From positions 160,001 to 224,000 of the forward strand of contig JAVHQC010000035.1 of assembly GCA_036170915.1 (NCBI GenBank): DNA of 64,000 nucleotides, read 5' to 3'. How positions within the stretch are numbered: the first letter of the stretch is position 1; each line of letters begins with the position of its first letter. Origin of the DNA: Cyanobacteria bacterium auto_48_18. GTDB lineage: Bacteria; Cyanobacteriota; Vampirovibrionia; Obscuribacterales; Obscuribacteraceae. A program made the position numbers and the translations under genes. A model generated the notes under the pieces. That model worked only from the letters and a program-made list of their open reading frames with translations, ran no database searches and was not told the origin of the DNA. This document shows positions 1-64,000 of this stretch, piece after piece.

Positions 1-202
1 TTTCGAACATTTCTAGATTGCGCGCATGCACCACAATCGCTTTAGAAATAGTAGTTGCGGTTGCAGCTTTGTCGATGATGCGGAATGAAACTTTGCGACG
101 CAGTAAATCATTGGCTAAGGTCAGACCGGTAGGGCCAGCACCAACGATTAATATGTCCACAGCCTGAGCGTCTTCAGAAAAATTCGTCTCGTTGGTGGCC
201 AT
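1..202 (-). CDS. FAD-dependent monooxygenase/oxidoreductase, N-terminal part (runs off window)
   Basis: Manual minus-strand translation from ATG at 202: MATNETNFSEDAQAVDILIVGAGPTGLTLANDLLRRKVSFRIIDKAATATTISKAIVVHARNLEMFE; GxGxxG FAD motif; AGAGG RBS upstream. Confidence 0.85.
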   Translation of the reverse strand, partial: MATNETNFSEDAQAVDILIVGAGPTGLTLANDLLRRKVSFRIIDKAATATTISKAIVVHARNLEMFE

Positions 203-334
203 AATTACCTCTTTGTGCGCGCTAATTTTACAACAGTCTGATTCGAGATTTGGGGACCATCATGTGGTGACTGCCACCTTGTCAGCTTGGTGCAGTTAGC
301 TTAGGATAGTCATAGCAACAGGATTCAAACTTCT

Positions 335-1264
335 ATGGCAGCCGACAATTCAACTGAGAAAACTCGCCCCATGCGAGCCCTGGTTTTGCCAGGTGGCGGC
401 GGCAGGGGTGCTTATCAGGTTGGTGTCACCAAAGCTTTTAAAGAAGCAGGCATCGAATTTGACATTGCTTTTGGTACAAGCATTGGTGGCATCAATGCCA
501 GCCTCTATGCTCAAGGCAATCAAACCAGACTAGAAGAACTCTGGTGTTCCATTCGCAGTCGCGACATTTTCGGTCTGCCTTCAGCTCATCAAATCGGCCG
601 CCTGGTGCTGGGTCACAAACTGGGCTTGCTCGACACTACTCCGCTGGAAGAGCTTTTGCGCCGTGAGGTCAACTTGCAAAAACTCAAAGCCAGCAAAACT
701 AAAGTGGGCTGGTGCACAACTGATCTTTGTAGCCTGGAAACGCGACTGATAACAATTGACGACATTATGTCCACCAACGAGTTGATTGATGTACTGATGG
801 CCACTTCTGCTCTTCCCATGGCTTTCCCGCCGCGGCACATCCACGGTCAGGGCCTGTGGATAGATGGGGGCCTAGTGCGTAATACACCCATGGAGACCGC
901 CATACACCTGGGAGCTGACGAAGTGTACATGGTGCTTTTGCATCCCGAGCGCATTAACGTTTGTCCGGTGAACATGTTCGAAGTTTTAGTGCGTTGTCTT
1001 GATATTGTGCTCGACGCTTCCGCACGCAAAGAGGTGCAGTCGGCAGAGTTGTATAACCGCTTGATTGATGCCGGTTCAGTAGAATCGCGGGGCCGTAAAA
1101 AAGTCAAAATTCGAGTCTTTCAACCCAAGCATGGTGTCAATGTTACCCTGCTGGAAATTGATCCAGAACGATCAAGGCGCTTAATTCGGCAGGGCTATGA
1201 TGACGCTAACGAGCAGCTGGCGCAAATTTTTAGAGAAGAAGCGGAAATATCAGCTCAAGTTTGA
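335..1264 (+). CDS. Patatin-like phospholipase
   Basis: GGGGRG oxyanion motif, GTSIG nucleophile elbow, DGG motif. Confidence 0.93.
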
Positions 1265-1275
1265 ATAGCTTAGAC

Positions 1276-1761
1276 TCAATATTGAAAACCGTCTTTACGC
1301 AAGTGAGTCATGGGCTCATCGGCACCATTAAGCAATTCGCCATCGGTAATTTCACCCACCACAAGAATGTGATCACCAGCCTCGGTTTGCGACTTAACCA
1401 CCAGACTCATATAAGAAACAGCTTCGGCAAAAACCGGTCCGGAGCTAACGTCCTTCAATTTTAGTCCATCAAATTTTTCGGCGTTGTGTGGCTTGGCGAA
1501 AGCTTTGAAGATATCCATATTGCGCTTGCTCAGTACGTTGACTGAAAATTTGCTGCCAACCGATAGAGCTTGAAGAATATCGCGTTTCTTGTTCACTGAT
1601 ACCACAAGAGATGGCGGCTCAAAACCTGCCTGAGTAATCCAGGTGGCCATCATTCCGTCTTTGACGCCATCTTCACCGTGCACTGTAATGATGTAGACAC
1701 CACTGGCCAAGCGACCAATTGCTGGACCTACTCTTTCTTTCAATAAAGCTGCAGAATTCAT
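1276..1761 (-). CDS. Flavin reductase-like domain protein
   Basis: GRLASGVYIIT, PP.LVVSVNK, FSVNVL, GDH motifs; C-terminal H.RKDG.QY resembles the flavodiiron flavin-reductase domain. Confidence 0.88.
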   Translation of the reverse strand: MNSAALLKERVGPAIGRLASGVYIITVHGEDGVKDGMMATWITQAGFEPPSLVVSVNKKRDILQALSVGSKFSVNVLSKRNMDIFKAFAKPHNAEKFDGLKLKDVSSGPVFAEAVSYMSLVVKSQTEAGDHILVVGEITDGELLNGADEPMTHLRKDGFQY

Positions 1762-1775
1762 GGGAACCTCGTGAG

Positions 1776-3194
1776 TTAAAGTTTACGTCCAATTTTTGCC
1801 AGAGGCTGTGCCGCGGGCAGTGTTGAAGTGATGGTGCCTTTCAATTTAGTTGGTGGTTTACGCTTTGACTTGTAAGCAAAAAACTGCATGATTACTTCAG
1901 CCAGTTTGGCCGGATCGTGGTGTGTAGGCGCGTCTTCGCTAACCAGCATTTTTCGAAATGGAGTTACACCAAGATCTTTCAATCGCTCAGAATCAAAGCG
2001 TACCGGTTTAGAACCTGAGGGAAGATCAGGCACCACTCGTCCATATTCATTAACGAGAACCCCTTGCATCAGTCGATTAGAAGCGATAATTGGAGTCTTC
2101 GAGTGGCTGAGAATGGCTTCCACATGGTCACCGACCGAATAATCGGTAGTTTCACCTGGCTGTGTCATCACATTGCAGACATAGATTTTTTTTGCAAAAG
2201 ATTGACGCACCGCATCAGCAATTCCAGGAACAATAAAGTTTGGAATTACAGATGTATACAAACTGCCTGGCCCAAGCACTATCAGTTCGGCATCAAGAAT
2301 TGCGGCCACAGCCTCAGCAGTGGCTACTGGCTCTGCCGGTTCGGCAAATAGACGCTTAATGCGCCTGCCTTCACCCTCAGCGGCAATATGAGATTCGCCG
2401 CGTACGATTGATCCATCTTCAAATTCAGCTATCAGATTGAGGCCGTCTAAAGTTGCGGGCAAAACCTGGCCGCAGCTATTAAGCACGCGGCTGGCGGTGC
2501 GAACTGCTGCTATCATGTCACCATCGGTGATGGCGTAAACTGCGGTCAAAAATAAATTACCAAAGCTGTGACCTTCAAGGCCCTCGCCAGATTGAAAACG
2601 ATACTTAAACAGATCAGTGACCAGCTTATCTTCGTCAGCCAGAGCAGTAATGCAGTTGCGAATATCACCGGGAGGCAGCACGCCCAGCTCTTGCCGTAGA
2701 CGCCCTGAGCTGCCGCCGTCATCACCTACAGTAACAATGGCAGTGATATTGTAGGTATGTTTTTTCAAACCACGCAATAAATTAGAGAGGCCGGTGCCAC
2801 CACCTATGACTACTACTTTAGGGCCGCGGCCGAATTTGCGAGCACGATAAAGCATGTCAGGTATAGATTCGCGCTCGGGCAAATATGTGCCGAGAACCTG
2901 TTGCATAGCTCGTACAATCAGCACGGCCATGGCTAAGAAACCAACAGCGATAAAAAGAATGCCATTCAACTGAATTGGTATGGCTTCTTTTACGTCTTGT
3001 ATAACTTCTCGTAAACCATTGATGCCGCGAGAACCATACTTGAGGACGCGGTCAAGCGGGTGAATATTATTACAGAGCAATACACCATAGACTATAAAGA
3101 ACAAAGCAATGATGACACCGCCGAGATAACGTTTTAACCCCGGCAACATCCAGCTGCCAAAAAGGTAATCTAGTGATTTCTTCGGCTTCTTCAA
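1776..3194 (-). CDS. yvcK: YvcK/CofD-related UDP-GlcNAc-binding protein (gluconeogenesis factor) with N-terminal TM segments
   Basis: VVVIGGGTGLS, DDGGSSGRLR, PPGDIRNC, GHSFGNL, GPGSLYTSVIPN motifs; adjacent to rapZ-like gene. Confidence 0.92.
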   Translation of the reverse strand: MKKPKKSLDYLFGSWMLPGLKRYLGGVIIALFFIVYGVLLCNNIHPLDRVLKYGSRGINGLREVIQDVKEAIPIQLNGILFIAVGFLAMAVLIVRAMQQVLGTYLPERESIPDMLYRARKFGRGPKVVVIGGGTGLSNLLRGLKKHTYNITAIVTVGDDGGSSGRLRQELGVLPPGDIRNCITALADEDKLVTDLFKYRFQSGEGLEGHSFGNLFLTAVYAITDGDMIAAVRTASRVLNSCGQVLPATLDGLNLIAEFEDGSIVRGESHIAAEGEGRRIKRLFAEPAEPVATAEAVAAILDAELIVLGPGSLYTSVIPNFIVPGIADAVRQSFAKKIYVCNVMTQPGETTDYSVGDHVEAILSHSKTPIIASNRLMQGVLVNEYGRVVPDLPSGSKPVRFDSERLKDLGVTPFRKMLVSEDAPTHHDPAKLAEVIMQFFAYKSKRKPPTKLKGTITSTLPAAQPLAKIGRKL

Positions 3195-3198
3195 GCAA

Positions 3199-3666
3199 TC
3201 AGACCCCTTCTTGAAGGGCTAATTTCTCTTGATCTGGCTCTGCGTGCTGATTTTGGTCTAGACCTCTATCAAGCTCGCGATGTGACAGTGATATTTGATA
3301 ATGGGGATAGCTCGATTGCAGTTTCTGGGCAAGTTCTTCGGCTACTGCCACCGAGCGGTGCTGACCGCCTGTGCAGCCAAGAGCAATCGTAAAATTATCA
3401 GTTTTAGTATCAAACATTGCCGGCATCACCTGCGATACCAGAGTGAAAAGATGACCCATGAATTCTTGAGCAGAAATCTGCTCCATCACATATTTTTGCA
3501 CGGGGGCGTCTCGCCCAGTGAGAGGCCGCAGCTCTTCCACCCAGAACGGATTTTTCAGAAAACGCACATCTAGAACAACGTTTGCCTGGGGCGGATTGCC
3601 ATTTTTAAAACCAAATGAAACTACACTAACTCGATTGTCCGGCATTTTATTATGACTACTGCTCAT
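3199..3666 (-). CDS. RapZ/YvcJ C-terminal domain-only protein
   Basis: SFGFK.G.P, DVRFL.NP, LRPLTG.D, GCTGGQHRSV motifs; no N-terminal P-loop domain. Confidence 0.88.
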   Translation of the reverse strand: MSSSHNKMPDNRVSVVSFGFKNGNPPQANVVLDVRFLKNPFWVEELRPLTGRDAPVQKYVMEQISAQEFMGHLFTLVSQVMPAMFDTKTDNFTIALGCTGGQHRSVAVAEELAQKLQSSYPHYQISLSHRELDRGLDQNQHAEPDQEKLALQEGV

Positions 3667-3684
3667 TTTCTCAAGTCGGTATTT

Positions 3685-4332
3685 TTAGAATGCAACTGGC
3701 TCCGTGGCTGGTTGCTGCACTGAGGTGGTTTTTGGTTGTTCTTGTTTCTCTGGTTGTTCTTGTTTTTCTGCTTGTTCTTGTTTTTCTGCTTGTTCTTCTT
3801 TCCACTCGGCTTCCAGTTCTTCTACATTACCTTCACGGAAACCGTGTTTGGTCATCTCCAGATCAGCCTTAATTGTAGAAACTGCTTTGTCGATGAAAAG
3901 CTCACCGTCAAGGTGGTCGATTTCATGCTGAATTGCGCGTGAAAGCAAATTGCCGTCTGCGGTAAGCTTAAGCGTTTGACCTTTCAAATTTTGGAATTTA
4001 ACTACTACTTTTGAGGCTCTTTTAACTTCAAAGAAAACATCCGGGAAGCTGAGACAACCTTCCTGACCTGTCATCTCACCATCGCGTTCGATAATTTCGG
4101 GGTTGATGAAAACAATAGGACGCGGAGTTTCATCTTCACCGCTGACATCGATCACCATCAAACGTTTTGAGACGCCGACTTGAGGAGCAGCTAGACCGAC
4201 ACCGTCATTCTCATACATAGTATCGAGCATATCTTGCGCAAGTTTTCGCACCGAAGAGTCAAAAATGCTAATTTTCTTGGCTTTAGCCTTTAAAACCGAA
4301 TCAGGGTAGTATCTAACCTTGAGTAATGACAT
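3685..4332 (-). CDS. def: Peptide deformylase with repetitive acidic C-terminal tail
   Basis: GVGLAAPQVG, EGCLS, QHEIDHLDG motifs; ATG at 4332 preceded by AGAGG. Confidence 0.97.
   Translation of the reverse strand: MSLLKVRYYPDSVLKAKAKKISIFDSSVRKLAQDMLDTMYENDGVGLAAPQVGVSKRLMVIDVSGEDETPRPIVFINPEIIERDGEMTGQEGCLSFPDVFFEVKRASKVVVKFQNLKGQTLKLTADGNLLSRAIQHEIDHLDGELFIDKAVSTIKADLEMTKHGFREGNVEELEAEWKEEQAEKQEQAEKQEQPEKQEQPKTTSVQQPATEPVAF
3733..3798 (-). repeat. 18-bp tandem repeat in def tail (EKQEQA/P, about 4 copies)
   Basis: ttgttcttgtttttctgc-like units seen directly. Confidence 0.85.
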
Positions 4333-4504
4333 GATTGCCGCCTCTTTCAAAAACCGGCCTACGCGCCGTGTTTCTAATATGTATCCTTCAACTGCGCCTA
4401 GCTTGCTAATAGAGAAATTTTTAAGCTCTAAAGTTTCTCACCCCCCATTCCACGGGGTTCTTAGCCGATATTATCACACCAAAGCCAAGATTTTATAGAC
4501 TATT

Positions 4505-5593
4505 TTGATGCCTCTATCTCTACTCTACACATATCTTTCTAAAATCGCTGCCCAGGGCAAGTCGGGAATACCCGCATTTCTCACGCTGGCAATGGTTTCC
4601 AGTATCGTGCCGGCAGCCGCTCAAGATTGGGGTTACGATGCTCCGCCTCAAACCGGAACTTCCGCTCCGACAAGTAAATCTGCAGCAAAAGCCGCCGCCA
4701 GTACCTTAAAAACTCCGTCGAAGCCACTGGTTGCCCCCGCTGCAAAAAGCACGCAAAAAGCAGGCATGCAAGCGACAGCCGTACAACCGGCAGGCATGCA
4801 ACCGGCAGTGATCCAATCAGCAGCTCCCGCCCAGGAACAAGTGGACGATAAGCGTTCCTGGCTGGAAATATTTGCCTTGTGCGCATCCAGCAACATTGAT
4901 GACGATCGCACCGAGACTCTTGGTCTGGCCACTCTTTCAGGCGAACAAAAAGATAGCCTCGGCAAGATGATTGATCAGAAGCTGGCCGCCAATGCCTCTG
5001 TGTATGCCGGTATTGCTCCTTTCTGGCGTCAGACCAGGGTGAAAGTGATTCGTGAAATCGACAGCAAAGAAAGCTATCGCTTATTGTTTCGTGCTCTTAT
5101 TCGTCACGCGCTCAGCGCTAAAAATTCACCACTGGCGAAAAATCAGAATGAAGCCGACCTTTTGCAAAGCTTGCTGGGAGCCGCTCGTATTGCCGACCCC
5201 GGGCCACCACCGCTCACTGAAGATGCAGTTAATGCTTACGCAGACATGACGGTTTTTCTTTTCAGCAAGCGTAAACCAGACCGCTCTGTTGATGGAGATG
5301 AAAATCGCAAAGTTTTTGCCGATGTAATCAAAGATCGCTTTGTGCGCGCCCCTAACCCCGCAGCCAAAGCGGCGATGACCAATTTTGATTTAACCTGGGC
5401 TTGTTTTCGCTGTCGATTTCTAGATGTTGACGCCGAGCAAAAAGAAAAGCTCAGTGCTCTTATGGCCTCTGGTGACAGCAAAAGTAGCGCCATGCTGAAA
5501 CAAGAGCTAGTCAGCCCTGCCATGACAAAATTATTTGCTATGGGCCCGTGGGGCGAAAAATCAGTTAAAAGTGCAAGCGCACAGAGTCAGTAG
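4505..5593 (+). CDS. Hypothetical exported protein with Ala/Pro/Gln-rich N-terminal linker
   Basis: Long ORF; hydrophobic segment ending AAA|QDW; start uncertain. Confidence 0.7.
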   Translation: MMPLSLLYTYLSKIAAQGKSGIPAFLTLAMVSSIVPAAAQDWGYDAPPQTGTSAPTSKSAAKAAASTLKTPSKPLVAPAAKSTQKAGMQATAVQPAGMQPAVIQSAAPAQEQVDDKRSWLEIFALCASSNIDDDRTETLGLATLSGEQKDSLGKMIDQKLAANASVYAGIAPFWRQTRVKVIREIDSKESYRLLFRALIRHALSAKNSPLAKNQNEADLLQSLLGAARIADPGPPPLTEDAVNAYADMTVFLFSKRKPDRSVDGDENRKVFADVIKDRFVRAPNPAAKAAMTNFDLTWACFRCRFLDVDAEQKEKLSALMASGDSKSSAMLKQELVSPAMTKLFAMGPWGEKSVKSASAQSQ

Positions 5594-6551
5594 TTTGCAC
5601 CACCCCTGACACAAGCCGCGGCAACCAACCGTAAACCACAGACATGCAGGCGAGTAGCCAGATGACAATGGTGCATTGAATCGGTCTATCTTTGAGCAAT
5701 ACCTCTTCTGGTGAGCCGGTATTAGTGTCTCTGACAGACAAAACTTGATAGCGCAGCACACCATATAGCACCATCGGCACTGTCACCATCATCCATTGAC
5801 CATACTGTGACTGAAAACTGTAAAAAGCATATGCGGTAATCAAACTCGGTACTATAGCCGCTTCCATGCGATCGAGCAGGTCTATGGAATATTTACCGAG
5901 CACTTTTCTGTGGCCGGCAGCATCGCTGCCCAGACTTTTGATTTCTTGTCGTCTTTTTTCAAGAGCGAGAAATAATGCACCAAGGGAGGTGCACAATAAG
6001 AACCAGGCAGAAAGCGGCACATGTGCCGCTGCACCGCCGGCCAGTGCCCGCAACACAAAACCGGTGGCGATACAGAAAACATCGAGAATAATATGATGTT
6101 TGAGTTTAGCCACATAAGCAATTTGCAAAAGCAAATAGGCCAAAAGCACAAGGCTTAAGGCCGGTCTTGTCAGATAACCAACGACAAAGCTAAGAATCAA
6201 ACAGATCAAGCCAATGATAAAGGCGGTTTGCTTACCGATTAGACCAGCTGCTACAGGACGTTTGCACTTGGTTGGATGCTTACGATCAGCTTCGGCGTCA
6301 AGAATATCGTTAAAGACATAAACCGCAGCAGATATAAAACATAGTGCCACCACACACATTGAAACATGGCTGACCACTTCGCCACTGAAGAGCCTCCCGG
6401 CAAAAAGCGCGGGCGCGAAGGCAATCAAATTTTTTGTCCATTGTCTAGGACGCAATAATCTGACAATGCTCTTGGGCGTCAGAGCACGAGGGCCAGCGGC
6501 AGAATCGCCGACAGCATCAGCTTGAGCATCTATTTTCTGGCCTGAATTCAT
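5565..6551 (-). CDS. UbiA-family decaprenyl-phosphate phosphoribosyltransferase
   Basis: RPRQWTKN, YVFNDILD..ADRKHPTKCKRP, KRRQE motifs; multiple TM helices. Confidence 0.9.
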   Translation of the reverse strand: MNSGQKIDAQADAVGDSAAGPRALTPKSIVRLLRPRQWTKNLIAFAPALFAGRLFSGEVVSHVSMCVVALCFISAAVYVFNDILDAEADRKHPTKCKRPVAAGLIGKQTAFIIGLICLILSFVVGYLTRPALSLVLLAYLLLQIAYVAKLKHHIILDVFCIATGFVLRALAGGAAAHVPLSAWFLLCTSLGALFLALEKRRQEIKSLGSDAAGHRKVLGKYSIDLLDRMEAAIVPSLITAYAFYSFQSQYGQWMMVTVPMVLYGVLRYQVLSVRDTNTGSPEEVLLKDRPIQCTIVIWLLACMSVVYGWLPRLVSGVVQTTDSVRLHF

Positions 6552-6585
6552 AAAATCATTATGCCTTTAGACGCTGTCTTTTAAG

Positions 6586-7170
6586 CTATTTGAGCTTAAG
6601 AGCCAGCCCAGACACTGAAAGATAAACCTGGTCAGCCTGAGCTGCAATTTTCTGATTGGCCAGACCTAGCATGTCACGATAGCTGCGGGCCAAATGGTTG
6701 TCGGGCACGATGCCGGAGCCTACTTCATTGGTGACCACAATAAAGCGTAAATCAGAGCGACTACCTATGGCTGATAAAAAATCATCCACGTCTTTTAAAA
6801 GATTTGCTTCCAGCTCTCTGCGCACATTGTTATCTTCGATTGTGTACGGAATAGAAAGCAACAGATTGGAGACAAAAAGTGAAAGACAGTCGATTAAACA
6901 CAGAATAGGTGCGTTGTCGTCGCCCGGCAACTCTGTTATCACTTTGCTCAGCATCAGTGGTTCTTCGATGGTGCGCCACTCAGTCGGGCGGCGCTTCGTG
7001 TGTAAAGCAATGCGGTCGTGGGCTTCCAGATCGTGATCTATTTTGCCCATAGTTGCAAAGTAGACCACGGCTAAACCTGTGTCTGCCGCCATTTTTTCCG
7101 CTAAAGCAGATTTACCAGACCGAGCACCGCCGGTAATCACCGTCAGCTTCACTAATTCCGAACTTTGCAT
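6586..7170 (-). CDS. cobU: Bifunctional adenosylcobinamide kinase / cobinamide-phosphate guanylyltransferase
   Basis: TGGARSGKS, RI..H..RRP..W.TIEEP, VTNEVGSGIVP, YRDMLG.ANQ. Confidence 0.95.
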   Translation of the reverse strand: MQSSELVKLTVITGGARSGKSALAEKMAADTGLAVVYFATMGKIDHDLEAHDRIALHTKRRPTEWRTIEEPLMLSKVITELPGDDNAPILCLIDCLSLFVSNLLLSIPYTIEDNNVRRELEANLLKDVDDFLSAIGSRSDLRFIVVTNEVGSGIVPDNHLARSYRDMLGLANQKIAAQADQVYLSVSGLALKLK

Positions 7171-7271
7171 TTCAACACCCAAAACTTGCAGTTGCCTAAA
7201 GCAGCTAAAACACTTAAGCTATCACAATCTCTTGAACAAATTATGCCACTACTTGCAATACCTGTATAAAA

Positions 7272-8144
7272 GTGCCAGCAGAAGATAAGCTCTACGATTT
7301 TAGTCCACGCACAGCCAATCTGGACAAATTAAAGCAACACGTCCCTGCTTCGCCAATTGCAGATGACGGCATGTCAAAGCATACTCTCGATTTATATAAA
7401 TCGTTTATGCATTCATACGTCAACCGCATTAATAATGCGACCTTCAATGTCACCATAGGAGGTATCAGAATTGGATCAGCCAAATATAGCCGCCTGGCGC
7501 AAATTAATCTGAAAAGCAAAGTAATTACCTTTTCTCGTTTTGCCATCGAAAACGTTCCAGAAAGAGGCAGACGCTATCTTGTTCTTCACGAGTTAGCTCA
7601 CGTTCTCGAAGCCAGCCACAACGATTATTTCTGGCAACTGGTTGGACGCTTCGAACCAAACTACAAGGAGATTGGCAGTGATCTCGACATGGCTTTTAAA
7701 AAGAATGTCAGATCGCATGACAGACTAAGTAAGCGCCAGATTAAAGCCGGCAGCAGTGGTCAGCACGAAAGCGGCCGCGCTCAGCAACATTTAGAATTAT
7801 TCCGTCAGAATAAATTGCTCTGGACTCCTGACCATGGCTATATAGAGCATGGCAACAAACAACTGGGTCTTCATAAAGACCAGGTTGAAAATTTTGCCAA
7901 CATAGACTTAGACAGCAGGCTTGCAGACGAAGCCTTCAGAGCCTATATCGACCTCAGGCGAGAAGAAATAGATCAGGAATGTGACCCTGAAGAAGACCAT
8001 CTGCCTGAAGTTATTGAAGGCGACTGCAATGAAAAGTGTAGTTTCAATACTCAACAGTTAGATGATTATCTCTACAATGATGATGACGAAAACTACACAG
8101 ACAATTTGTTCGGCACCATGAGCGGTGGCGATGGCGTCTTTTGA
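7272..8144 (+). CDS. YgjP/WLM-like zinc metallopeptidase-domain protein with acidic C-terminal tail
   Basis: YLVLHELAHVLEASHNDYFWQLV..FEPNY (HEXXH plus third His). Confidence 0.75.
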   Translation: MPAEDKLYDFSPRTANLDKLKQHVPASPIADDGMSKHTLDLYKSFMHSYVNRINNATFNVTIGGIRIGSAKYSRLAQINLKSKVITFSRFAIENVPERGRRYLVLHELAHVLEASHNDYFWQLVGRFEPNYKEIGSDLDMAFKKNVRSHDRLSKRQIKAGSSGQHESGRAQQHLELFRQNKLLWTPDHGYIEHGNKQLGLHKDQVENFANIDLDSRLADEAFRAYIDLRREEIDQECDPEEDHLPEVIEGDCNEKCSFNTQQLDDYLYNDDDENYTDNLFGTMSGGDGVF

Positions 8145-8271
8145 GCCCTGCCTGGTATTTTTAGTGTTTCAAAGAGAATAATTAATTATTAGCTATTAGC
8201 TCTAAAACCAGCGACGACGGTAAGCACGCTAGAATGTTGTCTGAATAGGAAATTCTGGGAATTGGACTGCA

Positions 8272-9537
8272 ATGGCTGAACGCAGGGTAGTTATAACTGG
8301 TTTAGGGATGGTGACTCCGGTAGGCATCGGCAAAGATGTATGCTGGCAAGCACTTCTGGCTGGCGAGTCCGGTGTGGCCCCAATCACACAATTTGACCCC
8401 ATTGCCATTGGTCTCGAAACTAAAATTGCCGCTGAAGTAAAAAACTTCAATATTCAAGACTTCTTCCCCGACAAGCGCAAAGTCGGCGGCATGCTCAAAG
8501 AAATGGATCGCGTCACACTTTTGGCTATGGCAGCGGCAAAATTGGCTCTCGAAGATGCCAACTTTGATATGTCAAAAGAACAAGCCGAACGAGTCGGCAC
8601 CTTCTTAGGAACAGGTGTGGGTGGTCTGATTACAACCACGGCCGATCACATCAAACTGCTGGAAGGCGGACCGCGAAAGCTTGGCTTGCGTTCAGTGATT
8701 AGACTGATGCCCAATGCCCCAGCCGGACAGGTCGCCATCGAATATGGTGCCAAAGGTCGAGCTAAGGCCGACTCTACTGCCTGTGCCAGCGGCCTTGATT
8801 CACTTTTCGACGCATTCATGTACATCAAAGATAACCGCGCCGACGCCATGATTTCAGGTGGTTGCGAAGCCGCCATTAACGCTTTCAGCATGGCTTCATT
8901 CGGTAATATGATGGCCCTATCAAAACGCAATGATGATCCTAAAGGGGCCAGTAGGCCATTTTCCAAAGACAGAGATGGTTTTGTCATCGGCGAGGGTGCA
9001 GTGGTTCTTATTCTCGAAGAATTAGAACACGCAGTTAATCGGAAAGCGCACATCTATGCCGAGATTGTAGGGGGCGGTGCTAGTTGCGACGCTTATCATA
9101 TTGTCGCGCCGCACGAGACCGGTGAAGGCGCTGTAACAGCCATGCGTGAGGCATTGAGAGACGCAAAAATTACGCCTGAAGACCTCGATTACATAAATGC
9201 GCACGGCACTTCCACCCCACTTAATGACGAGCGCGAAACCATTGCCATTAAGACCGTGCTGGGCGAGCACGCCTACAAAATTCCAATCTCAAGCACTAAG
9301 TCGATGGTAGGCCATTTGCTTGGTGGTGCTGGTGCTATCGGCACTGCGGTAGCAGCTTTGAGCTTGCACGACCAAAAAGTTCATCCCACCATCAACCTCA
9401 ATAATCCAGACCCTCTCTGCGATCTCGATTATGTGCCCAATGTTGCCCGCGAAGTCAAAATGGAATACGCCATGGTTGAAGCCTTAGGCTTCGGTGGTCA
9501 CAACACAGTGCTCATCCTTAAGCGCTACACGGCCTGA
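8272..9537 (+). CDS. fabF: Beta-ketoacyl-ACP synthase II
   Basis: RRVVITGLG, TACASG (catalytic Cys), NAHGTST, GHLLGGAG, GFGGHN. Confidence 0.96.
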   Translation: MAERRVVITGLGMVTPVGIGKDVCWQALLAGESGVAPITQFDPIAIGLETKIAAEVKNFNIQDFFPDKRKVGGMLKEMDRVTLLAMAAAKLALEDANFDMSKEQAERVGTFLGTGVGGLITTTADHIKLLEGGPRKLGLRSVIRLMPNAPAGQVAIEYGAKGRAKADSTACASGLDSLFDAFMYIKDNRADAMISGGCEAAINAFSMASFGNMMALSKRNDDPKGASRPFSKDRDGFVIGEGAVVLILEELEHAVNRKAHIYAEIVGGGASCDAYHIVAPHETGEGAVTAMREALRDAKITPEDLDYINAHGTSTPLNDERETIAIKTVLGEHAYKIPISSTKSMVGHLLGGAGAIGTAVAALSLHDQKVHPTINLNNPDPLCDLDYVPNVAREVKMEYAMVEALGFGGHNTVLILKRYTA

Positions 9538-12500
9538 TTGAGCTTTTGATTTCTTTTTCTTGGTGGGCCAGGCATAACTGTGCGCGACAGTTGGTCCGGG
9601 TCGGCAGAATTTGAATTGGAAGCTACGGCAGCATTGTTATTGGCCGCAGCTATTGGTGATACTGCTGCTGGTGACTCGTTGTCATCATCATCATCATGAT
9701 TAGATTGATTTGCCACTACAGAAGATCCGCCTTGTTCAAGGATATCAGCTTCGGTTTGTTCTTCACCTTCGCCCACTGTACCGCGACCAACGCCACCTTC
9801 ATTAGCGGATGCAGCCAGTGATGAGAACATCTGCTTGGTATCAGATGTGGTTCTATTGCCCACGGTGCCGCCGCCGACTATATTGGCCATAGAACTGGCC
9901 ACGGTAGCAGTATCACGTCGGGTAGCTGCGTTTGAGTTCATCAGCGAAACAGGCGTGTTCAGTTTGAGTGAAAACGCAGAAGGCATATTGAATCTATCGC
10001 TGGCCGGCTTCTCAAAGCCTTTATCTACGTCAGATCGGCGGGTAGATCTAATCAAGTTCTGAGCTGCAATAAACGAGATAGTAGTGGTATCAGCAGGTGT
10101 TTCAGCACCTTTGCCGCGGAAATGCTCACTGCCATACATGCTAATAAGAGCGCGTTTTTGATTGTAGTCAGGATCATTGACGTTGAGGCCAAAAGCGCCT
10201 ACATCAGACATTTTGTAGAAATTGTCTTGCCCGACGCTGCGAGATGCCACGCCGTTGTCTTGCGGTACTACTCTGTTCTGGCGACCGGCGGCAAAGGCAT
10301 TGCGCACCACGGTTTGACCGTTGGCAGTGAAAGTGACATTCTCTCTGGCAGGAACTGCTTGAGCACTTACTGGCTTCACTTTGATTTCGGTTTTATCTAA
10401 GTTAGTATCAGGATTAACTATTGGTCTGTCACCACCTATCGTGCCAGCCTTGGTTTCAATGACAGCGCCAGCTTTGACGTCGCTACCATTTTGCGTATTC
10501 TCTACGGCTTTAACTTCAGGAGTGGCAGTTAGAGATTGATCAAGATCAGGAGCAAAATTTTGAATTGGCCTGTCATCTTCCATACGATTGCTGACAAAGA
10601 TCGTTGCTAAGCCAGCAGCCATGCCAGTTCCGCTCACAGTTCTAATGAAATTAGGATTAAAGAACATAGAACGGTTGTTGGCAAAAATAATATCGTTTGC
10701 CGACAAGTTTCTCATCATGGCGCCGGTCTGGCCGTTACCACCAATAAGCGGCAACATTTGACTGCGCACCGCAAGGAAGTCGACGAATTTCGATGCAGCA
10801 GAATTGCCTGCCAGACTAACTGTTTTGAAACCTTCAGAAGTAAGACCGGCAAGCAACAGCTTGTCTGAAGCAACTTTATTGCCTTCTGCTGCTAGTTTAA
10901 CGAGATTGCTTCTATAAGCGGCCACTTCAAGTTCATTTGCCGCCACAACCAGCTTGGCCTGTGCTTGTTCGAGCTTGTTAGCCACTTGCATACCGGTATG
11001 ACTTTCAAGATAACGCAGCGTTTGCAATTCGGTTGATGTTTGGCGAATCAACTCTCTTTGTACTACCGAGCTGCTGGAATGGCTTACTTGATTGAATAGA
11101 TTTTCAACATTAGGCAGACGCTTTTCAAACACGCTTTGAGCCAGTACCCTTGCGTCGCTGACAGTTTCGCCAATAGCATTGTGGGCTTGTTTGAGCTGGC
11201 CTACTTCACGAGCGGTTTGCGAACCCACAACTTTTGACGCCGCGATTTCGCGTTCAATAATTGCCAGCTGCTGGTCCATTTGTTTGATTGCTACGCTGCG
11301 ATCGCCGCGCACCATCACATTTTCAGCAGCGCGAGTGTAGTCAGTTACGGCCTGACGCAAAGTCACATTATTTGATAATGCCACATCTTTCGCCACAGTG
11401 CTTTCCAGTACCTGACCAGTTTTGACCAGTGACTGCGCCTGTGCCTCGATTTTCAAAGTGCTTTGCTCTAGAGCTCTCACTTCCAAATTCTGCTTGAGAT
11501 TAGAAACACTGGCTTTGAGATCATCGAGAACTCTCTTGCCTTCTAAAGAACGGTTCATGGCAGACTGGAAGCCAGGTTGTTCAATTTCAGCAGCAAGCTT
11601 TTTGAGGGCAACCGATTGCTGTTCAAAGGTTGAAGCAGTTTTCACTTCCACGGCAGCTTTTTCAATATTGACCAGACGCTGAGAAACGTTAGCGTCCGCG
11701 CGCAGGGTTGAATTTTCTGCCACTCTGGTGCTTAGACCGGCAACGTGATTGGCTTCTTTTGTAATGGCGGCAGTATTTGCTTCAAAACTACGCAAGCCCT
11801 GAGCTTCGACGGCAGCTCTATCAAGCTTAGCCACCGATTGTTTTAACTCCTGATAAATAGCTGCTTTCTCGCCTTTGAATAGAGCCTGGCCACCCAATTC
11901 GTCAATCTTCACCAGTGAATCTTTGATTCTTGCCACGGTGTGAACATCATCCACAGCGTTAGTGAGAGTCTTCGATTGACGCGAAATGAAGTCGAGATTG
12001 TCGGAGACCTGGGCTTGAATAGAGCTAGAAGATTTTTGTGCATGGGCTGCAGTATTGTCGGCCAGGTTAGCTGACAATTTTTCAGTTTGAAGACCAATTT
12101 TTGTAGTTTCGCGTTCGATGGTGCCAACTGTAGCTTCCATTTTTTGCACGCGACCCAAAGCAGCCGAACCATTCTCCAGTTCGACAACACTGGCTCTTAG
12201 ATCTTGAGCAATATTTTTGGCACCACCAGCTTCAAGGTTATCAATGCGATTGCGCACAGATGAAAGTACTTGATTGGTGTTGACACCTTCTTTTAAGGTG
12301 ATTAGCTCTTTTGAGATGCTACTCAGTTCTTGTGTAACTTTTGGCAATTGCAACTCAGGATGGCCTGATTGAGCAATTCTTTCCACTTTGCCCACAGCGG
12401 CAGTGGTCTGTTGACCGAAGCGGCCGATGGTCTCGATGCGCTCGATGGCAAGGGCGGAAGTTTCGATTTTGCTGGCGGCATTGCCCATAGTGGCACTGGA

Positions 12501-15212
12501 AACTTTCATCTCTTCAACCAGTGCAGCCGCTTTCGGATTTTCGGCGAAGAAACGCGAAAATTCAGGCTTGTCGAATTCTTTAATAAGTTGCTGAACTTCC
12601 CGCGCCTGTACGCTGGCATTAGAAGCTCCAGAACTAGAAGGCGTAACTGGTGAGCGGTTATCCAGCACATCATCAATCTTCTTCAAGTTGCTGTTCAAGC
12701 GATCAACAACAGCACCATTGTTTGCACCGCGAGCACCAACTGATTCATCAAGCATTCTAGTCAAGTCACGAGTGCGACCGCTCAAGGTTGCCGCTTCGTT
12801 ATCTAAAATTTTGAGACTGCTCTCAATCTGTTTCAAACTTGTGCGCTCAACCGCTGATGTGGTAACGGTGTTAACGCTGCGGCGCATTTCGACCAGTTCT
12901 TTACCGGCTACCGATTCAAGCACATCTTTGCCGACATTCTGCTCCACTGAGCGCATGGCTTTGCCCAGGTCGTCGACCAGTTGTGGTGTCGCACCTTTTT
13001 CGGCGATTAATTTGAAATTGCTTTGCAGAGCATTGAGAGAGGCTGCGGCATCGCCGTCTAGCTTCAAGCCACTTTCAGTCAGCTTGGCGCTGAAGCTTTC
13101 GACTTTTGCCAGGCCTTGTTCCGCCACAACATTTGTGGCTGGCATTTTAGCGGTGAGCGGCTCTTGCAATTGGAATGGAGATTTTGCAGTAGTTAACTTA
13201 GGTGCCACCGATTCCAGCAATTCACCACCAGCGGCATTAATAGCACCAGTAGTTGTCTTAATTTCTTGCAGTGCGGCTGCAGCCTTGGGATTTTGAGCAA
13301 AGTGCGCGGCAAACTGAGGGCTATCTAGTTGCTTAACGGCGAGGTCAAGCTCTCTGACCGCTGACGGAGTGGTGACACCCCTTTCTAAAATTTCGTCGAT
13401 TTTGCGAACAGAGCTGGTCAATTCGCCGGTATTGGCCACTCGGCTATCAGCAATGGCGTCAACCAGTTTGGTGGTCTGCTGACCCAGGTTGGCGGTCTGC
13501 GCTTCTACCAATTGGACTTGTGATCTTGCAGTACCTAAATTAGGTGTCAGTGCGTTCAACAAATCGTCTCCACCAGCTGCATTTTTAATAGCACCAGTGG
13601 TTGTTTTAACTTCTTGCAGTGCGGCTGCAGCTTTTGGATTTTCAGCAAAGTAAGCTGCATATTGAGGGCTATCTAGTTGCTTAACGGCAACGTCAAGCTC
13701 TTTGACTGCTGACGGAGTGGTGACACCCCTTTCTAAAATTTCGTCGATCTTGCGAACAGAGCTGGTTAATTCGCCGGTATTGGCCACTCGACTATCAGCA
13801 ATGGCATCCACCAGTTTGGTGGTCTGCTGGCCCAGGTTAGTTGCTTGAGCTTCCACCACTTTGATGTCTTTTATTACCGGAGCGTCAAAGTCGGGAGCTT
13901 TAATAGTGGTCTCAGCCTTAGCAATATTGGGCTTAGCACCACTTTCGAGCACAACTTCAGATCTAGTTACCGCGGTTTCACCGGTTACAGGTTTTACTAC
14001 GGGCACTTCTTTAGACGGCAGGACAGGCACTTCTTTATTTGGAAGCACCGCATCTTTTACAGGAACTACCGCGTCTTTTACAGGAACTACCGGGTCTTTT
14101 ACAGGAACTACCGGGTCTTTTACAGGAACTACCGGGTCTTTCACAGGAACTACGGCGTCTTTTACGGTTTCGCCGGTTATGACTTTCGGTGTGCTAGCTG
14201 CATCACCAATTTTACTCTCGCCCACCGGACGAGTAATAACGGGCTCAACAGGAGGGGTTTTGCCATCTAAGTGAACCGGCTTCGCGACAACTGGCGCGTC
14301 AGGCACAACCTTAGTATCGATTTTGACGTTAGCGCCCAACTTGATATCAGCAGCTGGAACGACAGCGTCGTCGATTGCCTTGATCACTCCTCCTGCTGGT
14401 TTAACTTCGACTCCAGCAAAACTGCGAGAAGGAGAAGGGGTAGCAAATGGCAGTTCAAATTTTGTCGACAATCCTTTAAGAGGATTGTTGGTGCTCAACC
14501 AATCAATTTTGTTGGCCATTGATTGACCAAAAGTAGTGACAGGTTTGATTGCTGTTGATTCGGCAGCCCTAACCACAAGGCCTTCCGGCACGCGGCGGCC
14601 AGAAAGAACGGCTACGTCATTCAGCTCGGGAGTGCTGCTACGTGTAAGAACAGTGCGCACGTCAGACACCAAACTGCGAGCAGCCACGGTACGAGCCATG
14701 GCGGACTCGGCACCAACGATGGCCTCAGTGCGCGCACCGACTTTACCGGCAGTGCTGGAACCGCCAAATCCGGCGGTGAAAACGGTAAAGATGGCAGCAC
14801 CAGCAAGGTGATAGCGCTCTTTGGTGGAACCATGATCAATTACAGCAGCGGCTTTGACGGTTTCGTCTTTTAAGGCTTTGGCTGTCGCCACCGGATTGCT
14901 GACAATATCTTTGACATTTGCGGCGATGTTGCCGACTACACCCTGACTGTTGCTCTTCTTACCAGCAACGATGTCGGCAGTACTCTGATGGCGAGTGACA
15001 ATTGCCAGGGTACCGAGAGCCGCGTCGGCCATCCCGGAGGTCAGGCTACTGAGATTAGAAGACCAGCTGGATTCTTCTTTTTTGACGAACTTTGCTTCTG
15101 GAGCTTTTGGTTTGGAAGCCAGCAGGTCGCCCGCTAAATTTGCAGCAGGAGTGCTAGGAGCCTTAACTGGCTCGTCTGGTTTCTCACTCGATGCTTGTGG
15201 ATTTTTGGGCAT
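9525..15212 (-). CDS. Giant (1895 aa) hypothetical Ala/Ser/Val/Lys-rich protein with internal repeats
   Basis: 5.7-kb uninterrupted ORF; no recognisable enzyme motif; no classical signal peptide. Confidence 0.85.
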   Translation of the reverse strand: MPKNPQASSEKPDEPVKAPSTPAANLAGDLLASKPKAPEAKFVKKEESSWSSNLSSLTSGMADAALGTLAIVTRHQSTADIVAGKKSNSQGVVGNIAANVKDIVSNPVATAKALKDETVKAAAVIDHGSTKERYHLAGAAIFTVFTAGFGGSSTAGKVGARTEAIVGAESAMARTVAARSLVSDVRTVLTRSSTPELNDVAVLSGRRVPEGLVVRAAESTAIKPVTTFGQSMANKIDWLSTNNPLKGLSTKFELPFATPSPSRSFAGVEVKPAGGVIKAIDDAVVPAADIKLGANVKIDTKVVPDAPVVAKPVHLDGKTPPVEPVITRPVGESKIGDAASTPKVITGETVKDAVVPVKDPVVPVKDPVVPVKDPVVPVKDAVVPVKDAVLPNKEVPVLPSKEVPVVKPVTGETAVTRSEVVLESGAKPNIAKAETTIKAPDFDAPVIKDIKVVEAQATNLGQQTTKLVDAIADSRVANTGELTSSVRKIDEILERGVTTPSAVKELDVAVKQLDSPQYAAYFAENPKAAAALQEVKTTTGAIKNAAGGDDLLNALTPNLGTARSQVQLVEAQTANLGQQTTKLVDAIADSRVANTGELTSSVRKIDEILERGVTTPSAVRELDLAVKQLDSPQFAAHFAQNPKAAAALQEIKTTTGAINAAGGELLESVAPKLTTAKSPFQLQEPLTAKMPATNVVAEQGLAKVESFSAKLTESGLKLDGDAAASLNALQSNFKLIAEKGATPQLVDDLGKAMRSVEQNVGKDVLESVAGKELVEMRRSVNTVTTSAVERTSLKQIESSLKILDNEAATLSGRTRDLTRMLDESVGARGANNGAVVDRLNSNLKKIDDVLDNRSPVTPSSSGASNASVQAREVQQLIKEFDKPEFSRFFAENPKAAALVEEMKVSSATMGNAASKIETSALAIERIETIGRFGQQTTAAVGKVERIAQSGHPELQLPKVTQELSSISKELITLKEGVNTNQVLSSVRNRIDNLEAGGAKNIAQDLRASVVELENGSAALGRVQKMEATVGTIERETTKIGLQTEKLSANLADNTAAHAQKSSSSIQAQVSDNLDFISRQSKTLTNAVDDVHTVARIKDSLVKIDELGGQALFKGEKAAIYQELKQSVAKLDRAAVEAQGLRSFEANTAAITKEANHVAGLSTRVAENSTLRADANVSQRLVNIEKAAVEVKTASTFEQQSVALKKLAAEIEQPGFQSAMNRSLEGKRVLDDLKASVSNLKQNLEVRALEQSTLKIEAQAQSLVKTGQVLESTVAKDVALSNNVTLRQAVTDYTRAAENVMVRGDRSVAIKQMDQQLAIIEREIAASKVVGSQTAREVGQLKQAHNAIGETVSDARVLAQSVFEKRLPNVENLFNQVSHSSSSVVQRELIRQTSTELQTLRYLESHTGMQVANKLEQAQAKLVVAANELEVAAYRSNLVKLAAEGNKVASDKLLLAGLTSEGFKTVSLAGNSAASKFVDFLAVRSQMLPLIGGNGQTGAMMRNLSANDIIFANNRSMFFNPNFIRTVSGTGMAAGLATIFVSNRMEDDRPIQNFAPDLDQSLTATPEVKAVENTQNGSDVKAGAVIETKAGTIGGDRPIVNPDTNLDKTEIKVKPVSAQAVPARENVTFTANGQTVVRNAFAAGRQNRVVPQDNGVASRSVGQDNFYKMSDVGAFGLNVNDPDYNQKRALISMYGSEHFRGKGAETPADTTTISFIAAQNLIRSTRRSDVDKGFEKPASDRFNMPSAFSLKLNTPVSLMNSNAATRRDTATVASSMANIVGGGTVGNRTTSDTKQMFSSLAASANEGGVGRGTVGEGEEQTEADILEQGGSSVVANQSNHDDDDDNESPAAVSPIAAANNNAAVASNSNSADPDQLSRTVMPGPPRKRNQKLNQAV
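13238..13858 (-). repeat. Internal duplication of about 270 bp in giant ORF (about 13238-13510 and 13586-13858, offset 348 bp)
   Basis: Near-identical peptide NLGQQTTKLVDAIADSRVANTGELTSSVRKIDEILERGVTTPSAV..LD.AVKQLDSPQ occurs twice. Confidence 0.95.
14040..14165 (-). repeat. 21-bp tandem repeat (VKD[P/A]VVP, about 6 copies) in giant ORF
   Basis: tttacaggaactaccgggtct units seen directly. Confidence 0.95.
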
Positions 15213-15548
15213 TGTTTGACTTGGAGGCTATTTTCTTTTGGGCTGCCAGATGGGGGGTCTATGCATCTACACGGGTTGCCAAGAATCTAGACAAATTTCT
15301 CATTTTTATCTGTATAAATCGATGGGGGAACCACGAGGTAAGGAAAAATGACGTTTGTGGAAAGTAGGGACGCCAGAGTGGTACTTTGATAAGAACCCTT
15401 GGTATTTGGTCTTTGCTCCGTGTAACCGGTGCCAGCGTTTGCCCGAGCACTAATTACAACTTATATATCCCCTCAGCGTAAGGGTTCTAAACAGGTCCAA
15501 GGCCAGAGAACCGGTTGCCAAGAGGCCCTTGAGGATTTGCCCACCAAC

Positions 15549-16376
15549 ATGTACCTGCGAGAAAGCCTCAATAACATTCTGGAAAAAGACCCGGCAGCAC
15601 GCAGTTGGCTTGAAGTTGTGCTTTGCTACCCTGGTTTCCACGCCCTCTTTTTCCATAAAATTGCCCATTCTTTGTGGCAAGCAGGCCTACGTACACCTGG
15701 CCGATTTATCTCCCACCTCGGTCGCGTTTTTACCGGCATCGAAATTCACCCAGGTGCAACCATCGGTAGGAGAGTTTTCATTGACCATGGAATGGGCGTT
15801 GTGATTGGCGAAACCGCCAGGGTGGGTGACGATTGCGTTATTTACCAGGGAGTAACCCTGGGGGCAGGGGCAGCAGCACGTCAGGGTGCACTCAGCCGCG
15901 ACACCAAGAGGCACCCAACCTTAGGGCAGGGAGTGATCGTGGGCAGCGGTGCCGAAATTCAAGGGGCGATTATCGTTGGTGATAACGTGCGGGTAGCTTC
16001 GCGCTCGATTGTGCTCAAAGATGTGCCGGCCAATTCGGTGGTGGTGGGCGTACCTGGTCGAGTGATCTATCGCGATGGCCAAAAAGTGCAGCCGGAAAAA
16101 CCACAAGAAGACGTACCAGACATTGAGGCGCAAGCGATCAAATCTTTGCACGACAAATTGTCTGACCTGGAGGGCACCGTTAAAGAGCTCAAAAATAAGG
16201 TCAAACTGCAAAATCGCCAGTTAGAGCAATTGCAAGAACGGGTGCCCTGTCCTGAATTGAGCGCCGAATCGAGCGCCAGCCACACGGCCCTGACCTCCCT
16301 GGATCCTCGTCCAGTTGGCAGCAGCGGCGACGGTCAAGACCCAGTAGACGTTTTTCTCCAGGGGGCAGGAATTTAA
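15549..16376 (+). CDS. cysE: Serine O-acetyltransferase
   Basis: DPAARS.LEV.LCYPG, TGIEIHPGA.IG, FIDHGMGVVIGETA, KRHPTLG; ends DVFLQGAGI; ATG at 15549 more likely than the upstream GTG. Confidence 0.96.
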   Translation: MYLRESLNNILEKDPAARSWLEVVLCYPGFHALFFHKIAHSLWQAGLRTPGRFISHLGRVFTGIEIHPGATIGRRVFIDHGMGVVIGETARVGDDCVIYQGVTLGAGAAARQGALSRDTKRHPTLGQGVIVGSGAEIQGAIIVGDNVRVASRSIVLKDVPANSVVVGVPGRVIYRDGQKVQPEKPQEDVPDIEAQAIKSLHDKLSDLEGTVKELKNKVKLQNRQLEQLQERVPCPELSAESSASHTALTSLDPRPVGSSGDGQDPVDVFLQGAGI

Positions 16377-16512
16377 TGTTGGTAAGCATTTGACAAATTA
16401 GCGGCCGATAACTTGAATAATTGAGTAGCAGCAACGAAACGACCGAATCAGCGGCTAAGATTGCGGGTAGAATAAATTGGGTCCTCAGATTTGACGGAGA
16501 AAGGAAACTCGC

Positions 16513-16737
16513 ATGGCGGTTAGCGAGCTTGAAAAAGCATTCGGCACTCTTACCGAAGCTCTCGACATGACTGAATCGGAAATTTCCGAGGAAGTTAAGA
16601 TCATTGAGCAGCAAATAGAAGAGTTAAAGGCACGAACTATTGAACTCGTGGGCAAACAAGAAACGTTAGCTCACGACCGAGCATCCATTTCAGAAATGGT
16701 CAATCGATATTGTGACACCGAGGGCGGTGCGGGCTAA
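16513..16737 (+). CDS. Small acidic coiled-coil hypothetical protein
   Basis: AAGGA RBS; heptad-like pattern. Confidence 0.7.
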   Translation: MAVSELEKAFGTLTEALDMTESEISEEVKIIEQQIEELKARTIELVGKQETLAHDRASISEMVNRYCDTEGGAG

Positions 16738-16804
16738 TTGCTATTAGGTCGTTCGCCTGTAGATCCAGCATTGCCTGGAAGAAGCTAGGAAATATTCATT
16801 CACA

Positions 16805-17329
16805 ATGTCAGGTTCCTGTCCCTATTGCGGTGCCAAACTAAATTACGGAATTAAGTTCTGCGTAGTTTGTGGACGGCCAATTACAGGCCAAGAAAGCGCC
16901 GGCAGTAAAATGGGCGGCGGTATGCGTTCTGGTATCAGACCGGCCGACGTAACACGCAGGCTCGATGATCTGATGACTGTGGCTCGCTTTAGACGTTCGA
17001 AGCGCACCACTTCTCTCGACACCAACGTGCGCTGGCTCGGCCTCAACGGAGTTTCAGTGGCACTGGGGGTAGTGCTGTTTTTCTGTGCCGTAAAGATCAG
17101 TCTAGATGGTGGTCTGGTAAAACGCACCGATGCCCACATCTCACCCCTGGCAGGCATATTAACCAAGCTTGGCATGGACGATCTGGGCAAGAAAAATCCC
17201 TTAGACCAATGGTTCAAGCCAGCCAAGCCGGCAAGCAAAACTCCTTCTAAAAATCCGGCTAAAGCCGACTCGAAGAAGAAAGTAAAGGTCAAAGTGAAGA
17301 AAAACAAAGCCGAGCAGCCGCAGCGCTAA
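16805..17329 (+). CDS. Zinc-ribbon membrane protein with Lys-rich tail
   Basis: CPYCG...FCVVCG; one TM helix. Confidence 0.8.
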   Translation: MSGSCPYCGAKLNYGIKFCVVCGRPITGQESAGSKMGGGMRSGIRPADVTRRLDDLMTVARFRRSKRTTSLDTNVRWLGLNGVSVALGVVLFFCAVKISLDGGLVKRTDAHISPLAGILTKLGMDDLGKKNPLDQWFKPAKPASKTPSKNPAKADSKKKVKVKVKKNKAEQPQR

Positions 17330-17538
17330 GTTATTAGTCTAACGATGCCATGCTCAAGCAAAAGAGCAAACTGCTCTTGAGTCCAGTGTTTTTTAACTTT
17401 AGGCGAGTGTTGCAAAGTTGCGCGAATGACTTTGTCACCAGCCCCGGTGACTTCGTAGATATATTCTTTTTCAAACAATGGCGGAGCTTTGACTGCAATC
17501 AGTTGACCCTTAACCAAATTGAATTCGTTTTCGTCCAT
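17326..17538 (-). CDS. Small hypothetical protein
   Basis: ATG immediately downstream of ACAD gene, same strand; protein-like composition. Confidence 0.65.
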   Translation of the reverse strand: MDENEFNLVKGQLIAVKAPPLFEKEYIYEVTGAGDKVIRATLQHSPKVKKHWTQEQFALLLEHGIVRLIT

Positions 17539-17544
17539 GGCAGC

Positions 17545-18711
17545 CTAGACCGATGTCACCAGTTGCCTGCCCAGATCGACCTTCAGCGAGTCTCCACTGT
17601 GCTCATAAAGCTGATATACCTTGGCGTCACGCATCAATTTTTCCACCGGATATTCGCGTGAATATCCATATCCACCAAAAATCTGTACGGCATCTGTGGT
17701 GACCCGCATAACCATCTCTTGTGCGAAAGCTTTAGCACAAACGGCTTCCGTGGCAGACATAATATTTTGATCTGCCAGCTGAGCGGCTTGCCAAACTAGC
17801 AACCTGGCCGCTTCAATGTCTTTGGCCATGTCGGCCAACATAAACGAAACAGCCTGGTGCTGAGAAATGGTCACACCAAATGTAGTTCTCTCTTTGGCAT
17901 ACTTAAGAGCATGAGCCAGGGCACTGCGGGCAACACCAACCATGCCAGCGGCAATAATCGGATATGTACGCACCATTGCCCGACGATAAAGGCTCTCTCC
18001 TTGTCCTTCACCACCGAGGAGCGCCGATTGGTCAAGATAGATTTCGTCCATTCTCGTGGCGCAAATCACCTGAGCCTTACGACCGAGGCCGTGTACGCGC
18101 TCACCAAAATCTAAATCGTCATCGGCACTAACTAAAAAATAACTGAAGCTAGAATTATGGACTTTCGCTACTGGCGGCTCATTTTCATTGACATCAGCTT
18201 CACGCCGGTCTTCGCTGGCTGCCACCAGGTACCAATTACCGATGCCGCCATTAACGAGAGCTGCGTGTTTGCCGCTGAGAATATAGCGATTGCCCTCTTT
18301 ACGATAAAAAATGCGACCATTTTTTAGACCACCAGACATTGTAAAACCGGCTAATAGCGGCGCATTCATTAATGGGGTGAGAAATTTCTCTTTCTGCTCG
18401 TCTGTGCCGAAATCAATCACAAATTGTTGAGCCACTGTTGATGCCTCTACACCACCAGCAATACCGCTGCATCCAGCTGCCAGTTCTTCGGCAATGACAC
18501 AACCATCAAGACATCCGAGACCCAGACCGTTGTATTTTTCCGGCACTGCAGCGTTAACCAGCCCGGTCTCGAAAAGCTTTTCAAAAATGACCTGAGGAAA
18601 CTCACCACTCTGGTCATATTTATGAGCGGTGCCGGCAATCTCACGGGTGGCAAACTCGCGCGCCAGTTTCTGGTATTCGAGCTGGTCTTCGCTTAGCTTA
18701 TGGGTGAGCAT
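17545..18711 (-). CDS. Acyl-CoA dehydrogenase family protein (partly degenerate motifs)
   Basis: FGTDEQKEKFL, YAKER.TFG..I..HQ.V.F.LADM, AVQIFGGYGYSREYPVEKLMRDAK. Confidence 0.9.
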   Translation of the reverse strand: MLTHKLSEDQLEYQKLAREFATREIAGTAHKYDQSGEFPQVIFEKLFETGLVNAAVPEKYNGLGLGCLDGCVIAEELAAGCSGIAGGVEASTVAQQFVIDFGTDEQKEKFLTPLMNAPLLAGFTMSGGLKNGRIFYRKEGNRYILSGKHAALVNGGIGNWYLVAASEDRREADVNENEPPVAKVHNSSFSYFLVSADDDLDFGERVHGLGRKAQVICATRMDEIYLDQSALLGGEGQGESLYRRAMVRTYPIIAAGMVGVARSALAHALKYAKERTTFGVTISQHQAVSFMLADMAKDIEAARLLVWQAAQLADQNIMSATEAVCAKAFAQEMVMRVTTDAVQIFGGYGYSREYPVEKLMRDAKVYQLYEHSGDSLKVDLGRQLVTSV

Positions 18712-18969
18712 GATTTTTCCTGATTACCTGATTCTATTTGTAGATGTTGTAGATATTGTAGGGCCTGGCCAATTAGCGTCTTATTATGGAGTTAAAACAA
18801 TTATTCTTGACAATTATTGCACCCTGCAAAAACGTGGCCGGCTGCGGCTTGTGGAGAAGGCCTAAAATATTATTCATCAATACAGGGCTAAAGCGTGCCT
18901 TCAGTGCTTGACCCGCGGGCTCTGGCAGGGCATCATTACACTGTCAAGAAGATCTGATTCGATTATCAA

Positions 18970-19662
18970 ATGAACGTGCTCGTCGCTCCATCAATTTTGT
19001 CAGCCGACTTCTCCCGCCTGGGTGAAGAAGTTAAACGCGCTGAGGACGGCGGCGCCGATTGGATTCACGTTGACGTCATGGATGGCCACTTCGTCCCCAA
19101 TTTGACTATTGGCGCTCCGGTGGTCAAATGTCTTAAGGGTGTAACAAGTTTGCCCCTTGATGTGCACTTAATGATCACCGACCCTGATCGCTACCTGTCT
19201 GATTTTGCTGACGCTGGTGCCGATTACATCACAGTGCATCAAGAAGCTTGCAATCACCTGCAAAGAACTCTGTCTCATATTCGCAGCCTGGGAAAAAAAG
19301 CGGGAGTAGCTCTTAACCCGGCCACAGCTGAAGACAGCCTAAAATACGTTTTGCAAGATCTAGACCTGGTGTTGATTATGTCGGTTAATCCTGGTTTTGG
19401 CGGACAAAAATTTATTGCCGAAGTGCTGCCTAAAATAGCCAATTTGAGAAAAATGTTTGACCAGGCAGGCAGACCTGATGTTGTCATTTCAGTAGATGGT
19501 GGTATCAACGCTGATACCGCTAAACAAGTCGTCGCTCATGGAGCAAACGCGGTAGTAGCTGGTAATTTTGTTTATGGTGCACCCGATTTAACCAAGGCCA
19601 TCAAAGATTTGAAAGCAGCGGGAAGCAATGTCCCGGCTAAAGAAAAAGCAATTTTAAAGTAG
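18970..19662 (+). CDS. rpe: Ribulose-phosphate 3-epimerase
   Basis: APSILSADF, HVDVMDGHFVPNLT.G, MSVNPGFGGQ.F, VDGGIN. Confidence 0.98.
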   Translation: MNVLVAPSILSADFSRLGEEVKRAEDGGADWIHVDVMDGHFVPNLTIGAPVVKCLKGVTSLPLDVHLMITDPDRYLSDFADAGADYITVHQEACNHLQRTLSHIRSLGKKAGVALNPATAEDSLKYVLQDLDLVLIMSVNPGFGGQKFIAEVLPKIANLRKMFDQAGRPDVVISVDGGINADTAKQVVAHGANAVVAGNFVYGAPDLTKAIKDLKAAGSNVPAKEKAILK

Positions 19663-19675
19663 TAAGGAGAGAACA

Positions 19676-20266
19676 ATGACCGAGTCGTTGAAAATGACCA
19701 GGCTAATTTGCAGAGGGCTAACATTTGCTCTGGTATCATCCTTGATATCAATGCAATTGCTGACAAGTCCGGCTGCCATAGCCAGTTACGATGACATCGT
19801 CGTAGATACTTCTGAGATCGGACGTTCTCACCATGGTGTTGTAAGCTCCGATCAATTCCTTGAACTGGGAGTGCCTTCAGCAAATGGATTGCGCATTGAA
19901 GGCGAACAGGCCATGCGTTTGGGAAAATTAGACCGCGCCATTATGGTACTGCAGCGCTCGATTGAGCTAGCACCGATGGACATGGACGGACGCATTCTCT
20001 ATGCAGAGGCACTGGAGAAAAAGCTGATACGCTCTAAGCCTCGTGACCCGGCTCTCTATAATTACGTGGTCAAGCAATGGCTATTTGTGGCCAAGAGCGC
20101 TGAGTTTGCAGATCAAGGCATGCAGGGCTTTAACCACTTAATGAAAGTTTGCGGCACAGTACCGAAGAAATGGGAAAAAGAGAAAAAATTCCTTTCCCGT
20201 GTACTTATTCCTGAAGATGGTTCTGCACCAGTACAACTGGGTCGTCGCAACGTTACAGCTCTTTAG
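19676..20266 (+). CDS. Exported TPR-like hypothetical protein
   Basis: Signal-like N-terminus; G.LDRAI..LQRSIELAP TPR-like helix pair; AAGGAG RBS. Confidence 0.7.
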   Translation: MTESLKMTRLICRGLTFALVSSLISMQLLTSPAAIASYDDIVVDTSEIGRSHHGVVSSDQFLELGVPSANGLRIEGEQAMRLGKLDRAIMVLQRSIELAPMDMDGRILYAEALEKKLIRSKPRDPALYNYVVKQWLFVAKSAEFADQGMQGFNHLMKVCGTVPKKWEKEKKFLSRVLIPEDGSAPVQLGRRNVTAL

Positions 20267-20684
20267 TCTGCTTTTGAGATTTTATGCTTGATTGTCCAAG
20301 TTTGATCAAATCGATCAAGCATGCAACTGCACCCCAGATAACTGCTATCAGGCTTATGCTAAGCCAGGCCCAGGGGGAGTGCATGCTAACTAAATGATCC
20401 TTCATCGCCAGAACCTGACCGACAAATTTGTCGCTTTCCAGATTGATCAATATCAATAGAAAAAAACCAATCAAACCGTTGAATATGCCAAACAGCAAGG
20501 TCAGCCAAGACAGCCGCCAGAGCATCAATAATGGGAAAAAGCCAAGCAATAAAAGTGTGTCAGGCAGCCATATATCTTTACTGCCACCTGGTATTTGAAA
20601 GGCGAGAACAAGGCTTAAAACCCAGAGCAATGTCGACAAGATAGTTGCGACCCAACCGGCTCTTGATCGCTCTTTCAGTTTCAT
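20253..20684 (-). CDS. Hypothetical integral membrane protein (about 4 TM)
   Basis: Hydrophobic ORF; ATG at 20684 directly after upstream gene stop. Confidence 0.7.
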   Translation of the reverse strand: MKLKERSRAGWVATILSTLLWVLSLVLAFQIPGGSKDIWLPDTLLLLGFFPLLMLWRLSWLTLLFGIFNGLIGFFLLILINLESDKFVGQVLAMKDHLVSMHSPWAWLSISLIAVIWGAVACLIDLIKLGQSSIKSQKQTKEL

Positions 20685-20685
20685 T

Positions 20686-21900
20686 TCATTCACCCGAAAG
20701 AGTAAGGCGCACAGCGTCAATAACTTTAGCCATTTCTTGAGGAACATCTGCAGCACTGGAACATGATTGCACTACTTGATGAGCAAAAGCAATTTTGTCA
20801 AAATCACCCAGCCCGCGATCTCTAAAAATTTTGTTCAAAGCTGCTTTGCGACGCCCAATATCAGGAATATCAAACTCAGAGCTGGCCAGCGTTTGGCCAA
20901 ACTTGCTCAGTTGTTCGGATAAAAGAAAATAGAGTTGGTCCGGAGGATAACTATCCTCCAGCTCTATCACCGCCAGTGATACCAGCCGGTCACCGTTACG
21001 CAACGAATCATCAATTAACTCAGCGGCATCGGCAGCATCGCCGTCGAGCACGCAAACAACCGGCAAGCGTACAGTGTCTTTGATGGTCAGATAGCGCCGC
21101 GCCACTTGCTTCGCACCGCCACTGGCAATCACTTCCACGCCATTTAAACTAAAGGGTAAGCCCTGCAAACCAGCAAAGTGCGGTAGTACAATAGCCTCGG
21201 TCTGACCTTCCACCAGCAGCAAAAGATTTGGCCTGAGTTTACCGGCCAATTGACTAGCGCATTGCCAAACCAAGTTGGACAGCGCCTCTACATCTAAGTT
21301 TTGAATCGGTCCGTTTTTTGAAATTTGTGCTTTTAGTTCAACAAAAATGTCCTGCACTAAAAGTACACGCTCCAGGTCTTCTGCTTTCTCGCGAGCGTTT
21401 AAAGTTGAAAGCTCGTTGAATTGCCAGTCTACCGATGCTAGAAGGCAGATGGTAAGCCAGGCTTTAGCAGCTGCAGAATTTGAGTCGGTCAGATTGTTTA
21501 TTAAAGCCTGCATTTTCTCACTTAGCTGAGGCTTGGCTTTTTCTGCCAAAGTGATTTGCCGCTGATGCCACTGCTGATACCAGCTATTTAAGGCAGTCTC
21601 GCTAAAAACTCGCAGGTCATCGAGGCCAATTGCCAGACTGAGCACTTCTGAGAGACTCGGTTCTTCGTGCACATGAGGTCCGAAAATTTGTCCGAAAGTT
21701 TGTGCCAGAACAAAATAATCGTTCTCTAAAACTCGCAATAGTGGCTTAGCTTCTAAATTTTTCCCTAGATACTTCACCACTGTTTTGCGCATACGGGCAA
21801 AGCGGCTCGCCGGTTCTTCAAAAGCAAGCTGACGCAGCGCGGCAACGAACAATTCACTCACATCCGGCGTACGAAAAACTAATTGCGGCGAGCGCGACAA
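20686..21900 (-). CDS. OLD-family TOPRIM nuclease domain protein without evident ATPase
   Basis: LLLVEGQTE, GG.K, VLDGD, ELED, FDK..FA TOPRIM-OLD pattern in the C-terminal half. Confidence 0.75.
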   Translation of the reverse strand: MSRSPQLVFRTPDVSELFVAALRQLAFEEPASRFARMRKTVVKYLGKNLEAKPLLRVLENDYFVLAQTFGQIFGPHVHEEPSLSEVLSLAIGLDDLRVFSETALNSWYQQWHQRQITLAEKAKPQLSEKMQALINNLTDSNSAAAKAWLTICLLASVDWQFNELSTLNAREKAEDLERVLLVQDIFVELKAQISKNGPIQNLDVEALSNLVWQCASQLAGKLRPNLLLLVEGQTEAIVLPHFAGLQGLPFSLNGVEVIASGGAKQVARRYLTIKDTVRLPVVCVLDGDAADAAELIDDSLRNGDRLVSLAVIELEDSYPPDQLYFLLSEQLSKFGQTLASSEFDIPDIGRRKAALNKIFRDRGLGDFDKIAFAHQVVQSCSSAADVPQEMAKVIDAVRLTLSGE

Positions 21901-22007
21901 ACTTCGTAACTACCCCTTGGCTAAACCATACTGAGCATATAGTCTAGTAAGTTCGCTCAATGCAAGCAAGCAACAGGTTGTTTTTGGGCCATCCCAAGGT
22001 CAAGCCT

Positions 22008-23420
22008 ATGTCTTCCACCGAAAGCGAGCATGAGCTCAACGACGCTCACAGCTTAGACGATCGGCTCGTCAGCGGGTCTACCTGGGCTGCCATATGGCAC
22101 ATGAGCTGGCCGATGCTGATTCAAATGCTCGTCATCGCTCTGGCCAGCTTTGTCGACATCAAAGTGGCTGGAGAATTAGGCTCAGAGACCCAGGCAGCTT
22201 TAGGCATCTGCAATCAGATCTGGTTTTTGATGTTGCTTTTAACAGTGGCATTATCATCGGGCACCATGGCGCTAATCAGCCGCTTCTGGGGAGCACGAGA
22301 TTATAAACAAGCTGTGGAAGCAGGCAGACAGTCACTAATTTTCTGCATACTTTTCGGCATTGGTTCAACCCTTGCCGGTTTTGCAGCAGCCAAACCACTT
22401 TTGGCCATGGCCGGCGCCAATGCCAATGTGCAATCACTGGGATGGCAATATCTTTCTATCGATCTGCTTTCGCAGTTGCCTTTCACCATTGTCTGGACAG
22501 CGCATTCAATGTTTCGCGCCATGGGCAATTCGCGCGTGCCGCTGGTTAACTGGTTATTCATGACTGTGGTAATCATCAGTCTGGATTATTTTCTTTGTTT
22601 AGGCCCGCTTCAGTTGGGTGTGGCCGGCATCGGCTGGGCCTGGCTGGTAGGCGGAGTGATTGGCATGAGCCTCAATATTTATTTGTTGTCCCGGTCTGAA
22701 CTGGCAGCTTCGCTCAATTTGTGGCCGGCTATCAAAGCGGGTCTTACACCAGAAACAAAAGAATGGGTCTGGCGCATTCTCAGAATCGGCATTCCCACCT
22801 GCATTCAAGATTTAGCCTGGGTGCTCGGTAATTTCGCTCTCTTCCTCATTTTTGCTATGACCAAAAACCCCACTGCCTGTCAGGCTTCGTGGACAATCGG
22901 CTTTAGAGTGGAAGAAATGATTTGCACGTTGCCCTTGCATGCTCTGGCAACCTCAATCGGCACAATCGTAGGCCAAAATTTGGGCGCAGGAAAACCAGAC
23001 AGGGCCGAACAAACAGGCTGGCAGGCCATGAAAATCGGTCTGGCAATTTGCATTCCCATGGCGCTAATTATGTTTTTGTTTGCCACGCCGCTGGCTGCCA
23101 CCATGAGCAAAGACGCCAGCGTAATTGTCTACACCGCCGACTATTTTCGCATCATTGGATGCTGTGAGCCCCTGGTAGCATGCTGGATCATTCTATTTGG
23201 CGCCATGGCCGGAGCAGGGTATACAAAATGGCCCATGTGGATTGGCATAATCTGCCTCACAGTGGTGCGCCTGCCGCTGGCATACTATCTGGCTACCGTA
23301 CACGGCCTGAACATGGGCCCTTCAGGCATCTGGCTCAGCCTGGCCATATCTGCCGCGGTAATTGGTTTGCTGGCTGTCTGGCGCTTCAAAAGTGGCGTTT
23401 GGAAAAATCAGCAGGTTTAG
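22008..23420 (+). CDS. MATE family efflux transporter
   Basis: About 12 TM helices; ISRFWGA, FRAMGNSR.P, LGVAG..WA, VGQNLGAGK. Confidence 0.93.
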   Translation: MSSTESEHELNDAHSLDDRLVSGSTWAAIWHMSWPMLIQMLVIALASFVDIKVAGELGSETQAALGICNQIWFLMLLLTVALSSGTMALISRFWGARDYKQAVEAGRQSLIFCILFGIGSTLAGFAAAKPLLAMAGANANVQSLGWQYLSIDLLSQLPFTIVWTAHSMFRAMGNSRVPLVNWLFMTVVIISLDYFLCLGPLQLGVAGIGWAWLVGGVIGMSLNIYLLSRSELAASLNLWPAIKAGLTPETKEWVWRILRIGIPTCIQDLAWVLGNFALFLIFAMTKNPTACQASWTIGFRVEEMICTLPLHALATSIGTIVGQNLGAGKPDRAEQTGWQAMKIGLAICIPMALIMFLFATPLAATMSKDASVIVYTADYFRIIGCCEPLVACWIILFGAMAGAGYTKWPMWIGIICLTVVRLPLAYYLATVHGLNMGPSGIWLSLAISAAVIGLLAVWRFKSGVWKNQQV

Positions 23421-23481
23421 AATTGAACTTTTTACCTCGCGGCAACGTATACAAAAACGTGGCCTATTGTGGGGTGAAAAA

Positions 23482-24078
23482 ATGAGCGGCGTCAGATTAC
23501 AAATCAAAGAGAAATATGCAGCAGTCAACAATAAGAAGACTAGCAAGCCACAAGCTTCGACCAGTAGCCTTACGAGCCTGCTTAACTATCAGATTCCCAG
23601 GCTGAAACTTTATGTGGTGGAAGAGGGAGTTAGCCTGAAGCGACCCTATCCCAAAATCAAATCTGCTGAAGACGCCGCACTGCTTTTGAGCCCGCTACAT
23701 TTTGCCTCAGAAGAACATTTTGTCAGTTTGCACTTAAACACTAAATTTGAAGTTATTGGTTTGCACGAAGTTTCGCACGGCACTTTGTCGGCTTCTCTGG
23801 TACATCCACGTGAAGTATTCAAAGCAGCGCTGGTTGCCAATAGCTACGCTATTCTTGTTTGCCACAACCATCCATCTGGAGCCAAACTGGCACCTTCAAA
23901 AGAAGATTTTGAAACCACGAAGCAACTGCTGGCGGCTGGTAAGGTACTGGGTGTCACCGTGCTCGATCATCTAATTTTGGGCTTGCGAGCAAACATTAAT
24001 GACCATCATCAAGCCGATTCTGAGAGTTCCGAAATATTTAGTTTCAGAGAAAATCACCCTCAATTGTGGGACTGTTAG
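23482..24078 (+). CDS. radC: RadC-like JAB domain protein
   Basis: EEHF..L.LN, GTLSASLVHPREVFK, HNHPSG...PS.ED, LDHLI. Confidence 0.9.
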   Translation: MSGVRLQIKEKYAAVNNKKTSKPQASTSSLTSLLNYQIPRLKLYVVEEGVSLKRPYPKIKSAEDAALLLSPLHFASEEHFVSLHLNTKFEVIGLHEVSHGTLSASLVHPREVFKAALVANSYAILVCHNHPSGAKLAPSKEDFETTKQLLAAGKVLGVTVLDHLILGLRANINDHHQADSESSEIFSFRENHPQLWDC

Positions 24079-24141
24079 CTGATTTCCAGTATGATCACTT
24101 GAAGTAGATACTCTTTTTAGGTTGTGGGAATGCGATAATTT

Positions 24142-25365
24142 ATGGCTTTTTGCTCAAAAAGAAATACGGCTGTAGTCAAAATTGGCGATCGAGAGCTGGG
24201 TGGTGCCTGCCCTGTGCTCGTACAGTCAATGACCAATACGCCCACCGAAGACCCGCAAGCCACAGCCAATCAGGTAATTGAGCTGGCAGACGCCGGTTCT
24301 GAAATTGTGCGCATAACAGTTAATACAAAAGAAGCAGCCAGGGCTGTTCCTACTATTGTCAGCCTGCTTGAGAAAAAGGGCTATAACACCCCTTTAGTTG
24401 GCGATTTCCACTATAACGGTCACCTGCTTCTTTCTGAATTTCAAGACTGCGCTAGGCTGCTGGCAAAGTATCGAATTAATCCGGGCAATGTTGGCCGCGG
24501 CGAGAAACACGACAATAATTTTAGAGCCATGGTGGAAGCAGCAGTCAAATGGCAAAAGCCAGTGCGCATCGGCGTCAACTGGGGTTCACTTGATCAAGAA
24601 TTGCTGGCAAAAATGATGGACGAAAATGCTTTATTGCCGCAGCCAAAAGATGCCCATGAAGTTCTGATTGACGCTATTGTCGAGAGTGCACTGTCATCAG
24701 CGGCGGTGGCAGAACGCTATGGCTTAGACCGCGGGCAAATTGTCTTATCAGCTAAAGTTTCAGAAGTGGTAGACCTTGTCAGTGTCTACCGCAGACTGGC
24801 AGCCTCTTGCTCATATGCCCTGCACTTGGGGCTAACTGAAGCCGGAATGGGGATGAAAGGCATTGTTGCCTCTACAGCTGCCCTCTCGGTACTTCTGGCG
24901 GAAGGCATTGGTGATACCATCAGAGTTAGCCTGACGCCGGCCCCTGGTGCTGCTCGCGATGAAGAAGTGCGGGTCTGTCAGCAAATTTTGCAATCACTGG
25001 GTATTCGCTCCTTTAATCCACAAGTGACCGCCTGCCCTGGTTGTGGTCGCACTACCAGCACCGTTTTTCAACAGCTGGCGCAGCAAATTCAAGAGCACTT
25101 AGTCACTGAACGCGCCCGCTGGCAAGAGAAATATCCTGGTGTAGAAGATTTGAAAGTGGCGGTGATGGGCTGTATCGTCAACGGTCCAGGCGAATCGAAA
25201 CACTCAGACATAGGCATATCATTACCGGGCACTGGTGAAGAACCGCGCGCGCCTGTTTATATTGACGGGCAGCATGTCACCACCCTTGATGGCGCGAATC
25301 TGGCTCAAGACTTCATTAAACTAGTCAATGATTACGTCGAGAAGCGTTACGCCGTCAAGGTTTAA
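24142..25365 (+). CDS. ispG: (E)-4-hydroxy-3-methylbut-2-enyl-diphosphate synthase
   Basis: [47 protein letters not shown]. Confidence 0.97.
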
Positions 25366-25375
25366 AAGGCGCTGA

Positions 25376-25406
25376 TTAAGCTCTGCACTGGTTAAGCTCT
25401 GCACTG
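25376..25406. repeat. Short tandem duplication TTAAGCTCTGCACTG x2 between convergent genes
   Basis: Seen directly. Confidence 0.8.
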
Positions 25407-25409
25407 ATG

Positions 25410-26378
25410 CTAATTGGCATCAATCGAATTTTGAATGCGCGCGTTATAGGCCTTTGCACGTTCCTCTGGCGAAGTTACGGCGCCTTGGCGATTTCTATCA
25501 AACTCGTTAGCGCGGTCGTACACATCATTAACAGTGTAGGTGGACCACTGCGATACACCTTTCAAAGTTTTTTCCAGGTCTTGCTTATCGCGCGAAACTT
25601 TTGAGTGTGCTTCTGAACTGAGTTCACCATTTCCACTAATTAATAGGTTTGCTGATCCACCCATGATTCTCAACTGATCTTTGCCGTCTTCTCCCTTAAC
25701 AAGAGAGACACTATGAGACATGGTTTTTTCAACCTCAGTGATTACCCGACGAGCTGATTCAGGGTCGCTCATTAACTCCTTGGCTATGCTCGAAAGGGCT
25801 TGCCCATCACCGGTGATCATGGCGCGATTAAAGTCTCTTGTGGCTTGTGTCTCTGCAGGCGTGAGAGCACGTTCACCTTTTCTTAAAAAGGAATTCTCCA
25901 CAGAACTGTCCGCAGCTCTAAGTGCTGAATCTCGCTTCTCACTGTCAGCAATAGTTTCATTGCGTCCATCAACCTTAACCGGTCCCACTAAATCAATAAC
26001 TGTCTTTATGCCACGGTCAAACGGGCCAGTGGCAGGGTCAATAATGATTTCTTTGGGCAGACCGTCTTTGTCTCTAACTATTGAAGCCTTGCCTTCTTTT
26101 TCGAGCTTGGTCAGTGCTGAATCTAGCACTCCCTGCTCTTTTGCCAGGCTCAACGCTCCCATCATATTAGAGCGGGCACTGCCATCACCGCGTTCGACTT
26201 TGGCGGCAGCACTTTCAATATCACCTGCTCGATACTCGGCCAATTTATCTACAGAGGGTTCTTCGCGGGCCCGGTCATCCAGCCTCCCAGTTCTATAGAT
26301 ATAATTTTTAAGCTCTTTCTCATTGTCGAGCTCGGAATTATTGGTCTTGCTAGACCTGTCTGGTGCGTCTTTACCCAT
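25410..26378 (-). CDS. Hypothetical charged protein
   Basis: 322-aa ORF with GAGGG RBS; no recognised motif. Confidence 0.75.
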   Translation of the reverse strand: MGKDAPDRSSKTNNSELDNEKELKNYIYRTGRLDDRAREEPSVDKLAEYRAGDIESAAAKVERGDGSARSNMMGALSLAKEQGVLDSALTKLEKEGKASIVRDKDGLPKEIIIDPATGPFDRGIKTVIDLVGPVKVDGRNETIADSEKRDSALRAADSSVENSFLRKGERALTPAETQATRDFNRAMITGDGQALSSIAKELMSDPESARRVITEVEKTMSHSVSLVKGEDGKDQLRIMGGSANLLISGNGELSSEAHSKVSRDKQDLEKTLKGVSQWSTYTVNDVYDRANEFDRNRQGAVTSPEERAKAYNARIQNSIDAN

Positions 26379-26499
26379 GTTAAATCCCTCAATCTGACGT
26401 CATATTAAATGAGCCAAGAACTAAGCGATCCACGAGCTTAGAACTGCCTTGAAGGTTCTACCCCAAAAGGACAATTTCTAGACATTGGACGAAATAGAT

Positions 26500-27477
26500 T
26501 TAGTTATGCTCGTGTAATTTACGCACTTCGCTGGTGAGCTTTGGCACCACTTCAAGCACATCGCCGACGATACCATAATTAGCAAATTTGAAAATCGGTG
26601 CATCAGGATCCTTATTGATGGCAACGATTACTTTAGATGACGACATGCCGGCCAAATGTTGAATAGCGCCTGATATTCCGCAAGCAAAATAAAGTTGCGG
26701 GCTTACAGTTTTGCCTGTCTGACCGACTTGAAATTGGTGATCGATCCAGCCTGCGTCCACAACTGCTCGAGAAGCACCAAGAGCCGCGCCAAGAGCGTCG
26801 CAAAGTGACTGGAGCACAGGCCAGTTTTCAGGCCCTTTAATGCCGCGTCCACCAGCGACAATAATGGCCGCCTCAGATAATTCAATTTTGGCACCTTCAG
26901 ATGCATGCACAGCCACAACCTTCGCCCGTACTTTATCAGCGCTGACAGCCATATCTTCAATACTGGCGCCGCTACCGTTAGCTTCGCCCACAGCAAACAC
27001 ATTTGGTCTTAAGGTTATGAAAGCCAGAGGGGCAGTAATTTCATAGACTCCCCAGCATTTGCCGGAATACATTGGTCGCACTGGTGAAATATTGTCGCCA
27101 TCTTGTTGTAAGGCCATAACGTCTGATACGCAAGGAGCATCAAGACGGGCAGCAACCCGAGGAATAAAATCTTTGGCCATAGCAGTGTGAGCTGCAAACA
27201 CAAATCGGGGATCAACTTTCTTCACTGCTTCAGCTGTTGCTTGAGCGAAAGCTTCGGTGGAATAACTGCTGAAAGAGTCACTATCAACCACTAATACAGT
27301 GTCAGGGCCATACTTTCCCACTTCAGCTGCCAGCTCTTTTACGCCGCTGCCAACTAATAAAGCTGTGACTTTTTGACCTTGAGCTCTACGCTTGGCTTCA
27401 CTCAATGCTTCAATGGAGGCTTTTCTCAGCTGGCCATTGCGTTGTTCAACGAAAACTAAAATACCTGATTGCGACAT
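26500..27477 (-). CDS. etfA: Electron transfer flavoprotein alpha subunit
   Basis: IVAGGRG, GASRAVVDAGW, QVGQTGKTV.P.LY.ACGISGAIQHLAGM, INKDPDAPIF. Confidence 0.97.
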   Translation of the reverse strand: MSQSGILVFVEQRNGQLRKASIEALSEAKRRAQGQKVTALLVGSGVKELAAEVGKYGPDTVLVVDSDSFSSYSTEAFAQATAEAVKKVDPRFVFAAHTAMAKDFIPRVAARLDAPCVSDVMALQQDGDNISPVRPMYSGKCWGVYEITAPLAFITLRPNVFAVGEANGSGASIEDMAVSADKVRAKVVAVHASEGAKIELSEAAIIVAGGRGIKGPENWPVLQSLCDALGAALGASRAVVDAGWIDHQFQVGQTGKTVSPQLYFACGISGAIQHLAGMSSSKVIVAINKDPDAPIFKFANYGIVGDVLEVVPKLTSEVRKLHEHN

Positions 27478-27502
27478 TTCTATTCTTCCTTTTAAATGAG
27501 TC

Positions 27503-28291
27503 TTAAAGCACGTGGGCTTCGCTATGCAAAAGGCTGACCAGCTCTTTCACTTGAGCGTCCATGTCGCCTTCAATTTTGCGGCCTTGCGGGCGATCTGGTG
27601 GCAACATCATCTCTTTGATGCGCACTTTCAATTGATCTCCGCCAACCGCACCTTTGACACCAAGGGCAGTGGCATCTTTAACAGCAATCTCTTTACGACG
27701 GGCAGCCATAACCCCCTTAATTCCGGGATATCTAGGCTCATTTAAACCTTTTTGCGTGCTGATTACCGCAGGAAGTGTTCCTTCAACAGATTCATGAGCG
27801 CCTTCAATTTCACGCTCAGCTTTAAAGGTTGTGCCTTCCACTTCGAACTTGAGCACCATAGTTGTCTGTGCCCAATCAAGCAATTCTGCAAGCATAGCCG
27901 GCACTTGACTGTTGTCACCACCGGCAGCCTGGTGGCCGCATAGCACCAGATCATAGCCACCATCTTTAATGGCGGCGGCCAACACCTTGGCTGTAGAGAG
28001 AGTGTCTAAAGAAGCAAAATCAGGGTCGCTCAAGTGCACTGCCGCATCGATGCCGCGGGCTAAGCTGTCGCGCAAGACATCAGTGCATTCCGCTCCGCCT
28101 AAAGAAATCACAGTGGTATCGCCTGTGTGCTTTTCTTTCAGCTTGAGTGCTTCTTCAATAGCAAACTCATCATACGGGCTCGTTATAAAACGAACGCCGG
28201 TATAGTCGATATTTTTCTTGTCTGCAGAAATGGCAATTTTGGTTTCTGTATCAGGCACGGCTTTAACGCAAACAGCAATCTTCAAGGCCAA
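27503..28291 (-). CDS. etfB: Electron transfer flavoprotein beta subunit
   Basis: VCVK.VPD, PYDEFAIEEAL, NEPRYP; TTG start with GAGGAG RBS. Confidence 0.96.
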   Translation of the reverse strand: MALKIAVCVKAVPDTETKIAISADKKNIDYTGVRFITSPYDEFAIEEALKLKEKHTGDTTVISLGGAECTDVLRDSLARGIDAAVHLSDPDFASLDTLSTAKVLAAAIKDGGYDLVLCGHQAAGGDNSQVPAMLAELLDWAQTTMVLKFEVEGTTFKAEREIEGAHESVEGTLPAVISTQKGLNEPRYPGIKGVMAARRKEIAVKDATALGVKGAVGGDQLKVRIKEMMLPPDRPQGRKIEGDMDAQVKELVSLLHSEAHVL

Positions 28292-28391
28292 TCTCCTCAG
28301 TGCTAAAACTTGACAGGCAAGATTATACGAGCGGCCGCGCCCATAACTCGGATTATTACCAGGTTTCTTAATCAGCTGAAGACGCTAGATG

Positions 28392-29180
28392 TCACGATTC
28401 TTTTTCGGGGTCGACGGAAGGCCCATCACCAGGCGGATCAATCAGGTTATCCACAGTGCCGACGCTGTTTACTGCCGCCGGTGCCTCGCGACCACGGCCG
28501 CGCAAACCTTCGGCGGTGAGATAGCATTTTTCGTCATTGCACCAGACAATTTGATCAACCAGCTCATCCGGGTCATCAATTACAGTCAATAAATCGAGCT
28601 CATCTTCGCTCAGAAATCCTCTGGTGATAACTTCAGCCCTGAGCCAATCAAGCATAGGATTCCAGAATTTGGAGTCTACCAATATGATGGGAAAACGCTT
28701 GATTTTCTTCGTCTGTATTAAAGTGACAGTTTCAAAAAGTTCATCCAGGCTGCCAAAGCCCCCCGGCAAAATCACAAAGGCGACAGCATACTTGACAAAC
28801 ATAAGCTTGCGCAAAAAGAAATAGCGAAAGTCTAGAGATTTTGTCTGATAAGGGTTTGGACCCATTTCGCGAGAAAGGGAAATATTCAAACCCACCGAAG
28901 TGCCACCGGCAGCAAGGGCACCCTTATTACCTGCTTCCATGGCTCCAGGGCCACCACCAGTTATTACAGCAAAACCTTTTTCGGCAAGCTTCCGTCCTAT
29001 GGTTTCGCCGAGAATATAGACCGGATCATGGGGTTTGCAGCGGGCCGTGCCAAATATGGAAACGGCCGGACCAATTTGCGAAAGGTCATCAAAGCCTTCC
29101 ACCAGTTCTGCCATCATGCGAAACACACGCCAGGTATCTTTCGCCCCCATATCATCAAGAACATATTCCGAATCAGCCAC
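28392..29180 (-). CDS. LOG family (TIGR00730) nucleotide monophosphate nucleosidase
   Basis: TGGGPGAMEA.N.GA, FFLRK.MF, PGGFGSLDELFE. Confidence 0.93.
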   Translation of the reverse strand: MADSEYVLDDMGAKDTWRVFRMMAELVEGFDDLSQIGPAVSIFGTARCKPHDPVYILGETIGRKLAEKGFAVITGGGPGAMEAGNKGALAAGGTSVGLNISLSREMGPNPYQTKSLDFRYFFLRKLMFVKYAVAFVILPGGFGSLDELFETVTLIQTKKIKRFPIILVDSKFWNPMLDWLRAEVITRGFLSEDELDLLTVIDDPDELVDQIVWCNDEKCYLTAEGLRGRGREAPAAVNSVGTVDNLIDPPGDGPSVDPEKES

Positions 29181-29190
29181 TATTCACCTT

Positions 29191-30297
29191 TTACTTATTT
29201 AGTAATGCTTTTTTCTCTCTCAAATCACGCAGGAAGAAAACTTCCAGTGCGTGTTGATCTGGCATCTGACCAGTTTTTACTAACTGCTCCAGCCGGGTCA
29301 ATTCAAGGCGGCTCTTGACTAAAAGATCTGTAGAAACATGAGTTAGTTTTCTAACTTCTTTTTCCAACATGAACGGATTAGAACCCTTGAGATCAGCGGC
29401 CAGATGCTTGGCAAGATCTTGTGGCGCCAGCTCTCTGCGCTTTATACCTGGCCCGAAATTAGACTCTTTGTTGTACATTTCGCACAAGAGTTTGATTTGC
29501 ACCCACTTACTTACCATGGTCTGCATGGTGGCAATAATCTGCATCGAATTTTGATGGGCCAAAAGCTCACGTAAAGTAAGAAGTGTTTGTTTATGATTGC
29601 CCGAAAGCCAGTTGTCGGCCACGCTGAATATGCTTGAGTGGTGCGGGCTTAGCTGCCGCAGCACATTGAGACTAATAAATTTTTCCGGCAAAATATAAAC
29701 TGCCGCTTTTTCTATTTCAGAAGAAATCTGCCGCAGATTGGCTTCCAGACCTTCAATCAAATAATCAGCGGCTTCAGTTTCAATAGTGGCCTGGTGCCTT
29801 TTGGCCTCCATCTGACACCAGGTCTGAAGCTTGGGGCTGGTGCTGCCAGCCCAGACTTTTTCTCTTGGGAAAGATTCTAGTTTTGCGTGTTTTGATACCA
29901 GCTTCGAAAGACGCAAAGTGGTATCAAAATTATTGGTGCTAACAAAAATCAAATAGGTATTTGGGTGCACTGATGAAATGGCCGCTTCCAGACTATCTTC
30001 ATCAACAGCGTCTTTACTGGCTTTAGCTGAAGCCTTAGCAGCTTTCTTGGCCGAATCATCTTTACCTCCCGCTGACCGTTTTTTTGCAAACCAGTCACAG
30101 CGATCAATGATTATGAGCTTATTGCCAGGGCCAAATGGCAAAGAAGCAGCCATTTCAGCCACTGTTTGCGCCGGAGGATTATCAAGGCGAGAATAATTGA
30201 AACTGGCCCAGGCAGGGTCGAGCAAATCTGCCTTGAGTTCATCAAGCCGTCTGTAGAGCTGAAAATCTTCTTCGCCGGCCAAGATAATTACGGGCAT
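29191..30297 (-). CDS. holA: DNA polymerase III delta subunit
   Basis: MPVIILAGEEDF, W.SFNY, LPFG.G.KL, EIEK..Y pattern of cyanobacterial-type HolA. Confidence 0.85.
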   Translation of the reverse strand: MPVIILAGEEDFQLYRRLDELKADLLDPAWASFNYSRLDNPPAQTVAEMAASLPFGPGNKLIIIDRCDWFAKKRSAGGKDDSAKKAAKASAKASKDAVDEDSLEAAISSVHPNTYLIFVSTNNFDTTLRLSKLVSKHAKLESFPREKVWAGSTSPKLQTWCQMEAKRHQATIETEAADYLIEGLEANLRQISSEIEKAAVYILPEKFISLNVLRQLSPHHSSIFSVADNWLSGNHKQTLLTLRELLAHQNSMQIIATMQTMVSKWVQIKLLCEMYNKESNFGPGIKRRELAPQDLAKHLAADLKGSNPFMLEKEVRKLTHVSTDLLVKSRLELTRLEQLVKTGQMPDQHALEVFFLRDLREKKALLNK

Positions 30298-30319
30298 TTT
30301 TGCTTCTCAAATAAAATTA

Positions 30320-30961
30320 CTAATCGGAAATTCTTTCGCCAGTGGAAAGAAAATATACTCTTTTGGCAATGGAAGTACAGGCGTCGCCCATGCGTTCCAG
30401 AAAGCGTGAGCAAAAAAGAAACTGTGCTCGCATCTGTGCCTGGCCTGCTTCTTGCTCACCCAGGTTAGAAAGCAATTTCTTTGATAATACATCGTGCAAA
30501 TAATCCACGGTATTGTCGCTGGCCAAAATTTCTTTGGCTTTGGAGGCTGAGTCGGTAAGAAAACAAAGCAATAATTCTTGCACCATGTGATAAACAGCGG
30601 CAGCCATTTTCGGCAACTCATCAGGTATTTCTATTTCATCTTCAATGGCCCAGTTTGCAAACCTGGCCACTCGATTAGCATGATCGGCCAGCCTTTCGAA
30701 CTTTGCCGCAATCAAAGGAATACTAACCAGCGCGCGAATTTCTTTGGCACCGAACGTCTCTCGTTCAATCAGCATGTCTACACATTTTTCTTCAATTTCC
30801 TGGCAGAGTTTATTGATCTCTTCTTCCTGCCTTTCGATCATGGCAATATCTGCGCGCTTGTCGCCTTTGAGTAACCGTGTCACTTCGTAGACGGTAGTTT
30901 CAACCATACGCCCCAGCGTCAGCACTTCTTCTTTTATTAGTGTGATTGATTCTGTTTTCAC
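30320..30961 (-). CDS. phoU: Phosphate signalling protein PhoU
   Basis: Two PhoU repeats (FERLADHA, LERMGDAC.SIA); downstream of phoB/phoR-like genes. Confidence 0.9.
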   Translation of the reverse strand: MKTESITLIKEEVLTLGRMVETTVYEVTRLLKGDKRADIAMIERQEEEINKLCQEIEEKCVDMLIERETFGAKEIRALVSIPLIAAKFERLADHANRVARFANWAIEDEIEIPDELPKMAAAVYHMVQELLLCFLTDSASKAKEILASDNTVDYLHDVLSKKLLSNLGEQEAGQAQMRAQFLFCSRFLERMGDACTSIAKRVYFLSTGERISD

Positions 30962-31002
30962 TAATTATCTCCGTCAACAAACAATTTTCAATTCTAGTCA
31001 AA

Positions 31003-31707
31003 TCAGTCACTGGGTAAATTCAGGCGATAACCTGAGCGATGAACGGTTTCAAGCAAAGTCGGATTTTTGGCATCGTGCTCAAGTTTTTGTCTCAGCCAGC
31101 GAACATGCACTGCTACGGTTTTTACATCACCATCAAAATCAGTGCCCCAGACGCGATCTAGCAAGGCTTCTGTAGACAGAGCTTTGCCTACATTTTGCAT
31201 CAACACTTTGAGCAATTTAAATTCTCTCGGCGCAAGTTCAATATTTTTGCCGCGAAAAGTTACGCGTCTAGCGTCTTCGTCGAGTATCAACGTGCCCAGT
31301 TCTATACGCCCTTTAGCCGACCGCGCTTTTTCTTTAAGAGTGCGGCGAATCAGTGCGTCGAGTCTCGCCAAAAGCTCAACCATGCTAAATGGTTTGACCA
31401 AATAGTCATCAGCGCCTTGAGACAAACCATGAGCAATATCAGCCGGCGCCGATCTTCCGGTGAGCATTAAAATTGGAATATCAGGAGCCTGGGCTCTAAT
31501 CAGTGCACATAAGTCAGGCCCTTTCATATCAGGCAGCATCCAGTCGAGAATGACTAAATCTGGCAATACTTCTGTGAAGCGGGCGAGGCCGATGGCACCG
31601 TTATTGAAAGCAGTAACTTCAAAACCGTGGCGAGTGAGATTGTATGTCAGAGTTTCGACGATGGTTTCATCGTCGTCTACTATCTGAATTTTGATTTTGC
31701 TCGACAT
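31003..31707 (-). CDS. phoB: OmpR/PhoB family response regulator (PhoB/SphR-like)
   Basis: LDWMLP, GADDY.VKPF, KTV.VHVRWLRQKLE (SphR-like); operon with phoU. Confidence 0.85.
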   Translation of the reverse strand: MSSKIKIQIVDDDETIVETLTYNLTRHGFEVTAFNNGAIGLARFTEVLPDLVILDWMLPDMKGPDLCALIRAQAPDIPILMLTGRSAPADIAHGLSQGADDYLVKPFSMVELLARLDALIRRTLKEKARSAKGRIELGTLILDEDARRVTFRGKNIELAPREFKLLKVLMQNVGKALSTEALLDRVWGTDFDGDVKTVAVHVRWLRQKLEHDAKNPTLLETVHRSGYRLNLPSD

Positions 31708-31726
31708 TTTCTTTTGACCGGCTGAA

Positions 31727-32422
31727 TTACGGAAAGTCTATTCTAAATTTGGAGCCCAAGCCTTCTTGCGAAGTTACGGCAATCTTAGCACCGTGTAAAT
31801 CGACGATGTGTTTGACGATGGACAAACCAAGGCCTGTGCTGCCCCTTGTGCGGCCCCTGTCCACTCGGTAAAAACGTTGGAATATTTTGGGAATTTCAGC
31901 TTCGGCCATACCAATGCCTGAGTCTTGTACCTCAAGGTAAGGGGGCGGGCCGCCAGCGCGGATTACAACACTGCCTCCGGCCGGCGTAAATTTAATGGCA
32001 TTTTCCACCAGGTTAATTAAAACCTGATCTATTTGCTCTGCATTGGCAGACAATTCGAAACCTTTTTCTATCGCCAGTTTTAAGACCACGCCTTTTTCTT
32101 GCGCCATTTCTCGTGTAGTTTCAACCACATACTGAGCACGCTCGGCTATATCAACGGGAGCAAAGCGCATTTCATCACGCCCGCCCTGTAATTTTTCATG
32201 AGAAAGCAGGTCTGAGACAAGATTTTGCAAACGAGAGACTTCTTCTTTTGTGCGATTAAGCATGCGCATGGCCGTGATTGGGTCTTCTACGGCACCGTCA
32301 ATTAATGTCTCTACTAAAAGTTTGATATTAGCGAGAGGAAGCCTCAGTTCGTGAGACACCTCGGCAATCCAGTTATTATGCTCTTCTTCAGTAAGAGGAC
32401 GATTATCCATTATTTCACTCAA
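31727..32422 (-). CDS. Minimal HisKA + HATPase histidine kinase (PhoR/SphS-like)
   Basis: VSHELRLPL, NLVENAIKFT, D.G.G, FQRFYRVD, GTGLGLSIV; no sensor domain. Confidence 0.88.
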   Translation of the reverse strand: MSEIMDNRPLTEEEHNNWIAEVSHELRLPLANIKLLVETLIDGAVEDPITAMRMLNRTKEEVSRLQNLVSDLLSHEKLQGGRDEMRFAPVDIAERAQYVVETTREMAQEKGVVLKLAIEKGFELSANAEQIDQVLINLVENAIKFTPAGGSVVIRAGGPPPYLEVQDSGIGMAEAEIPKIFQRFYRVDRGRTRGSTGLGLSIVKHIVDLHGAKIAVTSQEGLGSKFRIDFP

Positions 32423-32704
32423 TGGCTACACCACAGGTAAAATCACAGGCAAATTCACAGGAGAAATCACATCTAAGATCATGGGCACCACCAGCGGTGC
32501 AAGTGCGAGCTCTGAAGTGAACAGGGGAGTGACCAGGGGAGCGACGAGAGACGCGACCACTGAAGCAAGTTCGCAAAACAGATTTGATTGCTGCTATTGA
32601 TTTCAATTGATGCGAACGGCGCTTTGGCATTGAATCGTATTTGACCCAGTAAAATGCACTAGAATCTTACTCAATTCAGAGCATTAATAGGGTTTTTAAA
32701 AATT

Positions 32705-34282
32705 ATGGGACCGGTAGTACTGGCAATTTTGGACGGATGGGGCATCATTGATGAAAAGAAAGGTAACGCTATTCTGGCGGCCCGCACTCCAAATTATGAC
32801 CTGTTGAAAACGCAGTATCTCTTCACGCATCTTCAAGCCTCCGGCGAGCATGTGGGTTTACCGCCAGGCTTGATGGGCAATTCCGAAGTGGGCCACTTAA
32901 CTATCGGCTCGGGGCGCACGGTCACCCAGAAGCTCACCTTAATTTCCAACACTATTGCTGATGGTACTTTCTTTGAAAATCCGTCCCTGGTGGCAGCCGC
33001 TGAAAACGTCAAGCATAGCGGCGGAGTGCTCCATATCATTGGGTTGCTTTCTGACGGTTGTGTGCACTCGAGCCCAGATCACCTCGACGGTTTGCTCGAG
33101 TTTGCCCGGCGTCATCAAATTAAAAGACTGATGGTGCATCCCATACTCGACGGCCGTGATACACCACCGCGCTCAGCCAAACGCTTTGTGCGCGAGCTAG
33201 AAGAAAAGCTAGCCAATTTCAATGGCGCCGCTGAAATTGGTGTGATTTGCGGACGTTACTATGCCATGGACCGAGATCAGCGATGGGAGAGGGTAAACAC
33301 TTACTGGCGCGCTTTAGTGTTGTCAGAAGGAACTCAAGGCAACACTCCTCAAGAAGCAATTGACCAGTCATACGCTGCCGATCTAGGTGACGAGTTTGTA
33401 ACCCCGCAAATTATCAACGCCGTACCTATAAAGGATGGCGACAGTGTGATTTGTTTCAATTTCCGCCCAGATCGTGTGCGCGAGATTTCCCGAGTGCTGA
33501 CGCAAGCTGATTTTGCCGAGTTCAACAGACCGATTGTGCCCAGCGTCTATTACGTATGCATGACCGAATATGATGAGCATTTGCATTTACCTGTGGCCTT
33601 CAGCCCTGAAGTTTTGCCTTCACAGGACCTCTTCAATACTTTGCCTGAAGTGATCTCTTGCCACCATATCGGCCAGTTTCACGCGGCGGAGACTGAAAAA
33701 TATGCCCACGTTACCTATTTCTTCAATGGTGGCAAAGAAGCCCCGGTCGACGGTGAAATCCGTGAATTGATTCCATCATTGAAAGTCGCCACCTACGATC
33801 TGGCACCAACCATGCGCACCCCTCAAGTATGTGACCTGGCCTGCCAAGCGATAAAGAGCGGAAAGTATCCATTTATAGTGCTCAATTTTGCCAATCCTGA
33901 CATGGTCGGCCATACGGGCATTATGGATGCAGCTGTACCAGCCGTAGAATCGGTAGACCTGGCATTTGGCCGATTGCTGGCAGCAGTGCAGGAGGCAAAC
34001 GGCACTCTAGTTGTAACGGCCGATCATGGCAATATCGAACAATTGATTGATTATAAGACGGGTGAACCGCACACGGCTCACACCACTAACCCGGTACCGC
34101 TTGTGGTGGCAAGCTTCCAGACCCCTTTATGTGATCCACTTAAACTCACCGGTGCCACCAGAACTGGCACTATGAAAAAACTCACACCTGGTGGCCTGGC
34201 AGACGTTGCTCCCACAATATTGGCAATCATGAATATCGACAAACCGGCTGAAATGACCGGCCGGTCATTGATATCCAACTGA
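32705..34282 (+). CDS. gpmI: 2,3-bisphosphoglycerate-independent phosphoglycerate mutase
   Basis: ILDGWG, MGNSEVGH, GRYYAMDRD, AETEKYAHVT, NPDMVGHTG, TADHGN, HT.NPVP. Confidence 0.98.
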   Translation: MGPVVLAILDGWGIIDEKKGNAILAARTPNYDLLKTQYLFTHLQASGEHVGLPPGLMGNSEVGHLTIGSGRTVTQKLTLISNTIADGTFFENPSLVAAAENVKHSGGVLHIIGLLSDGCVHSSPDHLDGLLEFARRHQIKRLMVHPILDGRDTPPRSAKRFVRELEEKLANFNGAAEIGVICGRYYAMDRDQRWERVNTYWRALVLSEGTQGNTPQEAIDQSYAADLGDEFVTPQIINAVPIKDGDSVICFNFRPDRVREISRVLTQADFAEFNRPIVPSVYYVCMTEYDEHLHLPVAFSPEVLPSQDLFNTLPEVISCHHIGQFHAAETEKYAHVTYFFNGGKEAPVDGEIRELIPSLKVATYDLAPTMRTPQVCDLACQAIKSGKYPFIVLNFANPDMVGHTGIMDAAVPAVESVDLAFGRLLAAVQEANGTLVVTADHGNIEQLIDYKTGEPHTAHTTNPVPLVVASFQTPLCDPLKLTGATRTGTMKKLTPGGLADVAPTILAIMNIDKPAEMTGRSLISN

Positions 34283-34525
34283 TCATTTTTCTGTATTGAA
34301 GAGCTATGCAAGTTTGCTTATGTAAGAACTGGGCTAGAAAAACCCAGGCAAAATCGGCACTGATATTTACAATACTTCTTTTCAAGAGGTTCAAATGCAA
34401 GAAAGAAAGGATATAATTCAACCGATTTCAGGTGGGCGAAATTTACTAGCTTTGCCACCATTGTCATTTTGAGAGAGCTCGCTGACAATATTTCATACAG
34501 GATTAGAAGGAGACGAATCGACCGC

Positions 34526-34768
34526 ATGATTACTTTGAGAAACCTAGCCCTGGCTGGCGCAAGCTTGGCCCTCGTAGCTTCCCTCGCAGCTTGCAGCGGC
34601 AGCACCGATACAACAACCAGCACCACTTCCACTACCACTGGAACTGGCACTGATGCTGCTACTACTACCGTCACAACCGGTACTGATGCTGCATCTACCA
34701 GCACAACAACAACACCAGCAGTTGAGACCTCTACAACTACTGCTACAACAACTGCCGAATCTCACTAG
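34526..34768 (+). CDS. Small Thr-rich lipoprotein
   Basis: AGGAG RBS; lipobox LAAC; mature part mostly Thr/Ser; own terminator. Confidence 0.8.
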   Translation: MITLRNLALAGASLALVASLAACSGSTDTTTSTTSTTTGTGTDAATTTVTTGTDAASTSTTTTPAVETSTTTATTTAESH

Positions 34769-34784
34769 AGATTCGTTAGACAAA

Positions 34785-34824
34785 AAATTGAAGCCCTTTC
34801 AGGAAACTGAAGGGGCTTTTCTTT
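34785..34824 (+). terminator. Rho-independent terminator
   Basis: aagccctttcag-gaaa-ctgaaggggctt followed by a T-rich tract. Confidence 0.85.
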
Positions 34825-34883
34825 GCGGAACATTTTAGTGCGCAATCGTCTCTGTATAATGTGTTTCACAAATAAGGGTGCCC

Positions 34884-35804
34884 ATGGCTATCTCCAAACT
34901 TATTTTTCAACTATTACTTTTGTCGCTCTTGTCTAATGCTGACGTCGCCCTGGCCCAGCAGCCGCCAGCGCCAGCGGCCATGCCCCCCATGACCCAGCCG
35001 CTTTCGGCTCCCACAGTTTCTTTTGTTGATATCAACTCTGGTCGCTTCGGCAAATTGGAAATTGATCTGCTTGATGGTCAATTTATGAATGGCGCCTGTG
35101 ACAATCTGCATCTGGTGGCACGCAACATGGACTTTGCCGCCGGAGAACTTAAGAGCCTCGACATCGATGTAAAAGGCGCCAACATCGACGATTTTCTTGT
35201 TGATAAACTCAGTCTCACAACTCAGGGCGCATTGAAATTCGACAGTGGTCTTTTGCTCAATCAAAAAACACTGCAATTCACCAGCCCGGCAACTGCACAG
35301 GTAACTGCCACCATTAGCCAGGATAGCCTCAATCGGTACCTGAAGGCACCAAGTACTCTCGATCGACTTTCATATACTGCCACCAAAAAAGGTGGCATGC
35401 TCGCCAATTTATTGGGCAGCGTCGGTGGCAATTTCGGCTTGACCATCACTGGCGCCAATATTGTTTTAGGCCGCAACAACAAGGTCAATATGACGGCTGA
35501 AGGTAAGGCCGGCATCGGGCAACTGGCACTACCCATCGCAGCTCAACTTGAAAGTCAGCTGTCGATTCAGGAAGGTTGGGTGCAACTATCTGATACCAAA
35601 CTCATGACCGCCGGCCAGGAAATTTCACCACAACTATCTGAGCTGCTGGTGAAAAAAATTAACAGCCTCTCAAATCTGGGCACTAAATCAGATGACATTC
35701 ACTTTAGCTTTACCGAACTCAAGGTTACGCCGGGCAAACAATTAGTGGCAACTGGAACGGCTCTAGTAAACCGCTTGCGCTTCGGCCGCAATCAGAATCA
35801 ATAA
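34884..35804 (+). CDS. LmeA/DUF2993-like exported phospholipid-binding protein
   Basis: Signal peptide ALA|QQ; 'ATISQDSLNRYL' motif; beta-rich body. Confidence 0.65.
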   Translation: MAISKLIFQLLLLSLLSNADVALAQQPPAPAAMPPMTQPLSAPTVSFVDINSGRFGKLEIDLLDGQFMNGACDNLHLVARNMDFAAGELKSLDIDVKGANIDDFLVDKLSLTTQGALKFDSGLLLNQKTLQFTSPATAQVTATISQDSLNRYLKAPSTLDRLSYTATKKGGMLANLLGSVGGNFGLTITGANIVLGRNNKVNMTAEGKAGIGQLALPIAAQLESQLSIQEGWVQLSDTKLMTAGQEISPQLSELLVKKINSLSNLGTKSDDIHFSFTELKVTPGKQLVATGTALVNRLRFGRNQNQ

Positions 35805-35892
35805 TCAAATGGAAAATCACTGACTATGAGCAAACAACGTTATATACTTAGCTTTCCAGTCACTTGCTTCAACTAGAAAGCGAGATTTTTGA

Positions 35893-36621
35893 ATGTATAA
35901 GCGGCGCGACAGCCGGCAATGGGACCAGCTTAGACCGGTCAAGTTTACGAGAAATTTCACCAAGAATGCAGACGGCTCAGTGCTGGTTGAAATTGGTGAT
36001 ACCAAAGTATTCTGCACCGCAAAAATCGAAGAGCGCGTACCCGCCTTTTTAATCGGCAAGGGTGAAGGTTGGATCACAGCCGAATATTCCATGCTGCCGG
36101 GCTCTACCTTGCAGCGCTCGCAAAGAGAAGTGACTCGAGGACAGGCCTCAGGCCGCACCAATGAAATTCAGCGCTTGATCGGTCGCTGTTTAAGAGCAGT
36201 GGTAGACCGCCGCGCTTTGGGCGAGCGTACCATCACAATTGACTGCGATGTTTTGCAGGCTGACGCCGGCACTCGTGTCTCTTCCATCTGTGGCGGTTTT
36301 TTGGCACTTTATGATGCGTTGAGCAAACTGCGTAAAGCTGGTGTGTTTGATGAGTTGCCGATTACCGAGCACATGGCGGCAGTTTCAGTGGTGCAAATCA
36401 ACGGCCAGCTATTGCTTGACCCTAACTACAGCGAAGACTCGCAAGCGGAGATGGACAGCAACATAGTTCTGACCGAATCGGGCAAAATTCTCGAATTGCA
36501 GATGACCTCTGAAACCAAACCTTATGACGCCGCCAAGCTGACCGATTTGATGCTCCTTGCCAACAAAGGTGTGAAAGAGATCATCAGCATGCAGCAACAA
36601 ATTATCAATAAACGCAATTAG
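35893..36621 (+). CDS. rph: Ribonuclease PH
   Basis: GWITAEYSMLPGST, SGRT.EIQRLIGR.LR, DCDVLQADAGTR. Confidence 0.96.
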   Translation: MYKRRDSRQWDQLRPVKFTRNFTKNADGSVLVEIGDTKVFCTAKIEERVPAFLIGKGEGWITAEYSMLPGSTLQRSQREVTRGQASGRTNEIQRLIGRCLRAVVDRRALGERTITIDCDVLQADAGTRVSSICGGFLALYDALSKLRKAGVFDELPITEHMAAVSVVQINGQLLLDPNYSEDSQAEMDSNIVLTESGKILELQMTSETKPYDAAKLTDLMLLANKGVKEIISMQQQIINKRN

Positions 36622-36647
36622 AGAAAAACCTCGAGTTTTTCTGTAAG
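36618..36647. repeat. 30-bp palindromic element, copy 1 (TTAGAGAAAAACCTCGAGTTTTTCTGTAAG)
   Basis: 29/30 identical to 39796-39825; overlaps rph stop codon. Confidence 0.9.
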
Positions 36648-36831
36648 GCCGTTTTTGCGCCATTTTTGCAGAAATTGAGAACCGGACATTTAAGCAATGT
36701 CACATGAATCTTAAATTTGTTCGCTTTCCTGCTGACAACACAGCATAAGGCTATACACTTAAGAGCGACGCGGCAAGTAAAGTAATTGCGCAATACACCA
36801 TGGCGTAAGTGGCAAGTGACGATTCAAGCAA

Positions 36832-38397
36832 GTGACAATTCAAGAAAGTATCGATTTTAATCCAGAAGAGTTCAACCCAATTCGGGAGAGCTTTAGAGAC
36901 GTGAGCCCTATGCGGCTTGTCCTCTCTACTCTAGCGGTGTTCGAACGCATTCGCAAACTGCAGGGATGGAAAGGCGCGCTGCGAGTCATTCCTATTGTCT
37001 GGACGATTATCTGGTCAGTCAAAGGTTTTTCGCGTTTTCATGCCGAAGAGTTTGAACGTGCCAGCCGCGGCGACGCCGTGGACGACGTTGAAGAAGCAGC
37101 ACTGACCAACAAAGACTACGAACAATACAGAGAATTGGGCCGCTGGCTTTGCAGGCGTCTCAACGCCCTCGGTCCAACTTTTGTCAAAATTGGACAGACT
37201 TTGTCTACCAGAGCAGATTTGCTCCCGCTGCCAGCCATGCTTGAGCTGACTCGGCTGCAAGAAAACGTTGATCAATTTCCAACTGAGACCGCTCGAGCAA
37301 TTATCGTTCGCGAATTAGGCGCTCAGCCAGAAGAGCTCTACAAAGAATTCAACAATGTACCGATTGCCGCCGCCAGCTTGTCGCAGGCTTACCGGGCCAC
37401 GTTGGAAGACGGCCGTGATGTTGTCGTAAAGGTGCAGAGACCAGATCTAAGTAGCATCATCGTCATGGATGTGCAGATTCTTGCTGCTGTGGCCGACGAA
37501 GTGATGAAGTATCCCAGCCTTTGCCGCCACACGGAATGGCCAGGTGTGGTGGACGAATTTGCTAAAACTATTTTTGAAGAAATCGATTATATTCGCGAAG
37601 GCCGCAACGCGGACATTTTCAGGAGTTCGTATCGTAATTTCGATCGCATCTATATTCCTCGCATTGTCTGGAAACTGACAGGTCGTCGAGTTCTAACTAT
37701 CGAATACGTCTCAGGCATTCCCATCAATGATGCCGCAGGCATTGCTGCCATGGGCCTTGACGCTGAAGAAATTACAAAAATTGGCGCCAATTTCTACTTG
37801 CGTCAATTGCTTGAAGAAGGATTTTTCCACGCAGACCCGCACCCGGGCAACATGCGAGTGATGGAAGATGGCCGCGTGGGTATTTTTGATTTTGGCATGG
37901 TGGGTCGCATCACCCCTGAGCTCAAACAGCACATGGTCAATGCTTTCATGCATACCATTCAAAGAGACTACCGTGAGCTTGTGGACGACTTTGTCGGCAT
38001 GGGTTTCCTCAAACCAGAAGCCGATCGCGATGCTCTATGTCGCGACCTCGCGCCCATCATCGACGCCCGTTTTGCTGATGGTATGAGCAAAGTGCGTTTC
38101 CGTAAAATGCTTTTCGACTTCTCTGAAGTCTGCTTCGCTTATCCTTTCCGCCTGCCATCTGAGTTTACTTATGTCATGCGCGCCTTACTGACACTGGAAG
38201 GCATTGCGCTGACCATTAATCCGAAATTCAATTTTGTTGATGCTGCTATGCCTTTTGCTCACAGACTGGTGATGAAAAACAATCAGTTCCTTGGCCAGGC
38301 AATCTTCAAAGAAGTATTCACTGACGGCAAGTTTAATCGCCGCGCAGCCATTAAACTAATTAAGTCGGCAGCCCAACTCACAAGCTCACTGCTCTAA
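36832..38397 (+). CDS. ABC1/AarF/UbiB family atypical kinase
   Basis: LGPTFVKIGQ.LSTRADL, PIAAASL.Q, VVVKVQRP, FFHADPHPGN, DFGM. Confidence 0.95.
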   Translation: MTIQESIDFNPEEFNPIRESFRDVSPMRLVLSTLAVFERIRKLQGWKGALRVIPIVWTIIWSVKGFSRFHAEEFERASRGDAVDDVEEAALTNKDYEQYRELGRWLCRRLNALGPTFVKIGQTLSTRADLLPLPAMLELTRLQENVDQFPTETARAIIVRELGAQPEELYKEFNNVPIAAASLSQAYRATLEDGRDVVVKVQRPDLSSIIVMDVQILAAVADEVMKYPSLCRHTEWPGVVDEFAKTIFEEIDYIREGRNADIFRSSYRNFDRIYIPRIVWKLTGRRVLTIEYVSGIPINDAAGIAAMGLDAEEITKIGANFYLRQLLEEGFFHADPHPGNMRVMEDGRVGIFDFGMVGRITPELKQHMVNAFMHTIQRDYRELVDDFVGMGFLKPEADRDALCRDLAPIIDARFADGMSKVRFRKMLFDFSEVCFAYPFRLPSEFTYVMRALLTLEGIALTINPKFNFVDAAMPFAHRLVMKNNQFLGQAIFKEVFTDGKFNRRAAIKLIKSAAQLTSSLL

Positions 38398-38405
38398 ATT
38401 CAATA

Positions 38406-39770
38406 TTGAAGAATTCTCGAAAACTGCTGGCCCTCCTGCTAGACCTAGTTACGCTCGTGCTCGTGCTGACAGCAGGCTTTGCTGTGGTGACAAACCTTGG
38501 CCAGACCCTGGCAAAGAACGCCAACGTGTACACCACTGCTGCCAACGGCAGTTTTCAGCACATTGATTTCATCAGCTATTACATGGCCGGCACCCTCGCT
38601 CGTGCGGACAGCGAAACCCGCCTCAAAGCATATGATCCGGCAGTACAGCTCAGACTTTACAACGCAATTATTGCTCCGGCAAAAATCGATAGACCAATTT
38701 TTCTCAACTATCCACCATACGCATTCAGTCTGATGGTGCCATTTACTTTTCTGCCACTGCGCGTAGCCTATCTGCTCTGGGATACTCTTTCTTTACTAGC
38801 TGGTATTGCCGCCTTAATTTGGGCCGGTAGGACAGCCGGCAAAATCACCAATTATCCGAAGTCAGCGCTGGCAGCACTGGCCTGCTTATTTGCTCTTTCC
38901 TTTCCGGGTTGCGACGCTCTAATGGACGGCCAGCTTACCTGGTGGTTCATTGCTTTAATTGCCCTTGCTTATGTAGGCCTCAAGCGTAATAACGATTATT
39001 TAGCCGGCGCAGCCACGGCTATGCTTGCCTTAAAACCACACTTTTTCCTTTTTATGGTGATACCGCTCTTAGTATCAAAGCGCAAAAAGGCAATTTTCAC
39101 CTGCGCAGCAGTAATGAGTATTTTGCTTCTACTTGCCGCTGCCAACCTGGGTTTTGAGAATGTCTTGAATTATCCCAAAATTGTTCTGGCAGGAGAAAAT
39201 GTAGAATTATGCCCCATGACTTTTCCTGAGCGCATGGTTTGTTTGCGCGGACCGGCCAGCATTTTTCTCAACCATGATTGGTATATGCGCCTTGCTTTTG
39301 GCGGCTTCATTGTCGGCCTTGGCGCTTACTTTTTTATTTTCAAAAAAACCTTTCAAAAGGCGCCTGGACTCAGTTTGGAGACGGCATACGGCCTGGCTAT
39401 TCCCATTCTACTTACTCTCAGCCCTCACATGCACGTTTATGATTGTGCACTACTGGCAATACCAGCGGTTTTGCTCCTTCCTTCTATCAGGCCTTCGCAA
39501 TTGCTGAGAGAAAAACCTCTGGCTTTTAAACTCTATAGCTTACTAATTTGTTCCTACTTTTTACTTTCCTGGCTGATTATGGTTTGCGCTCCAGGCCTGG
39601 GCGCTCTCTTACCTGCTGACCTGCAAGCAAAGCTCAGCGTCAATGATATTCCTTGCGCCCTGCTTAGTTTTTACGTTTATCTGATGGTTGATGTGGTGCT
39701 CTTTGTTTTACTGGCAGCTTCTGCTTTTTCGGAGCCTCATCCGGTTGCAAGGCCTGAGCAGGCTGAGTGA
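38406..39770 (+). CDS. GT87/DUF2029 polytopic membrane glycosyltransferase
   Basis: DF.SYY.AG, YPP, GQ, LKP, SPH...YD motifs; many TM helices. Confidence 0.85.
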   Translation: MKNSRKLLALLLDLVTLVLVLTAGFAVVTNLGQTLAKNANVYTTAANGSFQHIDFISYYMAGTLARADSETRLKAYDPAVQLRLYNAIIAPAKIDRPIFLNYPPYAFSLMVPFTFLPLRVAYLLWDTLSLLAGIAALIWAGRTAGKITNYPKSALAALACLFALSFPGCDALMDGQLTWWFIALIALAYVGLKRNNDYLAGAATAMLALKPHFFLFMVIPLLVSKRKKAIFTCAAVMSILLLLAAANLGFENVLNYPKIVLAGENVELCPMTFPERMVCLRGPASIFLNHDWYMRLAFGGFIVGLGAYFFIFKKTFQKAPGLSLETAYGLAIPILLTLSPHMHVYDCALLAIPAVLLLPSIRPSQLLREKPLAFKLYSLLICSYFLLSWLIMVCAPGLGALLPADLQAKLSVNDIPCALLSFYVYLMVDVVLFVLLAASAFSEPHPVARPEQAE

Positions 39771-39795
39771 GAACTCTCATGGCTTTTTTTATGAT

Positions 39796-39825
39796 TTACA
39801 GAAAAACCTCGAGTTTTTCTGTAAG
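39796..39825. repeat. 30-bp palindromic element, copy 2 (TTACAGAAAAAC-CTCGA-GTTTTTCTGTAA-G)
   Basis: Perfect 12-bp inverted arms with 5-bp spacer. Confidence 0.9.
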
Positions 39826-40058
39826 CAGTGCAAAGTCATTTTTGACCCCCTCAGGGTAACTCTTAACAAACTCTGCAACTTCAAAGCAGAAAGTTACGGT
39901 TTTTGGCCCTTTTCGACCCCACAATCTTAAGAAATTTCTAGTCAGATGCAAAAATGTGCTGTCTAGCCTCAAAATAAACGAAGACAAGTGATGTCGCGCT
40001 GGAACCAGGCCGTTCATTGTTAGTCTCCTGCTTTAGACCGTGACCTGAACTAAGAGGT

Positions 40059-40688
40059 TTGCCATTGCTTTCAACTGCGCTACCGATTGTCCCGAGTTTA
40101 GCTAGCTGTCAGCATTGTTCCACGGCTATAGATCCGGGATCAAAGTTTTGCGGTAACTGCGGCATTCCCACTGTTTTACCAGCCCGCATGGGTCCTAACG
40201 CCAGATATATAGAACAATCTTTGTCTGGAAACAGCAGCAGCGCCAGTGCGGTGCAAGCATCAAACGTGTTGAACACCAAGGCTGCCCAGTATCTCAAAGG
40301 CACTGAAGGAGCAGCAGCGGCTGCCAAAACCGGCGTTCCCAGCTTCGCCCGCAATAAGAAACACAGCCGCGCTATACCACCTGAAATGCAGGCTGAGATG
40401 GCGGGGCTCATGGCCGGCCTGGTGAGAGAGAATATTTTCCTGGTTGGTCACTACATGGTTTTCGCGGTCACTACTTTGATCGGCTTATGGATTGCAGTCA
40501 AATGCTTCGTCGAATTCAACGGTGACGAGTTAAGCAAGCTGATGATGGCCAGCACACCACTAATGTTTATCAACCTGACGGCACTGGTAGCTCTGGTGCC
40601 AATCAAGGGCACCAAGCGCGAGATTGCTCGCATTAATGAACGCATGACTTATCTCAAGCTCGCGATGGAACTTGATCACATCATCTAA
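40059..40688 (+). CDS. Zinc-ribbon protein with two C-terminal TM helices
   Basis: CQHC...KFCGNCG; two hydrophobic segments; AAGAGG RBS before TTG. Confidence 0.75.
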   Translation: MPLLSTALPIVPSLASCQHCSTAIDPGSKFCGNCGIPTVLPARMGPNARYIEQSLSGNSSSASAVQASNVLNTKAAQYLKGTEGAAAAAKTGVPSFARNKKHSRAIPPEMQAEMAGLMAGLVRENIFLVGHYMVFAVTTLIGLWIAVKCFVEFNGDELSKLMMASTPLMFINLTALVALVPIKGTKREIARINERMTYLKLAMELDHII

Positions 40689-40734
40689 TTGCAGAGCAGA
40701 GCAGACCAGACCAAACTAGACTAGATTTCAGTCT

Positions 40735-42213
40735 CTAGTCCGCAGTGGCAGGGCTCCAGCGCAAATTAGGTTTGCGGGCCGCTAGAGCCTCATCAAGCTT
40801 GCCTACCGGAGTATTGGTCGGAGCATGTCTGACGATATCAGGTGACTCGATGGACTCTTTATCAATCTGCAGCATGATTTCGGCAAATCGATCAAGCATT
40901 TCTTTGGCTTCCGTTTCAGTGGGCTCGATCATCATTGCTTCAGGCACAACTAGTGGGAAGTAGACAGTTGGTGCGTGCACACCAAAATCAAGCAAGCGCT
41001 TAGCCATCTGCGCTGTTGAAACACCACGTTCTTTTTGTCTGACGCCGGAAAGTACAAATTCGTGCATGCAAGCTTGCTCATGAGCCACCACAAAATTGCG
41101 GCTAAGTTTCACTTTGAGATAATTGGCATTCAAAATAGCATCGCGTGAAACCTGACACAAACCACCTTTACCATGAGCAAGAACATATGCGTAGGCGCGC
41201 ACCAGAATGCCGAAATTGCCATAAAAGCCTTTGACTTTGCCAATTGATTGCGAGCGGTCCCAATCAAGAGTGAACTTGTTTTCGCCGCCCTTCGCTTTGG
41301 TCACTACCGGTTTAGGCAAAAATGGTTCGAGAATATCGCGGCAGGCAACGGCACAAGCACCAGGGCCGCCACCACCATGAGGAGTGGAAAATGTTTTGTG
41401 CAAATTCAGATGGCAAACATCGAAGCCCATGTCGCCTGGTCTGACAAGACCCATAATGGCGTTAAGATTAGCTCCGTCGTAATAAAGCAAACCGCCGGCT
41501 TCGTGCACTAGTTTTTGCACGGTCATAATTTCTTCTTCGAACAATCCTAAGGTATTTGGATTTGTGAGCATAATGGCAGCGGTGTCTGGGCCAAGAGCAG
41601 CCTTAAGCGCTTCGGTGTCAACCAGGCCTTTTCCATTGCTTTTAATTTCCACTACGTCGAAACCGGCCAGAGCGGCGGTAGCAGGGTTGGTACCATGGGC
41701 AGTGTCAGGAACAATTACGGTACGACGTTTAGTGTCGCCTTTAGATTCGAAATAGGCACGAATCAAAAGCAGACCGGTTAGCTCACCGTGAGCTCCAGCA
41801 GCCGGTTGTAGAGTAACAGCAGGCAGGCCGACGACATTAGAGATCGACTGCTGCAATAGATAAAGCAACTCAAGAGCGCCCTGCACTTGATCTTCTGGTT
41901 GATTAGGATGCAGTTCTCTAAAACCTTCAAGAGCAGCCATGGCATCGTTAATTTTAGGATTGTATTTCATGGTGCACGAACCGAGCGGATAAAAACCGGT
42001 GTCGATGCAATGGTTTAAATGTGAAAGCTTGACAAAGTGCCGCACAGCTTCTAGCTCGCTTACTTCTGGTAATGCCGCCGCAATTTCGCGCACATAACCT
42101 TTAGGAATGAGCTTACTAACATCTTGAGCAGGAACTCCCGGCTTAGGCAAAATTTCTGTTCTTCTACCAGCTTGAGATTTTTCGTAAATTAGCTTTTCCA
42201 TTTCCATTCCCAT
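40735..42213 (-). CDS. gcvPB: Glycine dehydrogenase (decarboxylating) subunit 2
   Basis: [54 protein letters not shown]. Confidence 0.97.
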
Positions 42214-42237
42214 TTTTTAGCAGTTAGTTTTTCAGCG

Positions 42238-42891
42238 TTAGTGTTCGAAAATGCCTGACCATCCCAATAAATCGAGTTCACAAATGGCTGGCAAGGCCAC
42301 ATAAAGTTTTTCAGCCAGAGCCAGGCGATCTTCTCTTTTTAGAAGCGCCAGCACTTTTGTATAAAGCGGTAAAAGCATGCGCACATCGTTGGCGGCATAT
42401 TCGATTTGTTCGTCGGTAAGATCAAGCTGCGCCCAGTCACTGGTTTGATTAGACTTATCGAGCTCCACCCCGAGCAATTCATGAACAAGATCTTTTAAGC
42501 CATGCTTATCTGTATAGGTGCGCACCAGCTTCGAACCAATTTTTGTGCAGAAAATGGGAGCAACATTGATACCTAGATAATATTTGAGCACCGCCACGTC
42601 AAAGCGGGCGAAGTGGAAAAGCTTGAGCACATTTGGCGCTTCACACAGTTTCTTCACATTCGACATGGTGTCGGTCTTTAAATCATCAAGACTTTTGTAG
42701 CGGACAAAGCTGACAACACCTTCGTCATCACAAATTTGGATCAGACAAAGGCGATCGCGCCGTACAATCAAACCCCTGGTCTCGGTATCGATAGCTACCA
42801 CTGACTTTTTCAAATAGTGCTGCAAACGCTCGTCGGGTATGTCGTTTTCAAACAGTTCGGCTTTACGATGCTTGACCAGTTCAGACTTCAC
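42238..42891 (-). CDS. DEDDy 3'-5' exonuclease (RNase D-like)
   Basis: AIDTET.GL...RDRLCLIQ, FHFARFD, SKLVRTYT..HGLK, SDW, YAANDV. Confidence 0.92.
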   Translation of the reverse strand: MKSELVKHRKAELFENDIPDERLQHYLKKSVVAIDTETRGLIVRRDRLCLIQICDDEGVVSFVRYKSLDDLKTDTMSNVKKLCEAPNVLKLFHFARFDVAVLKYYLGINVAPIFCTKIGSKLVRTYTDKHGLKDLVHELLGVELDKSNQTSDWAQLDLTDEQIEYAANDVRMLLPLYTKVLALLKREDRLALAEKLYVALPAICELDLLGWSGIFEH

Positions 42892-42983
42892 AGAATCACC
42901 AGGGCAAATTTGTACAACGCAATAAATTATAGACTCAAGAGAGAGTCAATTCCTTAGATATTGCGCTTCTAATGATTGGCAAG

Positions 42984-44315
42984 TCATTGGCAAGCATCAT
43001 CTAGAGCTTCAGCCAGATGCTTAACCTTGACATTGAGACCGCGCGCCTTGACCCCTGCTTCAAGCTGCAGCATGCAACCAGGATTGCAGGTGACAACCAG
43101 GTCGGCACCAGATTCTTCTATAAACTTCATCTTGCGATCAAGCACTTTTAAACTCAATGAAGTATTGAGCAAATTGTAGATGCCGGCACTGCCACAGCAA
43201 TGCTCAGCTTCGGGTAAATCATATAAATGAGCGCCGATGCCCGCCGCAAGCGCACTGAGTAGTGCTTGAGGCTCGGCGCGCACGCCCTGGGCGTGAGCTA
43301 AATGGCAAGCGGCATGGTAAACAATATGCGCTTTGGTCTGAGTTTCAGGGCCGGCTGCCGATGGGCAGCTCATAGTATCTGCAGGGAAATCACCGGCAGC
43401 CAGAGTTTGCGAGAGGTCTTGCACACGAGAGGCAAATTTAGAGGCACGGTCGGCCCACTGTGGCTCATTGGCCAGCAGCACCGGATAATGCTTGAGCATG
43501 GCACCACAACCAGCTGAAGTGACCACAATTTTGTCATTGTCAACAGCGCCCTCGAACAGATCAATGTTGCGCCGCGCCAGCACTCTGGCAATATCATCCT
43601 CGCCGGCATGGTAAGCCAGCGCACCACAGCAGGTCTGCTCAGGCACCTCCACAATATTGCCTTGACGCACCAAAAGTCGCAAAGCCGCGTGGTTGACATG
43701 ATTATAAAAAACATCCATAACGCAGCCGCTGAATAATTTTGCCGCACCGCTTTTGGTGCCTGCACGCCATGATTTTTTAGGTAGCGGAATATGCTTCGGC
43801 ACCACCGGCGTGAACATTTGAAAATCAGCAAGTTTACGCAAAATAGCAAGTTTACTGGTGCTAAATTTTGCGGCCAGAGAGTCAAGCTTAAGCTGTTGCA
43901 CTGTGCGCAGCATTGACCCGAAAATTTTCAAGCGACCGTAGTGCGGCAAAATCTGAGAAAATGAAAATCGCAAGATTGTGCGCAATAGCCCGTTGCGACG
44001 AGCTGCCAGATGAGGCCGAGCCCCGTCGAGAATAGCTTCATAGTTAACGCCTGATGGACACGCTGTTTGACAGCCCAGGCAGCCAAGGCAAGATTCAAGA
44101 TGTTCAGCTGCTCGTGGTGCCAGCTCTCCGCCAAGCTCTTGCCATTTGGCCAGCAAATAAATACGACCTCGAGGTGACTCCATTTCTCTACCCGTAGCCA
44201 GGTAGGTCGGACAAGCCGGTAAACAGAGGCCACAGTGAATGCAGCTGTCGAGCAACTCTTGGCTGAGCGCAGCCTCACCGGCGCCAATCTTAATAACGCT
44301 ATCGTTGCTAGACAA
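42984..44315 (-). CDS. glcF: Glycolate oxidase iron-sulfur subunit
   Basis: Two CxxCxxCxxxCP ferredoxin motifs; CCG domains; NPGC..QL. Confidence 0.9.
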   Translation of the reverse strand: MSSNDSVIKIGAGEAALSQELLDSCIHCGLCLPACPTYLATGREMESPRGRIYLLAKWQELGGELAPRAAEHLESCLGCLGCQTACPSGVNYEAILDGARPHLAARRNGLLRTILRFSFSQILPHYGRLKIFGSMLRTVQQLKLDSLAAKFSTSKLAILRKLADFQMFTPVVPKHIPLPKKSWRAGTKSGAAKLFSGCVMDVFYNHVNHAALRLLVRQGNIVEVPEQTCCGALAYHAGEDDIARVLARRNIDLFEGAVDNDKIVVTSAGCGAMLKHYPVLLANEPQWADRASKFASRVQDLSQTLAAGDFPADTMSCPSAAGPETQTKAHIVYHAACHLAHAQGVRAEPQALLSALAAGIGAHLYDLPEAEHCCGSAGIYNLLNTSLSLKVLDRKMKFIEESGADLVVTCNPGCMLQLEAGVKARGLNVKVKHLAEALDDACQ

Positions 44316-45618
44316 AGGTCACCTGCGGGCTGAGCGCCGCAGCCGGGTCAAATTTTTCTTTTAAACGCCCAAGCAATAGTTCTAGAGCCGGTTGCGCCTC
44401 ACGCAGGCGCCTTGAACTAAACCGGTAAGGACCACGCTGGGCTGCCACCACCAGTGATTCCCAGTCAGCCAGTGCACTGCCATCATTTCTTTCGCGACAT
44501 TGATTTAAAATTGTCGATATTAGAGCCAGGTCGCGATCTACGCCAGAGTCGCTGTCGCTGTGCAAATAAAGCCTGCCAGAAGACGGCCTGATGCGCAGCA
44601 GGCCACGATCTTTAATAGAAATCAACCTATCGAGAATGCCACGAATGAGCGCAAGCGAGGCAGCCACTTCAACACCAAATATAGTGCTGCCAAAGTTAGT
44701 GGTTAGTGCAGCGCGTGCATGATCTTCATCAACCCCCAGCCACTTTAAAGTCGCCAGCGCCGCCTCTACCTGAATCGATACATCGCCCACTAGCTCTGCC
44801 GGCCCGCTAATTTGAATGTATAGTTGATAGCTGCGACCGCCGCTACCATTAGCTTCAATAATTTCCAAAGCCGATAGTGGCAAGCCTGTTGCCAGAAGTC
44901 GCGCACAAAGTGCGAGTAATTCGGCTGAATGCATAGAGGTTACACAAAAATTGACTGTCTTTTCAGGAATGGCATAAAGACGCAAATAGGCCAAATATGG
45001 AAAGGCCAGTGAGCCCTGGGAGCCAATAATCAATTTGCCTACATCAAAACCAGTGACGTTCTTAAGCACGCGGCCACCAGTTTTTAAAATTTCGCCTTGA
45101 CCACAAACAGATTCAAGGCCAAGAACTTGACTGCGCAAAAAACCATAACCATTTTCGAGATAGCCGCCATCACCACGTAAAATCAGCTCGCACAATGTGA
45201 GCGAGTCTGAAGCAAATGTATCAACCGGAAAGAATTGACCTTGCGAGGCCAGCTGATTATTAAGCGCCTTGACAGTTAGGCCGGTCTGACAGGCAATTAC
45301 CAGATCACTAGCAACATGTTCACGGGTGCCGGTCAATGCCGAAAAATCGATGAAGATATGATCGCGGTCTATGACTGTGTCTGCATTAGAATGGTCTGCA
45401 TTAGAATGGTCTGTATCAAAATAATCAGAGTTAAAAGCTCCTGCATAGAAAGCGCATTTGGGACCATACTGGCTCTTAAGGAGCAATCGCAGTTGCTCTT
45501 CAGAAGTGGGTCTGACTTCGTACCAGATCATTTCTTCGGCGGCTGCCGAACCGAGCTTATGCACTCCGTTTCTTTCAACGGAGCAAACTTTGCTCAATGC
45601 AAATGTATCGGTAGGCAT
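44308..45618 (-). CDS. glcE: FAD-binding oxidoreductase, GlcE-like
   Basis: GGRVLKNVTGFDV.KL.IGS.G.L; C-terminal LKEKFDP; overlaps glcF start. Confidence 0.75.
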   Translation of the reverse strand: MPTDTFALSKVCSVERNGVHKLGSAAAEEMIWYEVRPTSEEQLRLLLKSQYGPKCAFYAGAFNSDYFDTDHSNADHSNADTVIDRDHIFIDFSALTGTREHVASDLVIACQTGLTVKALNNQLASQGQFFPVDTFASDSLTLCELILRGDGGYLENGYGFLRSQVLGLESVCGQGEILKTGGRVLKNVTGFDVGKLIIGSQGSLAFPYLAYLRLYAIPEKTVNFCVTSMHSAELLALCARLLATGLPLSALEIIEANGSGGRSYQLYIQISGPAELVGDVSIQVEAALATLKWLGVDEDHARAALTTNFGSTIFGVEVAASLALIRGILDRLISIKDRGLLRIRPSSGRLYLHSDSDSGVDRDLALISTILNQCRERNDGSALADWESLVVAAQRGPYRFSSRRLREAQPALELLLGRLKEKFDPAAALSPQVTFV

Positions 45619-45716
45619 CTAATGAATCTTAGTGCACAAACGGCAATTAGCACAATATAGCCAAAGCATATGTCGGCAAACTGCTAAAATTCACATGTTC
45701 AATTGAAGTCAATTAG

Positions 45717-45770
45717 CAACTAAACAAATCAACAATCCAACAAATCAGCAAATCAACAAATCAACAAATT
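45717..45770. repeat. Degenerate 8-bp tandem repeat (CAACAAAT, about 6 copies) immediately upstream of csaB
   Basis: caactaaacaaatcaacaatccaacaaatcagcaaatcaacaaatcaacaaatt. Confidence 0.8.
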
Positions 45771-45774
45771 ACCT

Positions 45775-46899
45775 ATGGCCCGCAACTTAATTTTGATCTC
45801 AGGTTACTACGGTTTCGATAATCTGGGCGATGAAGCCATTCTCGAACAACTCATCTGCGAAGTGCGCAGCGTCACCGGTAATACTGATGAAATAGTTGTG
45901 CTCTCCAATGATCCTCAGGCCACCAGCAGCACTTTCGGCGTGCGCAGTGTTGACCGTTGGAAAGTACTCGCTTTGCCTCCGCTGATGACCCAAACACGGC
46001 TGTTTATAAGCGGAGGCGGCGGGCTCTTTCAAGCTACGGAATCAATTAAATCGATTATTTATTACGGCAGTCTGATTGCCGTAGCCCGCATGCTCGGCGC
46101 CGATACTCTGATTTATGCCCAGGGTCTCGGCCCTCTGAAAACTAAATTGAGTCAGAATCTGACCAAACAAGCTTTGGGTTTTGCACAATATATGACTGTG
46201 AGAGACGATAGCTCTCAGTCGCTGCTCGAGTCGTGGCAGCTGCAATCACAGCGCACCGCTGACCCTGTCTGGGCCCTCAAGGCTTCACCACTGCCGCCTG
46301 CTGTGCAACAAGCTCTCGACCAGGCGCGCACAGGCCCAGTGGAGCAATTGGTTGGTCTATCACTGAGGACCGGAGGAGGATTCAGCCAGACCCATTTGCA
46401 AAAACTTGTGGAAGCCCTTAATCAATCATTGAGCAAAAACACGGCTATCGTGCTTTTGCCCTTGCAAAACGAGCAAGACAAACCGATTTTGGCCGACTTT
46501 GCTCAAATGTGGCAAAAGTGCGGCCGCGGCTCAGTGGAACTGCCCCTTGAATTAATGACATTGCCCAGTCAGTGGTTATCACTGATGAGCTGCTTAGATT
46601 TTGTCGTGGGTATGCGTTTGCATTCGCTAATTATGGCTCTGGCCAGCGGCAAAGCGGTAATTGGCATTGCTTATGATGCAAAAGTCGAGACTGTTTTGAA
46701 ACAATTCGAGCAAACAAATTTGGCTTTTACTAGAGATAGTGAAAAGGCAGAAGAATGCAGTCAGTGGGCGGAAAAAGTAGCTAATGTGGTAACCAACCAA
46801 CAAAAGTTTGCTGCCATTGCCGCAAAGATGGCCGCTCAAAGCCGCGAACTTGCTTGCCAGAACGGTGCCCTTATCGCTAAAATTTTAGCTAGTAAATAG
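45775..46899 (+). CDS. csaB: Polysaccharide pyruvyl transferase CsaB
   Basis: SGYYGFDNLGDEAIL, SGGGGLFQ, AQGLGPL, VRD, GMRLHSLI.A. Confidence 0.92.
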   Translation: MARNLILISGYYGFDNLGDEAILEQLICEVRSVTGNTDEIVVLSNDPQATSSTFGVRSVDRWKVLALPPLMTQTRLFISGGGGLFQATESIKSIIYYGSLIAVARMLGADTLIYAQGLGPLKTKLSQNLTKQALGFAQYMTVRDDSSQSLLESWQLQSQRTADPVWALKASPLPPAVQQALDQARTGPVEQLVGLSLRTGGGFSQTHLQKLVEALNQSLSKNTAIVLLPLQNEQDKPILADFAQMWQKCGRGSVELPLELMTLPSQWLSLMSCLDFVVGMRLHSLIMALASGKAVIGIAYDAKVETVLKQFEQTNLAFTRDSEKAEECSQWAEKVANVVTNQQKFAAIAAKMAAQSRELACQNGALIAKILASK

Positions 46900-46976
46900 A
46901 CGCTAATTAACTACTAATTTTAACGGCTAATTGCAATGCCACTGTCTGTGATACTAAACTAACTTGTGAATCTAAT

Positions 46977-47756
46977 ATGATATCGAACACTTCAGTTGCC
47001 GAAAATCGCGAACATGTGCTGAGCTATCCGGTGGATCTGCTGAGCGAGAGTGAGGCAGTGGCAAAAATAGAGCAGGCCTGGAAGTCTAATCAAGCTCTAC
47101 ATGTGGTGACGCTGAATGCCGAGATGGTGGTGGCATCACAGAGAGACGAGCAGCTCGACCGCATCATTCGCCGCGCTCAACTGGTAGTTCCTGATGGGGC
47201 CGGTGTAGTCTGGGCCATTAAACTGGCTGATGCAAAAAATGCTTCGGTGAAGCGTTTGCCCGGCATTGAACTCGCAGCAGGTTCACTAGCCGCTGCTGCG
47301 CGGCTTGGGCAGCCTGTGGCCTTAATCGGCGGGCGCAAAGAAGTAATGGACAAGCTGGTGGAAGAGCTGCCGAGAGTGCATCAAGGCCTAAAGATTGTGG
47401 CCTTTGCCAACGGTTTTTATAACAAAGAAAAAGAAACAGAGATGGTCGAGCAAATTGCAGCGGCACAGCCCAAGCTGGTTCTGGTAGCCCTTGGTGTGCC
47501 AAGACAAGAATATTTTATCGAGCGCTTTAGCAGCCATTTCCCTCAGGCAGTGATGATTGGAGTGGGCGGCAGTTTTGATGTCTGGACAGGTTTTGTTAAA
47601 CGCGCGCCGGAGACCTTTCAAAAATTCCACTGTGAATGGCTGTACAGGCTGATAAAAGAGCCATGGCGTTTCGGTCGCATGGCACAGTCTCTGCCAAATT
47701 TCGCACTGCAGGCCGCAGCTGAAATTGTGGCTAAGCGCACTGGTCAAAAAAAATAA
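46977..47756 (+). CDS. WecB/TagA/CpsF family glycosyltransferase
   Basis: VVTLNAEM, PDG.GV, LG.PRQE, GVGGSFDV, EWLYRL..EPWR. Confidence 0.94.
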   Translation: MISNTSVAENREHVLSYPVDLLSESEAVAKIEQAWKSNQALHVVTLNAEMVVASQRDEQLDRIIRRAQLVVPDGAGVVWAIKLADAKNASVKRLPGIELAAGSLAAAARLGQPVALIGGRKEVMDKLVEELPRVHQGLKIVAFANGFYNKEKETEMVEQIAAAQPKLVLVALGVPRQEYFIERFSSHFPQAVMIGVGGSFDVWTGFVKRAPETFQKFHCEWLYRLIKEPWRFGRMAQSLPNFALQAAAEIVAKRTGQKK

Positions 47757-47757
47757 C

Positions 47758-48189
47758 ATGCTTTTTGGCAAGACTTTTCACCAGTCAGTAACGCCAGAAG
47801 AGCGTCTTCGCCTGGTGAAAGATATTCCATTGCGTAATCTCGCTCACCTTGGTGACGCCGTCTTTGAGTTATTTGAAAGAGAGCGAGAAGTAATCGCCGC
47901 CGCCACTGTGCGCAAGTTGCACAATCAAGTAGTCTCAAGAGTCAATTCGAAAGAGCAAGCAAGGCTTTTAGAATTGCTAAAGCCTGCTCTAACAGAAGAC
48001 GAGCTCGACATGGTCAGACGGGCTCGCAATTTAAAACCAGGCGGCTTCAGACGCAATGTTGAACAATCTATATTGCGCCAGGCCACTGCCTTTGAAGCGC
48101 TGATTGGCTATCGATTTCTAACTGACGAAGATAGATTGCAAGAGCTACTAGCTTTGACCGATGTCTCAGAAAACCAAATCGAAAGCTAA
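47758..48189 (+). CDS. mrnC: Mini-ribonuclease III
   Basis: LAHLGDAVFEL, LTEDE....RRARN, QATAFEALIGY. Confidence 0.9.
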   Translation: MLFGKTFHQSVTPEERLRLVKDIPLRNLAHLGDAVFELFEREREVIAAATVRKLHNQVVSRVNSKEQARLLELLKPALTEDELDMVRRARNLKPGGFRRNVEQSILRQATAFEALIGYRFLTDEDRLQELLALTDVSENQIES

Positions 48190-48304
48190 AGGCGAAGTTA
48201 AAAAGCCTCTAAAGTGAGCAATTAATGCGTTAAACCTTAAGGATAGGTTGTAATGCCAAACAGCCTCTATATCTGATGCTAAGTTAGATTTCAGGAAGTA
48301 CTGA

Positions 48305-48336
48305 CTAAAAGCTACCGACCTCTAAAAGCTACCGAC
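48305..48336. repeat. Direct repeat TAAAAGCTACCGAC x2 (17-bp period) upstream of kinase gene
   Basis: Seen directly. Confidence 0.75.
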
Positions 48337-48359
48337 ATAGAAACAGCGAAACATTTGCC

Positions 48360-49478
48360 GTGTCACTCCAGACTGAAGAAATTTACCGCACACTATTACA
48401 AAATTCGGCTGATGCTGTTGTAGTAACCGACAACGACGGTTTAATTACCAGCACTAATCCTTCTTTTGCCAAACTGGTAGGCGACGAAACCACGAGCATC
48501 ATCGGCAGCCAAATAACTTCCTTTGTGGACTGGCACAGCCACGATGAAGCCGACGCTCGACTTGGACACACGCCTGACAAAAAAGAAGATGAGCACGGCA
48601 ATGATGAACCGAAACCAATAACGGTGCTCACCAGATCAGGTGCCGAATTTATAATGCCGGCCTCTCGCTTTCCCCTTAAAGACGAAAAATCAGGCTCTGC
48701 CTGGGGCTTTTTAACGATCATTTATGTCATTCAAGCGAATTCACTACAACAAGCACAAACCGAATTTGTCAGCACAGTCAGTCATGAATTGCGCACACCA
48801 CTGACCAGCATCAAGGGTTTTGCAGACACTATTTTGCGCGCCGGCGATCGTTTAGATGTGGCTCAGCAGCGCCGCTATGTAGGCATCATTAAAGATCAAG
48901 CCGATCGCCTGACACGATTGGTGGAAGATATCCTGGCGGTCTCAAGGCTCGAATCAAAAAAATTGCAACTGACTATTCGCGCGATTGATCCGCTCGAAGC
49001 TATCGAAAGAGTGCAACAAAATCTTACCGACAAAGCTAAAAACCACAAAGTGGTAGTCAATGTTGCCCCCAGCCTGACACCAGTATGGGCCGACGCAGAC
49101 AGACTAGAGCAGATACTGACCAATCTTATAGACAATGCCATCAAATATTCACCAGCTGGAACAACAGTAACCATAACTGCCAAGGGCCTGGAAAAAGCCA
49201 CCGCCAGTGATGCCGAAATGGTTGAATTTGCCATCAGCGACGAAGGCGTGGGTATTCCTGAAGAGCACCTACCCCAGGTATTTTCCAAGTTCGGCAGGTT
49301 AGATAATCCGCTAGTGCGGCAGACTGAAGGCACAGGCCTTGGTCTCTACATCACACGCTCGCTGTGCCTCGCCCTTGGTGGTCAAATCTCAGTTTCCAGT
49401 CAGCCGGGCAACACCACATTCACTGTCAAACTGCCTGCTGCTACGCTCGAACTACAAGCGGCTAGAGGGAGGGATTAA
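48360..49478 (+). CDS. Cytoplasmic PAS-domain sensor histidine kinase
   Basis: N-terminal PAS (DAVVVTDNDG.I...N); SHELRTPLTSIKGF; NLIDNAIKYS; GTGLGL. Confidence 0.93.
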   Translation: MSLQTEEIYRTLLQNSADAVVVTDNDGLITSTNPSFAKLVGDETTSIIGSQITSFVDWHSHDEADARLGHTPDKKEDEHGNDEPKPITVLTRSGAEFIMPASRFPLKDEKSGSAWGFLTIIYVIQANSLQQAQTEFVSTVSHELRTPLTSIKGFADTILRAGDRLDVAQQRRYVGIIKDQADRLTRLVEDILAVSRLESKKLQLTIRAIDPLEAIERVQQNLTDKAKNHKVVVNVAPSLTPVWADADRLEQILTNLIDNAIKYSPAGTTVTITAKGLEKATASDAEMVEFAISDEGVGIPEEHLPQVFSKFGRLDNPLVRQTEGTGLGLYITRSLCLALGGQISVSSQPGNTTFTVKLPAATLELQAARGRD

Positions 49479-50836
49479 TGCTCCTACCCACGCCAGTCAT
49501 TTTAATTATCAACCAGGCCAGACAAGCAGCTGAATTTTCTTCCGTATTGGAAAAAACCGGCAGCAAGGTACACGCAGTAACTTCTTTTGAAGAAGCAAAT
49601 GAATTGCTTTCTTTTCTGCACCCAGACATTATCATTCTGCCGAATCAGCTTGAGGGCGTGAGCACAGGTGATGGCAGGCTCTACTGCCAGCAAATCAGAG
49701 CAACGCTGGCGCCACCACGGCCGGTGCTTGTCTTGCTGCATCCATCAACTGATGTAACAGAGCGCATTAACGCTTTTCGCTATGGTGCTGATGACGTGCT
49801 TGGCGATCCAATCGATAAAAACGAGCTGGCCATACGTGTTTTGGCCCACTTGCGCAGGCGCCAGGAAGAATTTTCCAACCCCCTGACTCAGCTGCCTGGC
49901 CCTAACTTAATTAGACGCATGCTCGAGCAATGTCTCTATTCTGATAAAACCTGGTCGGTGATGTCTATCGACTTAAATAAAATTCGAGTCTATAACGAGA
50001 CTTACGGAGACCTGGCCGGCGATCAGCTAATTAAGGCTCTGGCAGCCATTCTCCTTGATGTGGCTGACGAAACAGAATTTGTCGGCCACCTGGAAGCCGA
50101 TGACTTCATTATGGTAACCAGACCAGAAGTAGCTGAGCGAAAAGCAGAGCTTATATGCCAGCAATTCGACAGTGTCAGCTCGCGCTTTTACCCCAAAGGA
50201 GATATTGCTCGCGGCTATTTGATCTCTACTGGTCGGGGCGGAATTCGGCGGCGTGTACCATTGATCTCAATTGCAGTTGGTATCGTCAGTAATACCGTGA
50301 GAAAATTCCAGTCTTACATCGATGTGCTCACCAACGCCCGCGACCACCGCAATGTGGCCAAGCAAAAACAGGGTTCTTTCTGGGTCTCTGATAACAATCT
50401 GGAAGAAGAATTGCAAGAGACAAGTGCCAATAACGGCCAACATTCTGCGCCCACCGTCATTGATCGCACCTCGCGTATTCTGGTGGTAGAACCTGATGGT
50501 GCCATGGCCTGCTTACTGCAAGAAACTCTAGCCTTAGAAGGATACTGTGTGCAGGTGACCAGCTCTGCTGATGACGCCTTAGAACTAGCGCGCTTCGAGC
50601 CGCCAGACCTAATTTTGCTGGAATCAAATTTGATTGACCGAAAAATGGACGGTTGGAATCTTTGCCGTGCTCTAAAGGCTGATATGGTGCTTTCCAAAAT
50701 CTGGATCGTAATGGCAACTTCTCACCCGGATCAGCTGCTGGCTCTGGAAGCCGGTGCCGACCTTTATTTGCCAAAACCTTTTGATATTCCCAATCTGCTC
50801 AGTGAAGTGAGTTTGTTGCTGCGCTCTCGCGTCTAA
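49478..50836 (+). CDS. REC - degenerate GGDEF - REC response regulator
   Basis: NPLT.LPG, YN.TYG...GD, 'GHLEADDF' at the GGDEF site; C-terminal REC with GAD.YL.KPF; overlaps kinase stop. Confidence 0.85.
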   Translation: MLLPTPVILIINQARQAAEFSSVLEKTGSKVHAVTSFEEANELLSFLHPDIIILPNQLEGVSTGDGRLYCQQIRATLAPPRPVLVLLHPSTDVTERINAFRYGADDVLGDPIDKNELAIRVLAHLRRRQEEFSNPLTQLPGPNLIRRMLEQCLYSDKTWSVMSIDLNKIRVYNETYGDLAGDQLIKALAAILLDVADETEFVGHLEADDFIMVTRPEVAERKAELICQQFDSVSSRFYPKGDIARGYLISTGRGGIRRRVPLISIAVGIVSNTVRKFQSYIDVLTNARDHRNVAKQKQGSFWVSDNNLEEELQETSANNGQHSAPTVIDRTSRILVVEPDGAMACLLQETLALEGYCVQVTSSADDALELARFEPPDLILLESNLIDRKMDGWNLCRALKADMVLSKIWIVMATSHPDQLLALEAGADLYLPKPFDIPNLLSEVSLLLRSRV

Positions 50837-51453
50837 ACTTCACTGTCTGCCAGACTTACTTCTTTTATAGATTGCAAAATCCATTCTGCCGCTTGCACGA
50901 TAGAAGCCGCCTGATAATCGGGTTTGACCGGCCATTGATAGGCCCCCGATTGAACGTCTTTGCCATAACCAGTTTCTACCAGTACTCCCTTAATCTTGCA
51001 ATTGGCGGCCAGCTCTACGTCAGTGGCCTTGTCGCCCACCATAAAAGCAAGGTTGCGACTGAGAGCAGGCATATCTTTGTAAGCCCTCTCTACAAGACCA
51101 GGGCCAGGTTTGCGGCAATCACAGGCAATGTTGTAAGGCGGCACTGAACCACCTTCTTCAGGTGACAAATGGGGACAATAGTAAATGGCATCAAGATGAG
51201 CACCATGACCTTTCAGGAGCTTTGTCAGGCGCTCGTGCAAGCCATTGATATGGTCTTCAGCATAGTAACCACGTGCCGCACCAGTTTGATTGGTGACAAG
51301 CACGCAAGCCACCCCTGCATTATTGAGTTTGGCTATGGCTTCGCCGGCACCATCGATTAGATTGAGATTATCAAGCTCGCGAATGTAACCGGCTTCTATA
51401 TTGAGAGTGCCGTCGCGGTCAAGAAACACCACCGGCTGAAAATCGCTAGACAT
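50833..51453 (-). CDS. gmhB: GmhB-like HAD phosphatase (D,D-heptose 1,7-bisphosphate phosphatase family)
   Basis: FLDRDGTLN, VTNQ.G.ARG, YYCPH, C.CRKP.PG, GDK.TD. Confidence 0.88.
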   Translation of the reverse strand: MSSDFQPVVFLDRDGTLNIEAGYIRELDNLNLIDGAGEAIAKLNNAGVACVLVTNQTGAARGYYAEDHINGLHERLTKLLKGHGAHLDAIYYCPHLSPEEGGSVPPYNIACDCRKPGPGLVERAYKDMPALSRNLAFMVGDKATDVELAANCKIKGVLVETGYGKDVQSGAYQWPVKPDYQAASIVQAAEWILQSIKEVSLADSEV

Positions 51454-51481
51454 ATGGCAAAACCCACTGGCAGGGAGAGGG

Positions 51482-51525
51482 ATCGGTTCGGTTCAGTTCA
51501 ATTCAATTCAGCTCAGTTCCGGTCC
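51482..51525. repeat. Degenerate 5-bp tandem repeat (NTTCA/NTTCG) in divergent promoter region
   Basis: atcggttcggttcagttcaattcaattcagctcagttccggtcc. Confidence 0.7.
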
Positions 51526-51611
51526 GTAAATCTATTACTATTTTAAGTCGCTGGACCGAGGTAGATGGATATGTTACGATGGCGAGTAGTTTCTTTACCA
51601 TTTGAAATCAT

Positions 51612-52013
51612 ATGCGATTAAACGACGAAAACGCTTCTTTTCGATTTAACCAGAAGGGCCTGCGCAAGTTCTTAGGCGATTTGGAATGCGAAATAATGGA
51701 GCTGGTCTGGAAGTTAGCCAACCCCACAGTCACTGTCAGAGACGTCTTCGACGCTCTGCGACATGAGCGCGAAATCGCTTACACCACTGTGATGACCACC
51801 ATGGTGCGCTTGTCGGAAAAAGGTCTACTCAAAATTGTGGATAAAATCGGCCTGGCCAATTGCTACATGCCTGAATATGATCGCGAAGAATTTTTATCGA
51901 CTGCAGTCAAACTAGTGCTGGATATTTTCACCAGTCAGTTTCCTCGTGAGTCAGCTGAGTTTATGGAAGTCTATCAAGCGAAACTGGCTAAGAAAGCTCA
52001 ACGTAAACGCTAA
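51612..52013 (+). CDS. BlaI/MecI/CopY family transcriptional regulator
   Basis: LGDLE.EIM..VW, TVRDV, AYTTVMT.M.RL..KGLL. Confidence 0.92.
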   Translation: MRLNDENASFRFNQKGLRKFLGDLECEIMELVWKLANPTVTVRDVFDALRHEREIAYTTVMTTMVRLSEKGLLKIVDKIGLANCYMPEYDREEFLSTAVKLVLDIFTSQFPRESAEFMEVYQAKLAKKAQRKR

Positions 52014-52046
52014 GACAATAAATTGGCACCTCTTTCAAATTAAGGC

Positions 52047-52082
52047 GTTGGCACTACTGGTAGTGTCAACTATTTGTTTTTC
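52047..52082 (+). terminator. Probable terminator hairpin after blaI-like gene
   Basis: GTTGGCACTA-CTGG-TAGTGTCAAC followed by tatttgttttt. Confidence 0.6.
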
Positions 52083-52097
52083 TCTAACTTATGTTTG

Positions 52098-53513
52098 CTA
52101 ATGCTGCTCAAATAAGGGCAAAACATTTTTAGCAACGTCGCCAATCAGCGGAATAGTGTCTGTACGAAACGGTGCCACAGGAATGCCGTTCTTGCTGAAT
52201 AAAGCCGCCGGCACGTTATTGGCCCAAGCATAACGGCAATGAACCGGAAGATGCACCGAAGCACTGGTGAGATAAATGACGTTATTTTCCATTGTCACTT
52301 TCGCAGTTTTGAACTGCCCATCTTCACCGGCAATTTCAAATGCCTTTGTCTTTGGGTCTTTGAGTTCTAAACCACTGTCGGCAACTGAAAAAGTAACCTT
52401 GAGTTGCGGGCCCACGCGCTCTGCGGACGAAAAGCGTGGAATCAGGGCGTTAGCACTGCGGTAGAGGCGGCCCGCTACAATTTGTGCGCAGTTTTGACCA
52501 ATCAACAGCTTGTCGGGACTGCGCAGGTTAGCCCACGTGGCATTGGCAGGCGCATTGATTGTCGGCACAAGATAACAATGAGGAGCAAGGCAAGCTTTTT
52601 GCTGAGCTTCGCGAAAATAGGCCAGGGGGCTGAGATTTTCACCATCGATATTCTTACCCCCCCAGCGGGGCAATTGCACGACAAAAAATGGCATATCAGC
52701 AGCGAAGCGCTTGCGCCAGCTCTTTGTCAAAAGGGCAAATTGCATGGGATAGGAATTGAAACTGGACAGATCGTTCTCGCCTTGATACCAGACAACAGCT
52801 TTAAACGGCAGGCCAGTCAGAGGCAACAGGTATTTATCAAAAACCGCACCAGGCTCTGTAGTGTTTTTCTTGCCGCTCTTCTCAGGCAAATCTCTGCTGG
52901 CAATCCAGCTATGCAAATTGGCATTACCCACGGTGCACTGGACAATACCTACCGGCACATTTTCTTTCATCAATTTTCTTAAGGCGCTGACAAAGGCAAC
53001 GGCCAGAGCTGACCTATTATTGAGCTCACTGCTGTTGGCCGAGACCCACTTACCTGGCTGGCTCACATCATAAAAACGTGTCTCGTCCGGCAAAGCAATG
53101 GCAAGATTTCTGCAATCTGTTGATTCAGAGACCGGCAATTGCATATTCGACTGACCAGCGCAAAGAAACACGTCGCCGACAATGACGTCTTGCGCTTGAA
53201 CTTTCTGCCCCAATGACTGGATGGCAACTGAGAAAGGTGCACCGGCCGACCGTGCCGGCAAAGCAATTTCCCAGCGGCCATTAGCACCAGCAATGGTGGC
53301 GGTAGTGACGTCACCCAGAGTGGCTTGCACGGCGGCACCCGCAGCGCTCGAACCGACAAATTTGATCGGCCTGTCACGCTGCAAAATCATATGATCAGAG
53401 ACGATTTGATCTACTGCAAATTTAGCCGCCAACGCAGGAGAGGCCAACCACAAACTAAGCAGCAGTAGGCTGGCTACAAAGACAGGTCTAAATGGAGATG
53501 GAGATGGAGACAT
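52098..53513 (-). CDS. Exported sialate O-acetylesterase (SASA/SGNH) family protein
   Basis: Signal peptide; MILQRD.P, GDVFLCAGQSNM, WYQGE, RYAW, PFRTD. Confidence 0.88.
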   Translation of the reverse strand: MSPSPSPFRPVFVASLLLLSLWLASPALAAKFAVDQIVSDHMILQRDRPIKFVGSSAAGAAVQATLGDVTTATIAGANGRWEIALPARSAGAPFSVAIQSLGQKVQAQDVIVGDVFLCAGQSNMQLPVSESTDCRNLAIALPDETRFYDVSQPGKWVSANSSELNNRSALAVAFVSALRKLMKENVPVGIVQCTVGNANLHSWIASRDLPEKSGKKNTTEPGAVFDKYLLPLTGLPFKAVVWYQGENDLSSFNSYPMQFALLTKSWRKRFAADMPFFVVQLPRWGGKNIDGENLSPLAYFREAQQKACLAPHCYLVPTINAPANATWANLRSPDKLLIGQNCAQIVAGRLYRSANALIPRFSSAERVGPQLKVTFSVADSGLELKDPKTKAFEIAGEDGQFKTAKVTMENNVIYLTSASVHLPVHCRYAWANNVPAALFSKNGIPVAPFRTDTIPLIGDVAKNVLPLFEQH

Positions 53514-53559
53514 GGACAAGCAGCGCCAACTTTGATGGTCAGAACAAAATAACAGCATA

Positions 53560-53590
53560 GCAAAGAAGGGCCGCTTACGCGGCCCTTCTC
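53560..53590 (-). terminator. Terminator hairpin after secretin copy 1
   Basis: agaagggccgc-ttac-gcggcccttct perfect stem. Confidence 0.8.
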
Positions 53591-53622
53591 ATCAACATGC
53601 AATCGGATTTGAGTTAAACGAT

Positions 53623-55875
53623 TTATTCGTTGTCTGGAATCGGAGCGCCATCAGGCAAGGTCGGAGAAGTCTTTTGGTGACGTTCTGCGCGGCCGGATGA
53701 ATAGTGGCGTTCATCAACTACAGTTGGTTCAACCTGGAAGATGTTCATGTCACGAGGCCCTTCCACTCTGCCGATTTCTTCAGGAAGCTTGAGCTGACCT
53801 GGAGTACCGGGAAGAATGATTTCTGGTCTGACGGCAACAACAAGTTCGCTTTCGTTCTTGTTGAAGGCCTTCGACCGGTAAAGAGCGCCCAATACAGGAA
53901 CTTCGCCCAGTAGAGGAGTCTTGTTCAATTCTCTACCAACGTTGGTTGTGACCAAGCCGGAGAGATAGAGTTCTTGTCCTGGTTTAAGTTCAACAATGCT
54001 CTGGGTCTTTCTGGTGGTGAAGCCAGGAATAGAAGAACCTGTACCGAAAGTAAACGCAAGTTCGTTTGAGATGATTCTTTCTTCTGGTGAAATTTGCAAG
54101 TTAATGGTGCCATTTTCTTGCAGAACAGGAATCATGTTGAGACGAAGACCGAACGGTTCAAAGGTAACCGATGCCAGTGATTGGCCGGCGGTTGCGATTT
54201 GCTGAATGATTGGGATTTCTCCACCAGCCAGAAACGCAGCCCGTTCTCCAGAAATAGTCACCAGTGTTGGCTCAGCCAGAACCCGTGCTCTTCTTTGAGA
54301 AATGATGCCTTGAATAGTCGGGTTAACCGATACGCTACCGAAGTTAGAGATACCAGTAAACAGGTTGAACAAGTTAGCAGAGCCTAAAGTGGCACCACCA
54401 GGAGCAGCTAGCAGAATTGCTTGTGACAGCAATGATGATGCTGGGCCAACAGGTGTACCTTGACCAACACCGGTAACGAAAGTCGGTGTGAGGAAGCTAA
54501 CTGGTTGAAGGCTGCTGCCCTGACCATAGACAGGCAATCCGTTCACACCCGAGGGTCCGAAGAGTACCTGTGGCTGAATAGTTTGCATACCCTGACGGAA
54601 GCGAGCGCCCGTTTCAGAGTTCAGAACGACGTTGTTAGCTAAGTTTGTACCAGTACCACCAACACCGAAGGAGAAGTACTTACCGGCCATGCCAACGCCC
54701 ACTTGCAGAGCAAGTTCGCGGGAAGCCGATGTGTTCATCTCCATAAACGTGCAGTGCAGAGCAATCAAAGGCACTTTGCGCACTTTGACTAAACTCGTTA
54801 CCCGGCCACCATCAGAAGCCATAACCTGGGCTTTGCTAATGTTGTTTGGCAAGTTACCGAAGAAAGTGTATCTATCGACGGAGTTCAACTGTGCTAGCTG
54901 GCCAGATTGACCACCACCACCTGAGGTACTACCACCGGTTTCACCAATTTTGCCGTTAACGATTCTTCCGTTCACAACTTGAATGTTCATGCCGCGATCG
55001 TCCATGAACACGTTCGAAGCTGCGAAAGCTTTGATGATCGATTCAGGGTGATCAACGTCGCCAGTCAGAAGCACGCGGTCAGAGCCACCAACGGAGAAGG
55101 CTTTAACGATAATGCGAGGGTCAATTTCACGCAGTGTAGTTTGCAACTGTGTGTAATCGCGACTAACGCGCAAATCGACACTTATAGAATTGCCGGCATC
55201 ATCCCAGAGCAACATTGTGCATGTGCCGGGAGCCTTACCAAGAAGTACCATCTGATTTTCAGATACTACTACTGGCTCAGCAATTCCTGGGTCAGAAATT
55301 GATGTGCGAACAATTTTGTTCTTGAATTTAAAAGTTCTCGATTGAGAGACTTTCAAATCAATGGCATTTGTAGTTTTAAATTCTTCGAGTTCTACGGTGC
55401 CTGTCACCACCGGTGGTACCGGTTGAGCAGTAACGTAGGTGCTCTGGTCAGCAGCCTGAGCGACTACTTGATCAGGAGCGTATTGTGCAGCAGTTGGCAC
55501 CGAAGCAGCTTTAGCAGCTGCGCCTGAAACTACAGGAGCGGCGACACTGGAATCAACAGCAGAACTAGCTGAGTGAATTGCCATTGCGGTGCTAGCACCG
55601 GCAGCGCCACTATCTGCTGGAAGGAACAACATGGCATGACTTCCGTCGACGGAATCAACCTTGCTAGCTGGTGCCTTCTTCACCGAGCTAATCGCTTTAG
55701 TAGCGCTTGTGGTAACTCTATGAGCTGCCTTCGACACTTGAGGAGCGGTTGCAGTGGACGATCCGGCCATTCTTTGCCAGATTGCGCCTTGCGACTCCGA
55801 GTGTGCCGACAGCCAATTAGCCTGGAGCAACACTATTGATAGGCTCAAAGCTAAGCTCAACTGGGGCTTATTCAT
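53623..55875 (-). CDS. CpaC/RcpA-type secretin (pilus assembly N-terminal domain + secretin domain), copy 1
   Basis: Signal peptide; ISDPGIAE...LLGKAPGT; LAEPTLVTISGE.A.FLAGGEIP; TTRK.Q..VEL..GQ; P.LGEVPVLGALYRS..F.K.ESELV. Confidence 0.92.
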   Translation of the reverse strand: MNKPQLSLALSLSIVLLQANWLSAHSESQGAIWQRMAGSSTATAPQVSKAAHRVTTSATKAISSVKKAPASKVDSVDGSHAMLFLPADSGAAGASTAMAIHSASSAVDSSVAAPVVSGAAAKAASVPTAAQYAPDQVVAQAADQSTYVTAQPVPPVVTGTVELEEFKTTNAIDLKVSQSRTFKFKNKIVRTSISDPGIAEPVVVSENQMVLLGKAPGTCTMLLWDDAGNSISVDLRVSRDYTQLQTTLREIDPRIIVKAFSVGGSDRVLLTGDVDHPESIIKAFAASNVFMDDRGMNIQVVNGRIVNGKIGETGGSTSGGGGQSGQLAQLNSVDRYTFFGNLPNNISKAQVMASDGGRVTSLVKVRKVPLIALHCTFMEMNTSASRELALQVGVGMAGKYFSFGVGGTGTNLANNVVLNSETGARFRQGMQTIQPQVLFGPSGVNGLPVYGQGSSLQPVSFLTPTFVTGVGQGTPVGPASSLLSQAILLAAPGGATLGSANLFNLFTGISNFGSVSVNPTIQGIISQRRARVLAEPTLVTISGERAAFLAGGEIPIIQQIATAGQSLASVTFEPFGLRLNMIPVLQENGTINLQISPEERIISNELAFTFGTGSSIPGFTTRKTQSIVELKPGQELYLSGLVTTNVGRELNKTPLLGEVPVLGALYRSKAFNKNESELVVAVRPEIILPGTPGQLKLPEEIGRVEGPRDMNIFQVEPTVVDERHYSSGRAERHQKTSPTLPDGAPIPDNE

Positions 55876-55984
55876 TCAACTCTCCCTCTATGAACTCCCG
55901 AACTGTTTTCCGATTGCTTTCGAATACTGGGAGCATTCATGGTAAAGCCGGCACGAGACCGACCAGTACAGAAGCTTAACACGA
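55810..55984 (-). repeat. 175-bp perfect direct repeat, copy 1 (promoter/5'UTR + first 22 codons of secretin)
   Basis: Identical to 58566-58740 by direct comparison. Confidence 0.95.
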
Positions 55985-56224
55985 GTACTTGAGCAATGCA
56001 CTGATTTTTTCTATCAGGCACCACACATTCAACATTGACTTAACACAGCTTTATTCAGTAGTCGTGTATTCCTGCACAGCAGCCCGTCTTGGCCGATCAA
56101 AGTAAACCGCGACAGATGCCAATGACAACCATATGTGGTGCACGATTGGTCATCGCAAGCATGTATGTCAAGAACAAACTTCTACACATTTTTCTTGCAT
56201 TAGTAAATTTTCAATTTCAAGCTA

Positions 56225-56257
56225 AAAGAGGGAACAGCCTGCGCCACTCCCTCTCTT
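56225..56257 (-). terminator. Possible terminator hairpin after secretin copy 2
   Basis: agaggga...tccctct stem; short T tract on minus strand. Confidence 0.5.
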
Positions 56258-56282
56258 AAATTTGTCGTGAACAGAAAACGAT

Positions 56283-58631
56283 TTATTCGTTATCTGGAAC
56301 AGGAGCACCATCAGGCAACGTTGGTGAAGTCTTCTGGTGACGTTCTGAGCGTCCACTGGTGAAGTGGCGTTCATCAAGCACCGAAGGCTCAACTTGGAAC
56401 ATGTTCATGTCGCGAGGACCTTCTGTACGACCGATTTCTTCAGGCAATTTGAGTTGTCCTGGAGTACCGGGCAAGATAATTTCAGGTCTAACCGAAATCA
56501 CAAGTTCACTTTCGTTTTTGTTGAATGCTTTAGAGCGATAGAGGGCACCAAGCACAGGCACTTCACCGAGAATCGGCAATTTAGAAGTTTCTCTACCGAT
56601 GTTGGTTGATACCAAACCAGCGATATAGAGTTCTTGCCCTGGCTTGAGTTCAACTACCGTCTGAGTTTTACGAGTTGTAAAACCAGGGACGATACCGTTA
56701 CCCTGACCGAATACTGAGAAGGCAAGGTTATTGGCTAACAAGCGCTCTTCAGGTGATACCTCTAAGTTGATGACGCCATTCTCTTGCAGAATTGGAATCA
56801 TATTGATTCTCATACCGAAAGGTTCAAACACCACCGATTGTTGAGCAGTACCACCAGCAGCGATAGCTTGCAAAATTGGAATTTCGCCGCCCGCTAAGAA
56901 GGATGCACGTTCACCAGACAGAGTTACCAGTGTGGGCTCGGCCAGTACTCTGGCTCTACGTGAACTGATAATGCCCTGAACAGTAGGATTCACCGAGAAA
57001 GTCGTAGCACCATTACCGAACAAGCTGTTGGAGGTGAAAATGTTGGCAGCTTGCTGGGCGTTGAAGGTGACACCACCAGGAGCACCAAGCAATACTGACT
57101 GACCAAGCAGGCCACTAGGACTGAGCAAAGTGCCCTGACCAATACCGGTTCCGACGGCCTGGTTGGTGACGAAAGACACAGGCTGGAGAACATAACCAGA
57201 GTTGAAGCTGGGGTTGATGCCTTGGGCGTTAGTTGGTATCGGAGCAGTGTTTTGAGCAGGAGTTACAGAGCCGAGCGGTGTATAGGCTCTCTGGCCCGGC
57301 ACACTGGATATCGGTCCTGAGTTAACAGCATTGGCAGTACCACCAATACCAAACGAGAAGGTCTTGCTAGATACACCGAAACCAAGGGATACGGCCAACT
57401 CTCTAGCAGCACTGGTATTCATTTCTAAGAAAGTAACGTGCAGCACGATCAAAGGCACTTTGCGCACTTTAACCAGGCTGGTGACGCGACCACCGTCAGA
57501 AATCATTACTTGTGATTTGCCAATGTTGTTAGCGTTGTTGCCGAAGAACGTGTAACGGTCAACGGTACCAAGGCTGGCCAATTGACCAGACGAACCACCA
57601 CCCGCGGTAGCACCGCCGGTTTCTCCGATACGACCGGCAACAAGTCTGTTATTAGCAACTTGAATGTTCATACCGCGGTCATCCATATAAACGTTCGATG
57701 CGGCGAACGCTTTAATGATTGACTCAGGGTGATCAACATCACCAGTTAAAAGCACTCTGTCAGATCCACCGACCGAGAAAGCCTTAACTACGATGCGGGG
57801 ATCGATTTCGCGCAGTGTTGATTGCAGTTGAGCATAATCACGGCTGACACGAAGGTCGATTGATACCGAGTTACCGGCATCGTCCCAGAGAACCAGAGTT
57901 GATGTGCCAGGAGCTTTACCGAGAAGAACCAACTGGTTTTCTGCCACTACAACTGGTTCGGCAACGCCTGGGTCAGAAATAGAGGTTCTTACAATTTTGT
58001 TCTTCAATTTAAAAGTACGCGATTGCGAAACTTTTAAGTCGATAACGTTAGTAACTTTGTACTCTTCAAAATCGAGAGTACCAGTCACCACTGGTGGTAT
58101 CGGCTGCGGTGTGAGATTAGTATGGTCTGATTGCGCCAGTAAATAATCTGGTGCTAACTGAGCCAACATATTCTTGGAAGAGGCTGTGCTAGCTGCGGTC
58201 GATGGCAACGCTGCCAACTGACGAGGAGCAGCTTCGCCGGTTATGTCCGGAGCCGTCACCGGAGAAAGATCAGCCGTTTCGACTGGAGCAGCGCCAGCGC
58301 TGTCTAGTGGCAAGCCGGGGTGAATCGTTAACGCTGCTGCAGGTGCCGCACCGCCAGCGCCGAGTTCTCTACCTTTAGATAGGAACAACATCGCGTGACT
58401 TGCGTCTACTGCATCAGTCTTAGCAACTGGCGCTTTCTTCGCCGAATTTGCTAATTTGATATTTGTGGCAACTCTCTGAGTTGACCGGGACACACCTGTA
58501 CCTGCCGAGTTGGCAGAACTGGCCATTCTTTGCCAGATTGCGCCTTGCGGCTCAGATTGTGCCTGCAGCCAATTAGCCTGGAGCAACACTATTGATAGGC
58601 TCAAAGCTAAGCTCAACTGGGGCTTATTCAT
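56283..58631 (-). CDS. CpaC/RcpA-type secretin, copy 2
   Basis: Same motifs as copy 1; identical N-terminal 22 aa and near-identical C-terminus. Confidence 0.92.
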   Translation of the reverse strand: MNKPQLSLALSLSIVLLQANWLQAQSEPQGAIWQRMASSANSAGTGVSRSTQRVATNIKLANSAKKAPVAKTDAVDASHAMLFLSKGRELGAGGAAPAAALTIHPGLPLDSAGAAPVETADLSPVTAPDITGEAAPRQLAALPSTAASTASSKNMLAQLAPDYLLAQSDHTNLTPQPIPPVVTGTLDFEEYKVTNVIDLKVSQSRTFKLKNKIVRTSISDPGVAEPVVVAENQLVLLGKAPGTSTLVLWDDAGNSVSIDLRVSRDYAQLQSTLREIDPRIVVKAFSVGGSDRVLLTGDVDHPESIIKAFAASNVYMDDRGMNIQVANNRLVAGRIGETGGATAGGGSSGQLASLGTVDRYTFFGNNANNIGKSQVMISDGGRVTSLVKVRKVPLIVLHVTFLEMNTSAARELAVSLGFGVSSKTFSFGIGGTANAVNSGPISSVPGQRAYTPLGSVTPAQNTAPIPTNAQGINPSFNSGYVLQPVSFVTNQAVGTGIGQGTLLSPSGLLGQSVLLGAPGGVTFNAQQAANIFTSNSLFGNGATTFSVNPTVQGIISSRRARVLAEPTLVTLSGERASFLAGGEIPILQAIAAGGTAQQSVVFEPFGMRINMIPILQENGVINLEVSPEERLLANNLAFSVFGQGNGIVPGFTTRKTQTVVELKPGQELYIAGLVSTNIGRETSKLPILGEVPVLGALYRSKAFNKNESELVISVRPEIILPGTPGQLKLPEEIGRTEGPRDMNMFQVEPSVLDERHFTSGRSERHQKTSPTLPDGAPVPDNE

Positions 58632-58740
58632 TCAACTCTCCCTCTATGAACTCCCGAACTGTTTTCCGATTGCTTTCGAATACTGGGAGCATTCATGGTA
58701 AAGCCGGCACGAGACCGACCAGTACAGAAGCTTAACACGA
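58566..58740 (-). repeat. 175-bp perfect direct repeat, copy 2
   Basis: Identical to 55810-55984 (offset 2756). Confidence 0.95.
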
Positions 58741-59220
58741 CTGCTGCACAGTTGCACTAATCTTTTTCACACGGCACCATACATTCAACACTGGCTTAAC
58801 ACTTATCTCATTACAACAGCCAAGAGCATGACAGAGCCGTCAATTCTGGCGATCGTGTTTTTTAGGGATTGCGGTATTTGACAACCAGGGGTGGTGCCTA
58901 ATTGGTCTAGTAATATCGTCATAACTATGTATGTCAAGTGAGTCACCTAACCAAAAAGATATCGAAGGGCACCACCTGTGGAGACATGATTTTCTACTTA
59001 TCTTTTTTCGGCCAATGTCAAGCAGTAATTCTCTCTCAAAATCCTGTCCCCGTTTTATTACAATGATGTGGATTGAAGTGAGTGATGGGCCTGGGTTAAC
59101 CATAGCCCTGTCAAGAACAGAGTGTCGCTAACTGAGCGGCCTGAATAACCTTATATAGTGGTATATTCTTCAAATAACTTACTAAACAAATTAGTCAGCA
59201 CAATAAAAAGGAACTTAGCA

Positions 59221-59946
59221 GTGGATAACACTTCCGAACAAGAAAAAGTTCTGGTGGTCGATGATGAAGCCTCAATTCGGCGCATCCTCGAAACCCGGCT
59301 AAAGCTTGCCGGATATAACGTTGCAACAGCAGCCGACGGCCAAGAAGCACTCGAGCAGTTCAACGCATTCCAGCCAGACCTGGTCATCTTAGACGTCATG
59401 TTGCCAAAGATGGACGGCTACGAAGTTTGTAGAGAAATTCGCAAGACTTCTGATACGCCAATCATCATGTTGACTGCCGTTGCCGACGTTTCCAATCGCA
59501 TTCAAGGCTTGGAAATTGGTGCTGATGACTATGTGGTCAAGCCGTTCAGCCCCAGCGAATTGGAAGCCCGCATCAAAGCGGTTCTACGTCGCACAGTTGA
59601 ACGCCACCAAGAAGTTGGCCAGAGCAAAAGCTCTAACGTAATTACGATTGGTAATCTGAAAATCGATCTCAACAAGCGTCAAGTGACCCGTAAGAACGAA
59701 AGAATTCGCCTTACCGGAATGGAATTCAGCTTGTTGGAATTACTGGTGACCAATTCAGGCAAGCCTTATTCGCGCGGTGAAATCTTGCAACAAGTATGGG
59801 CCTATCCTCCTGATCACCGCATCGATACTCGCGTTGTCGATGTGCACATCAGTCGCCTGAGATCAAAACTGGAAGAAGATTCGTCTAATCCTGATTTGAT
59901 TTTGACCGCTCGCGGAATCGGCTACATGTTTCAAAAAATAAACTAA
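59221..59946 (+). CDS. rpaB: OmpR-family response regulator, RpaB/Ycf27 orthologue
   Basis: EKVLVVDDEASIRRILETRL, ERIRLTGMEFSLLELLV, DTRVVDVHISRLR.KLE, LILTARG.GY.FQ match cyanobacterial RpaB as I recall it; GTG start with AAGGA RBS. Confidence 0.9.
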   Translation: MDNTSEQEKVLVVDDEASIRRILETRLKLAGYNVATAADGQEALEQFNAFQPDLVILDVMLPKMDGYEVCREIRKTSDTPIIMLTAVADVSNRIQGLEIGADDYVVKPFSPSELEARIKAVLRRTVERHQEVGQSKSSNVITIGNLKIDLNKRQVTRKNERIRLTGMEFSLLELLVTNSGKPYSRGEILQQVWAYPPDHRIDTRVVDVHISRLRSKLEEDSSNPDLILTARGIGYMFQKIN

Positions 59947-59993
59947 AAGCTGAAGTGGTCTGATAACTCAAATCACTCCAAAATAAATGAACT

Positions 59994-60030
59994 CAAAAAA
60001 AAGCCCGGATTTAATTCCGGGCTTTTTATT
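59994..60030. terminator. Bidirectional Rho-independent terminator
   Basis: A-tract, gcccgga-tttaat-tccgggc stem, T-tract between convergent rpaB and ahcY. Confidence 0.9.
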
Positions 60031-60048
60031 GCTTCTACGAACAGAATT

Positions 60049-61455
<1,407 letters not shown>

Positions 61456-61532
61456 TCAAGGGAATATTGGTTAAAGAGGTGCGCATAGTCCTCACTCCCA
61501 CTGCTCAATGAGCGCTTTGCCGGAGCTGACCG

Positions 61533-62231
61533 ATGGAAACCTGGGCCAAATCTGTTAAACGGACGCTGCTGATTGTCGCTGCAGTAGCCATTAACAGCCC
61601 ACAGTCGGCCAATGCCATGCTTTTGTCGGGCCATTTAGAGGAACGCAAAGACAGCTCCGAAGGGCAGCAACAAACAGGCGCTGCAGGGCCTGGACTGCAA
61701 TCGCAAACGCCGACGCTCTCGCCCATGCCAAATTCTTCGCAGCAGCCCAGCTTGCCTCAGCAGCCCGCTCCTCGAGCTCAGAACCGGCCGCCTCAGGCCC
61801 AGCCGCCAAACTCGTTTCCCCTCACTTATCAAGGCGCCTGGTACTGTGAGACCACCGTGGTTGACTCCACTCTGCCTGCCGTGGCCCAGGGTCAAGTAAT
61901 CGGGTCAGAAGTAGTCTTTTATCCGGCCAAAGACGGCACCATCCACGCTCGCTGGAATCAACCAGGGTGGGTTGAAACTCAGTCGCAGGCCATAACTTTT
62001 AACGGCAGCGAAGCTAAGGCCGACCGCACTACCTATTATTTTGGCGACAATATGCAAGGTTCATGGGCCGCCAGGGCCCGCGATCAGTTTGCTCAAACAA
62101 GTGCCGATGCTATTTCTGCTAAAAGCTACGTCGATCAATATATGGATGGTCAATATTTGGGTCGTTATCGAACAGTGTCGGTTCTCAAGAGAAACGCGGC
62201 TTCGCAAAATATGGCAAACAGCATGAATTAA
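61533..62231 (+). CDS. Hypothetical exported protein (Pro/Gln linker + beta-rich domain)
   Basis: Signal-like N-terminus (SANA|M); followed by terminator. Confidence 0.75.
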   Translation: METWAKSVKRTLLIVAAVAINSPQSANAMLLSGHLEERKDSSEGQQQTGAAGPGLQSQTPTLSPMPNSSQQPSLPQQPAPRAQNRPPQAQPPNSFPLTYQGAWYCETTVVDSTLPAVAQGQVIGSEVVFYPAKDGTIHARWNQPGWVETQSQAITFNGSEAKADRTTYYFGDNMQGSWAARARDQFAQTSADAISAKSYVDQYMDGQYLGRYRTVSVLKRNAASQNMANSMN

Positions 62232-62265
62232 AAAAGAGAGCACCAGAAAAACTGATGCTCTCTTC
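62232..62265. terminator. Terminator hairpin between convergent genes
   Basis: aagagagcaccag-aaaaa-ctgatgctctctt. Confidence 0.7.
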
Positions 62266-62302
62266 CTATATATAGAACTGAATCTAAGAAGTGCTGACTC
62301 GA

Positions 62303-63667
<1,365 letters not shown>

Positions 63668-63895
63668 TTATCAGAAAAAGATTTCTGATTTCGAAGTTTT
63701 TTTGCTGCGATTTACAAAGGTTCAAGTATAATCCTTTTCACTGGATTTAAATTTGGATAGAGCATTTCTTGAAACAGCACGAAATCTTTCTCAATTTGTT
63801 TCTACCGCAGACTCGATTATTTGTTTTATTTCAAGCTCTTGTTTAACTACTGATAACAATGTTCTCTTTTGAGAACCTAGAATTGACGGCTACGT

Positions 63896-64000
63896 ATGGG
63901 CAACTTGCATGGCGGAAGTTTCCAGGCAATCCAGGAATACTTCCAACAGAAAGAGTGCCGTTTCTGTTCCAACGCTTTTAAATCTGACGGAATTCAATTA
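63896..64000 (+). CDS. Start of hypothetical protein with CxxC (runs off window)
   Basis: Manual translation MGNLHGGSFQAIQEYFQQKECRFCSNAFKSDGIQL, open to window end. Confidence 0.45.
   Translation, partial: MGNLHGGSFQAIQEYFQQKECRFCSNAFKSDGIQL

Follow-up and report, generated by a model that had tools for sequence, protein, structure and literature searches.

Two tandem secretin genes of an Obscuribacteraceae bacterium, here called A and B, begin with an identical promoter, leader and signal-peptide region. Comparison with related genomes demonstrates that purifying selection has allowed hardly any change in the 5' UTR and promoter blocks of either copy, and that gene B was converted by gene A over positions +30..+62; conversion is likely also behind single leader bases. 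The first-pass annotation had offered selection and conversion as alternatives. Each part stands but the either/or does not, since the conservation of orthologues together with the diagnostic sites and species haplotypes requires both. The best explanation, which we regard as probable without being firm, is a duplicated unit with a selection-frozen leader and conversion between its copies, in which a helix (P2) would prevent an anti-Shine-Dalgarno arm from pairing with the ribosome-binding site (RBS). The locus is a clear natural case in which selection and gene conversion reinforce each other on a duplicated promoter. Very little is known of gene control in this uncultured, non-photosynthetic sister group of the photosynthetic cyanobacteria.

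Twin secretin genes and their shared start

The window is the whole stretch of 64,000 nucleotides that was analysed. Signed positions are relative to the secretin start, and both genes lie on the minus strand:

53623..55875, minus strand: secretin gene B, 750 aa (PF00263 and PF13629), first 22 codons converted from A
56283..58631, minus strand: secretin gene A, 782 aa, RcpA/CpaC type (PF00263 and PF13629)
56224..56257, minus strand: terminator-like hairpin 3' of gene A, read from the sequence
59158..59946, plus strand: rpaB, divergent neighbour (NF045944, 366 bits against a cut-off of 330)
58566..58740, minus strand: exact 175-bp tract, copy A, -109..+66, from base-by-base comparison
55810..55984, minus strand: exact 175-bp tract, copy B, -109..+66, from the same comparison; run X1 gives a single 175-nt contig for both copies
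55765..55793, minus strand: second exact tract of 29 bp (partner 58521-58549), from the comparison; gene B is A-type at +87, +90 and +96

By profile and structure matches, A and B are orphan Tad secretins of the Obscuribacterales of the RcpA/CpaC type, a type that forms the pore of an adhesive pilus in the outer membrane. RcpA (8odn) was among the two best PDB hits for the gene A product (E 1.6e-30), and the T2SS, T4P and T3SS secretin models all stayed far under their cut-offs. As far as the available part of the structural report goes (PMC10499894), the twins share PF00263 plus PF13629 with RcpA/CpaC and a genome that holds Tad clusters; unlike it, they are two paralogues beside rpaB, away from those clusters, and have 750-782 aa with a long low-complexity N-terminus. 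The Tad machinery in the genome comprises three RcpC/CpaB hits and clusters on C22 and C27, where an ATPase, TadB/C and TadE were recognised together with a weak match to Flp (E 0.0066); a separate family search for Flp gave no match. The neighbour rpaB was found at 49 of the 53 fetched loci.

As first noted, 55810-55984 equals 58566-58740 at 175 of 175 positions (offset 2756), and the genes do diverge beyond this tract: past codon 25, A and B agree at only 114 of 260 four-fold sites, so the identity is far beyond chance. Patchy homology continues about 190 bp farther upstream. The 29-bp tract is probably the remainder of a longer conversion that we infer to be older. A genome-wide check for leader copies, proposed with the original observation and carried out with blastn and a covariance model, returned just these two. 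Within-genome identity by itself is no evidence for an RNA; alone, it is ordinary concerted evolution.

The clade ancestor would have duplicated the whole transcription unit, with promoter, leader, Tad-secretin gene and terminator, and the coding cores would then have diverged into the A and B lineages. Relatives with their own B promoter also have a hairpin and U-run at the end of gene A, as judged by eye; a scan with sigma-70 and terminator consensus sequences called neither the hairpin 3' of gene A nor the extended -10 element.

Base-perfect identity is known from contigs alone, and these break at the repeat. In the probable source run, X1, both copies are represented by a single 175-nt contig without variant letters, at a depth of 19.3 against 13.3-14.6 in the flanks (1.4-fold, below the expected 2-fold). 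Assembly smoothing, in which bubble removal merged a few single-base differences into perfect identity, would fit evidence drawn entirely from contigs. It would also fit the X1 depth, which lies about 2 SD below the roughly 28 expected under read sampling and which, on a rough calculation, would result from about three hidden single-base differences. We nevertheless judge smoothing unlikely. Assemblies of 11 relatives retain 2-4 leader and 9-11 coding differences between the A and B copies, and smoothing leaves the between-species conservation unexplained. In G009, of the sister species, a 178-nt repeat runs into the ends of two contigs, exactly 99 nt of it in each, and the haplotype is an A/B mosaic (-43 B-type, -31 A-type) at sites 12 nt apart, beyond one merged bubble. 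In the RNA run X16 the shared piece has a depth of 19.4 against 9.84 and 10.8 in its flanks; the contig of this run, from one study, covers 55810-55930 only, and such contigs carry no start or strand.

Purifying selection and gene conversion at the duplicated promoter

In a set of 12 genomes of the genus, orthologous 109-nt leaders differ by 0.5% for A and 1.5% for B, whereas four-fold sites differ by 36-38%, and the spacer at -245..-175 drifts with 0.31-0.33 differences per site. The leader is conserved above neutral sites and its position is fixed before one gene family. Synonymous sites stay frozen for 40-80 codons into the gene and frozen sites occur in rpaB as well, so part of the constraint does not stem from leader structure.

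From -43 to +62, gene B of the genome under study (G000) carries the A-type base at all diagnostic sites; at +67, +68 and +75 it is B-type. Ten diagnostic coding positions (+30..+62), several of them synonymous, are A-type as a single block. Contigs of runs X2, X3 and X16 stop at the same +66 edge, and the A-derived signal peptide in B is also present in G009 and L131. In the sister species (the G009 lineage, in which L106 and L139 equal G009 over the stretches compared and were counted with it as one lineage) A equals B over -112..+66, yet with another haplotype: its leader differs from that of G000 at -43, -28 and -27, at a four-fold divergence of 0.337. In both G000 and the G009 lineage the copies are closer within the genome than to their orthologues, contrary to the gene tree. 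The protein tree separates A (95) from B (98); for the leader, a tree with a B clade is rejected (p-AU 0.0024). In another genome, G023, a single difference in 2298 nt separates the coding copies, and only 17 upstream nt are shared.

Selection alone, with no exchange between A and B, would accord with the fixed A/B differences that 11 relatives keep at -43 and -31, which indicate that conversion is not constant. It is contradicted by the block switch of the ten coding positions, unless these are mis-assembled in every clade member, and it is further opposed by private bases common to both copies within a species and by the copies in G023. We consider it very improbable. Under the combined explanation, purifying selection has held the promoter blocks and 5' UTR near-constant in both copies, and this near-identity has repeatedly seeded short A/B conversions, the last differences being removed here; the outcome would be both pore genes under one control.

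Paralogous outer-membrane genes of Helicobacter pylori (babA/babB, homA/homB, sabA/sabB) undergo concerted evolution by gene conversion, according to the available part of PMC3960876. As far as that account goes, both cases concern surface-protein genes with a segment closer within than between genomes and a diverged remainder. Unlike in H. pylori, the segment here runs from promoter through leader to signal peptide, the two genes sit next to each other in tandem, and the hosts are uncultured bacteria from the environment; there is no sign of antigenic or phase variation.

Promoter elements and upstream DNA blocks

The tract is predicted to hold an extended -10 promoter and a 5' UTR of roughly 90 nt, preceded by further conserved DNA:

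58729..58737 (A) and 55973-55981 (B), minus strand: extended -10, TG-T-TAAGCT; 0.000 differences per site in 11 genomes
58753..58767 (A) and 55997-56010 (B), minus strand: A-tract and GTGCA at the -35 position; conserved family-wide at fixed spacing
58781..58803 (A) and 56025-56047 (B), minus strand: direct repeat TGTTAAG-N4-TGTTGAA, period 11, candidate activator site
58879..58937 (A) and 56123-56171 (B), minus strand: far-upstream blocks TTGACATACAT and GCACCA-N-TGGTTGTCA, recognised by conservation

The extended -10 proposed in the first reading is supported by family variants that take only the form TG-n-TA-nnn-T, a partly circular result given that the search pattern required that form; from the sigma-70 consensus we take it to act as the promoter. 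The element at the -35 position matches TTGACA poorly. The period-11 repeat occurs in 26 of 36 promoters examined, and with its PWM the two sites score 36.5 and 37.9, the next in the genome scoring 18.8. The far-upstream blocks show 0.013-0.047 differences per site, where the adjoining spacer shows 0.31-0.33, and are present in most of the family members examined. A genome search with the promoter motifs and the RBS block for a wider regulon found no further convincing sites.

In the accessible portion of PMC6525291, the RpaB site HLR1 is given as two (G/T)TTACA(T/A)(T/A) repeats 2 nt apart with period 10. The conserved repeat, compared by eye, has period 11 and another core, and its identity with an RpaB-bound HLR1 was rejected. 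Set beside the cyanobacterial Pho box, described in the corresponding part of PMC11126600 as three tandem repeats with TTAA cores, it has two repeats and one TTAA core, and apart from the two copies no strong PWM match occurs in the genome.

A probable folded leader RNA and translation of the pore genes

The leader RNA is apparently undescribed and probably folded. Leader sequence, -10-like element, both stems and RBS are present as first reported, and the RNA has these elements:

58703..58721 (A) and 55947-55965 (B), minus strand: hairpin P1 near the predicted 5' end; two registers possible
58696..58701 (A) and 55940-55945 (B), minus strand: conserved, putatively single-stranded linker UUAC(C/U)A
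58650..58690 (A) and 55894-55934 (B), minus strand: helix P2 with variable loop, from covariation and pairing counts; arms in A 5' GCUCCC (58685-58690) and 3' GGGAGU (58650-58655)
58632..58647 (A) and 55876-55891 (B), minus strand: conserved RBS block, Shine-Dalgarno (SD)-like GGGAG at 58638-58642

The UTR would fold into the 5' hairpin, the unpaired linker and then P2, ending 6-13 nt before the SD, and P2 would occupy the pyrimidine arm otherwise able to pair with the SD. By tying up this arm the leader most likely sets translation of the pore and, we infer, possibly switches it; a protein or small RNA may bind the conserved unpaired bases. The leader thereby suggests that assembly of the Tad-pilus pore is controlled after transcription.

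Covariation gives P2 moderate support. Pairs 2-6 are paired in 228 of 230 cells (46 leaders; L093 was misparsed and left out), in an alignment whose arms were anchored by motifs, a choice favouring pairing. Parsimony places 13 changes in pairs 1-6, of which 11 preserve pairing; C-G became U-A four times independently, through U-G intermediates. In 39 of the 47 leaders P2 is predicted with a probability above 0.3. Shuffle controls were mixed (reached by 1, 14, 120 and 129 of 500): the covariation score of 0.210 against 0.178 by 1, although kinship inflates such scores, the double-change cells by 14 and the percentage paired by 129. Of the larger stem originally drawn, the 6-bp core is supported by covariation, and the lower AUGAA/UUCAU extension is unconserved. 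The small hairpin is plausible, with two competing registers: the register first proposed is 90% paired without a double change, and a shifted one is 93.5% paired with double changes in two of four pairs.

Conservation at the DNA level only (promoter, an operator a little past the start with P1 as its inverted repeat, and a strong RBS) combined with conversion, the RNA pairings being incidental, is rather improbable. Several upstream DNA blocks are equally conserved; the P1 spacer is fixed at 5 nt in most leaders and the first register lacks double changes; a linker-like TTACTA recurs inside a far-upstream block; and the fold energy is ordinary, with z from -0.48 to +0.46 in five windows, no better than shuffles, and so lends the RNA no support. 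A DNA site of fixed geometry does not predict what is seen in P2, whose arms are complementary across loops of 16-63 nt and change in pairs.

Alternative pairing of anti-SD and SD sequences operates in cis-regulatory translational leaders, both in riboswitch expression platforms and in protein-bound leaders. The present leader resembles these in its structured 5' UTR adjoining the RBS and in a pyrimidine arm that can pair with the SD or with an upstream purine tract; it differs in matching no Rfam family and in an unconserved balance of the two states. In G000 the states lie within 1.5-2 kcal/mol (probabilities 0.36 and 0.63), and unconstrained RNAalifold on the raw alignment picked arm-with-SD pairing over P2. 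Across the 47 leaders this pairing exceeds 0.3 in only 15 (median 0.08), so a conserved two-state switch stays hypothetical.

The leader model matches 57 of 107 genomes of the order, every one in one family; 24 of 25 checked hits adjoin a secretin start, at most two per genome. Rfam gave no match over the window leader at E up to 10. At nine further loci (E up to 5) it gave six sub-threshold hits only, of which the sole one overlapping a leader, cow-rumen-3 (18 bits against 86.7, opposite strand), is chance-level and unrelated. As a candidate cis-regulatory RNA motif that Rfam lacks, the leader comes with an alignment and with base pairs that can be tested. A literature search, over sources available in part, returned no leader RNA described for an RcpA/CpaC Tad secretin.

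A new ligand-sensing riboswitch toggling P2 against SD pairing would suit the near-equal states in G000 and the conserved unpaired bases between two helices immediately before the RBS. We hold it to be quite improbable, given its restriction to one family and essentially one gene, the lack of an Rfam match, the unconserved balance of states and the replacement of P1 in several lineages. Sensing of c-di-GMP, which the first reading named as an example for in-line probing, finds no support: the leader shares with c-di-GMP-I/II riboswitches before pilus genes a two-helix layout and a pilus-related gene, but matches no Rfam model. Rather unlikely, too, is the broader reading of a new Obscuribacteraceae class of translational switch, riboswitch or protein- or sRNA-gated, whose arm flips between P2 and SD while conversion keeps both genes and their signal peptides on it; if true, the switch would license Tad-pore synthesis.

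Among possible trans factors, CsrA was not found in the 86%-complete genome; an LSM model gave no match there either and, having fired only in archaeal controls, tells little about Hfq. An exact 11-mer search of intergenic regions found no convincing complement to the leader. In the window a 22-codon frame ends on the secretin start codon; a leader peptide was rejected, with start and frame kept in only 17 of 47 leaders. The RBS block is kept before leaderless B genes that have an intergenic gap of only 47-62 nt.

Gene conversion at the tandem secretin genes

The two neighbouring RcpA/CpaC-type Tad secretin genes, A and B (A upstream), share a tract from −109 to +66, counted from the start codon, that covers the 109-nt leader. 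The base-for-base identity reported in the first-pass annotation holds at 175/175 positions, as does the divergence of the rest of the genes, four-fold sites past codon 25 being identical at 114/260 only.

58566-58740, minus strand: exact 175-bp tract, gene A
55810-55984, minus strand: exact 175-bp tract, gene B
55765-55793: second exact run, 29 bp
56283-58631, minus strand: secretin gene A (PF00263 and PF13629)
53623-55875, minus strand: secretin gene B (PF00263 and PF13629)

Across the 4.9-Mb genome, blastn and a covariance model found no copy beyond these two. A few single-base differences between them may be hidden by assembly smoothing. Sequencing run X1, a possible source of the window DNA, has a single 175-nt contig at 55810-55984 with no alternative letters and unique contigs on its flanks; variants are dropped from contigs of this type, and its depth of 19.3 against 13.3-14.6 on the flanks falls short of the expected doubling. 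Three points speak against such smoothing: A/B differences are retained in relatives' assemblies, the two contigs of the relative G009 each stop after exactly 99 nt of the repeat, one on either side, and the mosaic haplotype of G009 requires genuine exchange between the copies. The feature is real.

Each of 11 relatives shows A/B differences at 2-4 positions of the leader and at 9-11 positions early in the coding sequence; this genome shows 0. Conversion, one of the two explanations offered earlier, is supported by the diagnostic sites: between −43 and +62 gene B has the A base at all of them, and +67, +68 and +75 are B-type. In the G009 lineage (including L106 and L139, which equal G009 wherever compared) A equals B across −112 to +66, yet differs from this genome at −43, −28 and −27, with a four-fold divergence of 0.337 in B. 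The G009 haplotype combines a B-type −43 with an A-type −31, and B of another relative, L131, retains the B-type −31. In a quick tree built from 24 leaders, grouping the B leaders as a clade is rejected (p-AU 0.0024). The converted signal peptide also occurs in G009 and L131, and contigs of three other runs stop at the same edge, 55839 and/or 58595. We read these sequences as suggesting that the signal peptide was converted once, long ago, from A to B, and that separate conversions followed in each lineage. Tract identity is ordinary gene conversion acting on a strongly selected regulatory region. Segmental concerted evolution is likewise described for H. pylori outer-membrane paralogues (PMC3960876).

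A quick protein tree with 63 rows joins this clade's A and B as sisters (support 100), the A sequences grouping with support 95 and the B sequences with 98. Many other lineages have B 47-62 nt after A without a second promoter; in this clade the gap is 370-590 nt, a separate promoter precedes B, and there is a terminator-like hairpin after A. Since A and B protein cores are identical in G023, L078 and L079 while the upstream regions of G023 differ, homogenisation is recurrent at this locus and elsewhere falls on the coding part. G023 (C5:449817-455002) shows the reverse of the window pattern, near-identical tandem coding sequences (1/2298 nt differing) behind differing promoters and leaders with only 17 nt upstream in common.

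Selection on the leader and its candidate RNA structure

Orthologous leaders differ by 0.5% (A) and 1.5% (B), where the four-fold sites differ by 36% and 38% (12 same-genus genomes; 66 pairs for A, 55 for B), in agreement with the strong selection previously suggested. All A UTR blocks are invariant in 11 relatives, in which the spacer from −245 to −175 has 0.33 differences per site. This pattern fits selection block by block, and neither a selective sweep nor locally slow mutation. The constraint is partly unspecific to this leader, because synonymous sites are also near-frozen in codons 1-80 of A, codons 1-42 of B and the 5' end of rpaB (10-11 same-genus genomes); those of ahcY and an acetylesterase gene are not. 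The rpaB gene is the divergent neighbour of A, found in 49/53 fetched loci.

59221-59460: near-frozen synonymous stretch, rpaB 5' end (first 40-80 codons)
58392-58631: near-frozen synonymous stretch, gene A (first 40-80 codons)

The UTR comprises, in order, hairpin P1, the linker UUAC(C/U)A, helix P2 (GCUCCC/GGGAGU) and the RBS block. A covariance model trained on 35 leaders matches 57/107 genomes of the order including this one; these belong to a single family, and none has more than two matches. Of 25 matches checked, 24 adjoin the start of a secretin gene, and the lowest-scoring one is spurious. An Rfam check for a known RNA family returned no match to the leader, and fold energies of single sequences did not support structure. 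The core of the larger stem described in the annotation, P2, has pairs 2-6 paired in 228/230 cells (arms anchored by motifs; loops 16-63 nt; 46/47 leaders, L093 left out as misparsed). Pair 4 is C-G, U-A or U-G and pair 5 mostly C-G or U-A; across pairs 1-6 pairing is preserved in 11/13 changes, and U-A arises four times on an arm-free tree. With 42 P2 segments aligned by MAFFT, where kinship inflates all measures, shuffles reached the covariation score (0.210 vs 0.178) in 1/500, the double-change cells (12 vs 7.4) in 14/500 and the percent paired (85.0 vs 84.3) in 129/500 cases; slid controls were 25-60% paired. The small hairpin stood in part: in the register first proposed P1 is 90% paired but lacks double changes, while a shifted register is 93.5% paired with double changes in two pairs. 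Unconstrained RNAalifold preferred the shifted P1 and pairing of the P2 arm with the Shine-Dalgarno (SD). Structural support, from comparative sequence data, is moderate. A literature search at the level of paper listings and the openings of abstracts met no published description of the leader or gene pair. The candidate motif appears new, with a narrow range.

Two partners are open to the P2 5' arm, the upstream GGGAGU and the SD. In this genome the two states are predicted to lie 1.5-2 kcal/mol apart, and family-wide P2 dominates (median 0.67 vs 0.08 for SD pairing). The simplest conserved role would be to keep the SD free and make the conserved unpaired bases available for binding by a trans factor; a genuine two-state switch is possible. 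CsrA was not found in the genome (86% complete), nor was a convincing intergenic complement to the leader among exact 11-mers, and a candidate uORF is not conserved across leaders.

Promoter elements and the Tad secretins

The extended −10 noted earlier is present, its promoter role being presumed from the sigma-70 consensus, together with an A-tract and GTGCA at the −35 position; the search pattern required the extended form. Upstream, a period-11 direct repeat occurs in 26/36 promoters examined, with two further blocks beyond it. It misfits an HLR1 site, whose period is 10 (PMC6525291), and only partially fits the Pho box with three TTAA (PMC11126600). A far-upstream block, TTGACA ... GCACCA-N-GGTTGTCA (58879-58937), is family-wide and copied before B (56123-56171).

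The closest solved structures to both secretins are 8jvb and RcpA (8odn), the latter a Tad-system secretin (PMC10499894); scores against T2SS, T4P and T3SS secretin models were far under cut-off. The genome has three RcpC/CpaB genes, two of them clustered with Tad ATPase, TadB/C and TadE-like genes. As tblastn found no further full secretin in the genome beyond a distant one on contig C31, A and B look like orphan pores of its Tad systems. Named relatives carry the label Obscuribacterales. One locus nested in the Obscuribacterales secretin tree, L067, is labelled a Verrucomicrobiota bin and is possibly mis-binned.

Further observations

The C-terminal secretin tail of ~45 aa recurs within unrelated proteins of this genome, and tail-only matches are present in many relatives.

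56283-56420 (A) and 53623-53760 (B), minus strand: secretin tails
C11:81097-81267, C29:54972-55106, C21:43965-44138 and C10:40831-40980: tail copies on other contigs

The C11 copy lies in a Pfam-confirmed alpha-2-macroglobulin, between the bait-region and A2M domains, with 40-41/47 aa identical to the secretin tails and many synonymous changes. The C29 copy (36-37/47) is in a second A2M-like protein, assigned by eye; the other carriers are a protein of 121 aa that begins with a signal-like stretch and one of 243 aa. The tail may serve these proteins as a common module for docking or as protease bait.

Two other features were observed in the window.

9525-15212, minus strand: 1895-aa ORF containing a tandem array of 21-bp units (14011-14178) and an internal duplication of 294 nt (13223-13516 / 13571-13864)
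36618-36647 and 39796-39825: 30-bp near-palindromic element flanking two genes (36832-39770), possibly an operator or bidirectional terminator
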